Assembly (NCBI GenBank): GCA_964595675.1
Contig: CAZQRR010000002.1
Location: 8,246-72,245 of the forward strand
Length of the DNA stretch: 64,000 nucleotides
Origin: an uncultured Rubrivirga sp.
GTDB taxonomy: Bacteria; Actinomycetota; Actinomycetes; S36-B12
Reading direction: 5' to 3'
The notes under the pieces were generated by a model. The model did no database searches. It worked only from the letters and a program-made list of their open reading frames with translations, and was not told where the DNA came from. The position numbers and the translations under genes are program-made. Below are positions 1 through 64,000 of the stretch, in pieces (position 1 is the first letter of the stretch; every line of letters starts with the position of its first letter).

Positions 1-222
1 GCGACCTTGAAGCACGCGCAGTGGCGGTCCGCGGTGGCCGAGTTCGTCGCAGAACGCACCGGTGAGCCGCTCACCGGCCTCGGACCCGTGTCCGCAGGAC
101 ACGCGGCACTCGGAATAGCCATGACCGCGTACGAAACCTGGCTGCGAGAGCCGTCACGTTCCCTCCCGAGGCTCATGCGCGAGTCGGGAGACAACCTCCG
201 CCGGAATTGGTCCCTCGCGTGA
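1..222 (+). CDS. 3' end of a gene beginning upstream of the window; product unresolved (helical tail, TetR C-terminal-domain-like by eye)
   Basis: Frame 1 is open from nt 1 to TGA 220-222. The stop overlaps GTG 219-221 of the next gene (GTGA). Only about 73 aa are visible (AVAEFVAERTG...AALGIAMTAYETWL) and there is no diagnostic motif. Confidence 0.35.
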   Translation, partial: ATLKHAQWRSAVAEFVAERTGEPLTGLGPVSAGHAALGIAMTAYETWLREPSRSLPRLMRESGDNLRRNWSLA

Positions 223-1625
223 CGAGTCGTATAACCCTGGCTGCGAGCACGAAGGTCTGGGACAACGGTCGCCTCGTTGCGGGCGGCAGCCCCTGGCGCC
301 TTAGTTCATTACACGGTGGACTCGCCGACCTCGTGCGACGTCTCAACGAAGGATCCCGAGTCCTCGAACTCGAAGGCCACGACGAGAAGTTCGGTCGGGT
401 ACTCATCCAGCGTGGACTGGCGAACCCGGACCCGCATCCTGCGCGAACCTTCACCCTGTCCGATGTGTGTCTGGTCATTCCCGTGCACGATGATCCCGAT
501 GGGGTGCGTGCCTGCCTCGGGTCACTGCCTCACGTCGATGCCATCGTGGTGGACGACGCCTCGACCGACCCCAACTCGCTGATGGACGCCGTATCGCAAT
601 GCCGTGAGCACTCGCGAGCGAACATCACCGTGATCCGCCTCGATGTGAACGTAGGACCCGGTGAGGCACGCAATCGCGGGATCGCCGCTTGTCAACACCC
701 GCTGGTATTGCTCATGGACGCGGATTGCGCCGCCGAACCAGGCTGGCCTGCCCAAGTACTCCACCATTTCGATGATCCTGCGGTGGACGCAGTCGCACCC
801 CGCATAGTGCCAGGCCAAGTGGGCGCGCACACGAAAGAATTCATCGCTGCCCCACTCGATTTGGGCACGCAGGAGGCGTGGGTCAGACCCGGTTCGCGGA
901 TATCGTTCGTGCCGACAGCTGCGCTCCTTGCGCGTAGGGAGTGCCTTATCACCCATGAATTCGACCCCGAACTCCGCCTTGGTGAGGATGTCGACGTCAT
1001 CTGGCGCATCCATGACGCAGGGGGCGGAGTGCGCTTCGATCCTCGGTGCTCGGTCGTTCACCGGACCCGCGGTTCCACGTGGTTGTGGCTTCGGCGCATG
1101 CACCAATACGGCACATCCGCTGCTGCTCTGTCCGCACGTCACCCTGAGCGCCTGGTCGCTGCCGACGTGTCGTTGTGGAACCTTCTCACTATCGCCGGGG
1201 CCACGGCGGGTCACCTCAGGCTAGGTCTCGGAGTCCAGGCTGTCGTCCTAGCGCTCCTGCACCAATCCCTTCGGCGCAATAGCGCTCCGTGGGCGACCTC
1301 GGTCTATCTCGTTCGTTCCGGGCTAGTGTCCGACGCGCGGGGTCTCGGGTCGGCGCTACGTCGGGAGTGGTGGCCCCTAGGTTTGCTCAGCCTGGCGGCG
1401 GCTCCCCGATCGGAGATCGGTAGGCGACTGACCGCGCTCATGGTCGCGCCACTGCTCCAGGACTACGCCAGTCGTCCGAGGGACGAGGGCATCGTGACCT
1501 ATGTCATCGCTCGCTATCTAGGAGACATCGCCTATGGAACCGGAGTCACAGCGGCGGTGGTCCGCCACCGGACCGCTCGGCCGCTGCTTCCACGCGTGCG
1601 ACGACCGAGCATCAATCGTCGATAA
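207..1625 (+). CDS. mftF: Mycofactocin-system glycosyltransferase (GT2 family, MftF-like)
   Basis: 472-aa ORF. It has an N-terminal LVAGGSPWRL segment typical of MftF, a GT2 core (VIPVHDDPDG...VVDDASTD...DADC) and a hydrophobic C-terminal third. A GMC oxidoreductase and a mycofactocin-type SDR are adjacent. The start may be GTG 219 (GTGA overlap) rather than TTG 207. Confidence 0.7.
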   Translation: MVPRVTSRITLAASTKVWDNGRLVAGGSPWRLSSLHGGLADLVRRLNEGSRVLELEGHDEKFGRVLIQRGLANPDPHPARTFTLSDVCLVIPVHDDPDGVRACLGSLPHVDAIVVDDASTDPNSLMDAVSQCREHSRANITVIRLDVNVGPGEARNRGIAACQHPLVLLMDADCAAEPGWPAQVLHHFDDPAVDAVAPRIVPGQVGAHTKEFIAAPLDLGTQEAWVRPGSRISFVPTAALLARRECLITHEFDPELRLGEDVDVIWRIHDAGGGVRFDPRCSVVHRTRGSTWLWLRRMHQYGTSAAALSARHPERLVAADVSLWNLLTIAGATAGHLRLGLGVQAVVLALLHQSLRRNSAPWATSVYLVRSGLVSDARGLGSALRREWWPLGLLSLAAAPRSEIGRRLTALMVAPLLQDYASRPRDEGIVTYVIARYLGDIAYGTGVTAAVVRHRTARPLLPRVRRPSINRR

Positions 1626-3054
1626 CCGGCCAGGCCGGCACCTCCTCAAGTGAACGCCCCATCAGTGCCGCGGTGAGGCGTTCGGCGACCACAACGACCG
1701 GCCAATATGTGTTCGCCGAGGGAATTTGAGGGAACACAGACGCGTCGATCACGTGCAACCCCTGCACGCCGAGCACCGAACCCCGCGTGTCTACCACCAC
1801 CTCGGGGTCACCTTCTGCCCCCATTCGGCAGGTACCGCTGGCGTGAAAGTAGTCGCCGGTCCGACTCCGAATCCACGATTCGAGGTCAGCCGTTTCCATG
1901 GTCGCCATTTCCTCCAGAGCGCTGCTGGCGAGATCGGAAAATGACTGGCTGGCCAAGAGTCCGCAAGCGACGCGCACGCCGTCGGACATAGCGGTGCGGT
2001 CCTTTGGGGCTGAGAGCATCTTCAGTTCCACGCGCGGCGATCCCAGGGGGTTTGTCGGGTCGAGAGTGAGCTCGCCGGCGGAATCCACCGTCATCACAGC
2101 AACAAGAAGGCCCGCAGTGCTCTGTCCACGCGCAGGTTGCCTGGATATGGGCAGTAGTTGAAGGTCTCCGGTGCCTACCGACGACGATGCTCGCATCACG
2201 ACATTCGTGCTCGGTTCACGAGTCGCATTCCGCGTTGAGTCGGCTCCAAGGGCGAGATCGAAACGCACCGATGGGTGGTCACGCAGGTTTCGACCGATTC
2301 CCTGATGCGTGAGTCCGGATCTCAGCAGGATGGCGGGGCTCTCCAGGGCCCCTGCGCACAGCACTACCTGGTCCGCGTCCAACTCGCGACCATCCGCGAG
2401 GTGCACGCCTCGAACTCGGCCAGCGGCCACGACCACGTAACTGACCCGAGTGGATCCAAGAACCGTGATACGCGACGAGATTCGAGCTCGATCCAAGAGC
2501 CCTTCAGCCGTCGACCGACGACCCGTGGCTGTTGCGCTGAGGTACGCCCTTCCGATACCGACGTCTTGCCCGTACGTGTCGACGCCCGCCGGTAGGCCAA
2601 GGTCCTCAGCCGCTTCCCACATCGCTCGGTCGACGACGGTGAAGTGTCGGGATGTCGCCTCCATGAGCGATGACTTCATCTTTGCGAACCATGGCTCCAC
2701 GTCTCTCCAGGCCCATCCTTGGCACCCAAGACTCAACGACCACTCGTCGTAGTCGCTGCTGAGACCTGGCATACACACCATCCCGTTGATGGATCCCGAC
2801 CCACCCACGCCGACTCCGCGCACATACGGACGCGATGGCTCTCCCAGCAAACGCGAGACCATGAGGTGTGCCTCGATTGCCTCGGAATCCTCAAGGGCAT
2901 CGACCCAGTTGAGCGAGGTGATTGCTGAAGAGCGGGTTTTCGGATCTCGATCCGGCCCAGCTTCGATCAGCAGGACATCATTGCCGGGATGTTCGCACAG
3001 GCGCGCCGCCACTAAACACCCCGCGGCACCGGCCCCAACAACGATGTATCTCAT
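1612..3054 (-). CDS. mftG: GMC-family FAD oxidoreductase, mycofactocin-system MftG-like
   Basis: 480 aa. N-terminal FAD fold MRYIVVGAGAAGCLVAARL...LLIEAGPD and a GMC C-terminal region (HASGTCRMG...VIDASVFP). It lies next to mftF and directly downstream of a mycofactocin-type SDR. Its 3' end overlaps the mftF 3' end by 14 nt. Confidence 0.75.
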   Translation of the reverse strand: MRYIVVGAGAAGCLVAARLCEHPGNDVLLIEAGPDRDPKTRSSAITSLNWVDALEDSEAIEAHLMVSRLLGEPSRPYVRGVGVGGSGSINGMVCMPGLSSDYDEWSLSLGCQGWAWRDVEPWFAKMKSSLMEATSRHFTVVDRAMWEAAEDLGLPAGVDTYGQDVGIGRAYLSATATGRRSTAEGLLDRARISSRITVLGSTRVSYVVVAAGRVRGVHLADGRELDADQVVLCAGALESPAILLRSGLTHQGIGRNLRDHPSVRFDLALGADSTRNATREPSTNVVMRASSSVGTGDLQLLPISRQPARGQSTAGLLVAVMTVDSAGELTLDPTNPLGSPRVELKMLSAPKDRTAMSDGVRVACGLLASQSFSDLASSALEEMATMETADLESWIRSRTGDYFHASGTCRMGAEGDPEVVVDTRGSVLGVQGLHVIDASVFPQIPSANTYWPVVVVAERLTAALMGRSLEEVPAWPVIDD

Positions 3055-3081
3055 GGCTCCTTCCGCGACCTGTGCCGCTGA

Positions 3082-3912
3082 CTACTTCAGCATGGTTCCA
3101 GCATCCACCGGCAGCGTGATCCCCGTGATCGTCCTCGCTGCATCGGATGCGAGGAAGGCCACCGCGTTGCTGATGTCCCGAGGATCCACCCATGGCAGAG
3201 GCAAACTGTTCTGTTGCCTGAACAAGGGTTCGACATCCACGCGCGTCGGGCTGTCGTGATCAGGGAGAAAGAGTCGGAACAGTGCATCGTTATCGATCAT
3301 GTCAGTCAAGACACTCGTTGGGTGCACGGTGTTCACACGAATCCGATAGGGAGCAAGTTCACGCGCCAAAGTCCGCATCAGTCCAATAACACCGTGCTTG
3401 GAAGCGACATAATGCGCTTGGTTTTCCCACGCCTTGAACCCGGCCACAGACGAGATGACGATGATGGAGCCTCCTCCTCCCCGAGTCTTCATGGCGGGGA
3501 TGACGGCCTTGCACGTGTGCCAGACGCCCTTCAAATTGACATCGATGACTTCATCCCACATGGACTCAGTGATGTCCTCCGCTGGCGCAAAGCTAAGGAC
3601 TCCTGCGTTGGCGACCACGACGTCAATGCCATCGAATTTGGCAATGCCCTCATCTACCGCGGCCCGTAGGGCTCCGAAGTCACGGACGTCAACGTGTCTG
3701 GCGATGATCCCGCGATCGAGTTCCCGGACCATCCGCTCAGTTGTCTGGAGGTCTTCCGGACTTGCGAGCGGATACGGGACCGTTTCCATTGGAGCGCACA
3801 TGTCGATCGCGATGATGTTTGCACCGAGCTCCGCGAGTCGAACAGCATGACTTCGCCCTTGCCCGCGAGCAGCGCCGGTAATCAAGGCGGTTCTTCCGCG
3901 CAAGTCACCCAC
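3082..3912 (-). CDS. Mycofactocin-coupled SDR-family oxidoreductase
   Basis: Carries the hallmark ITGAARGQGRSHAVRLAELGANIIAIDMC followed by the insert VPYPLASPEDL, an SDR YxxxK (YVASKHG) and the C-terminal motif PVDAG. The 340-aa ORF is trimmed to GTG 3912 (VGDLRGRTALITG) because the upstream 64 aa look non-coding. Confidence 0.8.
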   Translation of the reverse strand: MGDLRGRTALITGAARGQGRSHAVRLAELGANIIAIDMCAPMETVPYPLASPEDLQTTERMVRELDRGIIARHVDVRDFGALRAAVDEGIAKFDGIDVVVANAGVLSFAPAEDITESMWDEVIDVNLKGVWHTCKAVIPAMKTRGGGGSIIVISSVAGFKAWENQAHYVASKHGVIGLMRTLARELAPYRIRVNTVHPTSVLTDMIDNDALFRLFLPDHDSPTRVDVEPLFRQQNSLPLPWVDPRDISNAVAFLASDAARTITGITLPVDAGTMLK

Positions 3913-4024
3913 GGGCCATCCCCCGGGCGCGCCGCAAGCATGGATCACGTCGGGCCCCGATGGACATATCGAACCGATACAAACTCGCCCCTTGCCCGTG
4001 GACCACGACCAGACTAGCCCTACG

Positions 4025-4036
4025 ATTGTTAACGAT
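4025..4036. promoter_or_regulatory. Operator-like AT-rich element ATTGTTAACGAT in the divergent SDR / amidohydrolase intergenic region
   Basis: An AT-rich patch (tacgATTGTTAACGATaaacaaagtttaga) in otherwise GC-rich DNA, 43 nt upstream of ATG 4079. It resembles the ATTGTC-GACAAT family seen elsewhere in the window. Confidence 0.4.
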
Positions 4037-4078
4037 AAACAAAGTTTAGACACCTGCCAGTCCAAGGGAAGGAGAGCC

Positions 4079-4996
4079 ATGACCGACGTCGACATTCCAC
4101 CCATCGCGGACGCTCACCACCACCTCTGGGATATGCGCGACTACCACGTCTGGCTCCATGCGAACCCCCGTGTGGTCAACTTCGTCGGCGACTACGAGTC
4201 CATCTGCCAGGACTACCTCGCAGCCGACTACCTTGCGGATACCGCGGGGCTTCCCGTCATCGCCTCCGTCCACGTCCAGGCGGAATTCGATCCGTCCAAC
4301 CCTGTCGGTGAGACCGCCTGGCTATCCCACCAGGCTCAGGTGACCGGTTTCCCGATGGGCATCGTCGGATTCGCCGACCTCTCCCACCCCGATGTCCAGT
4401 CCCTCCTGGAAGCCCACGCGGAATACGACCGATTCCGAGGTATCCGTCACATGCTCAACTGGGACACCGTCCCAGGCCGATCCTTCGCCGAGCACGGCGA
4501 CTACATGTCGAGTGCCGACTGGCGCCGCGGCTTCGGGCTGCTGGCGGGCATGGGGCTTCGTTTCGACATGCAGATCTGGCCCAACCAAATGCAGGAAGCT
4601 GCGGCACTCATCGCCGACTATCCGGATGCACGCGTCGCCTTGAACCACACTGGGTTCCCGATCGACCGCGACGAGGCATCCATGGAAATGTGGCGTGCGG
4701 GAATGCGCGCACTTGCGTCCAATCCGAACGTGTCGGTGAAGATTTCGGGACTCGGCATGCTCGATCACGAGTGGACGGCGGACTCGATCCGGCCGATCGT
4801 GCTCGAGGCGATCGATATCTTCGGACCCGATCGCGCGATGTTCGCCAGCAACTTCCCCGTCGACAGGCTCTACAGCGACTACCCCACGATCTTCCGCGCG
4901 TTCTCCGAGATCACCGCCGATTTCACCCCTGCCGAACGCACGCGGCTGTTCTCCGGAACCGCGATCGAGTTTTACGACCTGTCGCCCATCGGCTAG
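4079..4996 (+). CDS. Amidohydrolase-2 family metal hydrolase (sugar-lactonase-like, COG3618 type)
   Basis: Starts at ATG 4079 behind the RBS GGAAGGAG. N-terminal ADAHHHLWD metal motif and ...NHTGFP...ASNFPVD. The ORF-track start at 3992 is rejected as an N-terminal extension. Confidence 0.7.
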   Translation: MTDVDIPPIADAHHHLWDMRDYHVWLHANPRVVNFVGDYESICQDYLAADYLADTAGLPVIASVHVQAEFDPSNPVGETAWLSHQAQVTGFPMGIVGFADLSHPDVQSLLEAHAEYDRFRGIRHMLNWDTVPGRSFAEHGDYMSSADWRRGFGLLAGMGLRFDMQIWPNQMQEAAALIADYPDARVALNHTGFPIDRDEASMEMWRAGMRALASNPNVSVKISGLGMLDHEWTADSIRPIVLEAIDIFGPDRAMFASNFPVDRLYSDYPTIFRAFSEITADFTPAERTRLFSGTAIEFYDLSPIG

Positions 4997-5003
4997 GCAA
5001 CGC

Positions 5004-6614
5004 ATGCACTCCGACCCACCAGCACTCGCCGAAGGCCAGTGGCGCACGTGGCAGCAGGCTCAGTGGTCGGAGATCCCCGATCAGTCCAGTCACCAGGTGT
5101 GGGTCTACGCCGGACAACCCTCGTACGCGCCTGGTGACACCGCGACGTTCCACGTGAGCAGCAACGCGGAGGAAGTCCGCCTGTTCCTCGTTTGCGAAGG
5201 GGCACATGCGCGCACCATGGCCGAACTCGGTCCACAGCGGGGAAGCTGGCACGACATGCCTCGCGACGCTGTCCGAGAGGGTTGCCGGTGGCCGGTGACC
5301 TTCACCCTCGAGATCCCACACGAGTGGCCGAGCGGTGGGTACGTGGTGGTGGCCGAAGGCAGGACCGCCGATACGCGCGTGAGTCAGGACGGATTCTTCG
5401 TGCTGCGGGCACACCCGTCGCGACGTTCGAATCTCGCATTGATCGCCTCCACGTACACGTGGAATGCGTACAACGACTGGGGCGGCGCGAGTTCCTATAC
5501 GGCACTCCGCGGGTCCTTCCCCGGCAATTTCGAGCCGCGCCTGAGCCTGCAGCGCCCCTGGTCACGGGGCCAAATCCGTTGCCCGGTGGGTGCACCGCGG
5601 TTCGGTTCCATCCGCCGACCACCCATCGGGTGGGCGGTGCGCCACGAGTGGACCGAATGGGCGTACGCCAACGGGTATGCGCACTGGTCCGCCTCCTCGG
5701 GATGGGCCCGCTACGACGGATTGATGGCAGCGTGGCTCGAGCGCGAAGGGATCGCATGCGATCTGCTCAGCCAGTGGGATCTCGATCGCGATCCCTCGAT
5801 CCTCGATGGATATGACTGCGTCATCACGTGCGGTCACGACGAGTACTGGTCGGCCTCCGGTCGTGCCGTGCTCGCACACTTTCTCGAGGCCGGCGGCCAC
5901 CATGCGCGCTTCGGCGGGAACATCATGTGGCAGGTGCGTGCAGACGCACAGCAGCAGGTCACCGAGTGCTACAAGTTCCGCGCCGACGACGACCCGCACC
6001 GCCACGGTCCCATCGACATGCGCACCGGCGCTTTCGAGGGTCTCGCGATCAATCGACCACCCGTCACGGAATTCGGCGGTAACGCCACCCGCGGCATGTA
6101 CGCCGGATGGGGAGGAAGCGCGATCCGGGGCGTCGGCGGCTTCCTCGTCTACCGACCACGACATTGGGCGTTCGAGGGTCTCGACGCCTACTTCGGCGAC
6201 GTGATCGGTGCGGCAACCAACGTGGTGAGCTACGAGGCCGACGGCGTGGACTACACGATCCGTCACGGCCTGCCTTACCCCACCGGATCCGATGGAACCC
6301 CGGACACTCTCGAGATCCTCGCGCTCACCCCCACCACTTCGGAGGAGGAGAACCACGGGAATCCCGGTTCGCTCTTCGACCCACTCGACAACGATCTGGC
6401 CGGCATCGCGATCCTGCGCTACGGATCGGACTCCCCGGAGCACCGCGACCTATGTCGCTACGGTGCAGCGATGATCACATCGATGCCCGTGGGCGCGGGC
6501 GAAGTCTTCTGCGCTGGGAGCACCGAGTGGCCGTCGAGCCTGCACCGGGGCGACCAGGAGTGCGCGATCATCACCCGCAACGTCCTGCGACGCTTCACAG
6601 CGGATACCCGATGA
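5004..6614 (+). CDS. N,N-dimethylformamidase beta-subunit-like family protein (DUF6605-type), function unknown
   Basis: 536 aa. The segment LIASTYTWNAYNDWGGASSY and the overall layout recall the DMFase large-subunit-like family. The assignment is from memory of that family only. Confidence 0.45.
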   Translation: MHSDPPALAEGQWRTWQQAQWSEIPDQSSHQVWVYAGQPSYAPGDTATFHVSSNAEEVRLFLVCEGAHARTMAELGPQRGSWHDMPRDAVREGCRWPVTFTLEIPHEWPSGGYVVVAEGRTADTRVSQDGFFVLRAHPSRRSNLALIASTYTWNAYNDWGGASSYTALRGSFPGNFEPRLSLQRPWSRGQIRCPVGAPRFGSIRRPPIGWAVRHEWTEWAYANGYAHWSASSGWARYDGLMAAWLEREGIACDLLSQWDLDRDPSILDGYDCVITCGHDEYWSASGRAVLAHFLEAGGHHARFGGNIMWQVRADAQQQVTECYKFRADDDPHRHGPIDMRTGAFEGLAINRPPVTEFGGNATRGMYAGWGGSAIRGVGGFLVYRPRHWAFEGLDAYFGDVIGAATNVVSYEADGVDYTIRHGLPYPTGSDGTPDTLEILALTPTTSEEENHGNPGSLFDPLDNDLAGIAILRYGSDSPEHRDLCRYGAAMITSMPVGAGEVFCAGSTEWPSSLHRGDQECAIITRNVLRRFTADTR

Positions 6615-7498
6615 GCGCCGTGGTGCGCGCGATCGGACCCCGCTGCGTCCTCGGCGAATCCCCCCTGTGGGATGCCCGCACCGGCGAGCTGCTCTGGGTC
6701 GATATCGACGGCCGACAGGTGCACCGCTGGAGCTGGGACACTGAGGAGGTCACCTCCCTGACCCTCGCGGATCGACCGGGCAGCATCGCCCTCACACCAG
6801 ATCCCGAAACAGTGGTGCTCGCCAGCGAGCATCGCATCGGCCTCCTGCATCTCGATGGCCGCATCGACTGGAAGGTCACGCTGCCCATCCCGCACCCGAC
6901 GGTGCGCCTCAACGACGGCCGGGTCAGTGTCACCGGTGACTTCTGGGTGGGGTCGATGCATGTGCCGTCCAAGGACCGCCGCTTCATCAGCGCCATCTAC
7001 CGCATCCACCCGGATTGGACGTGGGAGCCGGTCATCACCGAGGTCGGCGTGGCCAACGCACTCGTCTCCACCCCCACCGGCATGCACTGGGCCGACACCC
7101 TGCACGGCGCCTGCTGGATCCTCGACGAAGCGGCTCCGACACCCGTCGCGAGCGGTTCAGGCGAGCCGCACGCCACCTTCGCCGCTGCGGGCCTGGAGGG
7201 TGGCCCCGACGGCGCCTGCATCGACGCCCAGGACAACGTCTGGATCGCGTGCGTGCATGGCGGTGCACTCGCCTGCTTCGATGCCGCGGGGCAGTTGATC
7301 GAACGGATCGAGCTACCGGTGCGGCGCCCCACGTGCCCCGTCTTCGGAGGCCCGGACCTGCGGACCCTGTTCCTGACCACCATCGGCGGGGGCGGCAACT
7401 ACCCGGTGTTCGACGACGAACCCGACGCCGGCCGGGTCCTGGTCCTCGATGTAGATCGTCAGGGTGTTCCCGAGAACGTGTTCCACCCAACATCCTGA
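6611..7498 (+). CDS. SMP-30/gluconolactonase/LRE-family lactonase
   Basis: ATG 6611 overlaps the upstream TGA (ATGA). GESPLWDARTGELLWVDI, NDGRV and GGPDGACID are beta-propeller lactonase motifs. The ORF-track start at 6107 is rejected. Confidence 0.75.
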   Translation: MSAVVRAIGPRCVLGESPLWDARTGELLWVDIDGRQVHRWSWDTEEVTSLTLADRPGSIALTPDPETVVLASEHRIGLLHLDGRIDWKVTLPIPHPTVRLNDGRVSVTGDFWVGSMHVPSKDRRFISAIYRIHPDWTWEPVITEVGVANALVSTPTGMHWADTLHGACWILDEAAPTPVASGSGEPHATFAAAGLEGGPDGACIDAQDNVWIACVHGGALACFDAAGQLIERIELPVRRPTCPVFGGPDLRTLFLTTIGGGGNYPVFDDEPDAGRVLVLDVDRQGVPENVFHPTS

Positions 7499-7500
7499 CA

Positions 7501-8559
7501 TCAGGACGTCAGAATCCGCCCCCACGCCTGATCGAGACTGATCTCACCCCGCACCAGACCGATCGCGAGGCCGAGGACGAACAACTCCTGCTCGGGCGAA
7601 AGATAGGTGACCCGCGACACTCCGCGCACTCGCGCGGCGAGGATGGCTCCCGTATGCCGGTCCCAGCGATCGACGTCAACGAGCTCGCTGTCGCGTCGAT
7701 AGGCGCGTTCGAAAGCGCGACGTGCACCATCCAGGGACGTGGCTATCTGGGGGCGCGCTACGGCCTTGCACGCCAGGTGGGTGGACAGGTAGGCAACGTC
7801 AAGTGCCGGGTTCCCGACGTGCGCGACCTCCGCATCGAGCATCCATGCCCCGAATGAGGCGTCGGAGGGGCCCACCAGGACGTTCTTCGGTGAGAAGTCG
7901 CCATGGACAAGGCAGGTGCGGGCCTGGTCTAGCTCATCGGCAAGGGCGCGCAATTCCTGACCGATCTCGGGAACTTCGTTTGCCGTGGCGCGATGGAACG
8001 GGTCGGTGCGCAGGGTGCGCAGGCGATCGCCGGTGAGCAACACGTCGGGCAGAACGCTGGTGTCCCGGCTGTCCATGTGCCAGGCGGCAAGGGTGGTGCC
8101 GAGGTGCTCACCGATACGTGCGAGTCGCCCTGCCATGACGTCGGGGGAATCAGCATCTGCGTCGAGCATCTGACGTCGCCACTCGCTCCATCCGACAGGC
8201 GCGGCCTCAATGACGAGTACGGGAGCCGAGGGATGCCGCCAGACCACGCGCGGTACCGAGTCGGGTGTGATTGCGCCAAACCAAGTTAAGGCCGCGGCCT
8301 CAGCGAAGCCACGCGAGACGTCTGCCTCCCACAGAATAGCTGTACGCAATGTGGCCAAGGGTGCCTTGACCACGAGGCCGTGGGGATTCGCGTGGCGCAC
8401 TCCAGGCATCAGGTCATCCGGGCTAACTCGCCAGACCTCGCAGGACACTCCACCCGTCAAGGGCACGAGCAACGCATCACGGCTCAAGACTTCAGCCTCC
8501 TGCAAGTCTTGCAGCAGCATCTCGACGCCCAGCGCCTCGTCGGTCACAACATCCATCAT
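7501..8559 (-). CDS. Phosphotransferase-family kinase (APH / choline-kinase fold)
   Basis: 352 aa with the Brenner-type motif CLVHGDFSPKNVLV followed by DAEVAHVGNPALD. It is the last gene of the long minus-strand chain. Confidence 0.65.
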   Translation of the reverse strand: MMDVVTDEALGVEMLLQDLQEAEVLSRDALLVPLTGGVSCEVWRVSPDDLMPGVRHANPHGLVVKAPLATLRTAILWEADVSRGFAEAAALTWFGAITPDSVPRVVWRHPSAPVLVIEAAPVGWSEWRRQMLDADADSPDVMAGRLARIGEHLGTTLAAWHMDSRDTSVLPDVLLTGDRLRTLRTDPFHRATANEVPEIGQELRALADELDQARTCLVHGDFSPKNVLVGPSDASFGAWMLDAEVAHVGNPALDVAYLSTHLACKAVARPQIATSLDGARRAFERAYRRDSELVDVDRWDRHTGAILAARVRGVSRVTYLSPEQELFVLGLAIGLVRGEISLDQAWGRILTS

Positions 8560-8561
8560 TC

Positions 8562-9209
8562 TTAGGTGATCCGAGTACGCGAGAACGCGTAATGGGCAGC
8601 GCAGGCTTCACGGATCCTCGAGTCGTCAGCTTCTGCGATGGCCTCAACCATGTTCAGGTGGAGCATGGAGGGCGGACGTTGACGAATGGACGTGTCAGCA
8701 ACCTCTACAGGCTGCAAGTACAACCTGGTCTGGTCCGTGAGGTTCGTCGAGATCTCGACGAGTCGGGAATTGCCGCTGGCCGTAGCGAGCAGCACATGGA
8801 ACTCCAAATCGGCCGCAAGACCCTCCGCAAAACCTCCCTCGTCCCAGCACCTCTCAATGCGCTGCTGACCCTCCCGCAGTTCCTGAATGATTGACTCATC
8901 ACGCAGGCCAGCCACCAGCCGGCCAGCAGCGAGGTCAATCACTTCGCGAACATGGTAGATCTCGAGCAGATCAGAGTTAGTCACGACTCGAACCGTGATG
9001 CCCCGTCTGGGATTCACCACCACCAGACCTTCGGATTCGAGGACGAAGGCAGCCTCCCTCACCGAGCCGGCACTGACGCCGTACTGACCTGCGATCGCCC
9101 CCACATCGACTTTTTGTCCGGGAGCCAACTCACGCCCGAGGATCTGGGCGCGAAGTTTCCGGGCGATCAACTCCCTCAACGACTGGTGCTGAAGCATGGC
9201 TTCGGTCAT
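8562..9209 (-). CDS. GntR-family transcriptional regulator (FadR/FCD subfamily)
   Basis: The N-terminal winged HTH (LRAQILGRELAPGQKVDVGAIAGQYGVSAGSVREAAFVLESEGLVV) is followed by a helical FCD-like domain. Confidence 0.8.
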   Translation of the reverse strand: MTEAMLQHQSLRELIARKLRAQILGRELAPGQKVDVGAIAGQYGVSAGSVREAAFVLESEGLVVVNPRRGITVRVVTNSDLLEIYHVREVIDLAAGRLVAGLRDESIIQELREGQQRIERCWDEGGFAEGLAADLEFHVLLATASGNSRLVEISTNLTDQTRLYLQPVEVADTSIRQRPPSMLHLNMVEAIAEADDSRIREACAAHYAFSRTRIT

Positions 9210-9997
9210 GACAAAATTCTATGGTCCGCACGGCTCAATCTGACGGTGCCTTGGGTCCTGTACGCCCGAACCACCTCGAGCATCGGTAGTTCCCGGAGCC
9301 CCTTCACGATGTGGGCATGGGGAGGAGACTCAGTCCAGGTCACATTTCCTATGTGCAGCGAGCCCGTGCAGGTCCATGCCGACATCGGATAATTGACCAG
9401 CCCGATCTTCGTCGGGTGGCTCACCTCCACGCCTTGCCCGTCAACGCGCGGAACGTGTTTCCAGCCAAACCACGCGTCCGCAACGAGTTCTTCACGTAGC
9501 TCCTCGAGTTCCGAGGGTGACATCTCCCCTTCGTCCGCGAGGTTCATGCGGATCAGGTCGCGACCCTGGTCGCTGGCGGCGACGCTGAAGTGACCGTCAG
9601 CCGCCTCGGGATCGTCAACGTCCGCGTACAACTTGGGGATGCCCAAAATTTCACGTCCCCGGATAACGGCCTCGATATTGTTTTCCCACAGTATGAGTGC
9701 GAATGATCCATGGACTGGGCCGTCCTCACCGTGGAAGGTCGCAGCTACGTTGACTCCAAAGAGTCGGTACTCACCACCCGCCAAGAAATTCACGCCACGG
9801 CAACGCTGCATGTAGGCAGACACCAAAGGCTCCGGACCGGGCACGAAGGGTTCAGGAAGCAATTGCCGAATCGCCTCATTCGTCGACCGGTAACTCACCG
9901 TCAAGGTTCTGACGTCGGAGAACTCCCCAGCCGCATGCGGAGGCTGTGGCCCAAATGAAACGGGCATCATGTACGTCACACCAGAGTCAAAGCGCAT
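9206..9997 (-). CDS. Acetoacetate decarboxylase (ADC)-family protein
   Basis: 263 aa with LLPEPF, an ...E.LGIPK lysine motif and an overall beta-cone-like pattern. Its 3' end overlaps the start of the downstream gntR gene by 4 nt. Confidence 0.55.
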   Translation of the reverse strand: MRFDSGVTYMMPVSFGPQPPHAAGEFSDVRTLTVSYRSTNEAIRQLLPEPFVPGPEPLVSAYMQRCRGVNFLAGGEYRLFGVNVAATFHGEDGPVHGSFALILWENNIEAVIRGREILGIPKLYADVDDPEAADGHFSVAASDQGRDLIRMNLADEGEMSPSELEELREELVADAWFGWKHVPRVDGQGVEVSHPTKIGLVNYPMSAWTCTGSLHIGNVTWTESPPHAHIVKGLRELPMLEVVRAYRTQGTVRLSRADHRILS

Positions 9998-10008
9998 CGT
10001 AATTGCCC

Positions 10009-10467
10009 CTAGTGAGACGTTTGGTCCACGAGTTCAATGGAATTGCCATCTGGATCGGAGAGGAAGACGACGGTGACAGAACCAGTCTCTAGTGGAAACG
10101 TGACGGGTTCGGCGTCAAACTTCACACCTTTCGCCTTCAGTGTCTCGTAGGCCTCCTGAAGATTCTCCACGCTTAGGGCGAAGTGGGTTGCCCCGACGAC
10201 TCCTGGCGCCACAGCTTCCGAATCCTTCGGAAGTTCGAAGAACTCCAACAAGTCGATCAGGATGCCCGGTGTCTCAGGGGCGACAAGCCTCGTCGACTGC
10301 CCGCGCGCATTCTCGATTGCATTCGCCTTCTTGACATCTTCGGCCGCGAGCTGGTGCTGCTCGACTTGCGTGAGCCCTAGCAACCCGCAATAAAAGTCAA
10401 GAGACCGCTGCGTGTCACTCACCGTGACGGCGATGTGATCCAAACCTTTTACCTTCATCATTTTCAC
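10009..10467 (-). CDS. VOC / glyoxalase-family protein
   Basis: 152 aa with GLDHIAVTVSDTQRSLDFY...ATHFALSV...DPDGNSIEL. Confidence 0.75.
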   Translation of the reverse strand: MKMMKVKGLDHIAVTVSDTQRSLDFYCGLLGLTQVEQHQLAAEDVKKANAIENARGQSTRLVAPETPGILIDLLEFFELPKDSEAVAPGVVGATHFALSVENLQEAYETLKAKGVKFDAEPVTFPLETGSVTVVFLSDPDGNSIELVDQTSH

Positions 10468-10472
10468 CTTTG

Positions 10473-11420
10473 CTAGTCGTTTCGTGCCGTGTCATGGGGA
10501 AGGCGAGGTGCGTGACCCAAGGCGGTCACGTCGTAGTCGCGGATCGGTAAGGCCGGATCGACGATCGGGGAAGTGTTGTACCCGGGAAGGATCATGTGGC
10601 CGGCATCAATGTTGATCTCGATCCCCGTGACGTGCTGGGACTCGTCCGACGCGAACCACATGGCCACATCGGCGACGTCAGCCGCAGACAAGGCGTTTCT
10701 CCCCTTGAGTGCAGTCCAGTTATGACCGGCCCGGATGTATTCCTCCCGCGAGACGTCTTCGCGCCCAAAGGTAGTCCGGTAGACGGCCGGGTTATCCGAC
10801 ATGGGCGTGGCGACGAGACCAGGGGCGACTGCGTTCACGCGAATTCCGTGGTCACCGAGTTCCAGCGCGAAGACTCGCATCAGTCCGAGGGCCCCGTGTT
10901 TCGCCGCAACGTATGCAGCAATGTTCCGAAGGGGCTCAACCGAATTCGTGGACGTCGTGATGATGATGCTTCCCTCTCCTCGGCGGATAAGGAATGGGGC
11001 GGTCGCCTTGACCGTCTTCCAGATTCCGGTCAGGTTGACGTCGAGCACTTCCTGCCAAACGTGCTCCGGCATTTCCAGCGTCGGCCCCCAACTCACGATT
11101 CCCGCGTTGGCGCACACGATGTCGATGCGCCCAAACTCGTCCCATACCTGCTGGGCGAAAGTCGAGAGTCCTTCTTGGTCACGTACATCGACGACTCCCG
11201 TCAAGCATCGTCGCCCTGATGACCTGATAAGCGCGGCCGTGGCCTGCAGGTCCGCCTCGGTTGCCGTCTCGTAGGCGAGATTCGGTGACCGGGCCGGCAC
11301 ATCGCAGATCGCGATGTCAGCTCCCTCGGAAGCGAACTTGGCCGCGATTGCGCGGCCTTGTCCACGTGCTCCTCCTGTGATGAAGCCGACTCTTCCATCC
11401 AAGCGCCCCACAGCGATCAC
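10473..11420 (-). CDS. Mycofactocin-coupled-type SDR oxidoreductase with a C-terminal extension
   Basis: ITGGARGQGRAIAAKFASEGADIAICDV plus the insert LAYETATEADL, YVAAKHG and IDAGHM. About 40 extra residues follow the usual C-terminus (315 aa in total). Confidence 0.7.
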   Translation of the reverse strand: MIAVGRLDGRVGFITGGARGQGRAIAAKFASEGADIAICDVPARSPNLAYETATEADLQATAALIRSSGRRCLTGVVDVRDQEGLSTFAQQVWDEFGRIDIVCANAGIVSWGPTLEMPEHVWQEVLDVNLTGIWKTVKATAPFLIRRGEGSIIITTSTNSVEPLRNIAAYVAAKHGALGLMRVFALELGDHGIRVNAVAPGLVATPMSDNPAVYRTTFGREDVSREEYIRAGHNWTALKGRNALSAADVADVAMWFASDESQHVTGIEINIDAGHMILPGYNTSPIVDPALPIRDYDVTALGHAPRLPHDTARND

Positions 11421-13609
11421 CCTCTCCGTCGAATTAACGACGAACTGTGCGTGTCTCGAATGGCTTGCTCGATGTCCCGATCCGACAAAAGAACGAAGTC
11501 TTCAAGGACCCTTGACACCGGCGTTGGGACATCCTTTCCAGTCACGAGTCGAACCGGAGTTCGCAGGTCAGTGAAATGCCACTCGTTGATCACCTGGGAA
11601 ATCCGTGGACCGAGGGCGTGGGATGCAGTCGCGTCTTCCACGATTGCCACAGCCCCCGTACGACGCACAGACTCACTCACCAATTCCCAGTCGATCCCCA
11701 GCGGATCGATTGTGCGCAGATCGATCACCTCGGCGTCGATTCCCTCAGTTGCCAATTGCTCGGCAATCGCATAAACGCGATGCACCGGATGCGACCAAGC
11801 AAGGACCGTCAGGTCACGACCCGGACGCACCACACGCGCCGTGCCGAGCGGAATGCGCGCATCCAGGTCGGGAATCGCCCCCTCCATCGTCCACAGCCGA
11901 TGGTGCTCGATTATCAGGACCGGGTCGATTCCGTTGATCGCCGAATTGAACAACCCTACGTAGTCCGCAGGCGTCGAGGGGGCGATGATCCGCCACCCAG
12001 GGAAGAGTGCGAAAAGCGCGGCAGGATCGCAACTGTGCTGCGGCCCGAATCCACGACCTTGTGCCGTACGAGTGCGCACCACGAGCGGTACGTCAACTTC
12101 CCCACCGAACATGTGCCGGGTCTTGGGCACGTGATTGAGCAATTGGTCGGCGGCTTCGAGGGCGAAGTCGGGGAACATCAACTCCACTACAGGCCGCATC
12201 CCCATCACCGCGGCCCCGAGAGCTAATCCACTGAAACCGTTCTCCGAGATGGGTGAGCTGAACACGCGGTCGGGAAAATTGCGGCATACGTGTCGCGTGG
12301 TGCCGTAGGCACCGCCGCGCAGATGTCCCACCTCCTCACCGATAACAAACACCTCCGGATCCCTCTGCATGGCTCGGTCATGAACCAGCGAAATCGCCTG
12401 CTGGTACGTCACGACGTCACCGGATGTTTCGGGTTCCTCTCCGCGCGCGCGGCTAGTGTTCGCCGAACGCACGCCGCGCAATGCATCAGCGGGATCCGGC
12501 CACGCATCTTCGCGGATCCGAGGCCCCCCGTCGCCGGACTCCACGACAACATCGATCGCAGCTGCCAGATCCGTCTCAACACGTGCACGGATCACATCAA
12601 TGGCGGCTTCGCCGAGAAGTCCGGAAGCGTGAAGAGCACCTGGGAAGTGGGTGATCGGATCACGGCCGCGCCACTCACTCTCCTCTTCTTTCGTGCGGTA
12701 GCGGTAGTCGCTGCCGGGCAGGCGCCCTGATTGGTGCAAGTAACGGTAGGTCTTCGCCTCGATCAGGACTGGGCCCTGTCCTGCAGCGGCGTGGGCACGC
12801 GCCTGCGCAACTCCCGCGCGCACCGCGAGCGGGTCCATACCGTCCACGATGACACCCGGCATGTCGTGCCCAGCTGCGCGAATGGCGATATCGGGAAATC
12901 CCGCGGTCTCGGCCACCGTGGTGGCTACGGAATAGAGGTTGTTCTCGACGACGAAGATCACCGGCAGCGACATCACGCGAGCCATCGCCATCGACTCATG
13001 AAGGGCCCCGATCGATGAGGCGCCGTCCCCGAAGAAGGCAAGCGCTACTCCCCCCGAACCGCGCTGGGCGAAGGTGAAGGCCGCACCCGTGCTCACGGGG
13101 ATACCTCCCCCGACGATCGCACTCGTGGCGAGCACACCCGCCTCGATGGAGCCAAGGTGCATGGAACCACCACGACCGCCAGCGAATCCGTACCGCAGGC
13201 CGAGGATCTCAGCCATGGTCTTCAAGATCGCCTGCCGGACCCCATCTGGAGTCGGTGCCTCGCCTGCAGGATCGAAATCACCGGCATCGTGCGCGGCACT
13301 GGCCACCACCCGAGCGAGCACATGGTGGTGCGCCCGGTGCGTGGAGGCGATCTGGTCCTGCCGCTGCAGGGCGGCGATGGCACCCACGGCTACCGCCTCC
13401 TGTCCGATGCTCGAATGGAGCGGCCCGTGCACCAACGTCTCGTTGTCCACCAACCATTGCTCGAAGGACCGGATCAGCAGCAACTGGTAGAGCATCGACG
13501 CTGCGTCGGCGGAGGTGACCCCGTCGAACGACGCCGTGGCTTCGACGAGATTGGGGTAGGACCGCCAGGGGAGGTTCTGATGGGCGGACAGGTCGACTGG
13601 CGTGCTCAT
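11417..13609 (-). CDS. Fused E1 alpha-beta thiamine-diphosphate-dependent dehydrogenase (2-oxoacid / acetoin dehydrogenase E1-like)
   Basis: 730 aa. The N-terminal half carries the TPP motif GDGASSIGALHESMAMARVMSLPVIFVVENNLYS. The C-terminal half is E1-beta-like (FPDRVFSSPISENGFSGLALGAAVMGMRPVVELMF). Confidence 0.8.
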   Translation of the reverse strand: MSTPVDLSAHQNLPWRSYPNLVEATASFDGVTSADAASMLYQLLLIRSFEQWLVDNETLVHGPLHSSIGQEAVAVGAIAALQRQDQIASTHRAHHHVLARVVASAAHDAGDFDPAGEAPTPDGVRQAILKTMAEILGLRYGFAGGRGGSMHLGSIEAGVLATSAIVGGGIPVSTGAAFTFAQRGSGGVALAFFGDGASSIGALHESMAMARVMSLPVIFVVENNLYSVATTVAETAGFPDIAIRAAGHDMPGVIVDGMDPLAVRAGVAQARAHAAAGQGPVLIEAKTYRYLHQSGRLPGSDYRYRTKEEESEWRGRDPITHFPGALHASGLLGEAAIDVIRARVETDLAAAIDVVVESGDGGPRIREDAWPDPADALRGVRSANTSRARGEEPETSGDVVTYQQAISLVHDRAMQRDPEVFVIGEEVGHLRGGAYGTTRHVCRNFPDRVFSSPISENGFSGLALGAAVMGMRPVVELMFPDFALEAADQLLNHVPKTRHMFGGEVDVPLVVRTRTAQGRGFGPQHSCDPAALFALFPGWRIIAPSTPADYVGLFNSAINGIDPVLIIEHHRLWTMEGAIPDLDARIPLGTARVVRPGRDLTVLAWSHPVHRVYAIAEQLATEGIDAEVIDLRTIDPLGIDWELVSESVRRTGAVAIVEDATASHALGPRISQVINEWHFTDLRTPVRLVTGKDVPTPVSRVLEDFVLLSDRDIEQAIRDTHSSSLIRRRG

Positions 13610-14370
13610 GCTGCTTCCTCAACACGGTCGGCGAACCATATTCGGTCGGCCACATTGCCCTGGATGTCCTCGATGACCATGGGGTCCAGACCCCACGTGT
13701 TGTCCTGCAGCAGACGCAGGTCCGCTGCGACCGCTGCCGCGTCACCCGTGACTGGGAAGTTCGATGCCCACATCACCCTGTCCGCACCGAACCCCGCCAC
13801 GATCGACCGCACCAGTGACTGCAGGGGTGCGTGCGGAGATGGGCACGTCATGCCTGCCCCGGACAGGGTGACGAGGACACGGGGGTCGGTCGCAAGCGTG
13901 AGGATCTCCTCTCCCCGAGTAATTACCTCGTCCGTCACCTGCGGGGAACCCAGGTGGGTGATCACGATCCGCCCGGGCCCGGGGGCGATGTCACCGAGGA
14001 CGTCGACAATTTCTGCCGTCCCGTCGGGGCAGTAGAGCACGAGATTCAGTCCTCGCTCGACTGCAGAAGATGCAATCCCAGGTGCGCTCACGAGCATCTC
14101 CGCGGTCAAGCGCAATCCGCGGAAGGTGGCCGCCTCCACGACCGCATCGAGGGCGGACTGTGCCGTGGAAGCCGTGGCGTCGATCATGGCAACACCGGCA
14201 AGGGTGTCCGGGCTACTCCGCACACAGGATTCGATGTACGAATTATCGAATTGCCCGAGGTGCTGCGCCAGGACAGCCTTCGAGATGCCGACGGTTCGCA
14301 TCATTGCCTGGACATCGGGCAGCGGCTGGAACTTGTCCACGCCGCAGTGTGTGTAGGCGTCGATGATCAT
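13606..14370 (-). CDS. Amidohydrolase-2 family protein
   Basis: 254 aa: MIIDAYTHCG...ITHLG...ASNFPV. It has 4-nt overlaps with both neighbours. Confidence 0.65.
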   Translation of the reverse strand: MIIDAYTHCGVDKFQPLPDVQAMMRTVGISKAVLAQHLGQFDNSYIESCVRSSPDTLAGVAMIDATASTAQSALDAVVEAATFRGLRLTAEMLVSAPGIASSAVERGLNLVLYCPDGTAEIVDVLGDIAPGPGRIVITHLGSPQVTDEVITRGEEILTLATDPRVLVTLSGAGMTCPSPHAPLQSLVRSIVAGFGADRVMWASNFPVTGDAAAVAADLRLLQDNTWGLDPMVIEDIQGNVADRIWFADRVEEAA

Positions 14371-15314
14371 CGATTCCCTGCTTCCTCGATTTGTGTCAGT
14401 GCCCGCATGACGGACAGCACGTCGCGGGCCTCGAAATCGGTGGGCTCCCCACTGCGCAGTCCCTTCAGGATCTGGGTGTTCTGGAACGTGAGATCGCGGA
14501 TGCTCGCACCCTCGACGATGAGTTCTCCCCCGGTTCCAAGGAGGGTGCCGGTGTCGAAGAGGTAATCACCCTGGGAGCCGCAGAAGCGCATTTGCCACGA
14601 CAGCGCCGATGCGTTGTAGGTCAGCGAATGACTGGCGATGCACCATGCATACTCACCCATGCCGAAGGACATGGTCATATCCATGGTCATGCCGAAATCC
14701 GGGTGGTCGATTCCTCTCAAGAGCGACGGGAATGCGATGTCTTGATTCCCGGTAACCCACAGGGTGGCATCGACGAGATGGCACGCGTGATGCCACAGTA
14801 GGTCGTCGACCCAAGTCCGCATTCCGGCGAAGCCCTCGTTGTTCCGCCGAGGGATGGCGAAGAAGCCCGTCACCTGCGAGATCACCTCGGACCCGGACGC
14901 GACGAGGTCGCGCATGTGGCGGATGCCGGCAAAGGAGCGCATTGTGTGGCAGGCAAATATCCGGCGGCCACGCTCCTCCGCGACCTGCACTATGTGCCGA
15001 GAATCGACTTCATTCACGGCGATCGGGATCTCCAGGATGACGTCCTTATCCGCTTCGAGTGCCCGGATCGCCTGGGCGGCATGGAATGAATTCGGTGAAC
15101 AAATGAGTGCCACATCCACCGCGGAATCGGACAGTGCGTCGTCAATGTCGACTCCAGCTCGCCGGATTCCCCACTTCTGAGCGAAAGCCAATGTGCGATC
15201 GGGGTCGCGTCCTACCGCCCACATCGGTTGGACACCGCCAAGTTCAGCGAATGTCGCAAGGTGCGCATCCGCGATCGCCCCCGGTCCGATGACCGCGATT
15301 CCCACACCAGTCAC
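14367..15314 (-). CDS. Gfo/Idh/MocA-family oxidoreductase
   Basis: N-terminal Rossmann segment GIAVIGPGAIADAHL and the EKD-like motif VILEIPIA. 315 aa. Confidence 0.7.
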   Translation of the reverse strand: MTGVGIAVIGPGAIADAHLATFAELGGVQPMWAVGRDPDRTLAFAQKWGIRRAGVDIDDALSDSAVDVALICSPNSFHAAQAIRALEADKDVILEIPIAVNEVDSRHIVQVAEERGRRIFACHTMRSFAGIRHMRDLVASGSEVISQVTGFFAIPRRNNEGFAGMRTWVDDLLWHHACHLVDATLWVTGNQDIAFPSLLRGIDHPDFGMTMDMTMSFGMGEYAWCIASHSLTYNASALSWQMRFCGSQGDYLFDTGTLLGTGGELIVEGASIRDLTFQNTQILKGLRSGEPTDFEARDVLSVMRALTQIEEAGNR

Positions 15315-15550
15315 GGCGCCTCAAAGACAGCGATGACTTGACCGACCGCAATCTGGTCATCAGGCTGCGCATCGAGGCGCACGACATGACCGGAGCACGG
15401 TGCAGGGATCTCAACGAGTGCCTTGTCCGCTTCGATCAAGGCCATCGGAGCGCCCTCCGGCACATGATCTCCTACGGACACCAGCCACTCGCTCAGGTAG
15501 AGTTCGGCGGGGTCGCCATTCATGGGCGGAACTGCGATGTCGATGCCCAT
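15311..15550 (-). CDS. Stand-alone lipoyl-attachment domain protein (79 aa)
   Basis: Runs from ATG 15550 to a stop at 15311. MGIDIAVPP...GAPMALIEADKALVEIPAPCSGHVV is the E2 lipoyl-domain pattern with the lysine in a DKA context. The upstream part of the 230-aa ORF overlaps the SDR gene in another frame and is rejected. Confidence 0.7.
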   Translation of the reverse strand: MGIDIAVPPMNGDPAELYLSEWLVSVGDHVPEGAPMALIEADKALVEIPAPCSGHVVRLDAQPDDQIAVGQVIAVFEAP

Positions 15551-15552
15551 GA

Positions 15553-16341
15553 TCACTGACCCGCTTCCGGCAGGCTCATCCCCGTCATCGCACCACCGTC
15601 GATGAAGAACTCCGATCCCGTCGAGTAGGTAGCGTCGAGGACCAGATAGCGGATGAGGCGTCCCGCCTCCGGCGGGTCGCCGATGCGTTGGACGGGCTGG
15701 GACTTGACCAATTCGGTCAACTCGCCGTGGAACGGTGCGGTCATCGGGGTCGCAAACGGACCGGGCACGACCACATGGACTCGGATCCCGTGCGGAGCGA
15801 GATCGATCGCAGCCGCCTTGGTGAGCCCGCGGATCGCCCACTTGCTCGCGACGTAGGCGGCCTGGTCCCCGTATCCGATGATGCCGCAGGTGGAGGAAAT
15901 GTTGATGATCACGCCACCGTGGCCCGCTGCGATCATCGCCGGGGCGACGGTGTTTATCCCCAGGAACGGACCGTTGAGATTGATGTCCTGGACTCGGCGC
16001 CAATTCTGGTAATCGTCCAACACCGTGCCAAAAGAGTGAACGCCCGCGTTGTTGATCAACACGTATGGCGCACCATGCTCAGCAACGACGTTGTCGACGA
16101 GTGCTCGCCACTGGACCTGATCCGTCACGTCCAGCCGCGCGAAACTCGCCCGGGACCCTAGATCACGAGCCAGGGTCCGCCCGTCGTCCTCGAGCACGTC
16201 GGCGACGACCACGTGCGCTCCCTCGTCGGCCAACGTTCGGACATACGCCTCACCCAGCCCCCGTGCCCCTCCCGTGACAATGGCTGTCTTGCCCTCAAGT
16301 GCCAACACGTCGATCCTCTCTGTCTCCCATCGCGCCCTCAT
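15553..16341 (-). CDS. Classical SDR oxidoreductase
   Basis: LEGKTAIVTGGARGLGEAY, NNAG, YVASKWA, PGPFATPM. Trimmed to ATG 16341 (262 aa). The exact start is uncertain. Confidence 0.75.
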   Translation of the reverse strand: MRARWETERIDVLALEGKTAIVTGGARGLGEAYVRTLADEGAHVVVADVLEDDGRTLARDLGSRASFARLDVTDQVQWRALVDNVVAEHGAPYVLINNAGVHSFGTVLDDYQNWRRVQDINLNGPFLGINTVAPAMIAAGHGGVIINISSTCGIIGYGDQAAYVASKWAIRGLTKAAAIDLAPHGIRVHVVVPGPFATPMTAPFHGELTELVKSQPVQRIGDPPEAGRLIRYLVLDATYSTGSEFFIDGGAMTGMSLPEAGQ

Positions 16342-16409
16342 CCAACGTGTCAAGAAGTGCAAAGTGCAGGATGCAAGTGTTGTACACCCGTTGGCAAGTG
16401 TCAATCGAT

Positions 16410-17471
16410 TTATGATTTTCGATTGTCGACAATTATGCCTCCCTCCGAATCGATGGCTCGGATACATGCGCAACGATGATCCTGCCCAGTGACCGCCCTA
16501 AGTGGCGGCACCCTTTCAGAGCACTCCCCAACCGCTAGCCAGCACCGGGTTCTGAAGCGACAGCCACTCGGTGGATTCGCCGGGCTCGGCACGTCACCGC
16601 TAAGGACTATCCGCTCGCGGACTCCCCGGTCGCCAGGCGACTTGACCGGTGCAGCCGAAAGCAGGGCTTGGGAATACGGATGCAAGGGCTGCCTGAAGAT
16701 CTGGCTCGACCGCCCGTCCTCTACGACGCTGCCCAGGTACATGACGGCTAACTTCTCGGAGATCTCTTCAACGACGGAAAGATCATGGGAAATGAAGATC
16801 ATCGACAGGTCGTGCTCGTGCTGCAGATCACGAAGCAGGTTGATTATCTGCGCTTGTACCGACACGTCTAGAGCCGAGACAGGCTCATCAAGGATGAGTA
16901 CCTGAGGCCTAGATGCGAGTGCGCGAGCTATGCACACCCTTTGCCGCTGACCTCCAGAGAATTCGCGCGGGTAGCGATTCGCATCGGAGGCCCGCAGACC
17001 GACCTTCTCTAGCAACACCCCGACCTCCCCGTCCACAGACTTCCGCGAGGTTGTAAGTCGATGCACTCGCAGGGGTTCGCCGACCTGCTCCCCGACGGTC
17101 CGGCGCGGGGTCAGTGCAGCGTACGGATCCTGGAAGACCAGTTGAATTCGAGGGCGTACGGCTCTAAACCGCCTCAGCGACATGCTCAACACGTCCATTC
17201 CATCGAGCAGAATCTCACCTGACGATGGCTCCTCGAGGCGGACCAGGCAACGAGCGAGAGTCGACTTGCCGCATCCGGACTCACCCACAATTCCGAGAGT
17301 GGAGCCCCTAGCCAGATCGAAGGAGACGTCGTCCAGGGCACGAATGAGTCCGCGAGCCGACTTTCCGTCCCCTCCGTACCTGCTCGCAAAGACTTTCGAA
17401 ATACCGCGAACCGAAAGAGCGATATCCGACTCGCTGGCTTGATGGTCCGGTGCTCGAAGATCGTCAGACAT
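16410..17471 (-). CDS. ABC transporter ATP-binding protein (Opp/Dpp F-type)
   Basis: Walker A GESGCGKST, signature FSGGQRQR, Walker B LILDEPVSALD and the C-terminal oligopeptide-type extension. Confidence 0.85.
   Translation of the reverse strand: MSDDLRAPDHQASESDIALSVRGISKVFASRYGGDGKSARGLIRALDDVSFDLARGSTLGIVGESGCGKSTLARCLVRLEEPSSGEILLDGMDVLSMSLRRFRAVRPRIQLVFQDPYAALTPRRTVGEQVGEPLRVHRLTTSRKSVDGEVGVLLEKVGLRASDANRYPREFSGGQRQRVCIARALASRPQVLILDEPVSALDVSVQAQIINLLRDLQHEHDLSMIFISHDLSVVEEISEKLAVMYLGSVVEDGRSSQIFRQPLHPYSQALLSAAPVKSPGDRGVRERIVLSGDVPSPANPPSGCRFRTRCWLAVGECSERVPPLRAVTGQDHRCACIRAIDSEGGIIVDNRKS
16422..16433. promoter_or_regulatory. Perfect palindrome ATTGTCGACAAT (operator-like) between the ABC ATPase and enzyme genes
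   Basis: A 12-bp perfect palindrome lying in the last codons of the ATPase ORF, about 80 nt upstream of the SDR start. It is identical to the core of the 23575-23590 palindrome. Confidence 0.5.
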
Positions 17472-18516
17472 GCGGTTGTTCCACCTCAGCTGAGTACATA
17501 CAAGCTGCCCAGTGGTTAGAGCCGACCTGCATCAATGTGGGGGTTATTTCGCAGCAGTCGATGTGAGCAATTGAGCACCGCTCGGCGAATGCACATCCAC
17601 GGGAAACCTCCTGGGCGGAAATCGACCGCCCTGGTAGCTGGAAGAGGCGACCTTCTTCCGTCTTTGAACGTCCACCGGGAATTGACCGCATAAGCCCGAG
17701 CGTGTACGGGTGTCGCGGATTTGCGAATACGTCCGCAACCGGCCCCCTTTCAACCACAGCTCCTGCGTACATAACGACCACGGAGTCCGCCAACTCCGCG
17801 ACAACCCCCAAGTCATGCGTGATCAAGACAACGCTCATACGTCTCTCGTCACGAAGACGCTGAATCAGTCTCAGGATCTGTGCCTGTACCGTCACATCTA
17901 GCGCAGTGGTTGGTTCGTCGGCGATCAACAGAACCGGATTGGCGGCAATAGCCATAGCAATGGCTACTCTTTGGCACATTCCCCCTGAAAACTGATGGGG
18001 ATAGTGACGAACCCGAAGTGCCGCATCGGGAATTCCGACGAGATCCAACAATTCAACACTGCGCCGGCGCGCTTCGCGCCAAGAAAGCCCGTCCCGAACC
18101 ACCAGAGTCTCACTGATCTGATACCCCGTTGTGAAGACTGGATCAAGAGAAGCTTGAGCGTCCTGTTGGATATAGCCCACTAGGTTCGCGGCCGACGATG
18201 CTCGGCCAGCGGAAGTTCCAGCGTTCGGTTCGACGATCTCAATGCATTCGGCACTCACAGTGGTGACGCTCGGATCGAGTAGTCCTAGGATTGCAGAGAA
18301 CACCGAAGTCTTACCCGATCCGGATTCGCCTACAACGGCGAGTATCTCCCCCGGCCCCACGTCCAAATCGATTCCTCGCACCGCAGAGACACTCCCGCTC
18401 TCTGTTTCGAAGGACACATGCAGCCCGCGCACCCGCAGGACGGAGTCAGCAGAGTCAAATGCAGCCTCAGGACTCATGTTGATCACCATTTGGGTCCCCT
18501 GCTGCGTTTCGGGCAT
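17464..18516 (-). CDS. ABC transporter ATP-binding protein (Opp/Dpp D-type)
   Basis: Walker [29 protein letters not shown]. The start is uncertain (18477-18516) and the ORF overlaps the permease 3' end. Confidence 0.85.
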
Positions 18517-19531
18517 CAGTTTCGCTCGACTTACCGCGCGATCGCTTTCGTCCTAGAGCCCGGCGGCGGCGCGTCACGAGCTCCGTTCGGCCTTTCGGAT
18601 CCGTTACCAACCTCGCCCAATTCGCAGTGAGGTTCAGGGAAAGTGCCGTAAGAAAAATCATCAATCCTGGAATAGCCACGATCCACCAGGCCGTGGCAAT
18701 GTAGGAACGGCCCTCCCCCAACATCGAGCCCCACGATGGTGTGGGCGGCTGGATTCCGAAGCCGAGAAAACTGAGAGCAGCCTCACCGATGATGATGGTT
18801 GCGCACTCGAGAGTCGCCAAGACTAACAGCGGCGCCGTCATACTCGGGAAAATGTGGCGCGTCATGATCTGCAGATTTGTTGCGCCAACGACTCTTGCCG
18901 CATCAACGTGGGTGGCACTCTTTTGTGACAAGACCAGGCTTCGCGAAACCCTTGCGTAGATCATCCACTTGACGATCGCCAATACGAGGATGACGTTCCA
19001 GAAACCCGGTCCTAGAACAAACAAAACCAGGAGAGCGATTAGCAGGAAGGGAAGGCTCATTTGCAGGTCGACAAATCGCATAACGATGTCGTCAAACCTG
19101 CCGCCGAAATAGCCGGCTAGTACACCCACAACTATGCCGAAGATCCCCGACAGGAGAACGGTGAGTGCCGCCACGAGAATCGATACGCGAGCGCCGTAGA
19201 TTATCCGAGAGAGAAGATCTCGCCCGAGAGGATCGGTTCCGAGCACGTGCGGAGGCGCCCCAGGATCAACACCGGGAGTCAAGGGTGGTTTGTTTCGCAT
19301 CAGGAGATCTTGAGCATTCGGGTCGTATGGGGCGACGACCTCAGCGGCAACGGCGAAGACAACCAACAGAGCCAGAAAACTCAAGGAGATAATGACAAAC
19401 GGCTCCCTGCTGAGGAGACGCATGGTATTCGCACGTTCCGCAGCGCCAAGCCTTGGCTTAGGAGGCGGCGGCGTGCCATGTGCCTCCCGATCCGTCACTG
19501 GACTACTCCGTGGAGCGCCTTCATGTCTCAC
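18467..19531 (-). CDS. ABC transporter permease (Opp/Dpp C-type)
   Basis: Multiple TM segments with an EAA-like loop. GTG 19531 forms a GTGA overlap with the upstream permease stop. ATG 19423 is an alternative start. The 405-aa ORF-track start is rejected. Confidence 0.75.
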   Translation of the reverse strand: MRHEGAPRSSPVTDREAHGTPPPPKPRLGAAERANTMRLLSREPFVIISLSFLALLVVFAVAAEVVAPYDPNAQDLLMRNKPPLTPGVDPGAPPHVLGTDPLGRDLLSRIIYGARVSILVAALTVLLSGIFGIVVGVLAGYFGGRFDDIVMRFVDLQMSLPFLLIALLVLFVLGPGFWNVILVLAIVKWMIYARVSRSLVLSQKSATHVDAARVVGATNLQIMTRHIFPSMTAPLLVLATLECATIIIGEAALSFLGFGIQPPTPSWGSMLGEGRSYIATAWWIVAIPGLMIFLTALSLNLTANWARLVTDPKGRTELVTRRRRALGRKRSRGKSSETDARNAAGDPNGDQHES

Positions 19532-20454
19532 AGCCTGACTTTCGGGTTGAGGGCGATGTAAGCCAGATCGATAAGTAAATTGACAAGAACGATCACGATC
19601 ACGATCACGAGAACCGATGCTTCGACTAACGGCAGATCGCGACGCTCGAGCGCCTGCATCATCAAGGATCCGATTCCAGGCCATCCGAAGACCACTTCGA
19701 TGACAATCGCGCCCGTTAACAACTGTGCGATGTCATCCCCCGTGACGGTGATGATCGGCAAGGCAGCGTTCTTGAGCGCGTGCACGCCGATGATGCGCTT
19801 TTGTGGAATTCCCCTTGCGGCGAGCGCACGAACGTAGGGCTTTGACAATTCCTCGAGAATGCTACTTCTGGTCATCTGCGCCGTGCGTCCCATTGGCTTA
19901 TACGCAAGCGCCAATGCTGGCAGAATCACGTGCTCCCAGCTGCCGAAGCCCGATGTGGGAAGAAGGTCGAGTTGCACAGCAACGACCAGAATCAAAACTA
20001 ATGCGATCCAAAATTCCACAATCGAGACTGCGCTCAGACTGATTGCACTGACTGCCCGGTCGACGAGACTTCCTGGCCGAGATGCGGCGATCAGCCCCAG
20101 AACCAGTCCCAATGGGACTGCGAAGAGCACCGCCACGCCGGCCAAAAGGAAAGTTGCTGGAAGGCGTTCCAACACTAGGCTCAACGCCGGAACGTCCTGC
20201 CAGAAAGACATTCCCAGGTTCCCTTGGGCCACATTCCACATGTACGAACCGAACTGCTCAGGGATCGGACTGTCGAGATTCAGTTGCGATCTGACTTCGG
20301 CCACCCGTTCCTCGGATGCCTCGATTCCGAGCACGATACGAACCGGATCTCCGACCAAACGGCCAATCACGAAGACGATTGCCACGGCGGCGAAGATAAC
20401 TCCCAATGAATGAAGGGTGCGCCTAAGGAGATACCTCCACATCTGACTAGACAC
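19528..20454 (-). CDS. ABC transporter permease (Opp/Dpp B-type)
   Basis: 308 aa with six hydrophobic segments, ending in the typical ...DLAYIALNPKVRL. The start is GTG 20454 or ATG 20442. Confidence 0.8.
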   Translation of the reverse strand: MSSQMWRYLLRRTLHSLGVIFAAVAIVFVIGRLVGDPVRIVLGIEASEERVAEVRSQLNLDSPIPEQFGSYMWNVAQGNLGMSFWQDVPALSLVLERLPATFLLAGVAVLFAVPLGLVLGLIAASRPGSLVDRAVSAISLSAVSIVEFWIALVLILVVAVQLDLLPTSGFGSWEHVILPALALAYKPMGRTAQMTRSSILEELSKPYVRALAARGIPQKRIIGVHALKNAALPIITVTGDDIAQLLTGAIVIEVVFGWPGIGSLMMQALERRDLPLVEASVLVIVIVIVLVNLLIDLAYIALNPKVRL

Positions 20455-20527
20455 ACTCCATTCGTTCCACCACCCACGTCGGGTGAGGTTTGAGTCCCGC
20501 CGCGGACTTCACTCCCATGTCACCGAT

Positions 20528-20564
20528 GAGAGGGTGCCGCACTCGGCTTATGCGGCACCCTCTC
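20528..20564 (-). other. Intercistronic stem-loop (14-bp perfect stem, 9-nt loop) between the SBP and permease genes
   Basis: GAGAGGGTGCCGCA (20528-20541) pairs with TGCGGCACCCTCTC (20551-20564). It sits in the 202-nt SBP-permease gap and is not followed by a U-tract. Confidence 0.6.
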
Positions 20565-20656
20565 TCATCATCGTCGTCTCGATACTCCGATATCGCTGGT
20601 ATCAAAGGCTTCCTGGATACCTCCTGGACGAAATCGGCTCGACCCGAACGACTCCC

Positions 20657-22354
20657 TTAACTTTGCCGCATCTGAATCGCGAGGAGTCGGTGATCAAGAG
20701 GTGGAGTCCACACGAGATTCGCCGCGAGACCATAGGCCAGATCTTGATGGCCTATGTAACCCATGGCGTGATCTGCGTACGCGAACTCATTGAGTTCCTG
20801 CAGCGCGGCAGCACGCTCAGCTCCTGCCAACGGCAAGGCTGCCTGGTAGAGGGCTTCGGCCTCCTCATTGCAGTAGGCCGACAAGATGCCGTCACAGGAG
20901 TAGTAGAACCCGTAGGAGATGCCGAAGTCGAGAAGCTCCTGGCCGTGCCCATGAACGAACACCAGGTTCCTGTCTTCCGGAATGTCCTTGATATTCACAA
21001 GGGCGAGCTCACCGAAGGCCTCAGGATCCACGACCTGAATCTTGGTATTGAAGCCCACTTCGTTCAGCATGTTGGATACCGCCTGAACAACCTCGTTCGA
21101 CTGGGCGAATACGCCATCCCGAATCACTAGGGGAATCTCCGTGTCGACCGGAACACCGTCTGCTGCAGCTTCCTGAAGCAGAGCCGTTGCCTTCTCCGGA
21201 TCGTACGGATACGGCTGGAGGGTGTCGCTATGTCCGGCGGCCGTGGAGTTCACGATCTGGCCTGAAGGAACGACACTTCCACCCATGAGGTTCGTTGCAA
21301 TTCCCTCGCTGTCAACTGCCAGGTTGAGGGCCTCGCGGACCCTCTTGTCGGAGAATAGGGTCCCGTTGGTGTCCATTCGGATGAAGATGGTCTCAACGCT
21401 CGGCGCTGTCTCGCACTTGGTTTCTGCGCCGGCAGCAAGTACGGCACACTCCTCCGGACTGACGAATTGAGCCAGTTGTGCTTCACCGGCTGCGACCATC
21501 GACGCTCTCACTGCGTCTTCGGACCGGAACTCGTACCTCGCTGTTTGGAATGGGGCAATCGACATGTCGGTCATTCCCGCGGCGAATCCCCACCAGTCCT
21601 CGTATAGGGAGTAACTGATTCCGATGCCACGCTGCCATTCGTCGAACACATATGGACCGGTGCCAATCAGCTCGGTGCTGTAGCTATCAGGGCTATCGTT
21701 CAACTGCTGTGCTGAACTAATCGGTACGAAGGTTAGCTTGACGGGCAGGAGCGGGTCGGCTTCCGCTGTCGACAACTTCACGGTGTTCGGTCCGGTGGCT
21801 TCGGCCTGAATGGCCCCAACGAAGTCGAGCAGATCGAATGCGTTCTCCTCATCGAAGACGTAATTGAAGTTGGTCACCACCGCATCTGCGTCCAACACCG
21901 AACCGTCGTGGAAGGTCACACCCTCACGTAAGGTAACTTCCACGGACTTGTCGTCCACCACGGAGATGGATGTGCCAAGAACCGGTTGAAGTTCCCGAGT
22001 GTCGAAGTCAAGAGTGAATAAGGTCTCAACAGTATTGCGGAAACCCGGTGCACCAGCGTCGGAGAATCCGCGCCACGCATCCAAACTCACAGGTTCGGCA
22101 GCGACAGCGATCACGACCTCGCCTCCGCCGGTAACAGACGCGTCTTCCGTGGACGTTTCCGTCTCAGCTGCCGTTTCCGTCTCAGCTGCCGTTTCCGCAG
22201 CCGTCGTGTCCTGCGCGGCGTCGTCTGCGGCGTCATTTGAACCACAGGCCGCAAGCGTCAATGCCATGACGCACGCTATGGCGGCCATGGCCGTCGGTGT
22301 GCCGAGTCGATGTCCTGAACCGCGTCGGTCAGGTCTCAGCAGGGTTCGCTCCAT
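20657..22354 (-). CDS. ABC transporter substrate-binding lipoprotein, family 5 (peptide/nickel/opine type)
   Basis: 565 aa with the lipobox LTLAACGS and an Ala/Glu/Thr-rich linker followed by the family-5 SBP body. ATG 22354 lies behind the RBS GGAGA. Confidence 0.85.
   Translation of the reverse strand: MERTLLRPDRRGSGHRLGTPTAMAAIACVMALTLAACGSNDAADDAAQDTTAAETAAETETAAETETSTEDASVTGGGEVVIAVAAEPVSLDAWRGFSDAGAPGFRNTVETLFTLDFDTRELQPVLGTSISVVDDKSVEVTLREGVTFHDGSVLDADAVVTNFNYVFDEENAFDLLDFVGAIQAEATGPNTVKLSTAEADPLLPVKLTFVPISSAQQLNDSPDSYSTELIGTGPYVFDEWQRGIGISYSLYEDWWGFAAGMTDMSIAPFQTARYEFRSEDAVRASMVAAGEAQLAQFVSPEECAVLAAGAETKCETAPSVETIFIRMDTNGTLFSDKRVREALNLAVDSEGIATNLMGGSVVPSGQIVNSTAAGHSDTLQPYPYDPEKATALLQEAAADGVPVDTEIPLVIRDGVFAQSNEVVQAVSNMLNEVGFNTKIQVVDPEAFGELALVNIKDIPEDRNLVFVHGHGQELLDFGISYGFYYSCDGILSAYCNEEAEALYQAALPLAGAERAAALQELNEFAYADHAMGYIGHQDLAYGLAANLVWTPPLDHRLLAIQMRQS
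22155..22203. repeat. Tandem 18-bp repeat (2.7 copies) inside the SBP linker
   Basis: GTTTCCGTCTCAGCTGCC occurs at 22155-22172 and 22173-22190, followed by a partial third copy. It encodes the AAETET repeats of the lipoprotein tether. Confidence 0.8.
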
Positions 22355-22436
22355 TGCATCTCCAATCTGCTTCGGGATGTACCTGAATTGCCCGCTCGAT
22401 CGGATTGGCCCAAAAAGGGATTTTTCGATCTTCGAG

Positions 22437-22444
22437 TGTTAACA
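22437..22444. promoter_or_regulatory. Palindrome TGTTAACA in the divergent control region
   Basis: A perfect 8-bp palindrome next to an A5GGGAT5 tract (22412-22425) in the 241-bp gap between the SBP operon and the TIM-barrel gene. Confidence 0.3.
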
Positions 22445-22554
22445 GTCTTCCCTGATCGGAGCACCCGGGAGCGAGTTGCGTTGATCCGTTATCATCTTGT
22501 TACGCGTCGTTGGAGTACGAACCCCGGCGGCACGCACCGATCACTCGGTACCGT

Positions 22555-22568
22555 TGTCAACTGTCAAC
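22555..22568. promoter_or_regulatory. Direct repeat TGTCAAC-TGTCAAC (operator-like)
   Basis: Two abutting TGTCAAC heptamers 28 nt upstream of ATG 22596. The same heptamer forms the palindromes at 33853 and 41956-41986. Confidence 0.45.
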
Positions 22569-22595
22569 ACGGAATCCAAGGCGCGAGGGGTATCC

Positions 22596-23489
22596 ATGTC
22601 ACTAGTCGATCGCATCGCATCCGCACCCATCACCTGGGGTATCGACCCCTCGCCCGGGTGGGGCTACGTCATCCCGCGCGATCGCTACTTGGAGGAGATG
22701 ACCTCTCTCGGGCTCACCGCCACGGAACTCGGTCCCGACGGGTACCTGCCCGCGGATCCTGAGGAGCTTGCGGCCTTCCTCGATGCACGCGGGCTCACGA
22801 TCATCGGCGGCTGGGTCCCACTGGCCTTGGCCACGGACGCGCTCTTCCAGGAGAGGCGTGACTACCTGGTTCGCGCCTGCCAACAGTTCCAGCGAGTGGG
22901 TGCCGACGTGGTTGTCCTCGGCCCGGTATGGAACTACCAGGGCTACGACGCACGGAACACCCTCAATGACGGCGAGTGGGCGACCTTCCTGGCCAACCTC
23001 GCGGAGACCGATGCGATCGCTCGGGATCACGGACTGCGCGTGACTCTCCATCAGCACGTGGGCACCGTCATCGAGACCCAGACGGATCTCGACCGACTCC
23101 TGGCGGACAGCGATGTCGCCCTCTGCGTGGACACCGGACACATGCTCTCGGCCGGGATCGACCCGGTTCAGGTGGTGCGCGACCACTCGGATCGCGTCGC
23201 GCACATGCACCTCAAGGACATCTCCACAACCCAAGCGGCGAAAGTCGCCAGCGGGGAACTCGGATTCCGCGATGCGGTGAAGGATGGCCTGTTCCGGCCG
23301 CTTGGGTTGGGTGACGTCGATATTCCCGCAGTGATCGAGACTCTGGAGTCCTCCGGCTACACAGGTTGGTATGCGATCGAGCAGGACTGCTCGCTCACCG
23401 AGGAACCAGCGCCTGGTCAGGGCCCCGTCCATGACTGTCACACCAGTCTGCAGTACTTGCGCGACCTCGCCACGACGAACGGCTGGTAA
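22596..23489 (+). CDS. Sugar phosphate isomerase/epimerase-family TIM-barrel protein (IolE-like by eye)
   Basis: ATG 22596 (MSLVDRIASAPITWGI...). Xylose-isomerase-like TIM pattern with ...LHQHVGT...DTGH...HLKD. The ORF-track start at 22497 is rejected. Confidence 0.65.
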   Translation: MSLVDRIASAPITWGIDPSPGWGYVIPRDRYLEEMTSLGLTATELGPDGYLPADPEELAAFLDARGLTIIGGWVPLALATDALFQERRDYLVRACQQFQRVGADVVVLGPVWNYQGYDARNTLNDGEWATFLANLAETDAIARDHGLRVTLHQHVGTVIETQTDLDRLLADSDVALCVDTGHMLSAGIDPVQVVRDHSDRVAHMHLKDISTTQAAKVASGELGFRDAVKDGLFRPLGLGDVDIPAVIETLESSGYTGWYAIEQDCSLTEEPAPGQGPVHDCHTSLQYLRDLATTNGW

Positions 23490-23535
23490 GCGCAGGCTGG
23501 TCGGACGATCGCTCGCCCGCTCCACCCTTCACCCC

Positions 23536-23564
23536 TTGACGCACACCCGGGGAGCCTTTATTGT
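23536..23564 (+). promoter_or_regulatory. Candidate sigma-70-type promoter TTGACG-N17-TATTGT
   Basis: TTGACG lies at 23536-23541, a 17-nt spacer follows, and TATTGT lies at 23559-23564, about 40 nt upstream of GTG 23605. Confidence 0.45.
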
Positions 23565-23574
23565 CGCCGAGGTA

Positions 23575-23590
23575 ATATTGTCGACAATAT
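23575..23590. promoter_or_regulatory. Perfect 16-bp palindrome ATATTGTCGACAATAT (GntR/FadR-type operator candidate)
   Basis: Perfect dyad between the candidate -10 hexamer and the RBS GAGGAG (23592-23597). The operon it precedes ends with a GntR gene. Confidence 0.6.
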
Positions 23591-23604
23591 CGAGGAGTTG
23601 ACCC

Positions 23605-24450
23605 GTGGTAACCGAGTCCACCGCGACTCTTACGCGACTGGCAGAGGTCAGCCGTGCCATCCGCAGGGGGGTGGTCGATACCGTCTATCGAGCCGGCGCC
23701 GGCCATATCGGCGGCCCACTCTCAGCGGTGGACATTCTCACGGTTCTCTACCACCACGTGATGCGAATTTCCGTGGATGATCCGGCATGGCCGGATCGTG
23801 ATCGCTTTGTCCTGTCCAAGGGCCACTCGAGCCCCGCCCTCTACGCGGCGCTGGCCTCGCGTGGATTCATCCCACAAGAGGAACTTGCAACCTTCGACCA
23901 AGTCGGTGGCCGACTCCAGGCCCACCCCGACATGCGCAAGACGCCCGGTGTGGACATGTCGACGGGCTCGTTAGGCCAGGGCTTCTCAGCAGGTGTGGGC
24001 ATGGCGTTGGCGGCAAAGCTCGCTGACCGGCCCTTCCGCGTCTACGTGCTCTTGGGTGATGGTGAGTGCCAAGAGGGTCAAATCTGGGAGGCGGCCATGT
24101 TTGCCCAGCGCTACGCCCTCGATAACCTGGTGGCGATCGTCGACTGGAACGGCCTGCAGCAGGTCGGCTGGGATCTCAATGATCAGGCATCACGCGAGGA
24201 CACCATTCCATTCGCGGTAGACAAGTGGCAAGCCTTCGGATGGCATGTGTTCACCGTCGATGGCCACGACATGGGTGCGCTGGTGCGCGCATTTGATGAC
24301 GCGCGCCAGATCTCGGCGCGACCCAGCGTGATTCTCGCAAACACGATCAAGGGCAAGGGAATCCCATTCATGGAGAACGACAATGCATGGCATTCTCGGA
24401 TCATCACCGAGGCCGACTATGCGGCAATCTGCGCGGAGTTGGCATCGTGA
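23605..24450 (+). CDS. Transketolase, N-terminal (TPP-binding) subunit
   Basis: 281 aa with GAGHIGGPLSAVDIL...DRFVLSKGHSSPALYA...LGDGECQEGQIWEA. Confidence 0.85.
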   Translation: MVTESTATLTRLAEVSRAIRRGVVDTVYRAGAGHIGGPLSAVDILTVLYHHVMRISVDDPAWPDRDRFVLSKGHSSPALYAALASRGFIPQEELATFDQVGGRLQAHPDMRKTPGVDMSTGSLGQGFSAGVGMALAAKLADRPFRVYVLLGDGECQEGQIWEAAMFAQRYALDNLVAIVDWNGLQQVGWDLNDQASREDTIPFAVDKWQAFGWHVFTVDGHDMGALVRAFDDARQISARPSVILANTIKGKGIPFMENDNAWHSRIITEADYAAICAELAS

Positions 24451-25394
24451 GCGCTGTATCGACGATGGAGGCCACCCGAGATGCTTTTGGCGCTGAACTG
24501 CTGGAGTGCGCAAAGCGCGATCCGTCAATCGTGGTTGTTGATGCGGATCTTGGGAATGCCATTGGGCTCGTCGAGTTCAGAATTACATTTCCTGAGCGCT
24601 ATATCCTAGTGGGAATAGCGGAACAGAATGCGGTCGGAGTTGCAGCTGGACTTGCCGTATGCGGTTTCCGGCCGGTCATGACATCGTTTGCGGCGTTCGT
24701 TGCGTGTCGCAGCCTGGATCAGATTCGAGTTTCGGTCGCCCAGACCGGCCTACCGGTGGTGCTACTCGGAGGTCATTCAGGCCTCTTGGCTGGACGGCTT
24801 GGGAAGACTCATGTGGCCATGGAGGACCTTGCGATTCTTCGTTCCCTGCCAGAGCTCACCTGTGTTGCCCCGGCTGACGCCGTTGAGATGCGTCAGGCGT
24901 TGCGGGCATGCCTCATGCACCCCGGCCCCACCTACCTTCGCGCCACTCGGGATGCGACGCCCAACTTCTTTGGTGACCATCACTCGTTCATGATCGGGAC
25001 GGCGTACGTCCTGCGGGAGGGCAACGACATCGCCATTCTCTCGAGCGGCACGATGACACCTCGGGCCGACAACGTTGCGGACCTCTTGGCTGAGCGTGGG
25101 TATTCCGCGACTGTGGTGCATGTGCCGACCCTGAAACCGTTGGATGAGCGGACAGTCTGGAGCGCCTCACAGGGACGACGCCTGGTGGTCACCTACGAAG
25201 ATCATTCGATACTTGGCGGACTCGGATCTGCCGTTGCGGAAGTACTCAGTGCAGGCGCGCACCCTCCGTTACTTCGAATTGGCACTGACGATACATACAT
25301 CGACTCCGGCCGCAATGACGATCTGTTGCGCGACCACGGGCTCGAACCAGACGAGGTGACCGACCGAATCATTTCGGCAGTGGAGAGGGGATGA
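24447..25394 (+). CDS. Transketolase, C-terminal (pyrimidine-binding) subunit
   Basis: GTG 24447 overlaps the upstream TGA (GTGA). TRDAFG...GIAEQNAVGVAAGLA...SFAAF. The ORF-track start at 24387 is rejected. Confidence 0.85.
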   Translation: MSAVSTMEATRDAFGAELLECAKRDPSIVVVDADLGNAIGLVEFRITFPERYILVGIAEQNAVGVAAGLAVCGFRPVMTSFAAFVACRSLDQIRVSVAQTGLPVVLLGGHSGLLAGRLGKTHVAMEDLAILRSLPELTCVAPADAVEMRQALRACLMHPGPTYLRATRDATPNFFGDHHSFMIGTAYVLREGNDIAILSSGTMTPRADNVADLLAERGYSATVVHVPTLKPLDERTVWSASQGRRLVVTYEDHSILGGLGSAVAEVLSAGAHPPLLRIGTDDTYIDSGRNDDLLRDHGLEPDEVTDRIISAVERG

Positions 25395-26578
25395 ACATGC
25401 CAGCTTCCCAGGTCAGCCAGACGCCCTACGACCCGTTATCTGCGGAGGCGCATGTCGACCCGTATCCGACTTATGCCTGGCTGCGCGAGAGCGCACCGGT
25501 CTATTTCTGTGAGGCGAGGGATGTGTGGGTTCTCTCGCGGTATGAAGATGTCCGTGCGGCCCTCCGGGACTGGAATTCCTTCACCAGCACCGGAGGGGTG
25601 GAGCTGGCCGACTACGTGGGGTTCTTCGGCGACGGAAACTTCCTCGAGATGGATCCGCCGCGCCATGACGTTCTCCGCAAGGTCTTCGCTCCCCGGTTCA
25701 TCAACAAGGCCATCAAGTCCTACGAGCCGATGGTCCGAGCCACGGCCGTCGAGTTGCTCGAGGGTGTTGCGGGAGAGGTTGACCTTGCGGCGACCTTCAC
25801 CAACCGCCTACCTGTGCTGACGATCTGCCGCCTGCTCGGACTACCTGAGGACGATGTGCAGTGGGCGGCGCAGGCCGCCATCGACATGATGACGCGGCCC
25901 CCCGACGAGGTCGGCCCGTCGGATATTGCGCAGCTCCTGCGAGCCCAATTGGTCGAGTTGTTCCTGCGCGAGGTGGACTCGAGGCGGGCTGGAGCTTGGC
26001 GCGACGACGTGCTCTCCGATGTCGCACATGCCATCGAAGAAGGCACGATGACACGCGACGAAGTCCAGGGGGTAACGCTCCTCCTCATCGCAGCGGGCAT
26101 GGAGACGACGTCGAGCCTGATGGGCAACATCGTCTCCGCGGTGGCGTCAGGACAGGTGGCGGTTAAGGACCTCGTCGATCACACGGGTGACCTCCGGCTT
26201 GCCGCAATCGATGAGTTTCTGCGGCATGACTCTCCGGTGCAGTGGTTGTGTCGTGTGGCGACCGTGGATGTCGAGATTCGTGATGCACTGATTCCGGCAG
26301 GCAGCAGGGTGCTGATGTTGTACGCGTCGGCCAATCGTGACCCGGGCGTGTTCGCGGACCCCGACGTGATCGACCTGTACCGAGATGGCTCGCGCAACCT
26401 CGCCTTCGGCGAGGGCATTCACTTCTGCCTCGGGATGCCCTTGGCGAAACTCGAAACGCGCATCGGACTCGGGGAGTTGTTCACGCGGTATCCCCGCATT
26501 ACGGCGACTCGTGAGCCCCGTCGTTATCCGTCCCACATCATCCGCGGATTCGACTCGATCCCGGCGCATGTCGCATGA
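25391..26578 (+). CDS. Cytochrome P450 monooxygenase
   Basis: Heme-thiolate loop FGEGIHFCLGMPLA, an I-helix AGMETTS and an ExxR-like EFLRHDSP. ATG 25391 overlaps the upstream TGA. Confidence 0.85.
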   Translation: MNMPASQVSQTPYDPLSAEAHVDPYPTYAWLRESAPVYFCEARDVWVLSRYEDVRAALRDWNSFTSTGGVELADYVGFFGDGNFLEMDPPRHDVLRKVFAPRFINKAIKSYEPMVRATAVELLEGVAGEVDLAATFTNRLPVLTICRLLGLPEDDVQWAAQAAIDMMTRPPDEVGPSDIAQLLRAQLVELFLREVDSRRAGAWRDDVLSDVAHAIEEGTMTRDEVQGVTLLLIAAGMETTSSLMGNIVSAVASGQVAVKDLVDHTGDLRLAAIDEFLRHDSPVQWLCRVATVDVEIRDALIPAGSRVLMLYASANRDPGVFADPDVIDLYRDGSRNLAFGEGIHFCLGMPLAKLETRIGLGELFTRYPRITATREPRRYPSHIIRGFDSIPAHVA

Positions 26579-26630
26579 CCACCGGGGACGTGCGCCCAAG
26601 GGTTCGGCAACAACCAACAAGGAGGAAGTT

Positions 26631-27158
26631 ATGGCAAACGCAAAGGTAATCACCCTTGACCATGTGGCGGTCATGGTGTCGGATCTGGAGCGCTCCCTGC
26701 GCTTCTACCACGATCTCCTCGGCCTGGACTTCGTCGCGTCGGAGGAGCACAACGATGGTCCGATCTCGATGATGACCGCGCTGCCCGGGGTGCACATGCG
26801 CGAGTACCGACTTCGCCCGGCCGGCGGGGTGAATGGGCATGCACGTGTGTCGGGTCAGGGATTCACGGTGGACCTCATCCAGTGGATCGCCCCGGAAAGC
26901 CCCACGGATCGCTACCCGATCAACCATGTTCCCAGTTCGCACATTTGCTTCGGTGTGGAGAGCGTGCCGGCGACGTACGAGATGCTCGTCGAGGCGGGCG
27001 TGGAGGTCGTCAGCCCACCCGTGAGATTCGATGGTGAGGGCGAGTGGCACGTGTTGTTCCTCTACGACCCGGATGGCAACCTCATCGAGCTCAACGAAAT
27101 CGGCACGGGTACGCAGCACGAGCACAAGTCGAAGATGCACACCTGGAGCAGGTACTAG
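26631..27158 (+). CDS. VOC / glyoxalase-family protein
   Basis: ATG 26631 behind the RBS AAGGAGGA. LDHVAVMVSDLERSLRFYHDLLGL...HICFGV...DPDGNLIEL. The ORF-track start at 26385 is rejected. Confidence 0.75.
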   Translation: MANAKVITLDHVAVMVSDLERSLRFYHDLLGLDFVASEEHNDGPISMMTALPGVHMREYRLRPAGGVNGHARVSGQGFTVDLIQWIAPESPTDRYPINHVPSSHICFGVESVPATYEMLVEAGVEVVSPPVRFDGEGEWHVLFLYDPDGNLIELNEIGTGTQHEHKSKMHTWSRY

Positions 27159-27164
27159 ACCGAC

Positions 27165-28220
27165 ATGACCGCATTCCCTACGCCGTTGGTAGGCATCGTG
27201 GGCACAGGTGAAAACGCCCGGGACCACGCCGCCGCGTGCCGGGCGGTGTCCGCGGAACTCGTCGCCATCTGTGATGTCTCAGCGGAAGCCCTCGAACGAT
27301 TCGGGAACGAGTTCGACTGCGCGAACCGTTATCAGTCACTCGAATCGTTACTCGACGCGCATCACCTCGATGTCCTGATCATCTCCACCTGGGGTCCGCA
27401 CCACGCCCCGCTGGCACTGCAAGCGATGGATAGCCGACGATGCCGTGTCGTACTCGTGGAGAAACCAATGGCCATGAATGCGGATGAAGCCAGGGCAATG
27501 GTGACCCGGTCCCGCGAGACAGGCACCATGCTGGTCGAGGGCTTCAAGTGGAGATATGACCCCCAGCATCAGGCAGCCTTTGATTTGCTCGCCACGGGCC
27601 GCATCGGTCCAGTGCGATCAGTACACGCAGCCTTCTCCGCTCCGCTGGCGAGCGTCATGGGTGAGGACAATTGGCGATTCGATCCAACAAGGGGAGGCGG
27701 GTCGCTGTATGACACAGCCAGTTACTTGGTCCACTTCGCTCGCGCCGCAATGGGTGATGAGCCGCTCGCCGTCATGGCGACCACGGCGGACTTCGGCAAT
27801 AGCGGTGCCGAGTTGAGCGCGGCCATGATCTTGGAGTTCACCAACGGCCGTGTCGCTTTACTGCAATCCAGCTATGCCCAGGCCTACCACCAGGCGGTAA
27901 CCGTGATCGGAACGGAGGGCTTTTTGCGCTACACAACCCCCTTCGACTCCCGAAGTAGTCGCGATGCCGAGTTCGTCACAACGCCTCCATTGGCGGCGCG
28001 AATCGACATATATGGCGACGACTTTCGCCACCAAGTATTGGAGTTCCCTCCCTGCAATCAGTTTGAGGCACAGTTGCGCGCGATACTTGAGGCACTGCAG
28101 ACCGGAGAAGGAGTCGCGGCGTCTGGCGCATTTGCGGTGGGAAGTGCGGCCACTCTCGACGCCTTGCGTGCATCAATCCGCTCGGGCCAAAAGGAACGGA
28201 TCAAATATGAACTCAGGTGA
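27165..28220 (+). CDS. Gfo/Idh/MocA-family oxidoreductase
   Basis: 351 aa with VGIVGTGENARDHA and VLVEKPMA (the EKP motif). Confidence 0.75.
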   Translation: MTAFPTPLVGIVGTGENARDHAAACRAVSAELVAICDVSAEALERFGNEFDCANRYQSLESLLDAHHLDVLIISTWGPHHAPLALQAMDSRRCRVVLVEKPMAMNADEARAMVTRSRETGTMLVEGFKWRYDPQHQAAFDLLATGRIGPVRSVHAAFSAPLASVMGEDNWRFDPTRGGGSLYDTASYLVHFARAAMGDEPLAVMATTADFGNSGAELSAAMILEFTNGRVALLQSSYAQAYHQAVTVIGTEGFLRYTTPFDSRSSRDAEFVTTPPLAARIDIYGDDFRHQVLEFPPCNQFEAQLRAILEALQTGEGVAASGAFAVGSAATLDALRASIRSGQKERIKYELR

Positions 28221-28944
28221 TGAGGGACACATAGACATCGACCAGCGCTCCCTGCGCGACCAACTCATCGACTCCCTACGCGAACGGATTATGTCTTCGG
28301 AATTGCCGCGGGGTGAGCGCCTTGACCTTTCGCGGATCGCGAGGGACTATGACGTGAGTCCCATTCCGTTACGTGAAGCCTTGATTGTTTTGGAGTCTGA
28401 GGGAGTTGTCACGTCGAAAGCCCGCCGCGGCGTTTTCGTCGCACAACTATCGGCCGAGGATCTCATCGAGATCTACCAAGTACGGGAAGCCATCGAGCTA
28501 CAGGCAGTTGAGCTACTCATCACAGCAGACGATGCGGCAGCCGATGCTCGTCTCACAGCCGCGCTTGCTGCTCTAGATGCATGCTGGGATCGCGGAGATC
28601 ATGACTCTGCCGTACGCGCCGACATGCGACTGCACGGCCTCGTTGCAGCGTTCTCCGGCAACGAGAGGCTGGCACGACTGGCGCAAATGATGAGTAACCA
28701 AACGCTGATCCACTTAATGCCCGTAGAGGAGTCGCACGAGATCTTGCGTGGACGACCGTCAGACCATTTCCACGCAGACATCGTGCGTAGCATCGTGCAG
28801 CGCGACATGGACAGTGCCCGGTTGGCAATTCGTGATCACTACAGGTGGTCACAGGAACGATTAGTGGAGCCGACGCTGGGACTATGGCAAGGAAAGCCCG
28901 CTAGCGCCAACCGCGCTGATGGCACCGGATCCGAGTCAAGCTAG
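28207..28944 (+). CDS. GntR-family transcriptional regulator (FadR/FCD subfamily)
   Basis: ATG 28207 overlaps the upstream gene by 14 nt. LRDQLIDSLRERIMSSELPRGERLDLSRIARDYDVSPIPLREALIVLESEGVV is followed by an FCD-like helical domain. Confidence 0.8.
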   Translation: MNSGDEGHIDIDQRSLRDQLIDSLRERIMSSELPRGERLDLSRIARDYDVSPIPLREALIVLESEGVVTSKARRGVFVAQLSAEDLIEIYQVREAIELQAVELLITADDAAADARLTAALAALDACWDRGDHDSAVRADMRLHGLVAAFSGNERLARLAQMMSNQTLIHLMPVEESHEILRGRPSDHFHADIVRSIVQRDMDSARLAIRDHYRWSQERLVEPTLGLWQGKPASANRADGTGSESS

Positions 28945-28956
28945 ACCGGAGGTTCG

Positions 28957-30270
28957 CTAGGCCCTGATTTCCGAGTTTGGGACGACGGAGGGTGTGTCCA
29001 TGCTCGCTGGCCAGCGGATCATCAGTGACGCGATCGAGATGCACAGGGCTGCGATCGCGGTGATGATCACTAGGATCACGGCACTGTTCTCCTGGAACAC
29101 TTCGAAGATAATCGGGCCGAATGCAGCGGTGGCCATAGTGATCGCGCCGAACATCCCCCGGATCTCACCAACATGCTTGGTACCGAAGTACTTGGGCAAC
29201 GCTGCAAGGGCATAGCCGAAGAAGACACCGGTCGCCATTCCGAAACAGATTCCGAACAACAGTAGGGAGTCGATCGCATCGAGATTGAATCCCCACCACA
29301 TCGTGAAAACCAACTGCGCCATGGCGGCCGGCACGATCCACCGCATACGGAATCGATCGACGAGGGCAGAGATGATCAGGATGAAGACACCGTTTCCGAT
29401 CATCTGGGGCAGTAGGTTCCGCGCGGCCTCGGCCGCAGTGGCACCTTGATCGATGAAGATCACGGCCTCATGGAACAGGTACCCCGTGGTGGCGAGCGCA
29501 ATGAGCCCCGCACCTACCGTGATCACCCAGGCAAATCCGGTTCGATAGGCCTCACGAGCTGTGACACCGGTGAGTTCCTCATGCACAGGCCCCACAGGAT
29601 CATGCATCCCCGTTGGGACCTTGCCGTCTGGGTACTGGCCGATCTCCCCGGGATGGTCCACGACACCCCAGATCGCAATCGGGAGGAGGACCACGCATGC
29701 AAGTGCAGCAAGAACGAGGAATCCGGTGACGATGCCGATGCGTTCGATCACGACGCTCAGTCCGTAAGCGAGCAGGGACAAAAGAGCAGAGCCAATCCCT
29801 ACCAGGATCCCCAGGGCCAAACCACGTCTGCGGGAGAACCACCAGGCGACGAGGACCGACGCGCCGAGCCAGAGGACGATGCTTCCGATGAGTCTCACCG
29901 CGAGCAGGGCACTGATCGCGACGTACCGGTTCGGGACGAGAGCCAACACGCAGAATGCGATGGCATAGGTCAAGGTCGCCGCAATCAGGATGCGACGAGC
30001 ACCGTGCTCGTCCATGAAGCGCCCCAAAACCGGCATGAGGAAGGCGCCACCGAACGCTCCGACGAGAAAGATCAGGGATACATCTCGCGAAGTCAAGTCC
30101 ATTTGCCCCGTGAGGGGCAGTAGAAGAACCGAGAATCCTTGGGTCTGTCCGATCGCGGTCCACGCGAAGACGACCACGGCCATGGCGAGAATCCACCACC
30201 CGTAAAAGCCGCCGGGACTTCGGACTCCACGGCGCAGACTTGATCGCCTGACGGTTTGGTCGATGGTCAC
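28957..30270 (-). CDS. MFS transporter
   Basis: 437 aa, about 12 hydrophobic segments by eye. It is the last gene of the aldolase-IolD-SDR chain. Confidence 0.75.
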   Translation of the reverse strand: MTIDQTVRRSSLRRGVRSPGGFYGWWILAMAVVVFAWTAIGQTQGFSVLLLPLTGQMDLTSRDVSLIFLVGAFGGAFLMPVLGRFMDEHGARRILIAATLTYAIAFCVLALVPNRYVAISALLAVRLIGSIVLWLGASVLVAWWFSRRRGLALGILVGIGSALLSLLAYGLSVVIERIGIVTGFLVLAALACVVLLPIAIWGVVDHPGEIGQYPDGKVPTGMHDPVGPVHEELTGVTAREAYRTGFAWVITVGAGLIALATTGYLFHEAVIFIDQGATAAEAARNLLPQMIGNGVFILIISALVDRFRMRWIVPAAMAQLVFTMWWGFNLDAIDSLLLFGICFGMATGVFFGYALAALPKYFGTKHVGEIRGMFGAITMATAAFGPIIFEVFQENSAVILVIITAIAALCISIASLMIRWPASMDTPSVVPNSEIRA

Positions 30271-31088
30271 GGCGACCAGATCACCGGTACCTTCTCCATC
30301 GCCTGGCCCACGGCCTCCGGACCGGCCCCCAGATACCCGCCGTCCACGTTGAGCTCGGCACCGGTGATGAACGATGCCCTATCGGATAACAGGAAGACGA
30401 TCGCATCCGCGATCTCCTCCGGATCGGCCATGCGTCCCCAGTACTGGAACTCCGCAGCGAAGGCATCGGCGCGCTCACGAGAACCGTAGCGACGTTCGAT
30501 GTTGCGGCTCCACGTCCAACCTGGGAGCACCGCGTTGACTCGGATTCGGTCGGAGGCCAGCGCCTGCGCAGAGTTTCGCGACAGCCCCAGAAGCGCCGCC
30601 TTGGTCGTGGGGTAGAGAACACGGCCTGGTTGAGACCGATACCCGCTGATCGAGGACACGATTACAACCGCTCCACCGCCACGGCGCTTCATGTGTGGAG
30701 CGCAGAGATTGATCAGTCGTGCAACCGAGATGACGTTCACATCGAAGATGCGCTGCCATTCTTCGTGTGTCGCAAGGACACCAGGGTCGGCAAAGATCGC
30801 CGCAGCGGTGACGAGCAAGTCCACGCCGCCGAAACGCGACACGGCGCCTTCCACGACGTCCCCGAGGTACGCATCATCCGCGACATCACCGGGTCGCACG
30901 AGGAGCTCTTCACCCCACCCGAGGTCGGTCAGGTAGTGGGTGTTGGTCTCGGTGTCGCATGCCACGATGCTCGCACCGGAGTCGAGGAGTTGACGAATGG
31001 TCTCGATACCGATGAGCGACGCGGCACCGGTGATGATGGCCACCTTGCCCGCCAAGGGCTGCCTCCCAGGGGGCTCACCCGATGTCAT
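30267..31088 (-). CDS. SDR-family oxidoreductase
   Basis: LAGKVAIITGAASLIG, a YPTTKAA (YxxxK) motif, LPGW and VDGG. Confidence 0.75.
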   Translation of the reverse strand: MTSGEPPGRQPLAGKVAIITGAASLIGIETIRQLLDSGASIVACDTETNTHYLTDLGWGEELLVRPGDVADDAYLGDVVEGAVSRFGGVDLLVTAAAIFADPGVLATHEEWQRIFDVNVISVARLINLCAPHMKRRGGGAVVIVSSISGYRSQPGRVLYPTTKAALLGLSRNSAQALASDRIRVNAVLPGWTWSRNIERRYGSRERADAFAAEFQYWGRMADPEEIADAIVFLLSDRASFITGAELNVDGGYLGAGPEAVGQAMEKVPVIWSP

Positions 31089-31100
31089 CGACGCTCTCTC

Positions 31101-32960
31101 TTACGCCCATCGTTGGTGCTTCTTCTCCGCTTCGTGTTCACCACGCGCCACCCGGACATCCGGCCGCACACTCACCTCGGGCACGCCAACCTCCCACCAC
31201 GCACTGCCCTCGAGCCAGGCGTACTGCTGCACCGGAATCACCAACCCGTAACTGCGATCGGATGCCCGAGCACGTGCGAAGGCAGCAGGAAGGTCTGCGA
31301 TAGACGGTACGAACTCTGCTCCCGCACCCATGGCACTGATGTGTTGGACGAAGTCCACCCGGGCATCCCGCACACGGCGGCTCGACGAGTAGAGGTTGTT
31401 GAACTCCGCTCCGCCCGTGTTGACCTGGAGGCGGTTGATCACCGCGAATCCACCGTTGTCGCACACGATGAAGATCACCTTGTGTCCCGACAGTACGGTG
31501 CTGAATACGTCCGAGTTGGCCATCAGGTACGAGCCGTCCCCCATGAAGGCGAGCACCTCGCCGCCAGCCGCGCGGGCGGAGTCCGCCAAAGCCATGCTCG
31601 CGCCCCACGCACCCGAAAGTTCGTATCCCATTGTGGAGAAACCCCACTCGGAATCGAAGCTGTTCGGGGAAAGTGAGTTCCATGCCATGGTGAGTTCGCC
31701 GATGATGCCGCCAGCGGCGCACACCACGTAGTCTTGAGGCAATGCGAGAGCGTTGCACTCCTGGATGACTTGGCCGTACGAGGGCGGGTCGAGATCGGCC
31801 TTGTCGCGCCAACCCTCGAGATAGCTCGCCCACTCAGCGTTGTGCGCGTGCGCCTTCGTCAGCCAGGCTTCATCGGCTGAGTACGAGCCGAGTCCGGCAT
31901 CAAGGGCCCCAAGACTGACGAGAGCGTCACCAATTACCGCGCAATCGGTGCGCTTCATTGCATCCCACCGATTAGTGTTGATCAGGATGAACCGGGCCTC
32001 CGGTTGACGGAACAGTGTCCACGAACCAGTCGTGAAGTCCTGCAATCTAGTACCAACGGCGAGGATGACGTCCGCTTCCTCGGCAACCTTGTTGGCGGAT
32101 GCAGCTCCGATCACCCCGATCGTGCCGACGAGGTTGGGATTACTCGCTGGGACGGTGGCCTTCCCCGCCGCAGTCTCGGCAATCGGGATTCCGCGGCGGG
32201 CCGCAAAATCAGCCAGGACATCGTTGGCTCGGGAGTATCGGACCCCGCCACCGCTGATGATCAACGGGCGCTTGGCCTTCGACAGGATAGAAATCGCCTC
32301 AGCGATATCCCGATGATCGGGTGCAGGCCTCCGGATGTAGTGGACGCGGGTCTCGAAGAATGCGACCGGGTAGTCGTACGCCTCGGCCTGAACATCTTGG
32401 GGCAGTGCGAAGAAGGCGGGTCCACAGTCGGCCGGGTCCAGCATTGTCGCCAATGCCTGGGGAAGCGAGCGGATGATCTGCTCCGGTCGGTTGATGCGAT
32501 CCCAGTAACGGACCACCGGCTTGAATGCATCGCAGATCGACACGGTAGGGTCGACGAACGTCTCGATCTGCTGGAGGACAGGATCCACAGCACGATGTGC
32601 GAAGTAGTCCCCGCACAGCATCAAAAGCGGAATGCGGTTGACGCTCGCCACGGCCGCGGCCGTCATCAAGTTGCTGCAGCCAGGCCCCACGGACGTGGTG
32701 GCGATCATGATCTGTTGGCGAAGCATTGCTTTCGAGTAGGCGATTCCAGCCAATGCCATGTACTGCTCGTTTTGACCACGCCACGTCGGAAGATGGTCCT
32801 GAACCGGCTCGAGTGCCTCCGCCAGAGACGTCACGTTGCCGTGGCCGAAGATGCCGAATGTCCCAGCAAAAACCGGGCTTTCAACTCCGTCGACGTCGAT
32901 TTGCTGAGCAATTAACCATCGAACGATTGCCTGGGCCGTAGTCAGACGTACCGTGTCCAT
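31101..32960 (-). CDS. iolD: IolD-like TPP-dependent enzyme (3D-(3,5/4)-trihydroxycyclohexane-1,2-dione acylhydrolase family)
   Basis: ATG 32960 behind the RBS GGAGGAG. The N-terminus VRLTTAQAIVRWLIAQQIDVDGVESPVFAGTFGIFGHGNV closely parallels the IolD N-terminus. TPP motif GDGSYLM...CDNGGF. 620 aa. The ORF-track start at 33065 is rejected. Confidence 0.7.
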   Translation of the reverse strand: MDTVRLTTAQAIVRWLIAQQIDVDGVESPVFAGTFGIFGHGNVTSLAEALEPVQDHLPTWRGQNEQYMALAGIAYSKAMLRQQIMIATTSVGPGCSNLMTAAAVASVNRIPLLMLCGDYFAHRAVDPVLQQIETFVDPTVSICDAFKPVVRYWDRINRPEQIIRSLPQALATMLDPADCGPAFFALPQDVQAEAYDYPVAFFETRVHYIRRPAPDHRDIAEAISILSKAKRPLIISGGGVRYSRANDVLADFAARRGIPIAETAAGKATVPASNPNLVGTIGVIGAASANKVAEEADVILAVGTRLQDFTTGSWTLFRQPEARFILINTNRWDAMKRTDCAVIGDALVSLGALDAGLGSYSADEAWLTKAHAHNAEWASYLEGWRDKADLDPPSYGQVIQECNALALPQDYVVCAAGGIIGELTMAWNSLSPNSFDSEWGFSTMGYELSGAWGASMALADSARAAGGEVLAFMGDGSYLMANSDVFSTVLSGHKVIFIVCDNGGFAVINRLQVNTGGAEFNNLYSSSRRVRDARVDFVQHISAMGAGAEFVPSIADLPAAFARARASDRSYGLVIPVQQYAWLEGSAWWEVGVPEVSVRPDVRVARGEHEAEKKHQRWA

Positions 32961-32986
32961 GACTCCTCCACTTCGTTCACCGCCGG

Positions 32987-33775
32987 CTAGTAGAGGCCAC
33001 CCGCGGCCTCTGATGCCTGTTCCCGGGCGCGGGCAACCTGCTGCGTGTATCCAGACCCCAACCACACCGAGTCACTACCGATGGAACACATCCGGTACCC
33101 CAGCGCAACCTTGTCCCGGGCATCGGCACCCGACAGGGAGTGGATCGCGGGTATGCGCGCATGTGACCGACAGCCATCGACGATGCGCGACAGGAGAGCG
33201 TCCAATTCCGGAGAGGACTTCCCGGGTGGCATTCCGTGAGTCAGCGCGAGATCAGCTGGACCGACATAGACCCCGTCGATTCCGGGGACCGCGAGGATGC
33301 CGTCAAGGTTATCCATCGCTTCCTTCGTCTCTATCTGGACCAGACACAGGATCTGCTGATTCACCCACTCCGTGTCGATGTCGATGTGCAGTCGAGCCCG
33401 GATGGGGCCATAACTGCGCTCACCCAGGGGTGGGTACCGGCAGGAACGAACCGCATCCTCGGCCAGCGCAACCGTGTTGACCATCGGGAAGATCAGGCCC
33501 ATCGCCCCGGCATCGAGTGCGCGCTGCGCGATCCCGTGGTCACCGAAGGGGATGCGGACCATCGGCACGGCACCCGCCAGGCTAATCGCCTGCAGCATCG
33601 ACACCAGATCGGAGTAACCGGTCAGGCCGTGTTGCATGTCCACGACCGCGTAGTCGACTCCACTGGATCCAACTAACTCCGCTGCGAAGGAAGTCGGCAA
33701 GGTGCACCAACCGCCGAAAAGGGGTTCTTGGGTCTGCAGTCGAGAACGGAGAGGGTTTCCCTTGGGCGATGCCAT
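32987..33775 (-). CDS. HpcH/HpaI-family aldolase (2-keto-3-deoxy-acid aldolase type)
   Basis: 262 aa with GVDYAVVDMQHG...PMVRIP...GLIFPMV...IETKEA...GVYVGPADL. Confidence 0.8.
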   Translation of the reverse strand: MASPKGNPLRSRLQTQEPLFGGWCTLPTSFAAELVGSSGVDYAVVDMQHGLTGYSDLVSMLQAISLAGAVPMVRIPFGDHGIAQRALDAGAMGLIFPMVNTVALAEDAVRSCRYPPLGERSYGPIRARLHIDIDTEWVNQQILCLVQIETKEAMDNLDGILAVPGIDGVYVGPADLALTHGMPPGKSSPELDALLSRIVDGCRSHARIPAIHSLSGADARDKVALGYRMCSIGSDSVWLGSGYTQQVARAREQASEAAGGLY

Positions 33776-33852
33776 TAGGGGCCACGCTCCTCACCTGTAC
33801 GCCTATATAAAGGTGTCGAATCGGCTGCAATGATCCCAAGGCGAGAATTCGT

Positions 33853-33867
33853 TGTCAACTGTTGACA
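33853..33867. promoter_or_regulatory. Perfect palindrome TGTCAAC-T-GTTGACA (operator candidate)
   Basis: A 15-bp perfect dyad that abuts the GntR stop codon (33868-33870) and lies about 80 nt upstream of the aldolase start at 33775. An AT-rich CTATATAAA box is at 33803-33811. Confidence 0.6.
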
Positions 33868-34602
33868 CTAATTCGATTTACGACGCGGTCTCTTTGGCGC
33901 CACTTCCGGGGGCACCTTGTCGACGAACGGCTCGGAAGCTCGCCATCGCGCGTGCCGGTAGTGCTCGGCGATGGCCGTTCGGACTGCCTCCGCATCACCC
34001 GCCACGACCGCGTCGAAGATCGCGTAGTGCAGAGCGCGCATCTCCGTCCACCCCACGAGGGGCCAACGCGACGGATCTATGGCTCGAACATGATGACGGT
34101 TCTGCGACAACATCTGCCGATAGATGCCGGAGAACCGTGAGTTGCCCGAGAGGTCAACGAGTGCTTGATGAAAGTCGAGGTCGTGATTTCTCGCAGATTC
34201 GAACTTACCTTGTTCCTTCTCAACCTCGATGGTCTTCAAGAGATCCCCGAGTTTACGAAGGTCCGCCTGGGAAATCTCATCCCCGAGGAGGCAGACTTCC
34301 ACCGCGGCAAAAGTCTCGATCGCCTCGCGGACACTGAGGACCTCTTCGAGGTCGACTATGGAGGTGGTGCCGACCACAGTCCCATGACGACGAGTGCTGA
34401 CGACTATGCCCTCGTTTTCCAAGGCCATGAGAGCTTCGCGGACGGGACCTCGGCTTACGCCCCAGCGGTCGGCCAGCTCCGCAGTGATGAGCCTGGTACC
34501 CGGGGCCATCTCCCCGGACAGTATGGACACACGTAACTCGTCGGCGATTTGTTCCCATAGGTGCCGCTGACGGATCGGACTGACGCTATGAACTTCGGAC
34601 AC
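33868..34602 (-). CDS. GntR-family transcriptional regulator (FadR/FCD subfamily)
   Basis: LWEQIADELRVSILSGEMAPGTRLITAELADRWGVSRGPVREALMALENEGIVV plus an FCD-like domain. GTG 34602 behind GGAGAA is preferred over the ORF-track start at 34674. Confidence 0.8.
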   Translation of the reverse strand: MSEVHSVSPIRQRHLWEQIADELRVSILSGEMAPGTRLITAELADRWGVSRGPVREALMALENEGIVVSTRRHGTVVGTTSIVDLEEVLSVREAIETFAAVEVCLLGDEISQADLRKLGDLLKTIEVEKEQGKFESARNHDLDFHQALVDLSGNSRFSGIYRQMLSQNRHHVRAIDPSRWPLVGWTEMRALHYAIFDAVVAGDAEAVRTAIAEHYRHARWRASEPFVDKVPPEVAPKRPRRKSN

Positions 34603-34691
34603 GTCGGCTTCTCCATTCCTCACGTCTTGCAACACTGGACGGCACAGTATCGCGATCGCTGCCCTACTCGCCAATCAAGAGGGACCAGCAT

Positions 34692-35675
34692 CTAGAGGTT
34701 CTCTGGCATCACCCGGTAGAGCGCTGGTTCACCCGCAAGGACGCGCGCCGCGTTGGCCGCCGTCATCGCTGCTCGCCGGGTCATGGTGGCGCGGGTGGCG
34801 GCCGCCCAATGCGGGGTTACTGCAACGTTGGGCATGTCGAGCAGCGGGCTGTCCAGGGGCAGTGGTTCAACCTCGAACACGTCGAGTCCAGCTCCACCGA
34901 GTTGACCCGAGCGAAGGGCGTCGACCAGCGCTCCTTCGTCAATCAAGGGCCCTCTGGCCACATTGAGAACTATTGCCCCCCGCTTCAGTTGACCCAGCGT
35001 CGTCGCGTTCAAAGTGTGGCGGGTCTTAGAAGTGAGCGGTAGGTGCAGGGAGATCACGTCGGCCTGATTCAACGCACGCGAAAACCTCGCGATGTTGAGG
35101 TACTCGTCGATGCCGAGGTCTTCGGCCTCCACGGACAGTTCGTCGAGGACATCGACGCCTACGACCCTCATGGCGAAACCGCGAGCCATCCTGGCAAGTT
35201 CACGTCCGCTCGTGCCCACTCCCACGATCACCATCGTCTTGCCATGCAGTTCCGCGGCGTTCCCATCGAAGAAGTGCTGGTCGAGGAGAGCCGGTCGGGC
35301 GAGGCTCGCCTGCTTGACCACGGATAGAAGGAGGAACATCGCATGCTCGGCAAGCGGAATGGATGTGGAGTTACCTGGGATACGGGCCAGCGGGATGCCG
35401 GCCGCCATGACCTCATCCAACGCGAGGTGATCCAAGCCGTAGCCCACCACCTGCCACAGTTCGACGCCCGCAGCTTGGGCTGCCGCTATGTGCTCCGGTC
35501 TACCCCAGCCACCGATATCGATGACCACCCTTTTGCCATCGAATTGTGGCCCCAGAGGTAGGTCGGCGGTGAAGAAGTCGGATTCGATGCCCTGTTCAGC
35601 CAGCGCGGCAAGCAACTCGGAGTAGATCGGTTCCAGGGCGGAGGCGGCCACGTGCACGACAAGTACCTCACTCAT
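34692..35675 (-). CDS. D-isomer-specific 2-hydroxyacid dehydrogenase family protein
   Basis: NAD fold GVGTSGRELARMA, ...NVARGPLIDE... and VTPHWA. 327 aa. Confidence 0.8.
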   Translation of the reverse strand: MSEVLVVHVAASALEPIYSELLAALAEQGIESDFFTADLPLGPQFDGKRVVIDIGGWGRPEHIAAAQAAGVELWQVVGYGLDHLALDEVMAAGIPLARIPGNSTSIPLAEHAMFLLLSVVKQASLARPALLDQHFFDGNAAELHGKTMVIVGVGTSGRELARMARGFAMRVVGVDVLDELSVEAEDLGIDEYLNIARFSRALNQADVISLHLPLTSKTRHTLNATTLGQLKRGAIVLNVARGPLIDEGALVDALRSGQLGGAGLDVFEVEPLPLDSPLLDMPNVAVTPHWAAATRATMTRRAAMTAANAARVLAGEPALYRVMPENL

Positions 35676-35681
35676 GGTAGG

Positions 35682-36473
35682 TCAACCACCCCTCGCCTCA
35701 GTCAGAGCAGCTTGTCCGCCAGCTTGGAGGAATGCGGTATCCCCACCGATGCCCACGTAGTCGAATCCGGCCTTGGCTGCCTGAGCTGCAGCAACGCCAC
35801 TCCCCACCTGGATGCCGGAGAAACGACCATTCGCCTTCGCCGTACCGCAAATGGTGGAGAGTGCCTCCTGGAAGGACTCCGGCACCGATGAATCCTGACC
35901 GGCTACCGCGTACAGGTCCGCCATGATCGGTCCGCCGCCCAAACTGATGGACAGGTCGTTCGGGCCCACGAACACCCCATCCACTCCCGGGGTTCGCGTA
36001 ATCATGTCGACGTTCGCCAAGCCCCCGACGGATTCAATCATCACCAGACACAAAAGATCCGCGTTGGCCGCGGACAGATCGGCTCCGTAGGGAGCGCGAT
36101 ACGGACCGAAACTCCGGATTCCTTCCGGTGGGTAGCGACACGCGGCCGCGGCTCGCAGAGCACCCTCAACGTCCTCGATGTACGGGAAAATGATCCCTTC
36201 CGCGCCCGCGTCCAGGGCACGCTGGGCACCCGAGTAGTCCTCGAATGGCACCCGAACCAGCGGCGTAACCGCGTGATGGCGCAAGATCAAACACAACTCG
36301 GGCAGGTCTCGATACGTGGCCAGTCCATGTTGCATGTCGATGAACACCCAGTCGAACCCGGATCGGGCTACCTGTTCCATGGAGAACGGGTGCGGCAGCG
36401 CAGTCGCGGTGCCGTAGGCCGCGCTGCCGGATTCGATGAGAGAGCGAAGTCGGCCTCGATGAGGTGCGGTCAC
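35682..36473 (-). CDS. HpcH/HpaI-family aldolase
   Basis: GFDWVFIDMQHG...PLVRVP...GIIFPYI...IESVGG...GVFVGPNDL. 263 aa. Its start overlaps the 3' end of the upstream ATPase gene by 4 nt. Confidence 0.8.
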   Translation of the reverse strand: MTAPHRGRLRSLIESGSAAYGTATALPHPFSMEQVARSGFDWVFIDMQHGLATYRDLPELCLILRHHAVTPLVRVPFEDYSGAQRALDAGAEGIIFPYIEDVEGALRAAAACRYPPEGIRSFGPYRAPYGADLSAANADLLCLVMIESVGGLANVDMITRTPGVDGVFVGPNDLSISLGGGPIMADLYAVAGQDSSVPESFQEALSTICGTAKANGRFSGIQVGSGVAAAQAAKAGFDYVGIGGDTAFLQAGGQAALTEARGG

Positions 36474-37258
36474 GCTGGACGGACCCGCTGAAGGTCCCGA
36501 CCGGGAATCGACGCGATCAATTGCTTCGTGTAGTCCTGCTGGGGGTTGTCGAAGACCTCGATCGTCGGACCACTCTCGACGAACACCCCGTCCTTCATCA
36601 CGTAAACCCGCTGAGTCAGGTACCTGATAACACCGAGATCGTGGGACACGAGGGCAATGGATAGACCGCCATCGAGCAACCCCTTGAAGAGATTCAGCAA
36701 TTGCGCTTGCGCACTTTGGTCGATAGCCGAGGTGGGTTCATCAGCCAGCAAGACTGCGGGTTGGGCAGATAGGGCACGGGCCACGCTGACCCGTTGCCGC
36801 TGCCCTCCAGACAACTGTCGAGGCTTCTTCTTCGCGTCCCGTTCACTGATGCCCATCGCCGCCAGGAGTTCGAGACTGCGAGCAACCGCGTCCGCTCGGG
36901 AGCCGACACCGTGAACACGCACCGCCTCAGAAACGGCGGACAGCGCGGTCATTCGAGGATTCAAGCTTCCGTACGGATCCTGAAACACCATCTGGACGAG
37001 TCGCCGCTTATCACCTCGGTAGGCCTTGCCGCGCTCGTAGATCGATTCGCCCCCGAAGAGCACTTCGCCTGAGTCAGGCCTTTGGAGACCCGCGAGAACG
37101 CGCGCCAACGTGGACTTTCCGCTGCCAGACTCCCCCACGATGCCAACGGCCTCGCCCTGGTTGATTTGCAATGAGACGCCTCGCACCGCGTGCACGGCAC
37201 GGGACCCGGAACCGAAAGACACGGACACATCACGTGCCTCGATCAACGCGTCACTCAC
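36470..37258 (-). CDS. ABC transporter ATP-binding protein (Opp/Dpp F-type)
   Basis: GESGSGKST, LSGGQRQR, LLADEPTSAID. Confidence 0.85.
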   Translation of the reverse strand: MSDALIEARDVSVSFGSGSRAVHAVRGVSLQINQGEAVGIVGESGSGKSTLARVLAGLQRPDSGEVLFGGESIYERGKAYRGDKRRLVQMVFQDPYGSLNPRMTALSAVSEAVRVHGVGSRADAVARSLELLAAMGISERDAKKKPRQLSGGQRQRVSVARALSAQPAVLLADEPTSAIDQSAQAQLLNLFKGLLDGGLSIALVSHDLGVIRYLTQRVYVMKDGVFVESGPTIEVFDNPQQDYTKQLIASIPGRDLQRVRPA

Positions 37259-38273
37259 TCGTGCCTCCCAGGAGTTCGGTGTGGAGGCAGGCGCTCCAGT
37301 GGGCAGGTTTGAGTTCGACGAGGGCAGGGTTCTGACCGAACGTGCAGTCCTCCTGCACGAATTCGCAGCGTTCCGCGAACCTGCAGCCAGGTGGCCACTC
37401 CCCGACAGCCGGTGGATTGCCCTTGATCGTCACTAGCGGTGCACCGGGAGTCGCGATGTCAATGCGCGAACGATTGAGCGCGATCGTGTAGGGATGCATC
37501 GGGGCTCGAGCCACGTCGGAGACGGATCCCACCTCCACGCATGTGCCAGCATGCATCACCACGAGTCGATCACACACCTCATCGATCAATGCGAGATCGT
37601 GTGACACCAACACCACGGACATCTTGAACTCGGAACGGATCTCCTGAAGCAGGTTCATTATTTCCGCCTGGACGGTCACGTCCAGTCCTGTCGTGGGCTC
37701 ATCGGCAACCACGATGTCGGGATCCTGCGCAATCGCTGCGGCGATCATCACCCGCTGGCGCATTCCACCGGACAATTGGAAGGGGTACTGGTCGTAGACC
37801 ACCTCCGGCCGGCGGATGTGCACTAGGTCGAGCAACTCCATCACCCGCTTGCGTACATCCTTTTCCTTGCGTTTCCGGTTCCGGCGCACAGCCTCGCCCA
37901 ATTGCTTACCCACGGTCATGACGGGATTGGGGCCGGTCAGCGCGCTTTGAGGTACGTATCCGATCCGGTTCCCGCGCACGGGACGCCATTGGCGCTCATC
38001 GAGCTTCGCGAGATCCATGCCGTCGAACATGACGGACCCAGCGAAGATGGATGCACTTCGCCGCTTCAAGGTTCCGATCAGACTCCGGCACACCATGGTC
38101 TTGCCGGATCCCGACTCACCCACCAAGCCGAGGATCTCGGCCCTACGGATATCAAAATTCGCGCTGTCAACGATGATGAGACGATCCTTACGCGTCCTTT
38201 GGATGCCGATGACGAGATCGCGGATAACCACCAACGAATCCGAGGTTTCAGCAGATGCTGGATTCACGCTCAT
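37251..38273 (-). CDS. ABC transporter ATP-binding protein (Opp/Dpp D-type)
   Basis: ATG 38273 overlaps the permease TGA (ATGA). [28 protein letters not shown]. The ORF-track start at 38420 is rejected. Confidence 0.85.
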
Positions 38274-39157
38274 GACTTCACGTCCCGCTCGCGCCGCGTG
38301 AGGCCCTCCGCGATGAAGGACAACGACACGCCGGCCCAGCACAGTGCCAGACCCGGGAAGATAACTGGCCACCACGCTATCTGCAGGGTGGGACGCCCAT
38401 CGCTGATCATTGCGCCCCACTCCGGCGTCGGGGGCTGGGCACCGAGGCCCAAGAACGACAGCCCCGCGATGAGAAGGATCACGAGGATCAGATCGCTGAG
38501 TGCGTAGGCAGTCGTCTCCGAGGACACGTTCGGCACCAAGTGCTTCAGAAGGATTCGTCGCTTGGAGTAACCGAGGGTCTGTGTTGCTTCGATGTAGCCC
38601 TGCTGTTTAACAACGAGCGCGCGCGTTCGAGCGAGCCTGGCATAGCGAGCCCAGTTGGTCAGGGACAACGCAATGACCACGCTTTGCAGTCCGGGCCCCA
38701 GGAGCGCAATCAGCGCAATTGCGAGAACCAGGAGAGGGAAGGCATTGATTCCGTCGATAATCGATCCCACGATTCCGTTCAGGGCCTTACTGCGACTCAC
38801 AGCCAAGCCGATGCCGATGATCGTTCCAATCGCGAACGGAATCAAGACGCCGAGCAGAGCAACACCGAGGTCGAGGTAGACAGCCGAGAAGACTCTGACG
38901 AATACGTCGCGCCCCAGGCCGTCAGTGCCGAACCAGAAGGTTCCGGACGGTGGCAGGAAAGGAACGTCAACGGAATCAGCGACCGTGTACGGCGATAACC
39001 AAGGAACGAGGAGTCCCATGAGCAGCAACACGGCCAGCATGGCGAGACCAACGATGAGCCCCAGCGTTCCGTCCTTAAGGCGACGCGCACGCTTGGGGGT
39101 AGGCACTGTTCCTTCGACGTCGAACCAATCTGCGGTTCCGGCGTTGATCAAGGTCAT
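38270..39157 (-). CDS. ABC transporter permease (Opp/Dpp C-type)
   Basis: 295 aa, hydrophobic, with an N-terminal GTDGLGRDVF motif. Confidence 0.8.
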   Translation of the reverse strand: MTLINAGTADWFDVEGTVPTPKRARRLKDGTLGLIVGLAMLAVLLLMGLLVPWLSPYTVADSVDVPFLPPSGTFWFGTDGLGRDVFVRVFSAVYLDLGVALLGVLIPFAIGTIIGIGLAVSRSKALNGIVGSIIDGINAFPLLVLAIALIALLGPGLQSVVIALSLTNWARYARLARTRALVVKQQGYIEATQTLGYSKRRILLKHLVPNVSSETTAYALSDLILVILLIAGLSFLGLGAQPPTPEWGAMISDGRPTLQIAWWPVIFPGLALCWAGVSLSFIAEGLTRRERDVKS

Positions 39158-40170
39158 GTGAGCTTCACCCGCGGATCCAGCAGACTTGCGACGATGTCGC
39201 CGAGCAGACTCAAGAACACCACGAGAACACCGAACACGAGGATGATGCCCTGCACGACCGGGTAGTCGCGCAAAGTGACCGCGGTGACCAACTCCCGACC
39301 GATTCCCGGAAGCGCGAAGATGATTTCCAGGATGACCGTGGAGCCCACCATCACGCCCATCATGTAGCTCAGCAGAACTACAGTCGGAGCGAGAGACGGG
39401 CGGAGAACGTAAAACCAGTAGAAGCGAACCGATCTCACGCCACGGATGACTCCCGTCTCGACGAACTCCTCGTCGAGGGTGTCCAGGATTGAGCTATAGA
39501 GAACTCGGGAGAGCACCGGTACCAGCACAACGCAGTTCACTAATGAGGGCAACCACAGATACTTCATGTTCGCGGGAAAAGACGTCTCGTAGCCGAATAT
39601 CGGGGCGATACCCCAGACGAGTCCGAACTGGTAGAGCAGGAGGAGGGCTACGAGGAATGACGGCAAAGCAAGACCGATCGCCGTCAGGGTGCGGAAGGCG
39701 TATGGCAGTCCTGGGATCCTGGCGAGCGCGATGAACATCGCCAGTGGGATGGAGATGACCAAAGTCATCAAGACCGTGGTCATGATGAGCCACAAGGTCA
39801 CTGGCAGGTTGGTGCGCAGCATCTCCGTTACCGGTATGCCAGAGATAAGGGAGGCTCCTAGGTCACCTCGAAATAGGCCAGTGAAGTAGTTCCAGAACTG
39901 GGTCAGGGGATCCACGTTCAGGCCGAGCCGTTCGCGCAGTGCCTCGACCGCCTCCGGGGTCGCATCCGCCCCTAGTGCAGCCGTGACCGGATCACCCGGT
40001 GATAGTCGAATGAGCAGGAAGGCCACGACCATGACCCAGAAAGCGACGATCACCGCGCGACCGATCCGTCGAAGGACCTTCTCCCACGCCGGTTGCTGCC
40101 GCGGCCCCTCAAACTCAGGTGAGGTCGCCGGGATCGCATCCGTCTGCAAGTCCCCATTGGGGGAATTCAC
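39154..40170 (-). CDS. ABC transporter permease (Opp/Dpp B-type)
   Basis: 338 aa, hydrophobic, ending ...LLDPRVKLT. Confidence 0.8.
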   Translation of the reverse strand: MNSPNGDLQTDAIPATSPEFEGPRQQPAWEKVLRRIGRAVIVAFWVMVVAFLLIRLSPGDPVTAALGADATPEAVEALRERLGLNVDPLTQFWNYFTGLFRGDLGASLISGIPVTEMLRTNLPVTLWLIMTTVLMTLVISIPLAMFIALARIPGLPYAFRTLTAIGLALPSFLVALLLLYQFGLVWGIAPIFGYETSFPANMKYLWLPSLVNCVVLVPVLSRVLYSSILDTLDEEFVETGVIRGVRSVRFYWFYVLRPSLAPTVVLLSYMMGVMVGSTVILEIIFALPGIGRELVTAVTLRDYPVVQGIILVFGVLVVFLSLLGDIVASLLDPRVKLT

Positions 40171-40219
40171 TCTTTACCCTCCCTTGTCCACCGATATCAC
40201 CGAAAGCCTCGCCTCGATC

Positions 40220-40304
40220 CCGAGTTCACTCGGGAAGTGCCGATCACTTGGCCCACCCAAAGGTGGGCCGACCGGTCGTTCCCCGGTCGGCCCACCCCGC
40301 GGGG
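40220..40304 (-). other. Cluster of overlapping GC-rich hairpins in the SBP-permease gap
   Basis: CCGAG-N4-CTCGG at 40220-40233. GGCCCACC (40250-57) pairs with GGTGGGCC (40262-69). GGGCCGACCGG (40265-75) pairs with CCGGTCGGCCC (40283-93). A second GGCCCACC lies at 40289-96 and CCCCGCGGGG at 40295-40304. The stems share bases and so are mutually exclusive. Confidence 0.55.
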
Positions 40305-40318
40305 GTCAGCCCTTGGAT

Positions 40319-41926
40319 CTACCGCTGCTTGGCTCCGGTGTTGAAGCCGGCAGGACCCTTCTGGGTACTGAGCAACGGGTTGGTTGCCACATACAGCCAC
40401 TCACCCGGGATGGTTGCGCTCATCAGACCCTGCGGAAGGCGAGTACCGCTGATCACTGCGCGGTCCGCAATCGGGATGTGCACCGAGCTGTTGTAGGCGG
40501 CAACGTTCGCCCTCCGCAACGCGGCCCTCGCCGATGCCGGATTCGCAGCTGACCCGAGGGTTTCGATCGCGGCCACGAGCGGCGGATCGTTCACCTTGGA
40601 CCAGTTCTGCCACGCTCCACCCTGGCCGAACCAGTTGGCAAGCTGCAGATACGGCGTCGGAGCGTTATTGCCCGAGAACTGCATCTCGTAGTTGCCAGAG
40701 TTCAGATCGGCAATGGCCACCGTGTCCTGCTTGGCAGTGATCTTGGCGTTGATGCCCACCTTTGCCAGATCCTGTGCGATCAACTGTGCAGCCTCAACCC
40801 AGCCCGGACGGGCCCACACGATGAGTTCGAAATTGAACCCATTCGGGTTGCCGGCCTCGCCCAGCAGTTTGCGTGCTAGAGCCAGATCCTGCTTCCCATC
40901 GTTGGGCAACACGCACTGGTGGTAGGGGTTGCCCTTGATGAACGTCTGGGAACACGAGGGAAGGACCGTCCCGAAGAAAGCAACCTTGGCAACCTTCTGG
41001 CGATCAATCGCCGCCGAGATGGCCTGACGGTTCTTCTGGTTGAGCAGCGGAGATCCTTCCTTGGCCATGTTCGTGGTCAACTGATACGTACCCGGAAGGG
41101 CATGTGCCCACCACTTAACCGTGTTCTTGTCCAAGTCCTGCACACCCTGGTACGCGAGGTCAAAGACGTAGTCCACCTGGCCGGACTGCAGTGCGAGCTT
41201 GCGAGTCGCTGCGTCCGGGATCGCTACGTAGGTGATCTGCGTCATGCGAGGCTTCGCCCAGTAGTTCGGGTTGGGAATCTGGACCATGACATCCGCACCT
41301 GGGGTCCATGACTGGATCATCATCGGGCCGGCACTGACCGGATTTCGCCAGTAGTTCGGATCCTTGAGTTTCTCAGTCGGGTTCAGGTACATCGACTGGT
41401 TGGCCATCAGCCAGTTGAAGTCGGGCATCGGCGTCTTCAAGGTCCAGGTGACGGTCGTGGGGCTCGTGGCAACGACGTTAGCGACCTTTGCGAAGAACGA
41501 TGTTGACTGCCGAGCTTCCACTTGCTTTTGCCAGGCCGTGACGACGTCCTGGGCTACCAGCGGCGTTCCGTCGGAATACCTTAGACCCGACTTGAGCGTC
41601 TGGAAGACGGACAGGCCGTCCTTGGAGACGTCCTGCTTCGCCAACAAGTCCATGCGGGGAATCAGGTTCTCGTCGAATCTCCATAACAGACCCTGTATTG
41701 GGTATGCGACCTGATAATCGGTCACTGCGCGAGGCTTCGTCGGGTCCAAGTTCGCGATCTTGGACACCGTCGCCATGGTGACCGCCTGGCATTGAGATTT
41801 GCTGAGAGCGGTCTTGATATTGCAGTTCGGTCCCGTCGCGGCGGTTGCGGCCGTCGAGGGGAGAACGGCCGCAACGAGTGCCGTGATGGCACCTGCAACA
41901 GCGACCTTAAGGAGCCGATTTCTCAT
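40319..41926 (-). CDS. ABC transporter substrate-binding protein, family 5
   Basis: ATG 41926 gives the signal peptide MRNRLLKVAVAGAITALVAAVLPSTAATA, which has no lipobox Cys. The body is family-5 SBP. The ORF-track start at 41977 is rejected. Confidence 0.85.
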   Translation of the reverse strand: MRNRLLKVAVAGAITALVAAVLPSTAATAATGPNCNIKTALSKSQCQAVTMATVSKIANLDPTKPRAVTDYQVAYPIQGLLWRFDENLIPRMDLLAKQDVSKDGLSVFQTLKSGLRYSDGTPLVAQDVVTAWQKQVEARQSTSFFAKVANVVATSPTTVTWTLKTPMPDFNWLMANQSMYLNPTEKLKDPNYWRNPVSAGPMMIQSWTPGADVMVQIPNPNYWAKPRMTQITYVAIPDAATRKLALQSGQVDYVFDLAYQGVQDLDKNTVKWWAHALPGTYQLTTNMAKEGSPLLNQKNRQAISAAIDRQKVAKVAFFGTVLPSCSQTFIKGNPYHQCVLPNDGKQDLALARKLLGEAGNPNGFNFELIVWARPGWVEAAQLIAQDLAKVGINAKITAKQDTVAIADLNSGNYEMQFSGNNAPTPYLQLANWFGQGGAWQNWSKVNDPPLVAAIETLGSAANPASARAALRRANVAAYNSSVHIPIADRAVISGTRLPQGLMSATIPGEWLYVATNPLLSTQKGPAGFNTGAKQR

Positions 41927-41955
41927 GCGGTTCGCCTTTCGTTTACTTCGTGGTA

Positions 41956-41986
41956 GTTGACACGCATTCGGAGTCAACTGTCAACA
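41956..41986. promoter_or_regulatory. Operator-like cluster: GTTGACA ... GTCAAC-TGTCAACA
   Basis: GTTGACA (41956-62) and TGTCAAC (41979-85) are inverted. GTCAAC (41973-78) abuts the latter. A further TTGTCAAGG lies at 41995-42003. The cluster is 30-60 nt upstream of the SBP start at 41926. Confidence 0.5.
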
Positions 41987-42038
41987 ATCTGCCTTGTCAA
42001 GGAGTTTGCCGAGATTCCCCATGGGCGGACCTGGTAGG

Positions 42039-43022
42039 TCAATGGGGCAACCGGTCCACCCGGTATAGCGGCTCGAGGCCTTCTGCGAGGCGGTCGAGAT
42101 TGATGGCCGATCCTTCGGCACGACGCCTAGCCGTCCCGTCCGTCACCCCGGCGGTGTGTGGGGTCACGATGATTCCGGGGGTATTGAGCAAGGCTGAGGT
42201 GTTGCTCGGTGGCTCCTCGGTGGCCACATCCGTTCCTGCTCCTGCGATCCGGCCATCGCGGACTGCCTCAATCATCGCGTCCTCGTCGACGAGGGCGCCT
42301 CGAGCGACATTGACGATGATGGCCGTCGGCTTCATCAGGGCGATACGCCGGGCATCGAGGATGTGACGGGTCTCCGGGGTAACGTGCAGGTGCAAGGAGA
42401 TCACATCGGCTTGCGGGATCAGTTCATCGAGCTGGGCTGCGGGGAAGACCGCGTCGGCACCCCACGCCTCTCGGGTAGCGTCGTCGACATCGAGGACGTC
42501 GGTAGCCAGTACTCGCATTCCGAATCCCTTGGCTCGCCTGGACAATTCCCTTGCACTCGCACCAAAGCCGATGCACAGCAGGGTCTGTCCGGCGAGTTCG
42601 AATCCGAGCGGGTGGTACATCAGTCCATTCGCCAGGTTGACCAATTGTTGGGGGTAATCGCGCCGCACCAGCATCATGAGCAAGATCGCGTGCTCAGCCA
42701 GTGGGATAGCACTCATCGGTCCAGGACAGTTGGAGATCATCACCTGGCGCGTCGACCAGTATTCGAAGTCGAAGTGCTCCATTCCCGTACCCATGATCTG
42801 CCAGAATCTCACCTTGGGGGCGGCATCCAGCATTTCTCGTGTCCCCCACGACCCACCTAGGTCCACTACGGCGTCCACATCGGCGAATTGCGGTGCCAAT
42901 TCCTTCGTGTCGTCGTAGATGGTCAGATTGTGGCGGGGTCCGATCGCGACGATCACCTCTCGCTCCCATGCCGGGTCGGCACCCTTGCCAGGCAGGTAGA
43001 TGACATTGAGACGATTTCCCAT
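42039..43022 (-). CDS. D-isomer-specific 2-hydroxyacid dehydrogenase family protein
   Basis: 327 aa with IGFGASARELSRRA, NVARGALVDE and VTPHTAG. Confidence 0.8.
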   Translation of the reverse strand: MGNRLNVIYLPGKGADPAWEREVIVAIGPRHNLTIYDDTKELAPQFADVDAVVDLGGSWGTREMLDAAPKVRFWQIMGTGMEHFDFEYWSTRQVMISNCPGPMSAIPLAEHAILLMMLVRRDYPQQLVNLANGLMYHPLGFELAGQTLLCIGFGASARELSRRAKGFGMRVLATDVLDVDDATREAWGADAVFPAAQLDELIPQADVISLHLHVTPETRHILDARRIALMKPTAIIVNVARGALVDEDAMIEAVRDGRIAGAGTDVATEEPPSNTSALLNTPGIIVTPHTAGVTDGTARRRAEGSAINLDRLAEGLEPLYRVDRLPH

Positions 43023-43051
43023 GAAATGCTCGCTCCTTCGTATGCGCTCAT

Positions 43052-43083
43052 CTAGGATTGCAGATTGTCAACAGAATCCTAGT
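43052..43083. promoter_or_regulatory. Nested palindrome CTAGGATT-N16-AATCCTAG enclosing ATTGTCAACAG
   Basis: The 8-bp arms lie at 43052-43059 and 43076-43083. The TGTCAAC-family core is at 43064-43074. It sits in the 98-bp divergent gap between the dehydrogenase (-) and the aldolase (+). Confidence 0.5.
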
Positions 43084-43120
43084 CACGAACGTCGCGGCTG
43101 GTCGGCCCTTTGGAGGAATC

Positions 43121-43912
43121 GTGTTGCGAGCACTGGACAAGGCGAAGCGACTCAAGGACCGGATGTACGCAGGTGAGCCCGTGCTGGGCACCCAACTCGC
43201 CCTCCAGGACCCGGCTTCCATGGAGATCTTCGGTCGTGCGGGTTTCGACTGGGCCTCCGTCGACACCGAACACTCCGCCCAGAGCCTCATCACAGTGCAA
43301 GCGATGATGCAGGCGGCACTCGGCTGGGATGTCGTTCCCTTCGTCCGTCCGCTGATCTTCGATCACGACGAGATCCGCCGCTTCCTCGATATCGGAGCAA
43401 GCGGATTGCTCTGCCCGTTCATCGAGACCGCAGAGGACGCCAAACGGCTCGTCGATGCGTGCCGCTACCCACCCCGGGGCACGCGTGGCTGGAATCCGCT
43501 GCGCGCGAGCGCGTACCACCTTTCCGATGACGACTACATGGCCGCCTACGAGGATTCCTTGATCGTGCTAGTCATCATTGAATCCAAGAAGGGCGCCGAG
43601 AACGCGGAAGAGATCCTCGCTGTGGATGGCATCGACGGAGTGACCGTCGGTCCCATGGACCTTTCTATGGATCTCGGCGTCTTCAAACAGTGGGACGACC
43701 CGAGCTACATCAAAGCCGTCGAGCAGATCCGAGCCGGTGCATTAGCCACCGGCAAGGCGCACGGTTCCGGGGTGTACGACGAGGAGAGTGCCAAGCGCGC
43801 TATAGCCAACAAGGAGACGATCCTGCTCACATTGAGCGACACCGGCGTCCTCGGTTCGGGCGCGACGAAACTCGGAATGGATCTGCGCTCGGCGATTGCG
43901 GCTACCCGATGA
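43121..43912 (+). CDS. HpcH/HpaI-family aldolase
   Basis: GTG 43121 behind GGAGGA. GFDWASVDTEHS...PFVRP...GLLCPFI...IESKKG...GVTVGPMDL. The ORF-track start at 43058 is rejected. Confidence 0.8.
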   Translation: MLRALDKAKRLKDRMYAGEPVLGTQLALQDPASMEIFGRAGFDWASVDTEHSAQSLITVQAMMQAALGWDVVPFVRPLIFDHDEIRRFLDIGASGLLCPFIETAEDAKRLVDACRYPPRGTRGWNPLRASAYHLSDDDYMAAYEDSLIVLVIIESKKGAENAEEILAVDGIDGVTVGPMDLSMDLGVFKQWDDPSYIKAVEQIRAGALATGKAHGSGVYDEESAKRAIANKETILLTLSDTGVLGSGATKLGMDLRSAIAATR

Positions 43913-44844
43913 GCCGAGAGCGCGTCCTGGTCATGGACTATGCATGGCCCGATCTTGCACTCGAGACGCAGATCCTCGACGAGGCAGGATTCGATCTGAT
44001 ATCGGTCGTCGATGACGGCCGTCCGGCGATCGATCTCGTAGCAGACTGTTCAGCGATCATGACGTGCTGGGCCCAGGTCCCTGCCGAACTCCTACGAGCA
44101 GGGCGCAACCTTCGGACAGTCGCGAGATTCGGTGTGGGTACGGACAACATCGATGTAGTTGAGGCTCGTCGACTCGGTCTGGAGGTCACATACGTCCCGG
44201 ACTACTGCATGGAGGAAGTCTCGGACCACGCCGTCGGCTTGGTCCTGGGATGGTTTCGCGGAATCGTTCCGCTGGATCGGATGATCCGAGCCGGGGCTTG
44301 GGACCCATCCGCAGCGAAACTCCGTCGAATGTCCTCGCTGACCATCGGAGTGTGGGGCTACGGACGCATCGGGCGCCGAACTGCGGAGAAGTTCGCCGCC
44401 CTCGGCTGCCGGGTAGTCGCCCATGATCCGTTCGCTCCGGCCGGCCCACCGGCCGAACTCATGGAACTCGATCGGCTCCTGGGCGAATCGGACGTGGTCA
44501 CGCTCCACATGCCCGCATCGCCTGTTGATCCGTTGGTCACCGAATCGGTCCTGAAGCAGATGAAGCCCGATGCGCTGCTCGTGAACACCGCCCGGGGCAC
44601 GTTGGTAGACAATGATGCACTCATCGCAGCGCTTGCACGCGGCGACATTGCTGGCGCTGCGCTCGACGTGGTCGCGGGCGAACCCGACATACCGGCAGCA
44701 CTGGTAAACGATCTCAACACGATCCTCACTCCGCATGTTGCTTTCTCATCACGTGAATCCGTGATTGAACTGCGCACGCGAACTGCCGAAGATGTGGTCC
44801 GGGTCCTTCGCGGTGACCAAGCACGCAACCCCTTCCCTGGGTGA
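43909..44844 (+). CDS. D-isomer-specific 2-hydroxyacid dehydrogenase family protein (CtBP/PGDH-like)
   Basis: ATG 43909 overlaps the upstream TGA (ATGA). GVWGYGRIGRRTAEK, NTARGTLVDN, LTPHVAF. The ORF-track start at 43690 is rejected. Confidence 0.8.
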   Translation: MSRERVLVMDYAWPDLALETQILDEAGFDLISVVDDGRPAIDLVADCSAIMTCWAQVPAELLRAGRNLRTVARFGVGTDNIDVVEARRLGLEVTYVPDYCMEEVSDHAVGLVLGWFRGIVPLDRMIRAGAWDPSAAKLRRMSSLTIGVWGYGRIGRRTAEKFAALGCRVVAHDPFAPAGPPAELMELDRLLGESDVVTLHMPASPVDPLVTESVLKQMKPDALLVNTARGTLVDNDALIAALARGDIAGAALDVVAGEPDIPAALVNDLNTILTPHVAFSSRESVIELRTRTAEDVVRVLRGDQARNPFPG

Positions 44845-44900
44845 GGCATCCAGCAAGAAGCCGAACTGCCCTCAAAAATCTTGACGCGCAAGCACAAGGG

Positions 44901-45977
44901 TCATAACCGGGGGTTTACCTCGAGACCTCCGCGTTCGGACGACTCGTACGCAGCCTTGATGACTTGCGCAACTTGCAACGCATCTGCGGCCGTGACTCCA
45001 GCGGCGGGCGCACCTCTCATCGAAGCAACCCACTCCTGGGCCTCGCGCTCAAAGAACGTCAAGTTGCCGATTTGGGGAAGTTCCGAATACGGAGATGGAC
45101 GTCCGACGAAGGGCACGGCGAAGGCCCCTTCGCTCCAACGTGTCCATTGACCGGGCGTGTGAGCGTCATCCGATGATTCACAGACATCGATCAGGCCTGG
45201 TAGCACCCCGAATCGGAGCAGCCCGGCTTCGCCGTAGAGCGTCAACAGTGAGGTTTCGTAGAAGCTCATGCGGTCATACACGGTGAAGGTGAAGCTCACA
45301 AGCTTGTCAGGGTAGATCAACGTGAGGGCGGCGACGTCCTCCTGGGACCGCTCATCAGACCAACGAGGAAGCTTGGCGATAGTCGCGCGCACACCTTGAG
45401 GAAACCCGAGAAGTTCGACGAGCAGGTGGATCTGATGACAGCCGATGACCCACAGGCCTCCACCCATGTCGGCCGGGTTGTTGAGGTGCTGCGACAGTTG
45501 TTCGCCAGTGATGCTCGCCCCGTGCACGTGGGCCATGCTGATGCGTCCGATGGCGCCCTCGGCCAATTTGCTCTTCGCCCGCGCGAATGCCTCGCCGTAG
45601 TGGAAGTTGTACCCCACTCGGATCGGTCGGTTGGGATGCTGCTCCTCCGAGGCCGCGAGCTCCTTCAGATCGGATAGATCCGCCCCACCCGGCTTCTCGA
45701 CCAGGACGGCCTTGCCTGCCCCGTGAGCCAGAACTCCGAGCCGGGCCATGTCGACGCTTCCTGAGTGCACCAGGACTCCATCGATCGAGTCATCCGCCAG
45801 TACGTCGTCCAGGGACACGGAACGTGCGCCGACCTCGGAGGTGAAGGAGGCCAAGGTCGCTGGATCCGGGTCCCACGCACCGACGATCTCCACTCCCTAG
45901 AGTTGCTCGAAGACCCAATAGCGGCCCGAGGAGTGGGGGTGGGAGATGCCGAGGAAAGCGACGCTGACGGGGTCCAT
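44901..45977 (-). pseudogene. Gfo/Idh/MocA-family oxidoreductase interrupted by an in-frame TAG at codon 27
   Basis: ATG 45977 behind GGAGGAG encodes MDPVSVAFLGISHPHSSGRYWVFEQL. TAG follows at 45897-45899, then GVEIVGAWDPD... continues in the same frame into the 330-aa ORF (...VLVEKPGG). The Rossmann beta-alpha-beta lies upstream of the stop. Confidence 0.7.
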
Positions 45978-46125
45978 GACTCCTCCGATGCTCTCAGTGA
46001 GGTGATCTGAGAATGTCCAGAACAGGAGTGCAACCCTGAGTACTCACACCTATTCGAACCGGTAACGGCTAGGACTATATAAATTCCGTTAGCACTCAGA
46101 GTCCATTCTGACGAATCCGCCCCGG

Positions 46126-46632
46126 ATGGAGGCCCCGATGTCCGTCGTGACGATTCCCGATGCTCAGTTGACCCGCGAGGAAATCATTCAGCGAAACCTC
46201 GAAGTCGTGGAGGCCCACTTCCACAACGAAACTCCTGACAAGGTCCACGAGGCCGTGGCTCTCTACACTGACGACATCGTGTGGGAGGGGCCTGCCCGAG
46301 GCCTCGTGTTCCTCAATGCCGAGGATGCGCTTGCTGGATACCACGACATCTTCTCGTCTCTCCGGATCCTGAGCCACACGCATCTCCGACGCTTCGCCAC
46401 GGAGGATGTCGTATTCGACGACTGCATCTACGAGTGCGAGTACGTCGAGGATCACATGGAGAACTTCCCATTCCCCGCTGGCACGAAGGTTCGTATGCGG
46501 CTTGCCCACATCTTCGAGATGCGGGATGGCAAGATCGCCAAGGAAATCGCCTACGAGATCATCCGGCGCGTGGGCGACCCCAATGATCGGGACTTCATCC
46601 CCGAGGGTTCTCCCGTCACGGTTTTCGAATAG
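46126..46632 (+). CDS. SnoaL-like / NTF2-fold protein
   Basis: 168 aa with NLEVVEAHFHNE...YTDDIVWE...IFEMRDGKIAKE, the pattern typical of SnoaL-type cyclase/isomerase folds. The start may be ATG 46138. Confidence 0.55.
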   Translation: MEAPMSVVTIPDAQLTREEIIQRNLEVVEAHFHNETPDKVHEAVALYTDDIVWEGPARGLVFLNAEDALAGYHDIFSSLRILSHTHLRRFATEDVVFDDCIYECEYVEDHMENFPFPAGTKVRMRLAHIFEMRDGKIAKEIAYEIIRRVGDPNDRDFIPEGSPVTVFE

Positions 46633-46650
46633 AGAGTTGAGAAGGATCCA

Positions 46651-47463
46651 ATGAAATTGGTCGCCTACCTTCGTGAGGGCCTCCCTGCAGTGGGGGTGGT
46701 GGAGTTCGGAACTGTCTTTCCCATCGCGCCCCGAGATGAATTCTTCGAAGACGCCGACTATTGGCTCGCGCAACCCCGGAACACCGATTCCGGAACTTCC
46801 GTGCAGGACGTCATCCAGATCCCAGCGGTGCGCAGTGACTGCAACGTCGTATGCGTTGGCCTGAACTACCGAGATCATGCCGACGAGTCGGGCTTGGATG
46901 TCCCCACGAGTCCTTCGATCTTCGCTCGTTGGGTTTCTACGCTGAGTGTCGACGGAAGTCCGGTAGCCGTTCCTCCGTGTGAGGAGGGCTTGGACTGGGA
47001 AGTAGAACTCGCAGTGATCATCGGCAAGCAGCTCGACCGACATTCGGGGCCGGCTCAGCCCAGCGACATCCTCGGCTACTCCGTGTTCAATGACATAAGT
47101 GCGCGCGGCCGTCAGTTTGACACCTCCCAGTGGTCCCTCGGCAAGAACGTGGACTCCTCCGGACCACTCGGTCCTGTCCTCGTGACTGCCGACGAGTTCA
47201 TTGGGTGGCCTCTGTTGAATCTCCAACTGCGCGTCAACGGACAGGTCAGGCAGACCGGAAACACCGGGGAGATGATCCATTCCATCCCTGACTTGATCGC
47301 CTACGTGACGCAGACCCTCACCCTCCGACCTGGGGACCTGATTGCAACGGGGACGCCATCCGGAGTGGGATTCAAGTGCGATCCGCCGATTCTGCTGCAC
47401 CCAGGTGATGTCGTGGAGGCAGAAATCGAATCGATCGGCGTCTTGCGTACACCGATCATCTAG
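46651..47463 (+). CDS. Fumarylacetoacetate hydrolase (FAH)-family protein
   Basis: 270 aa with VCVGLNYRDHADESG...WEVELAVIIG...DISAR...PGDLIATGTPSGVG. Confidence 0.8.
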   Translation: MKLVAYLREGLPAVGVVEFGTVFPIAPRDEFFEDADYWLAQPRNTDSGTSVQDVIQIPAVRSDCNVVCVGLNYRDHADESGLDVPTSPSIFARWVSTLSVDGSPVAVPPCEEGLDWEVELAVIIGKQLDRHSGPAQPSDILGYSVFNDISARGRQFDTSQWSLGKNVDSSGPLGPVLVTADEFIGWPLLNLQLRVNGQVRQTGNTGEMIHSIPDLIAYVTQTLTLRPGDLIATGTPSGVGFKCDPPILLHPGDVVEAEIESIGVLRTPII

Positions 47464-49181
47464 TTAGTTTGCAGCCCCGACTGCTTGGCTTTGCTGTGTG
47501 TGCGGAGGGCTCCCACGTTCGAGCGCGTCGAGCGCTGCGATCCGGCCGAAGACCATAGCCGGTGCGATGGTCGCACCGGGCCCTGGATAGGTGTGACCCA
47601 TGACCGAGGCCGACGAGGTGCCGCAGGCATATAAGCCTCGGATCGCAGCGTTTGCGTTCGTCAAGACTCTGCCCCTGTCATCCGTCACCAGTCCGCCCGC
47701 GGTTCCGACATCCCCCGGGTAGACCTTGACCGCATAGAACGGTGCTTTCTCCACTGTCCCGAGGCACGGGTTAGGTCGGACTCTCGGATCCCCGTACCAC
47801 CGATCGTAGGCACGCTCCCCTTTACCGAAGTCCTCGTCTTTCCCTCGAGCCGCGAAGTAGTTGAATCGATCGACTGTTGACTGGAGTCGCTCAGGATCCA
47901 GACCGATACGGCGCGCAAGCTCTTCGAGTGAGTCCGCCTTGACGAAGTAGCCGGTGTCCAACCACTCCTTCGGCGTATGGAGCGGAAGGTGCGTACCCCA
48001 TGAGTAGCGGGCTCGGTGCTGGGCATCCATGATGAACCAGCTCGGGATGCAGTCGACCTCCCTATGGTGTTGGTACATCTCCTGCCCCGTGCGGGAGTAC
48101 GACTGGGCCTCGTTGAAATACCGCTGGGCATGTGCATCCACGATCAAGCAGTGCGGCTTCGCGCGCTCGGAGATCAAGAACTGCGGGCGACCGTCCGGCA
48201 ATATCGTGGACGGCATCCACCAGGCGTCATCGAGCGCTTCCGTCATCGCCCCTAATCGCATGGCGATTTGGAGCGCATCTCCTGTGTCGCCTTCGGGGAC
48301 GGAGGTCCATTCGGTGGAGACTGGCCCCTGCTGGAAGCTCCGCCTCAAGTCGATGTTCTTGGCGAAGCCCCCTGCTGCTAGGACCACACCGCAGCGGGCC
48401 TTGATTCGGACGGTGCGCCCTTGATGGTGGACGACCACGCCTACAGCCCCACCGTCCACAATCACGATGTCCTGCAGTGTCGCTTCCATCCATACCTCGC
48501 CACCGCGGGCGAGGTAGGACTTCAGCATTGAGGTGACCAGAGCCCTTCCGGCGGCCGCCGGTCGCCGCCCCACCAGCCGCCAACCCACACTGCGGGCCAC
48601 AACGCGAAACCCAGTCACCAGGGAAGCCCAGGTGCGTCCGACGCGGGATAGGTCGGGTACGTCAGCGGCCTGGATCGCCAAGCGCATGACGCCACTTTGG
48701 CGTGGAAGCCGGGAGCGCCATGATCCCAGCGCCCGCTCATCGACGATTCGCGGCTCGACCGCTCGACCGAGCGGGACCCCGCCCGGCTGATCATCCTCAT
48801 AGTCGGAGTACCCGAAGCACATTTGGAGTGGTACCCCTTCGCTCGCGACGAAGTCCAGAGTTTCCGGACCTCGACGTAGGAATGCTCGAATACGTGACTC
48901 GCTCGTGGCTAGTCCAGAGGTCTTGATCAACGAGCGCATGTACGTGTAGCCCGATTCCTCATCGTCGGGTACCCCGTGCTCCCGCATGAATCGGTTGTTC
49001 GGGACCCAGATGACCCCCCGGAGACGACGCTGGCTCCGCCCACCGTCGAGTTCTTCTCGATGACGAGCGACCTTCGGCCGGCGGCATTGACGGACAGACC
49101 AGCACAAAGGCCCCCGGCACCACTCCCGACGATGAGGACGTCCGTCTCGAAGTCCCATACTTCAAAGCTCGTATCCGTCAC
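47464..49181 (-). pseudogene. FAD-dependent oxidoreductase (3-ketosteroid-delta1-dehydrogenase / fumarate-reductase flavoprotein-like) carrying a 1-nt frameshift
   Basis: The N-terminus (49181..., DVLIVGSGAGGLCAGL...EKNSTVGGASVVSGG) is in one frame. The remainder (GVIWVPNN... to the stop at 47464) is in another. The switch falls in a C6 run at 49014-49019, and one extra base would restore ...SGGVIWVPNN. Confidence 0.7.
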
Positions 49182-49232
49182 TTCGTGTCGCTCCTCCCCG
49201 CCACCGGTGGGGTTTCCTCAGTGCCACCGGCA

Positions 49233-50105
49233 CTATCCCATGCGCCTGCGGATCTCGTCGAGGTTGTAGATCGAGGACTCGCGAGCCCTCTCCTCCCAGG
49301 CGAAGATGCACACCGTCATGACGCCGTCGAACTTCAGTCGTGTCAAGGTCCCGAAGAAGGTGTCCCAGTCGACCTCACCCTGGCCGATGTCCAGATGCTG
49401 GTGGATCCGAGGAGGCGTCACACCGACCGGAACTCCGCCTCCTGCACCGATGTTGACGATGTAGCGCAAGCCAGAAGACCCTCGGAAGTCGAAACTGTCG
49501 GCAACGTGCACGTGCGTCAGCAGGTCTCCTGCGTACTCCATGATCCCAGCGATATCCCCGCCCATATAGAAGGTGTGCGGGGCGCAATAACTGAACGACA
49601 CAAGGGGGTGGTTGATCCCACGGATCATGTCCACGGCGGCGAACCCGTCCTCGATGAAGTCGTTTGGGTGAGGTTCGATAACGAGCCGAATCCCCTCGCG
49701 TTCGAAGTCGGGTAGCAGGTCCTCCATGGAGCGCCAGAACAGCGCCTCGCACTCGGCCGGAGTGGCCGGACCGCCGTTGAACTCCGAGAGCATCTCCGGC
49801 ACCCCGAGCTCAGCAGCGATCTGGATCGATCGACGCCAATACCGAACGGCCGCCTGGCGGGCATCCTCTCCCGGACCGGCCCACCGGAAGAGAGGCAGGA
49901 GCGTGGCCACCTCAACTTCAGCGGCCGCGAGGGCCGACTTGAATGCTCGAATATCCGAGGAATTCGCCCGCGGGTGCTTGTAGAAGGGGATGAAATCCTC
50001 ACGCGGGGAGAGTTCTATCGCCTGGTATCCGAGGTCCGCTACCAAGCCGGGCAATTCGGTCAAGGGCGTGGAGCGGAACATGTACGGATCCAGAGCGATC
50101 TTCAT
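49233..50105 (-). CDS. Sugar phosphate isomerase/epimerase-family TIM-barrel protein
   Basis: ATG 50105 (MKIALDPYMF...) behind GGGAGG. Xylose-isomerase-like TIM pattern (...IEPHPND...HVHVAD). Confidence 0.7.
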   Translation of the reverse strand: MKIALDPYMFRSTPLTELPGLVADLGYQAIELSPREDFIPFYKHPRANSSDIRAFKSALAAAEVEVATLLPLFRWAGPGEDARQAAVRYWRRSIQIAAELGVPEMLSEFNGGPATPAECEALFWRSMEDLLPDFEREGIRLVIEPHPNDFIEDGFAAVDMIRGINHPLVSFSYCAPHTFYMGGDIAGIMEYAGDLLTHVHVADSFDFRGSSGLRYIVNIGAGGGVPVGVTPPRIHQHLDIGQGEVDWDTFFGTLTRLKFDGVMTVCIFAWEERARESSIYNLDEIRRRMG

Positions 50106-50138
50106 CGGACCTCCCGAGTTATCGCACATCTATGAAAA

Positions 50139-50150
50139 TTGCTGACAATC
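50139..50150. promoter_or_regulatory. Near-palindrome ATTGCTGACAAT (operator-like) in a divergent gap
   Basis: It has one mismatch from ATTGTCGACAAT. It lies in the 110-bp gap between the TIM-barrel (-) and dehydrogenase (+) genes. CTATAG boxes are at 50173-78 and 50196-201. Confidence 0.4.
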
Positions 50151-50215
50151 TACACTCAACCCTCGTTTGTGGCTATAGTCCGATCGATTCAGGAACTATA
50201 GGGAGGAGTGACAGC

Positions 50216-51211
50216 ATGGCGGTCGCGGTTCCCTTGCAGACTGCCCTCGCCTCGACCGCGACGCTCTTCGGCGAAGTCGGCCTCGATCTTGGCCTGGCAC
50301 CCGGACTTCGCATCCACCCGATTCCCGCGAACGGGCGCATCGATGACCGAGTGCGCGATCTAGCGGATTCCTTCGCCGTGGTGGCCGGAGCCGAGCCCTA
50401 TCCGGGTGAACTTCTCGAACGGCTCCCTGGGCTGTGCCTGATCGCCCGATCCGGGGTCGGATTCGACCAGATCGACCTCGAGGCCGCCTCCGACCTGGGC
50501 ATTCACGTCACCACCACACCCGGGATGAACGCCCAGGGAGTCGCCGAGCACGTGGTCACCTTGTTGCTGCACCTCACCCATCGTGTGGCTCACTACAACG
50601 CCCGGGTGCGGAACGGTGAATGGCGCGATGGGGAATTCTTCGACGAGATTCAGGGCATGACCGTGGGAATCATCGGTCTGGGGCGCATCGGTCGCGCGAC
50701 GGCGAATTTGCTGAACGCCTTTGGCGCACAGGTGCTCGCCTACGACGTCGGACCGATCCAGGATCCCCCAGACCACGTCACGGTCGTCTCGAGCATCGCC
50801 GACCTCCTGCCGCGGTGTCAGGCGATCTCCATACACACACCCTTGCTGGACTCGACGCGAGGCCTCATCGGCGGGGACGAACTCGCCCTGCTCCCTCGGG
50901 GCGCGTACCTGGTAAACAGCGCACGCGGAGGGGTGGTCGACGAGAAAGCATTGGCCTCAGCGCTCCGCACGGGCCACATTGCCGGTGCCGGTCTCGATGT
51001 ACTCGCCCAAGAGCCACCTGCGTCGGATAACCCGCTGCTCGCGATCGAAACGTGCGTCTTCTCCCCGCATTCGGCATCTCTCGGCGCCCGCACGATTGAG
51101 CGGATGACGCGCATGATCGCCACGCAATTGAATTCCGTCGCAGATGGCTCCACCCCTGCAGGATTGGTCAACGCGCCCGTGCGACCCCGCTTTCCGATCC
51201 TGATCGAGTAA
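50216..51211 (+). CDS. D-isomer-specific 2-hydroxyacid dehydrogenase family protein
   Basis: ATG 50216 behind GGGAGGAG. GIIGLGRIGRATANL, NSARGGVVDE, FSPHSAS. The ORF-track start at 50132 is rejected. Confidence 0.8.
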   Translation: MAVAVPLQTALASTATLFGEVGLDLGLAPGLRIHPIPANGRIDDRVRDLADSFAVVAGAEPYPGELLERLPGLCLIARSGVGFDQIDLEAASDLGIHVTTTPGMNAQGVAEHVVTLLLHLTHRVAHYNARVRNGEWRDGEFFDEIQGMTVGIIGLGRIGRATANLLNAFGAQVLAYDVGPIQDPPDHVTVVSSIADLLPRCQAISIHTPLLDSTRGLIGGDELALLPRGAYLVNSARGGVVDEKALASALRTGHIAGAGLDVLAQEPPASDNPLLAIETCVFSPHSASLGARTIERMTRMIATQLNSVADGSTPAGLVNAPVRPRFPILIE

Positions 51212-51218
51212 CTGTCGC

Positions 51219-52034
51219 ATGCGTTTTTCCCTCAACCACAGCATCGCGCCATCAATGCCGATTCCCGATTTCCTTGCGCTTGCCGGCGATGTCGGTGTTG
51301 ACGCAGTGGAGCTCCGTGACGGGATGCCCCCTGGATGGGACTTTCCGGACACCTCCAATGTCTTGACCCATGACCCGCAGAGCATCGCCCGTCTTGCAGC
51401 GGAGGCGGGCCTCGAGATCCTGTCCATCAACGCACTCCAGAGATTCGACCAGTGGGACAGGGAGCGCACACGGCAGGCGCGCACGATGATCGAGTTCGCC
51501 GCCGCTGCCGGGATCGGTGCGGTTGTCCTGTGCCCGAGCGTGGCACCGGTCGGTTCGCCGGCATTGCCCACCGGACTCCCCGAGGCTCTCGACGGGCTAC
51601 AACCGATCCTCGAAAGCGCGGAAGTGCGCGGCCTCATCGAGCCGCTTGGCTTCGTGCGCTCATCGATTCGGACCCAGGACGTCGTCGAGGCTGAATTCAG
51701 CAGACGAGGCAATCCGAGTTGCCTCGGGATCGTGCACGACACCTTCCACCACGCCATCGCCGGTGACCGGCATTACTCGACGCACACAGCGCTCGTCCAC
51801 TTGTCCGGCGTTCCCGACCTCGGCCTGCCCCTTGAGGAACTCGGCGATGAGCACAGGGTTCTGGTCGGACCCGATGATGTTCTGGGTAATGACGAGCAGG
51901 TGCGTCACCTCGCGTCCATCACCTCGGCGCCCTGGTCATTCGAGCCATTCGCGAGCGAAGTCAGTGAAAGCGCAACCCTCACTAAAGAACTCCAATCGAC
52001 TTTGGCCCACATTCGCGATCAGGTCGCTGACTGA
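51219..52034 (+). CDS. Sugar phosphate isomerase/epimerase-family TIM-barrel protein
   Basis: 271 aa: MRFSLNHSIAP...VDAVELR...IEPLGF...VHDTFHH. Confidence 0.65.
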   Translation: MRFSLNHSIAPSMPIPDFLALAGDVGVDAVELRDGMPPGWDFPDTSNVLTHDPQSIARLAAEAGLEILSINALQRFDQWDRERTRQARTMIEFAAAAGIGAVVLCPSVAPVGSPALPTGLPEALDGLQPILESAEVRGLIEPLGFVRSSIRTQDVVEAEFSRRGNPSCLGIVHDTFHHAIAGDRHYSTHTALVHLSGVPDLGLPLEELGDEHRVLVGPDDVLGNDEQVRHLASITSAPWSFEPFASEVSESATLTKELQSTLAHIRDQVAD

Positions 52035-52035
52035 C

Positions 52036-53994
52036 CTAGGCGAGCGCGAGGGCCGCGGATCGCCCGAGGACCGCCGCCCGCATTCCCTCCAGAGTTGCCG
52101 CATGGATGTTCCGGGGCCGTACTGCATCACCGACGACCAGAACGCGATCGGCCCACTTCTGATCCGTTAGCAGTTGCTCCGCCAATGCGTTCTCGGGCTG
52201 CCGATCACCTACCACCACTACGTCAATGTCTGTGATCATTTCGCGTTCGCCATGGGATTGGAGGCTTATCGTGCCCGCGTCAGCTGCTTCCACGGTCGAC
52301 TCCAGGCGGACGTCGATGCCGTCCGTGTTGTGCACGAGTCGCTCGATCTGTTCGCGTCCCCAACCGGGCTGATCGAGCGCGAGGGCTTCGCTGGGTTCCA
52401 CGAGTGTCACTCGACATCCGGCGCGCGCAAGGTGAACTGCCAGAACGCAGGTAGCCACCGAGCCACCAGCCACAACCACATTCGCTGGGCCGGTCACGTT
52501 CGCGTAGGCATCGAACAGTCCCAGAACTCGGGTTCCCGGACTGTTCCGCAGATGGCCGAGCGGTGCGCTTCGGGCGCCGGTGGCCACCACGATCACCGCA
52601 GGTAACAATCCGACCACCACATCACGGTCGACTTCGGTGTTCAGATGAATGTTGACTCCCAGTTGCTTCAATCTCACCGTGGAGTTGTCCAAGAAACGAC
52701 GGAAATCTCCGTGCACATCCACGGCCAGGGCCATCTGGCCACCGATGACATCGGCACGCTCGAAGAGATGCACTTCGCTGCCGCGCTCGGCGAACTGAAT
52801 GGCCGCCTGGATGCCCGCTGGGCCGCTGCCCACCACAACGACCTGCGAGGGCGCAGAAGTAACCGGTGACTCGTCAATGCGCAGGTACTCACGCGTGGTG
52901 AACGGATTCACGGAGCAATCCGCAACCCGATTGGCTTCGAGTTCATCCACGCAGTGATGACATGCGATGCACGGGATGATGTCTTCAACGCGGCCCGAAC
53001 GTCGCTTCGCAACGTATTCAGGATCCGCGTGGAAGGCTCGACTCATGGACACCATGTCGATGCCCTGATCGAGCACCTCTTCGGCGACCCCAGGCCGTGA
53101 CAATCGCTGCGCCACGCTGACTAAGGCGCGCTCTCCAACGACCGCTTTGATCTTCAGCGCGTGCGCAAGGAATCCGGCATCGGGCGATTCGGACCCTTGC
53201 ATGATCATGTAGTTGCTCTCGTAGAACCCACCGGAAATATCGATCAAGTCCACGCTCGCGTCCGCGAGCATGCCCGCGAACTCCGCAGCCTCGGAGATAC
53301 CCAGACCGTCGGCAACGTACTCATCCGCGGTCATGCGGTAGCCAATGGGAAAATCCTCACCTAACTCAGCACGGAGGGCTTCGACGAGCATGATCGAAAA
53401 ACGCGCCCTGTTCGACAGGGATCCGCCGAAGCCGTCGGTCCTACGGTTGCTGAAAGGAGAGACGAAGGATCCGACCAGATAGCCGTGTGCGCCGTGCACA
53501 TGGGCCATATCGAGCCCAGCGTCCTTCAATCTGCGCCCCGCCGCGCAGAACGCTGCAATGGCCCAGTCGATGTCTTCGGAGGTCATCTCTCGGGGCGTGG
53601 GCATCGGGTGCAGAACCTCGCAAGGCACCACGGAAGGCGCGATGGGCTGCATCCCCGACATGAACGAGGGAGTCTCCCGACCCCCCAGGTATATCTCGAG
53701 GGCGAGGCGGGCACCGTGCTCGTGGACCGCGTCCGCCGCGGCCCGCAAGCCCTCCAGCACAGAATCGTCATGACACCCCACTTGGTAGAGATGCCCCATC
53801 CCGATGGTGTCCACATATGTCGACTCGAGTTGCATCAGCCCAGCTCCGCCCTGAGCGCGGGCGCGCAGATAACCCAGGTAGCGCTGGGTCAGAGTCCCGT
53901 CACGGTTGGCCATCCCCTTTTCCATGGGACCCGTGATGATCCGGTGAGGCAGCTGCATGGCACGGATCGCGATGGGATCGAAGAGTTGTGACAC
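52036..53994 (-). CDS. Old-yellow-enzyme-type NADH:flavin oxidoreductase fused to an FAD/NAD(P)-binding domain (2,4-dienoyl-CoA reductase FadH-like)
   Basis: GTG 53994 behind AGGAGG. OYE N-terminus (LPHRIITGPM...HGAHGYL), a 4Fe-4S motif CIACHHC...C.VNP and two GxGxxG folds (VVGSGPAG, VVAGGSVA). The ORF-track start at 54192 is rejected. Confidence 0.75.
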   Translation of the reverse strand: MSQLFDPIAIRAMQLPHRIITGPMEKGMANRDGTLTQRYLGYLRARAQGGAGLMQLESTYVDTIGMGHLYQVGCHDDSVLEGLRAAADAVHEHGARLALEIYLGGRETPSFMSGMQPIAPSVVPCEVLHPMPTPREMTSEDIDWAIAAFCAAGRRLKDAGLDMAHVHGAHGYLVGSFVSPFSNRRTDGFGGSLSNRARFSIMLVEALRAELGEDFPIGYRMTADEYVADGLGISEAAEFAGMLADASVDLIDISGGFYESNYMIMQGSESPDAGFLAHALKIKAVVGERALVSVAQRLSRPGVAEEVLDQGIDMVSMSRAFHADPEYVAKRRSGRVEDIIPCIACHHCVDELEANRVADCSVNPFTTREYLRIDESPVTSAPSQVVVVGSGPAGIQAAIQFAERGSEVHLFERADVIGGQMALAVDVHGDFRRFLDNSTVRLKQLGVNIHLNTEVDRDVVVGLLPAVIVVATGARSAPLGHLRNSPGTRVLGLFDAYANVTGPANVVVAGGSVATCVLAVHLARAGCRVTLVEPSEALALDQPGWGREQIERLVHNTDGIDVRLESTVEAADAGTISLQSHGEREMITDIDVVVVGDRQPENALAEQLLTDQKWADRVLVVGDAVRPRNIHAATLEGMRAAVLGRSAALALA

Positions 53995-54075
53995 AGGCCC
54001 TCCTGACAGGCATTCCCGTTTACCGGACGCTAGCAGCGAAGTCGATGACGTGGGCACCTGTCTAACATTCGATGC

Positions 54076-54861
54076 ATGCGTGGATCGCAGTCGACCGTCC
54101 AGCGCGCGAAGGGTGAACTCGTCGCGGGCACTGATCCCGCGTGGTTCGGCCATCCGGATCTCGTCGACTCCTGGCGCCGTTGCATCACGCACCTAGGTGA
54201 CCCAGGTGAACTTCGGTCCATTCCCACGGTGCCGGAATCCTGGCTCGACGACGCGCCCTTGGACCTGCTGCGCGAACCCCTCGACGCTCTCGAGGCCTCC
54301 CTCGAGGGGACGGGCGCGGCGATGCTCTTGACCGATGCCCGCGGTCTGGTGCTCGAGCGCTGGTTCAAGGACCACTCTGCGGGACGTCATTTGGATTCGG
54401 TGGGGTCTGACCGCTCCGCTGATCTCAGCGAGGCAAGCGTGGGTACCAATGCGGTGAGTCTGGCCGGGACAGTACGAGGAGCGGTGGGTGTCTGTGGTGC
54501 CGAGCACTTCAGCGAGTTCTTCGCCCACTCGGCATGCGTCGCCGAACCGATACCTGATCCAGTGTCCGGGGAAGTGCTCGCGGTCATCACACTCACCGCA
54601 CCGGTCAACCCGCGTATCGATTTCATGCGCAGTTGGCTGTCCACGATGCGCCTGCACCTCTTGGAGCACCTATCTCAGCGACTCTCGATGCCCAGCAGCC
54701 TTCGCGTGGAGGACACAGAGGAATGGGCACTTCGCCAGGCTCTGTCCGAGGCCAACGGGGATATCGCCCTTACCTGCGAACTACTGGGCCTCTCTCGCGC
54801 CACGGTGTACCGCCGCATGCGTCGCTACCGCCTCCATGAACCGAGGCACGCTCCCGGATAG
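54076..54861 (+). CDS. GAF-like sensor + Fis-type HTH transcriptional regulator (AcoR-like but lacking the AAA+ domain)
   Basis: 261 aa. The N-terminal two-thirds resemble the sensory domain of acetoin/propionate-type activators. The C-terminal HTH is DIALTCELLGLSRATVYRRMRRY. No Walker motifs are present. Confidence 0.6.
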   Translation: MRGSQSTVQRAKGELVAGTDPAWFGHPDLVDSWRRCITHLGDPGELRSIPTVPESWLDDAPLDLLREPLDALEASLEGTGAAMLLTDARGLVLERWFKDHSAGRHLDSVGSDRSADLSEASVGTNAVSLAGTVRGAVGVCGAEHFSEFFAHSACVAEPIPDPVSGEVLAVITLTAPVNPRIDFMRSWLSTMRLHLLEHLSQRLSMPSSLRVEDTEEWALRQALSEANGDIALTCELLGLSRATVYRRMRRYRLHEPRHAPG

Positions 54862-54926
54862 AGCAGTCTCCATTTGAGACTCGAAATGCATTCCGCGGTG
54901 ATGCCACGCCGCGTACCGTCGCCTTC

Positions 54927-56516
54927 GTGACCGAGTACTTCGACTGCGTCATCGTCGGTGCGGGCTTCTCCGGCCTAGCCATGCTGGCGCATATCAGGGA
55001 GACCGGCCTGCAATGCGTCGTGGTTGATCGTCAAGATGGTGTCGGTGGAACCTGGCGCGCCAACCGGTACCCCGGCGTGCGCACGGATAGCGACTACCCG
55101 ATCTACTCGTTCTCTTTCTCTCCCGAGGTGCGCGACGAGTGGCGCTGGACCCAGCGTTATGCGACGGGAGCTGAGGTGCTCGCGTACCTGGAATTCGTCT
55201 CCGATCGCCTCGACCTGCGGCGCGACATGCGCTTCGGCATGGATCTGCAACGCGCCGAGTTCCGTGGCGGCCTCTGGCATCTCACATTCGCCGACGCACG
55301 CACCATGAGTTGTCGGTATCTGATCTCCGGCATGGGCATCCTCGATCAACCCGTCTGGCCCAACGTTCCCGGCCTGGACACATTCGAAGGCACACTGCTC
55401 CACTCGATGCAGTGGCCCAGCGAGGGAGTTGATCTCGCCGGGAAGCGCGTGGGGCTCATCGGACTCGGCTCCTCCGGCCTACAGATCCTCCCCGCCATCG
55501 CACCGGCATGCGGTGAAGTCTTCGTCTTCCAGCGACAACCGAACTACGTGGTCGACAGCACCTTCTTCCCGGTCTCCGACGAGGAAATGGCGGCGACCCG
55601 CCGCGATTACGACCTGATCTGGGATCGGGCCAAGGCGCACCCGTTCGGTGTGGACATGTTCGTGCCGGAACACGGAGCGATGGATGTGGACGACCACGAA
55701 CGCCGGCGGATCTTCGAATCCAAGTGGCAGGAGGGCGGTCACCACTTTGCCAACGAGACATTCCATGACCTCGCCACTGACATCACAGCTAGTCAGGCAG
55801 CATCGGACTTCATCCGAAGCAAGATCCGCGAAATCGTCACGGACCCGGTGACTGCGGAGCTCCTGTGCCCCACGGACTACTCGTTCAATGGCAAGCGCGT
55901 TCCCACCGGGCACCGGTACTACGAGACCTACAACCGATCGAACGTGCATCTCATCGACGTCAAGTCCGTGCCGATCACCCGTGTAACACGCGATTCCATC
56001 GTTGTCGGGGACGTCGAATTTCCCCTGGACGTGTTGATCTGCGCCACAGGTTTCGACGCAATGACCGGACCTCTCACCCGCATCGACATCGTCGGGCGAG
56101 ACGGCATCACACTGCGGGACAAGTGGGCAGGGGGTATCAGCACGAACCTCGGCATCTCCGTCCATGGATTCCCGAATTTCTTCATGTCGATCGGCCCCCA
56201 GACGCCGTACAGCAACCTCCCGGTGCCCATCCAGCTCGGCGCGCAGTGGGTCACCCGAGCTCTTCAGTTCGCCGAACGCAACGGCGTCGAACTCGAGGCA
56301 ACCCCGGAGTCGGAGGAATGGTGGGCCGCCGAGGTCGACAAGGCTGGACGGCAGACCGTCATGTACGAGGAAGGCCTCAAGGCCAAGGCCTGGTTCTTCG
56401 GGGCGAATGTCCCCGGTAAGCCGCGCGAACTCCTCGTCTACATGGGGGGCGGCCAGAAGTACCAGGAGTTTTGCCGGCAGGCCGAGGCCGACGACTACGC
56501 CACATTCAGAGCCTGA
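54927..56516 (+). CDS. Baeyer-Villiger (type I flavin) monooxygenase
   Basis: FAD fold VIVGAGFSG, GGTWRANRYPGVRTDS, the BVMO fingerprint FEGTLLHSMQWP and an NADPH fold GLIGLGSSG. 529 aa. Confidence 0.85.
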   Translation: MTEYFDCVIVGAGFSGLAMLAHIRETGLQCVVVDRQDGVGGTWRANRYPGVRTDSDYPIYSFSFSPEVRDEWRWTQRYATGAEVLAYLEFVSDRLDLRRDMRFGMDLQRAEFRGGLWHLTFADARTMSCRYLISGMGILDQPVWPNVPGLDTFEGTLLHSMQWPSEGVDLAGKRVGLIGLGSSGLQILPAIAPACGEVFVFQRQPNYVVDSTFFPVSDEEMAATRRDYDLIWDRAKAHPFGVDMFVPEHGAMDVDDHERRRIFESKWQEGGHHFANETFHDLATDITASQAASDFIRSKIREIVTDPVTAELLCPTDYSFNGKRVPTGHRYYETYNRSNVHLIDVKSVPITRVTRDSIVVGDVEFPLDVLICATGFDAMTGPLTRIDIVGRDGITLRDKWAGGISTNLGISVHGFPNFFMSIGPQTPYSNLPVPIQLGAQWVTRALQFAERNGVELEATPESEEWWAAEVDKAGRQTVMYEEGLKAKAWFFGANVPGKPRELLVYMGGGQKYQEFCRQAEADDYATFRA

Positions 56517-56528
56517 TCACGAATCCCC

Positions 56529-56557
56529 TTGACCCATCGGGTATGCCCGTCTAGTGT
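56529..56557 (+). promoter_or_regulatory. Candidate promoter TTGACC-N17-TAGTGT
   Basis: TTGACC lies at 56529-34, a 17-nt spacer follows, and TAGTGT lies at 56552-57, 42 nt upstream of ATG 56599. Confidence 0.45.
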
Positions 56558-56588
56558 GAGATCGATTCCACATGGGATCGATCTCACA
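56555..56588. promoter_or_regulatory. 12-bp perfect inverted repeat TGTGAGATCGAT-N10-ATCGATCTCACA
   Basis: The arms lie at 56555-56566 and 56577-56588. The left arm overlaps the candidate -10 hexamer and the right arm abuts the RBS AAGGAGGA (56588-95). Confidence 0.6.
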
Positions 56589-56598
56589 AGGAGGACGA

Positions 56599-57477
56599 AT
56601 GCCTACGGTTCTGACCGACGCCCAGATGGCCGACTACGAGCGCGACGGGTTCCTGGTGATTCCCGACGTGATCTCCCCTGAGGAGATCGCCGATCTCCAG
56701 GCGGTCACCAACGAGTTCGTCGAGCGTTCGCGTAACTTCACCGAGCACACCGAGGTGTTTGACCTCGAGCCCGCGCACACCCCGGAGAAGCCCCTGCTGC
56801 GCCGGGTCAAGACTCCCGAGAAGTGGCACCCCACGTACGCGAGCATGGTGCGCCATCCGAAGATCCTGGGAGCTCTCGAGGATCTCTGGGGTACGGGAAT
56901 CCGCTACCAGACATCCAAGCTCAACATGAAGGTCGCCGGCCACGGATCCTCACTGGAGTGGCACCAAGATTGGGCCTTCTACCCGCACACGAATGAGGAT
57001 CTCGCGGTGGTCGGCATCATGATCGATGACATCGACGAAGACAACGGAGCGATGATGATCGTGCCGGGCTCTCACCGCGGACCCATCGAGGATCACTCCT
57101 ACGACGGAATCTTCACGGGCGGCATCGATCCAACCAAGGCCAGCACCGACTTCTCGAAGGCGATCTCCGTCTGCGGAAAGGCCGGCTCGATCAGCATCCA
57201 TCACGTGCGTGCCATCCACGGTGGGCCCGCCAACCGCTCGGGCCGCGATCGCCGCTACTTCCTCCTTCAGTACACCGCAGCCGACGCGTGGCCGCTCATG
57301 GACAAGATGGATTGGAACTCCTGGCGCGCGAATCTGCTCACGGGCGAGGAGACCTGGACCCCTCGCATGGAGGCACTCCCGGTTCGGCTTCCGCTACCCG
57401 AGCCGACGCACGGGGGTTCGATCTATGAGAACCAGCGCGATTTGAAGTCCCGTTACTTCGAAGATGCCGTCTCCTAG
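56599..57477 (+). CDS. Phytanoyl-CoA dioxygenase (PhyH)-family Fe(II)/2-oxoglutarate oxygenase
   Basis: ATG 56599. YERDGFLVIP, an LEWHQDWAF (HxD) motif and ...HHVRAIHGG. 292 aa. Confidence 0.75.
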   Translation: MPTVLTDAQMADYERDGFLVIPDVISPEEIADLQAVTNEFVERSRNFTEHTEVFDLEPAHTPEKPLLRRVKTPEKWHPTYASMVRHPKILGALEDLWGTGIRYQTSKLNMKVAGHGSSLEWHQDWAFYPHTNEDLAVVGIMIDDIDEDNGAMMIVPGSHRGPIEDHSYDGIFTGGIDPTKASTDFSKAISVCGKAGSISIHHVRAIHGGPANRSGRDRRYFLLQYTAADAWPLMDKMDWNSWRANLLTGEETWTPRMEALPVRLPLPEPTHGGSIYENQRDLKSRYFEDAVS

Positions 57478-58510
57478 TTCGACGCTGGCACCCCGGGTCA
57501 CGACCCTGATCGACGTGGCCCGGGATGCCGGGGTCTCGCGCGCGACTGCATCCCGGGTCCTTACCGGTTCACCCCGGGTGTCGCCCAGCGCACGTGATCG
57601 GGTGCTCGCATCGGCGGAGCGTCTGCAGTACCGGGTCAACGCTGCCGCACGCAGCCTGCGTACCGCCCGTACTGGTCTCGTCGGGCTCCTGATTCCCGGC
57701 TTCCGCAACGATCTCTACGGTCCACTCGCGGATCGTCTCGACGAGCGACTCCGCGAAAGAGGGCTCAGCGTCGTGATCGGCAGTTCAGGCTGGTCCGCCG
57801 ACGGAGACCTCCGGGTACTCGAGTCCTTCGCAGCACAACGACTCGACGCGGTGATCATCGCCCCACGCTCAGATCGCTCAAAGGCGCTTGCTGCCTACCT
57901 CGGCGGTCTCAGCTGCCCCGCGGTCTTCTTGGACCGCGATTTCGTGGGTTTGCAGCGCGACGCAGTCGTGACTGATCTTCGTGCAGGCATCACCGAGGCG
58001 ATGGGGGCCTTGGCCGCTCTCGGCCACCGTCGCATCGCCGTGAGCGCCTATGGCGCCGAACTCCGACCAGGGCGTGAGGTTCGTGCCGGCTTCGCAGATG
58101 CCATCGCTCGCTTCGGTCTCGAGAACGACCCGACTCTTCTCGTGGAGATGTCCGACCTGAACGCTGAGGCCGGCGAAGCGGTGGCCGAAAGAGTAATCGG
58201 GTCGGACGCGACCGCTGCCGTGATCGGTGGGCCCACGTCCTTGCTCGCGCGGGCACTGCGCCGATTACGCGAGCTCCTCGGACCCGATCCGTTTCCGGGC
58301 AGGCTGTCCGTCGTCGCGGTGGGTGACGAGGCTCTCGCCGACATACACGAGCCTGCGCTTGCGCTTGTGACGCGGCCGGTGGAACGCATTGCGGATGCGG
58401 TCGCAGACCAACTCCTGCGTCGACTCGAAGAGCCGTCGAGCCCGGTCGAGTCGATCACGATTCCCCTGGCGTTTCGACCGGGCCCATCGATCGGGCCGCC
58501 GACCTACTAA
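57464..58510 (+). CDS. LacI-family transcriptional regulator
   Basis: HTH TLIDVARDAGVSRATASRVLTG...VSPSARDRVLASAERLQYRVNAAARSLR plus a periplasmic-binding-fold domain. The start is uncertain and the ORF overlaps the PhyH 3' end. Confidence 0.8.
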   Translation: MPSPSSTLAPRVTTLIDVARDAGVSRATASRVLTGSPRVSPSARDRVLASAERLQYRVNAAARSLRTARTGLVGLLIPGFRNDLYGPLADRLDERLRERGLSVVIGSSGWSADGDLRVLESFAAQRLDAVIIAPRSDRSKALAAYLGGLSCPAVFLDRDFVGLQRDAVVTDLRAGITEAMGALAALGHRRIAVSAYGAELRPGREVRAGFADAIARFGLENDPTLLVEMSDLNAEAGEAVAERVIGSDATAAVIGGPTSLLARALRRLRELLGPDPFPGRLSVVAVGDEALADIHEPALALVTRPVERIADAVADQLLRRLEEPSSPVESITIPLAFRPGPSIGPPTY

Positions 58511-59310
58511 CCCGGGGGCATCGGTGGATCGCCGGCACCGGGGATGCTCTGATCGAAGTGCACGATCGACCCCGTCATCAGACCGGATTGCGGTCCGGCG
58601 AGGAAGGCGATCGCGCGGGCCAACTCGTCGACCTTGATGAGACGCCCGAAGGGCTGCATCACTTCGGCGCGCGCCAACCAGCCAGCGTCCTCGCCGTGGT
58701 GGTCGAGTCGCGTCGCATGCTCCCCCGGGGTGTCGATCCATCCAGGCCCGATTCCATTGACGCGTATTCGATCGCGAACAACCGCATACGCGGCGTTACG
58801 GGTCACGGCGTTGAGGGCAGCCTTAGACGCTGAGTAGGCGGCGAGGAAGTCGGGACCACCCGTGGCGACGACTGAGGAGACGTTCACGATGCTTCCGCCG
58901 TTTCCATTCCGGCGCATCACCGCGATCGCCTCGCGCATCAACACCATGGGGCCACGCACATTGATGGCGAAGACCTCGTCGATGTCCTTCGCCAAGGAAT
59001 CCACGATGGAGCCACGCTTGGTCGTGCCACCCGCATTCACCAGAACATCGACGCGTCCGAACTTTCGATCTGCCGCCGCGATCACCGACTCGCACTCAGA
59101 CTCTGATTCCAAACGAGCCTGCACGAACACGGCGGGAGCGCCAGCTGCCTCCAGGGAGTTGCGGACGGATTCGCCTCGCTCGGGATTGCGTCCACAGATG
59201 ACGATCCCAGCCGCCCCGTTGATCGCGAAGTGGCGCGCGGTGGCCTCGCCAACGCCCTGGGTTCCCCCGGTGACGACGCACACCTTGCCGTCGAAGTCAT
59301 GATCGGACAT
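58507..59310 (-). CDS. SDR-family oxidoreductase
   Basis: FDGKVCVVTGGTQGVGEA, NAGG, YSASKAA, GPGWIDTPG. 267 aa. Its 3' end overlaps the LacI 3' end by 4 nt. Confidence 0.8.
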   Translation of the reverse strand: MSDHDFDGKVCVVTGGTQGVGEATARHFAINGAAGIVICGRNPERGESVRNSLEAAGAPAVFVQARLESESECESVIAAADRKFGRVDVLVNAGGTTKRGSIVDSLAKDIDEVFAINVRGPMVLMREAIAVMRRNGNGGSIVNVSSVVATGGPDFLAAYSASKAALNAVTRNAAYAVVRDRIRVNGIGPGWIDTPGEHATRLDHHGEDAGWLARAEVMQPFGRLIKVDELARAIAFLAGPQSGLMTGSIVHFDQSIPGAGDPPMPPG

Positions 59311-59324
59311 CCATTCCCCTTCGC

Positions 59325-60611
59325 TCAGGTGCGGGGAGCCAGTGCTGCGGCACCAGCGTAGGCAAGGTCATGCGCCTGCTCGAGGTAAAGCAAGCGATTC
59401 CATTTGGCTGTTCGCTCCGAACGCATTGTTGAGCCGACCTTGATCTGGCCCGCGCCGGTTCCCGTCGCGAGATCCGCCAGCCACGTCTCCTCCGTCTCCC
59501 CGGACCGCGCCGACACCACCGGCGCCCACCCGACCGACAGCGCCCGCTGCACTACACGAAGAGCCTGTTCGAGTGTCCCGGCCTGGTTCGGCTTCGCCAG
59601 GACAGAGTTCGCCTCCTCGCGCTCGATTCCCATGTCCAGCCGGGTTACCGTGGTGACGTAGCGATCGTCGCCGAGGATCTGGGTCGAGTTCACGAGCATC
59701 GCGAGACGCGACCACCCCTCGTCGTCGTCCTCCCCTGCACCGTCCTCGATCGAGACGATCGGGTAATCCCGACGCCAGCCGATCACACGATCGACGAACT
59801 GGGAGGGGGTCAGGGTCTCCCCGCCCATGCGGTAACCACCAGGAACCTGGCACTCGGTGGCGGCGACGTCGAGCGCGATCGACATTTCCGCCCCAGGTCG
59901 AAGACCGGCGCGACTGATCCCATCGACAACCGCCTCGATCGCCCGTTCATTTGTCGCGAACGGAGCCGCCAGGCCACCTTCGTCGGCGACGAGTGCCGTA
60001 GTAAAACCCATGCCGTCGAGAACTTCCCGCGTTCCGGCGCGCACCTTCCAACACCACTCGATCGCTTGCGCGAACGACTCGGCCCCCACCGGGACGACAA
60101 GGACGTCCTGGATGTCGATCAGACTTCCCGCATGTGCACCGCCGGAGATGATGTTCACCATCGGGAGAGGGATGCTGGGCGTCGCACCCGTGCGACCAGC
60201 CAGCCACCGCCACGGCTCCTCAGCAGCAGCATCCGCGGCCGCTAGCCACGCGGCGATACTCACCGCCGTGCCCACATTCCCACCCAGCGATGACAGCTGC
60301 GGATTGGAGTCCAGTGCACGGAGCGCTGCATCAATGTCAGCCGGGTTGTTGGCGTCGCGACCGATCAATGTCTCGCGGACTCGGTTCTCCATCGACCGTG
60401 CATGGCCGCGGACCGATTTCCCGCCATACTCGTCACGATTTCCATCGCGAATGAAGATCGCCTCATGGGAGCCAGCGCTGGCACCTGCCGGAGCGAGTGC
60501 GACTCCGACACCGCCACTGACGACGACGCGTGCTGAGATCGTCGGATTGCCGCGCGAATCAAGCGCCTGCCACAGGCCAACTTCGCAGATGGGGAGAGTC
60601 ACGTAATCCAA
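59325..60611 (-). CDS. Enolase-family protein (divergent paralogue of phosphopyruvate hydratase)
   Basis: 428 aa with DSRGNPTISARV, GASAGSHEAIFIRDG, ADEGGLA, ALDVAATE, SIEDG, LGDD, KPNQAGT and SARSGETEE. It deviates from the canonical FQEFMI (here IQDVLV) and SHRSGETED (here SAR...). Confidence 0.7.
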   Translation of the reverse strand: MDYVTLPICEVGLWQALDSRGNPTISARVVVSGGVGVALAPAGASAGSHEAIFIRDGNRDEYGGKSVRGHARSMENRVRETLIGRDANNPADIDAALRALDSNPQLSSLGGNVGTAVSIAAWLAAADAAAEEPWRWLAGRTGATPSIPLPMVNIISGGAHAGSLIDIQDVLVVPVGAESFAQAIEWCWKVRAGTREVLDGMGFTTALVADEGGLAAPFATNERAIEAVVDGISRAGLRPGAEMSIALDVAATECQVPGGYRMGGETLTPSQFVDRVIGWRRDYPIVSIEDGAGEDDDEGWSRLAMLVNSTQILGDDRYVTTVTRLDMGIEREEANSVLAKPNQAGTLEQALRVVQRALSVGWAPVVSARSGETEETWLADLATGTGAGQIKVGSTMRSERTAKWNRLLYLEQAHDLAYAGAAALAPRT

Positions 60612-60615
60612 TCGG

Positions 60616-61503
60616 TCAGGCCATACCGATAGCGGACATGTAACGGCGCGTGCTCACGGCGATCGGGTATGGACGATCGAACGCGGTTGGGTACAGATCC
60701 TGCTCGACGATCCCGATTCCATCGAAACCGACCTCATCGAGAACTTGCCGGAAGGCCACGAAATCAATCACACCGTCCTTGGGTTCAGTGAAGGCCCCCA
60801 TCTTCACTGCCTCAGCGAATGGGATCCCCGCGGCCGCGACCTCCGCACGAATCCCTTGGTCGACGCTCTTGATGTGCAGGTAGGGAATCCGATCGTGGTG
60901 GTTGCGCATGAAGGACACGGGATCACCGCCGCAATAGGCGTGGTGGCCCGTGTCCAAGCACATGCTCACTAGTTCCGGATCGGTCATCTCGAGATAGCGC
61001 TCGATCTGATCCTCCCGCTCGATGTTGGTCTGGGCGTGCGGATGGAATGCCGCCTTTAGGCCGTATCTCTCGGAGACATATGCACCGATGCGATTGGAGT
61101 TTCCAACAAGGGTGGCCCACTCCTTCTCCGAGAGTTCCGAATCGGCAATCTGCTCGCCAGTGAAGAGGTCGGTGTACATACTCTCGATGAGTACACAGAA
61201 CTCGGCACCAAGGGCCTGGAGCAGGGGCGCCGCGCTGTCGATCTCAGCTATGCGTTCTTCGTAGGCGCCCGGGGCGTGCAAATTGCCGAAGATGAAGCCA
61301 CCGCTGAGCTGGAAGTCGTAGGCATCCAGCAGACCCCTCAAGTGCTCAGGGTCGGTCGGAAGATAGCCGTAGGGGCCGAGTTCGATCGTGCGATACCCAG
61401 CACGACTCGCCTCATCGAGGAATTGCTCGAAGGGTGGCTGATGTGGGTCACTGGGAAACCAGACACCCCACGAATCCGGTCCGATGCCCAGTTCGAACCT
61501 CAT
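60616..61503 (-). CDS. Sugar phosphate isomerase/epimerase-family TIM-barrel protein
   Basis: ATG 61503 behind GAGGAGG (MRFELGIGPDSWGVWF...). ...FHPHAQT...DTGHHAY...HIKS. The ORF-track start at 61530 is rejected. Confidence 0.7.
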   Translation of the reverse strand: MRFELGIGPDSWGVWFPSDPHQPPFEQFLDEASRAGYRTIELGPYGYLPTDPEHLRGLLDAYDFQLSGGFIFGNLHAPGAYEERIAEIDSAAPLLQALGAEFCVLIESMYTDLFTGEQIADSELSEKEWATLVGNSNRIGAYVSERYGLKAAFHPHAQTNIEREDQIERYLEMTDPELVSMCLDTGHHAYCGGDPVSFMRNHHDRIPYLHIKSVDQGIRAEVAAAGIPFAEAVKMGAFTEPKDGVIDFVAFRQVLDEVGFDGIGIVEQDLYPTAFDRPYPIAVSTRRYMSAIGMA

Positions 61504-61571
61504 GCGGCCTCCTCGCAGGAAAGATTGCAAACAGTCAGCACTAGGCTACCAGTGTCATTACACTTCGCACG

Positions 61572-62354
61572 GTGACTGGTCGTAGCCCCACGGAATTCAA
61601 ATCCGCGGTTCGTCGGGGCGAATTTCTACTCGGCACCTGGGTCACCTCCAGCGACTCGATGATCGTCGAGGTTGTTGCATCAGCTTCCTTCGACTTCCTG
61701 ATCCTCGATGCCGAGCACGGACCCGTCACTCCCGCGTCGGCACTCACGACGCAGATTGTCGCCGACCGGACCGGGGTACCCCTGATAGTCCGTGTCCCAT
61801 CGATCGATCCCGTCCCGATCATGGCTGCCCTGGACTTCGGCGCTGCAGGGATTCTCGTTCCGCGGGTCACCTCCGTGGACGAGGCCGAGATTGCGGCACA
61901 ACTTGCGTACTACCCACCTGCCGGCTCGCGGGGATTCGGTCCGCGCCGCGTCTCGAACTACTTGCGTGACGTCGATTCCTACGTGGCGCGGGCGACAGAG
62001 TCCACGACGGTGGTCGTCCAGATCGAGACCCAGGGTGCGCTAGATGACCTCGATGCGATCCTTGCCCTCCCCCAGGTCGATGCGATCCTCGTGGGCCGCA
62101 ACGATCTCGCGATGGAACTTGGGCTCCCGCGCGACCCGAACAATGCAGACCTCAGCGCCATCACATCGGACGTCTTGACGCGCGCCCGCGCCGCAGGCAA
62201 AGCTGCGGGCCTGGCTACTTCGGCTCTGGCCAATGCCGCAATGACAGCGCAGGAACTGGGAGCCACCATGGTCGCGGCGGGTATCGATCTTGAGTTTCTG
62301 GCGCGCGCAGTCGATGGCTTCATCTCCGACATCCGGTCGAGAGGTGCACAGTGA
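61572..62354 (+). CDS. HpcH/HpaI-family aldolase
   Basis: SFDFLILDAEHG...LIVRVP...GILVPRV...IETQGA...AILVGRNDL. 260 aa. Confidence 0.8.
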   Translation: MTGRSPTEFKSAVRRGEFLLGTWVTSSDSMIVEVVASASFDFLILDAEHGPVTPASALTTQIVADRTGVPLIVRVPSIDPVPIMAALDFGAAGILVPRVTSVDEAEIAAQLAYYPPAGSRGFGPRRVSNYLRDVDSYVARATESTTVVVQIETQGALDDLDAILALPQVDAILVGRNDLAMELGLPRDPNNADLSAITSDVLTRARAAGKAAGLATSALANAAMTAQELGATMVAAGIDLEFLARAVDGFISDIRSRGAQ

Positions 62355-62364
62355 GGAGAGTCGC

Positions 62365-62763
62365 GTGAAGTTATGGAACGTCGGCGGCAAAGTCCCCGAC
62401 CTGGACGCCGAAGAAGCTTTCCTCCGCGCCATGGGGGCTGACGTCTCCGGTCGACAACCGGTCTTCGTCAATGGACAACAAGGGGAGCTCCTGTTCACCC
62501 AAGTCGGCGATACCCGGGTGCTTGTCTTCGAGGAGGTCAACTACGAGCGCGAGCTGGAACATCCGCTCAAATTCGGATGGACCCACATAGTCTTCGAGGT
62601 CGACGACTTCGACTCGGCTTTCGATCGACTTCACGGCGCTGGCGGCAAGGTGATTCAAGGTCCGGCAGTCGTGGATGCAACCTTTTCGCGCCGAAAGATC
62701 GCATTCTTCGAAAGTCCAGGGGGATGCATTTACGAAGTCTTCAGCGAACTAACGCGAGACTGA
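62365..62763 (+). CDS. VOC / glyoxalase-family protein (small)
   Basis: GTG 62365 behind GAGGAGAG. ...GWTHIVFEVDDFDSAFDRL...FFESPGGCIYEV. The ORF-track start at 62290 is rejected. Confidence 0.6.
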   Translation: MKLWNVGGKVPDLDAEEAFLRAMGADVSGRQPVFVNGQQGELLFTQVGDTRVLVFEEVNYERELEHPLKFGWTHIVFEVDDFDSAFDRLHGAGGKVIQGPAVVDATFSRRKIAFFESPGGCIYEVFSELTRD

Positions 62764-62774
62764 CCAAGCGGACG

Positions 62775-63659
62775 ATGACGACACAACCCTGGCACGCGTC
62801 TGCGACCTTCGCCTATTCCTACAACATGGTGACCTACGGCAGCGAGGATCCCCGAAGGGGGCTCGATCGGATTGCAAATGCCGGGTACGAGCGAGTGGAA
62901 TTATCGGGGGATCCAGTCGGCATGACAGCCGGGCAACTGCGCGAGGCGATCAACCAACGAGGACTCGGCGTGAGTTCGATCTCCTCGCTGCTCGGCCCAG
63001 ATCGAGACCTCTGCCATGTCGATCCGGCAATACGTCGCAACGCGCGCGCGTATCTCCTGGGTCTGATCGAGATGGCGAACGTGGTTGGTTCGCCGATCAT
63101 CAATGTCCACCCGAGCTCGGTGAATCGCACCGAGGTTCTGTCAAGTACCGCCCAAGAGTGGGAGTGGTCGGTGACCGGGCTGCGCGAACTTGCCGAGCAA
63201 GCCGATGGTGTCTGCCAACTGGCCATCGAGCCCTGGAACCGATACGAGACCCATCTGATCAATACCGTCGACCAAGCGGTCGACTTAGTTCGCGCCATCG
63301 GCCACCCATCGGTCTGCGTAATGGGGGATACATTCCACATGGGTATCGAGGAAAGCGATCCGATCGGGACCCTTCGGCGGGCCGCTCCCGTTCTTCGGCA
63401 CATGCACCTAGCTGACAACACCCGAGCCGCACCCGGAACCGGCACTACGGACTTCGAACCGTATGTGCGCACCCTCATCGAAATCGACTACCCCGGGACG
63501 GTCACCTTCGAATTATTTCCCGCCAAGGCACGCCCACTCGAGTCTGTGCTCAGCGGAGAGGCCCCGGAGTTCCTGGATGAGTTCACTCGGTCATCAGTTG
63601 AGCATCTACGGGCCGTCGAGCGCAAAGTTCGCGAAGACCTAATCGGAATCATCGTTTAG
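62775..63659 (+). CDS. Sugar phosphate isomerase/epimerase-family TIM-barrel protein
   Basis: ATG 62775 (MTTQPWHASATFAYSYN...). ...GYERVELSG...IEPWNRYET...GDTFHM...HMHLADN. The ORF-track start at 62577 is rejected. Confidence 0.7.
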   Translation: MTTQPWHASATFAYSYNMVTYGSEDPRRGLDRIANAGYERVELSGDPVGMTAGQLREAINQRGLGVSSISSLLGPDRDLCHVDPAIRRNARAYLLGLIEMANVVGSPIINVHPSSVNRTEVLSSTAQEWEWSVTGLRELAEQADGVCQLAIEPWNRYETHLINTVDQAVDLVRAIGHPSVCVMGDTFHMGIEESDPIGTLRRAAPVLRHMHLADNTRAAPGTGTTDFEPYVRTLIEIDYPGTVTFELFPAKARPLESVLSGEAPEFLDEFTRSSVEHLRAVERKVREDLIGIIV

Positions 63660-63674
63660 ATCGGAAGGACAACC

Positions 63675-64000
63675 ATGACGAATTTGGGCGGTGGGTCGTT
63701 TTGGTCATGGCGAAGCGAGGACCTTCGCCGACACCTGTTCGATCTGGAGTCGGATGCATTTGAGGGGGCCCGGGAGCGCGGCGACCGTAACGACGTCTTC
63801 GCTCGCGCTTTCGAACTTCTAACACCGGTCGCAACTTCAGTACTCGAGGATTTCAACATGCACGTCCTAGCCGGGAAGGGTCAGATCAGTACACACTTTC
63901 CCCGCGAACGTGATGGACTCGGTCTGTTCGGGACGTGGGAGTGCACATGGCCCGAACAGCGCGAGGCTCGAAGCCGGTTCGACGGGTCTCCCATTCCCCC
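63675..64000 (+). CDS. 5' part of a hypothetical protein running off the window (absent from the ORF track)
   Basis: ATG 63675 lies behind GGAAGGA. The frame stays open for all 108 visible codons (MTNLGGGSFWSWRSEDLRRHLFDLESDAFEGARERG...) and shows a GC-rich third-position pattern. I recognise no family. Confidence 0.5.
   Translation, partial: MTNLGGGSFWSWRSEDLRRHLFDLESDAFEGARERGDRNDVFARAFELLTPVATSVLEDFNMHVLAGKGQISTHFPRERDGLGLFGTWECTWPEQREARSRFDGSPIP

What the first reader, a model, noticed from the sequence alone, without database searches (positions are those of the whole stretch)
59325..60611. Divergent enolase paralogue embedded among SDR and TIM-barrel genes
Seen: the protein keeps many enolase landmarks (SRGNPT, ADEGG, ALDVAATE, SIEDG, GDD, KPNQAGT, SGETE). 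By eye it reads IQDVLVVP where canonical enolases have FQEFMI.P (Glu to Asp). It also reads SARSGETEE where they have SHRSGETED (His to Ala). It lies 14 nt upstream of an SDR gene (58507-59310) and 4 nt downstream of a TIM-barrel gene, not in a glycolytic context.

Established: those canonical positions contribute to substrate binding and catalysis in phosphopyruvate hydratase.

Inference: this may be a neofunctionalised enolase acting on a different 2-phospho- or 2-hydroxy-acid. The housekeeping eno is presumably elsewhere.
Basis: partly seen in the sequence, partly recalled or inferred. Interest (0 to 1): 0.6.

Follow-up and report, generated by a model that had tools for sequence, protein, structure and literature searches.

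The report
Kinase-partnered enolase paralogue with altered pocket
This gene encodes a member of a large, apparently unstudied branch of the glycolytic enzyme enolase that keeps its catalytic machinery but has a remodelled substrate pocket and is usually encoded next to, or fused with, a small-molecule kinase, so it probably dehydrates an unusual phosphorylated sugar-acid fragment and is not the housekeeping enzyme that databases call it.

Summary
ORF 59325-60611 (-) is a full two-domain enolase with base K345, acid E211, all metal ligands and the phosphate ligands intact, but with E168D and H373A (yeast numbering). It is not a one-off. All 120 closest database proteins (86-49% identity) carry the same pair, apart from one with Val at 168. 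The pair co-varies with N155S/G, G209A, M170L and T397V/I, all around the substrate C3 side.

The signature motif occurs in at least 120 species genomes across about ten bacterial phyla, and the clade also sits on haloarchaeal and Rhodococcus plasmids. In 59 of 75 readable loci an APH-family kinase gene lies directly upstream, often overlapping. Kinase::enolase fusion proteins exist.

The window is a minority arrangement: IolE-like TIM barrel, then the enolase, then an SDR. Its orthologous kinase lies 51 kb away (7501-8559) and a bona fide IolD at 31101-33065.

Best reading: the dehydratase half of a kinase-plus-enolase cassette that turns a free 2,3-dihydroxy acid, most likely glycerate left over from sugar-acid or cyclitol breakdown, into an enol phosphate such as PEP. 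The substrate, including its stereochemistry, is unresolved. I found no literature on it. RefSeq labels relatives as glycolytic eno.

The parts
59325..60611 (-). D/A-type enolase paralogue. Probable true start is GTG 60602, giving 425 aa. Signature residues are S156, D169, L171, A209, A368 and V392 in its own numbering, equal to yeast N155S, E168D, M170L, G209A, H373A and T397V.
60616..61530 (-). IolE-like xylose-isomerase-fold TIM-barrel protein, immediately upstream in the same operon. It occupies the position the kinase holds in most of the clade.
   Evidence: Pfam AP_endonuc_2. TIGR04379 IolE 182 bits, below the 290 cutoff. Best PDB match is IolE 3cny at 103 bits. The same partner sits upstream in relatives L001, L007, L131, L105 and L125.
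58507..59310 (-). SDR oxidoreductase (PRK06198 type), 14 nt downstream in the same operon.
   Evidence: 348 bits against a 240 cutoff. Best PDB match is 4nim at 284 bits. Syntenic in L001-L003.
61572..62354 (+). HpcH/HpaI-family class II pyruvate aldolase, divergently transcribed from the enolase operon.
   Evidence: Syntenic in L001. An HpcH aldolase follows the enolase directly in L131.
62290..62763 (+). Glyoxalase/VOC-fold protein. The true start is probably later; the homologue in L001 is 132 aa.
62577..63659 (+). Second TIM-barrel protein, IolO/sugar-epimerase-like. The true start is probably later.
   Evidence: NF041099 IolO 131 bits, below the 300 cutoff.
57464..58510 (+). LacI-family regulator, convergent with the SDR. 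Syntenic in the closest relatives.
56572..57477 (+). PhyH-family Fe(II)/2-oxoglutarate dioxygenase. Syntenic in the closest relatives. Role unknown.
7501..8559 (-). APH-family kinase, an orthologue of the kinases coupled to D/A enolases elsewhere. It is the only one in the window and lies 51 kb from the enolase, next to a GntR/FCD regulator.
   Evidence: tblastn. Pfam APH. 57% identical to the in-cluster kinase of L131, and it matches all 69 enolase-coupled kinases at a median of 33% identity.
31101..33065 (-). Bona fide IolD, the ring-opening TPP hydrolase of inositol catabolism. Its orthologue lies inside the enolase operon in relative L131.
   Evidence: TIGR04377 760 bits against a 715 cutoff. 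L131 layout.
50132..51211 (+). D-2-hydroxyacid dehydrogenase (PGDH/glyoxylate-reductase-like), one of four in the window. This family recurs beside D/A enolases.
   Evidence: Neighbour tallies.
46651..47463 (+). FAA-hydrolase family protein. This family is the second most frequent non-kinase neighbour of D/A enolases.

Best explanation
The gene encodes a catalytically competent enolase-family lyase from a distinct, ancient subfamily, here called D/A-type for Asp168/Ala373. It works together with a dedicated APH-family small-molecule kinase.

Proposed mechanism: the kinase phosphorylates the 2-hydroxyl of a free 2,3-dihydroxy carboxylic acid. The D/A enolase binds that 2-phospho acid through the two Mg2+ ions, R374/S375 and K396. 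K345 removes the C2 proton, and hydroxide is expelled from C3 with help from E211. The product is an enol phosphate.

The simplest substrate that fits every genomic context is glycerate. Glycerate is left over when sugar acids or cyclitols are cleaved to pyruvate plus a C3 fragment, and the product would then be PEP. The pocket around C3 is remodelled (E168D, H373A, N155S/G, G209A, T397V/I), and the cell keeps a private enolase for the job. Both facts suggest the true substrate is not ordinary D-2-phosphoglycerate. It may be L-2-phosphoglycerate or a C3-substituted homologue.

In this window the enzyme sits in an IolE-like / enolase / SDR operon within an inositol-type and sugar-acid catabolic island. 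Its kinase is unlinked but present.

Shown: family membership, residue pattern, clade breadth, kinase linkage and fusion, plasmid location, and context. Inferred: the order kinase then enolase, phosphorylation at O2, the elimination chemistry, and the identity of the acid.
For: The catalytic and metal residues are intact, while E168D and H373A are fixed in the 120 closest homologues apart from one with Val at 168. These co-vary with N155S/G, T397V/I, G209A and M170L. In the best PDB homologue the E168 and E211 equivalents contact 2-PGA/PEP directly, K345 is the base and E211 the acid (PMC4450660).

A clade-specific DNA motif hits at least 120 species genomes across many phyla. An APH kinase sits directly upstream on the same strand in 59 of 75 loci and is the only strongly conserved neighbour (65 of 116 loci). 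Of 57 junctions, 50 lie within 20 nt and 25 allow a 4-nt overlap. Kinase::enolase fusions P0133 and P0164 exist.

The same overlapping pair occurs on haloarchaeal megaplasmids and in an FAH, 2-hydroxyacid-DH, kinase, enolase operon on R. opacus plasmid pRho-G13. Stand-alone pairs occur in Thermoleophilia.

Recurrent further neighbours are SDR, FAA-hydrolase (closest to L-2,4-diketo-3-deoxyrhamnonate hydrolase 8gsr), MR_MLE and IlvD/EDD dehydratases, sugar ABC transporters, lactonase, 2-hydroxyacid dehydrogenase and HpcH aldolase.

The window keeps an orthologous kinase. Relative L131 has IolE-like, enolase, HpcH, IolD and SDR, with the kinase 4.6 kb away. No conserved position separates window-type from kinase-adjacent D/A enolases.
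Against: There is no biochemical data. The protein clears NCBI's equivalog cutoff for true enolase, and E to D is conservative, so it may still turn over D-2-phosphoglycerate.

D-specific 2-hydroxyacid dehydrogenases and GarL-like aldolases in the neighbourhoods would yield D-glycerate, not L-glycerate. In this window the kinase is 51 kb away and an IolE-like protein takes its place, so the enzyme here might receive its substrate differently.

Monophyly of the clade is only weakly resolved. 33 of 36 sequences cluster together, but the exact split has 0/50 bootstrap support, and mean identity is 43% within the clade against 40% between clades.

Which hydroxyl the kinase phosphorylates is unknown. 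Its nearest named family, methylthioribose kinase, is very distant.
Confidence: 0.55

Rival explanations
1. It is an ordinary enolase isozyme: a catabolic copy that converts D-2-phosphoglycerate to PEP. It is co-expressed with a new type of D-glycerate 2-kinase so that glycerate from sugar-acid or glyoxylate-type pathways enters lower glycolysis. The D/A changes tune kinetics, inhibitor resistance or channelling, not specificity.
For: It scores above the TIGR01060 equivalog cutoff, and all catalytic, metal and phosphate ligands are retained. D-specific 2-hydroxyacid dehydrogenases, HpcH (GarL-like) aldolases and Hyi/IolO-like TIM barrels nearby would make D-glycerate. E. coli's route from glycerate runs through a 2-kinase to 2-PG and then enolase (PMC4378991, listed).
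Against: A housekeeping enolase would make a private copy redundant, yet the pair is kept together, overlapped or fused across bacterial phyla and into haloarchaea. Six pocket positions, including two residues that are invariant in all 92 canonical representatives, are fixed in a different state. That looks like a change of specificity. E168 contacts the substrate directly.
Confidence: 0.2
2. It dehydrates a longer 2-phospho-2,3-dihydroxy acid, such as a C4-C6 aldonate or aldarate 2-phosphate (for example a 5-deoxyglucarate-type product downstream of IolD). The kinase and enolase together replace a conventional acid-sugar dehydratase. The resulting 2-keto-3-deoxy acid equivalent is cleaved by the adjacent HpcH aldolase.
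For: The changes E168D, H373A and N155S/G all shrink side chains on the C3 side of the pocket. The window-type operons combine IolE-like, IolD, HpcH aldolase and SDR with the enolase. IlvC-like and 2-ketoaldonate-reductase-like genes that make (2R)-2,3-dihydroxy acids are neighbours in haloarchaea and Rhodococcus.
Against: Many kinase-type clusters already encode MR_MLE or IlvD/EDD dehydratases. Stand-alone pairs in Thermoleophilia have no aldolase or phosphatase to process such a product. No enzyme that would take the phosphate off the enol phosphate is conserved nearby.
Confidence: 0.2
3. It is a decayed or moonlighting enolase with little or no catalytic role, for example a structural or regulatory protein.
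For: Two substrate-contact residues that are invariant in canonical enolases are replaced.
Against: K345, E211, D246, E295, D320, S39, R374, S375 and K396 are 100% conserved across the clade down to 49% identity. The replaced positions are themselves fixed, which indicates purifying selection. The operon coupling to a kinase and to catabolic enzymes argues for an enzymatic role.
Confidence: 0.03

Closest known systems
Canonical enolase / phosphopyruvate hydratase (EC 4.2.1.11; TIGR01060; e.g. yeast Eno1, E. coli Eno, Chloroflexus 4yws)
   Same: Same two-domain fold family and about 40-47% identity. Same Mg ligands, base K345, acid E211, phosphate ligands R374/S375, and K396.
   Different: E168D, H373A, N155S/G, G209A, M170L and T397V/I. 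The context is not glycolytic. It is coupled or fused to an APH kinase and can be plasmid-borne.
Glycerate 2-kinase (GarK/GlxK) followed by housekeeping enolase in E. coli glucarate/allantoin catabolism (PMC4378991)
   Same: The same proposed logic: a free hydroxy acid from sugar-acid cleavage is phosphorylated on O2 and dehydrated to PEP. GarL-like aldolases are nearby.
   Different: The kinase here belongs to the APH (protein-kinase-like) fold, not the GlxK or MOFRL families. The enolase is a dedicated, pocket-altered paralogue, not the housekeeping enzyme.
Non-phosphorylative L-rhamnose/L-fucose 'diketo-hydrolase' pathways (L-2,4-diketo-3-deoxyrhamnonate hydrolase, PDB 8gsr)
   Same: Kinase-type clusters carry the same enzyme set: lactonase, MR_MLE dehydratase, SDR and an FAH hydrolase closest to 8gsr.
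   Different: Those pathways end in pyruvate plus L-lactate, with no kinase or enolase step described. The pair here would be an added terminal module for a hydroxylated C3 product.
Canonical myo-inositol pathway IolG-E-D-B-C-J
   Same: The window has a bona fide IolD, two IolE-like proteins, IolG-like GFO/IDH/MocA oxidoreductases and an IolO-like protein. Relative L131 places IolD in the enolase operon.
   Different: No IolB, IolC or IolJ was seen among the genes scanned. An enolase paralogue, an HpcH aldolase and an SDR occupy their place.
PhpH, the enolase homologue that makes carboxyphosphonoenolpyruvate in phosphinothricin biosynthesis (recalled from memory, not tested)
   Same: A precedent for an enolase-subgroup member acting on a non-2-PGA substrate.
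   Different: PhpH sits in a phosphonate biosynthetic cluster. The annotated part of this window shows no sign of phosphonate genes, and the remodelled residues here face C3 rather than the phosphate.

Membership tests
Enolase (phosphopyruvate hydratase, EC 4.2.1.11) | Enolase_N plus Enolase_C two-domain architecture, and an HMM equivalog score above cutoff | tested here: met
   PF03952 1e-30 and PF00113 9e-68. TIGR01060 375 bits against 300.
Enolase (phosphopyruvate hydratase, EC 4.2.1.11) | Mg(I) ligands D246/E295/D320, Mg(II) ligand S39, base K345, acid E211, phosphate ligands R374/S375, K396 | tested here: met
   All are conserved in the alignment with yeast and E. coli enolase.
Enolase (phosphopyruvate hydratase, EC 4.2.1.11) | Invariant substrate-pocket residues E168 and H373, plus N155 and G209 | tested here: not met
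   The window protein has D, A, S and A at these positions. All 92 canonical representatives have E and H, 98% have N155 and 100% have G209.
Enolase (phosphopyruvate hydratase, EC 4.2.1.11) | Interconverts D-2-phosphoglycerate and PEP at physiological rates | not testable with these tools
   Needs an enzyme assay or complementation.
Enolase (phosphopyruvate hydratase, EC 4.2.1.11) | Housekeeping role: sole or essential copy, chromosomal core context | tested here: inconclusive
   There is no second enolase in the 64-kb window and the rest of the genome is unavailable. Clade members occur on R. opacus and haloarchaeal plasmids, which argues for an accessory role.
D/A-type kinase-coupled enolase clade (unnamed; defined here) | Signature [S/G]155-D168-L170-A209-A373-[V/I]397 | tested here: met
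   The window protein has S-D-L-A-A-V.
D/A-type kinase-coupled enolase clade (unnamed; defined here) | APH-family kinase gene immediately upstream on the same strand, or fused | tested here: not met
   An IolE-like TIM barrel is upstream in the window. This minority arrangement is shared with L001, L007, L105, L125 and L131.
D/A-type kinase-coupled enolase clade (unnamed; defined here) | An orthologous APH kinase encoded in the same genome or island | tested here: met
   Window 7501-8559 is 57% identical to the in-cluster kinase of L131 and matches all 69 coupled kinases.
MR/MLE-type acid-sugar dehydratases (other enolase-superfamily subgroups) | MR_MLE_N/MR_MLE_C domains, a single Mg2+, non-phosphorylated acid-sugar substrates | tested here: not met
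   Pfam assigns Enolase_N and Enolase_C only. The Mg(II) ligand S39 and the phosphate ligands are retained.

The most novel reading that the evidence does not exclude
The D/A enolases are stereo-inverted enolases. On this reading, the APH-type kinase makes L-2-phosphoglycerate from L-glycerate, the leftover of L-configured sugar-acid cleavage. The remodelled pocket lets the enzyme dehydrate this enantiomer to achiral PEP. That would define a previously unknown two-step L-glycerate assimilation route and a second physiological reaction in an enolase subgroup for which I know of only one other proposed function (PhpH, recalled from memory).
Probability: 0.25. Interest if true: 0.85.

Novelty: new variant of a known kind. 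Interest (0 to 1): 0.66.

Why it matters
Enolase is among the best-studied enzymes. As far as I know, its own subgroup within the enolase superfamily is treated as essentially single-function, and automated annotation names every member 'glycolytic eno'.

This work points to a large, old subfamily that spans many bacterial phyla and haloarchaea, is often plasmid-borne, has a fixed alternative pocket, and has a dedicated kinase partner that is sometimes fused to it. If that holds, a second physiological reaction has been hiding inside the family.

It would add a missing terminal step to non-phosphorylative sugar-acid and cyclitol catabolism in abundant environmental lineages (freshwater acI Actinobacteria, Chloroflexota, Planctomycetota). 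It would assign a function to an orphan APH-kinase subfamily. It would also correct a systematic misannotation that inflates glycolytic gene counts in metabolic reconstructions. The question is directly testable with two recombinant proteins.

Tried and rejected
None found a description of this clade or of an APH-type hydroxy-acid kinase paired with an enolase. One search was swamped by human ENO2 papers. PMC12994016 and PMC8305020 looked promising but were irrelevant.

Pseudogene or decay: rejected, because the catalytic residues and the variant residues are all fixed.

Alignment artefact: rejected, because the motifs are visible directly and three independent alignments agree.

Glyoxylate-carboligase 'glycerate pathway' reading of the recurrent TPP enzyme: rejected, because it is IolD.

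Sulfolactate, sulfite or other bulky anionic leaving groups at C3: considered. They are disfavoured because D168 and E211 remain acidic, and no sulfonate-pathway or sulfite-export family appeared among the annotated neighbour clusters.

Strict monophyly: a crude NJ bootstrap gave 0/50 for the exact split, so I rely on nearest-neighbour purity instead.

Same-genome canonical enolase: this could not be tested, because the single genome-collection scan went on the clade motif. That motif required a Trp that the haloarchaeal members lack, so it under-samples the clade.

Structure prediction was not run. The tools return no coordinates, so it could not address pocket geometry.

Rfam and tRNA scans of the window found nothing.
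Full report
**Observation.** The ORF at 59325-60611 (minus strand) is real. It carries both enolase domains (Pfam Enolase_N 1e-30, Enolase_C 9e-68). It scores 375 bits on NCBI's eno equivalog TIGR01060, whose cutoff is 300, and it matches solved enolases at up to 320 bits (4yws). S39, H159, Q167, E211, D246, E295, D320, K345, R374, S375 and K396 are unchanged. The listed TTG start is probably wrong. The closest relatives are 425 aa and begin at the equivalent of GTG 60602. The operon spacing is as described, with a good ribosome-binding site before the SDR. No other enolase lies in the window.

**The substitutions define a clade.** All 120 best hits in a 5.8-billion-protein search, from 86% down to 49% identity, carry D168 and A373, apart from one with Val at 168. 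An exhaustive search of 1.84 billion cluster representatives returned 41 D/A-type, 92 canonical and 19 other sequences among its best 150 hits plus the two reference sequences in the alignment. In these, the pair co-varies with N155S/G, T397V/I, G209A and M170L. These positions flank the catalytic loop, the general acid E211 and K396. PMC4450660 documents that K345 is the base and E211 the acid. It also shows that in 4yws the substrate is held by the equivalents of E168, E211, K345, R374 and S375. The role of H373 rests on my own recollection of the yeast literature.

With the six diagnostic columns removed, 33 of 36 D/A sequences still have a D/A nearest neighbour, and 88 of 89 canonical sequences have a canonical one. 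A crude NJ tree groups 33 of 36 D/A sequences, with other degenerate variants nested among them, but the exact split has no bootstrap support. Mean identity is 43% within D/A, 44% within canonical and 40% between them. The split is therefore old and only modestly resolved.

**Distribution.** The hits include:
- Actinomycetota: Streptomyces, Nocardia, Frankia, Kribbella, Microbacterium, Arthrobacter, Nanopelagicaceae, Gaiellales, Acidimicrobiia.
- Chloroflexota, Planctomycetota, Verrucomicrobiota, Bacteroidota, Acidobacteriota, Myxococcota and SAR324, among others.

The closest genome locus (L105, 85% identity) is a lake-water Actinomycetota MAG, so the window comes from an uncultured aquatic actinobacterium. 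A tblastn search of plasmids found D/A enolases on haloarchaeal megaplasmids (Halomarina, Haladaptatus) and on the 1.1-Mb linear plasmid pRho-G13 of Rhodococcus opacus. The haloarchaeal proteins have the signature but lack the Trp that my motif required, so the clade is broader than the motif scan sampled. RefSeq names them 'eno, phosphopyruvate hydratase, glycolytic process'.

**The conserved partner is a kinase.** In 59 of 75 genome loci with readable upstream sequence, the gene immediately upstream on the same strand is an APH-family (PF01636) kinase. Unbiased clustering of all 630 neighbouring ORFs shows that this kinase is the only strongly conserved neighbour: 65 of 116 loci, 63 of them at position -1. 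Of 57 junctions, 50 lie within 20 nt and 25 permit the 4-nt start/stop overlap. That figure is biased toward small gaps because I chose the start nearest the kinase stop. PGAP independently annotates 4-nt overlaps in the haloarchaea. Full-length kinase::enolase fusion proteins exist (P0133, 745 aa; P0164, 770 aa). The kinase has no equivalog. Its best named relative, methylthioribose kinase, scores 35-62 bits against a 275 cutoff, and PDB matches are marginal.

**Wider context.** Beyond the kinase, the recurrent neighbours are:
- SDR (20 loci) and FAA-hydrolase (14 loci).
- MR_MLE (9 loci) or IlvD/EDD (6 loci) acid-sugar dehydratases.
- MalK-type sugar-ABC ATPase (8 loci), DUF4432 (6 loci) and 2-hydroxyacid dehydrogenase (6 loci).

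Lactonase, GntR regulators, and DHDPS or HpcH aldolases appear in Pfam-annotated contigs. The FAA-hydrolase of one such cluster is closest to the solved L-2,4-diketo-3-deoxyrhamnonate hydrolase (8gsr, 223 bits). That enzyme splits a diketo acid into pyruvate plus an L-2-hydroxy acid. R. opacus pRho-G13 has a compact operon of FAH, 2-hydroxyacid-DH, kinase and enolase. In Thermoleophilia the pair stands alone among unrelated genes.

**The window's arrangement.** Here, and in its closest relatives at 61-86% identity (L001-3, L007, L105, L125, L131), the -1 position is held by an IolE-like TIM barrel (TIGR04379 182 bits, below 290; best PDB 3cny). An SDR follows, and an HpcH aldolase lies nearby. 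In L131 the operon reads IolE-like, enolase, HpcH aldolase, IolD, SDR, and the APH kinase is still in the cluster 4.6 kb downstream. The window contains:
- A bona fide IolD (31101-33065; 760 bits against 715).
- A second IolE-like gene (22497-23489).
- IolG-like oxidoreductases.
- Four HpcH aldolases and four 2-hydroxyacid dehydrogenases.
- An FAA-hydrolase.

It also has one APH kinase at 7501-8559. That kinase is 57% identical to the L131 kinase and matches all 69 enolase-coupled kinases. So both halves of the module are present in this genome, but unlinked. No conserved position distinguishes window-type from kinase-adjacent D/A enolases, so the chemistry should be the same.

**Interpretation.** Five things are shown. 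The protein is a catalytically equipped enolase-family enzyme. Its C3-side pocket is remodelled in a fixed way. It belongs to a broad clade. It is genetically coupled to a kinase. It sits in catabolic, sometimes plasmid-borne, contexts.

The rest is inferred. The kinase makes a 2-phospho-2,3-dihydroxy acid, and the enzyme converts it by the standard enolase elimination to an enol phosphate. Glycerate is the one substrate that fits all contexts: the leftover C3 unit after FAH or aldolase cleavage, and stand-alone cassettes that feed directly into PEP. A private, pocket-altered enolase is hard to justify if the intermediate were ordinary D-2-PG, which the housekeeping enzyme would consume. That favours L-2-phosphoglycerate or a C3-substituted homologue. 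However, the associated D-specific dehydrogenases and GarL-like aldolases point to D-glycerate. The smaller side chains at 155, 168 and 373 would also suit longer acids. I therefore commit to the kinase-plus-enolase cassette mechanism (about 0.55) and leave the substrate open. My rough split is L-glycerate 0.25, D-glycerate isozyme 0.2, longer acids 0.2, and the remainder other.

**Novelty.** Ten full-text searches found no description of this subfamily or of the pairing. The library holds open-access papers only, so a prior report cannot be excluded. I classify it as a new variant of a known kind.

Noticed in passing
representative proteins P0153, P0186, P0190, P0136: Further enolase-family variants lack the general acid itself. 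P0153, P0186 and P0190 have T or S at E211, together with D168, Q or R at 373 and F397. P0136 has G211 and I373. They tend to nest near the D/A group and look like additional uncharacterised subfamilies.
   Followed up: no
P0134 and P0129: P0134 is a 696-aa fusion of a MerR HTH domain with a canonical enolase. P0129 is an 888-aa protein with a canonical enolase at its C-terminus and an unassigned 430-aa N-terminal part.
   Followed up: no
window 22497-26578: A second IolE-like TIM barrel (22497-23489) is followed by a split transketolase (23605-25394) and a cytochrome P450 (25391-26578). P450s also sit beside D/A enolases in L001, L004 and L007.
   Followed up: partly
window 30267-36473 and 42039-44844: Repeated modules pair an HpcH aldolase with a D-2-hydroxyacid dehydrogenase. 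There are four of each in the window, next to IolD, a GntR regulator and an Opp/Dpp-type ABC transporter. This is a paralogue-rich catabolic island whose substrates are unknown.
   Followed up: partly
window 8562-13609: The orphan APH kinase is flanked by a GntR/FCD regulator, an acetoacetate-decarboxylase-family protein, a glyoxalase-fold protein, an SDR and a 730-aa fused E1 alpha/beta (transketolase-like) dehydrogenase. This is an unusual set that may hint at what the kinase sees in this genome.
   Followed up: no
L135 4515-7862 and L136 5230-6924 (haloarchaeal plasmids): Thermosome (TCP-1/cpn60) genes lie directly beside the kinase-enolase pair on both the Halomarina and the Haladaptatus megaplasmids.
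   Followed up: no
L132 7708-8373, L134 5287-5937, L135 14092-14751: An RraA-family gene (the HMG/CHA-aldolase / oxaloacetate-decarboxylase family) recurs close to the pair in Thermoleophilia and in Halomarina. In the haloarchaea, a cupin gene immediately follows the enolase and an IlvC-like gene is convergent with it.
   Followed up: no
window 5004-6614: A 536-aa protein with an N,N-dimethylformamidase beta-subunit-like C-terminal domain (PF20254, 207 bits) sits next to an amidohydrolase_2 gene.
   Followed up: no
L135, L136 annotation; RefSeq/PGAP names D/A-type proteins 'eno, phosphopyruvate hydratase' with the GO term glycolytic process, because they clear the TIGR01060 equivalog cutoff. 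This is probably a systematic over-annotation.
   Followed up: partly
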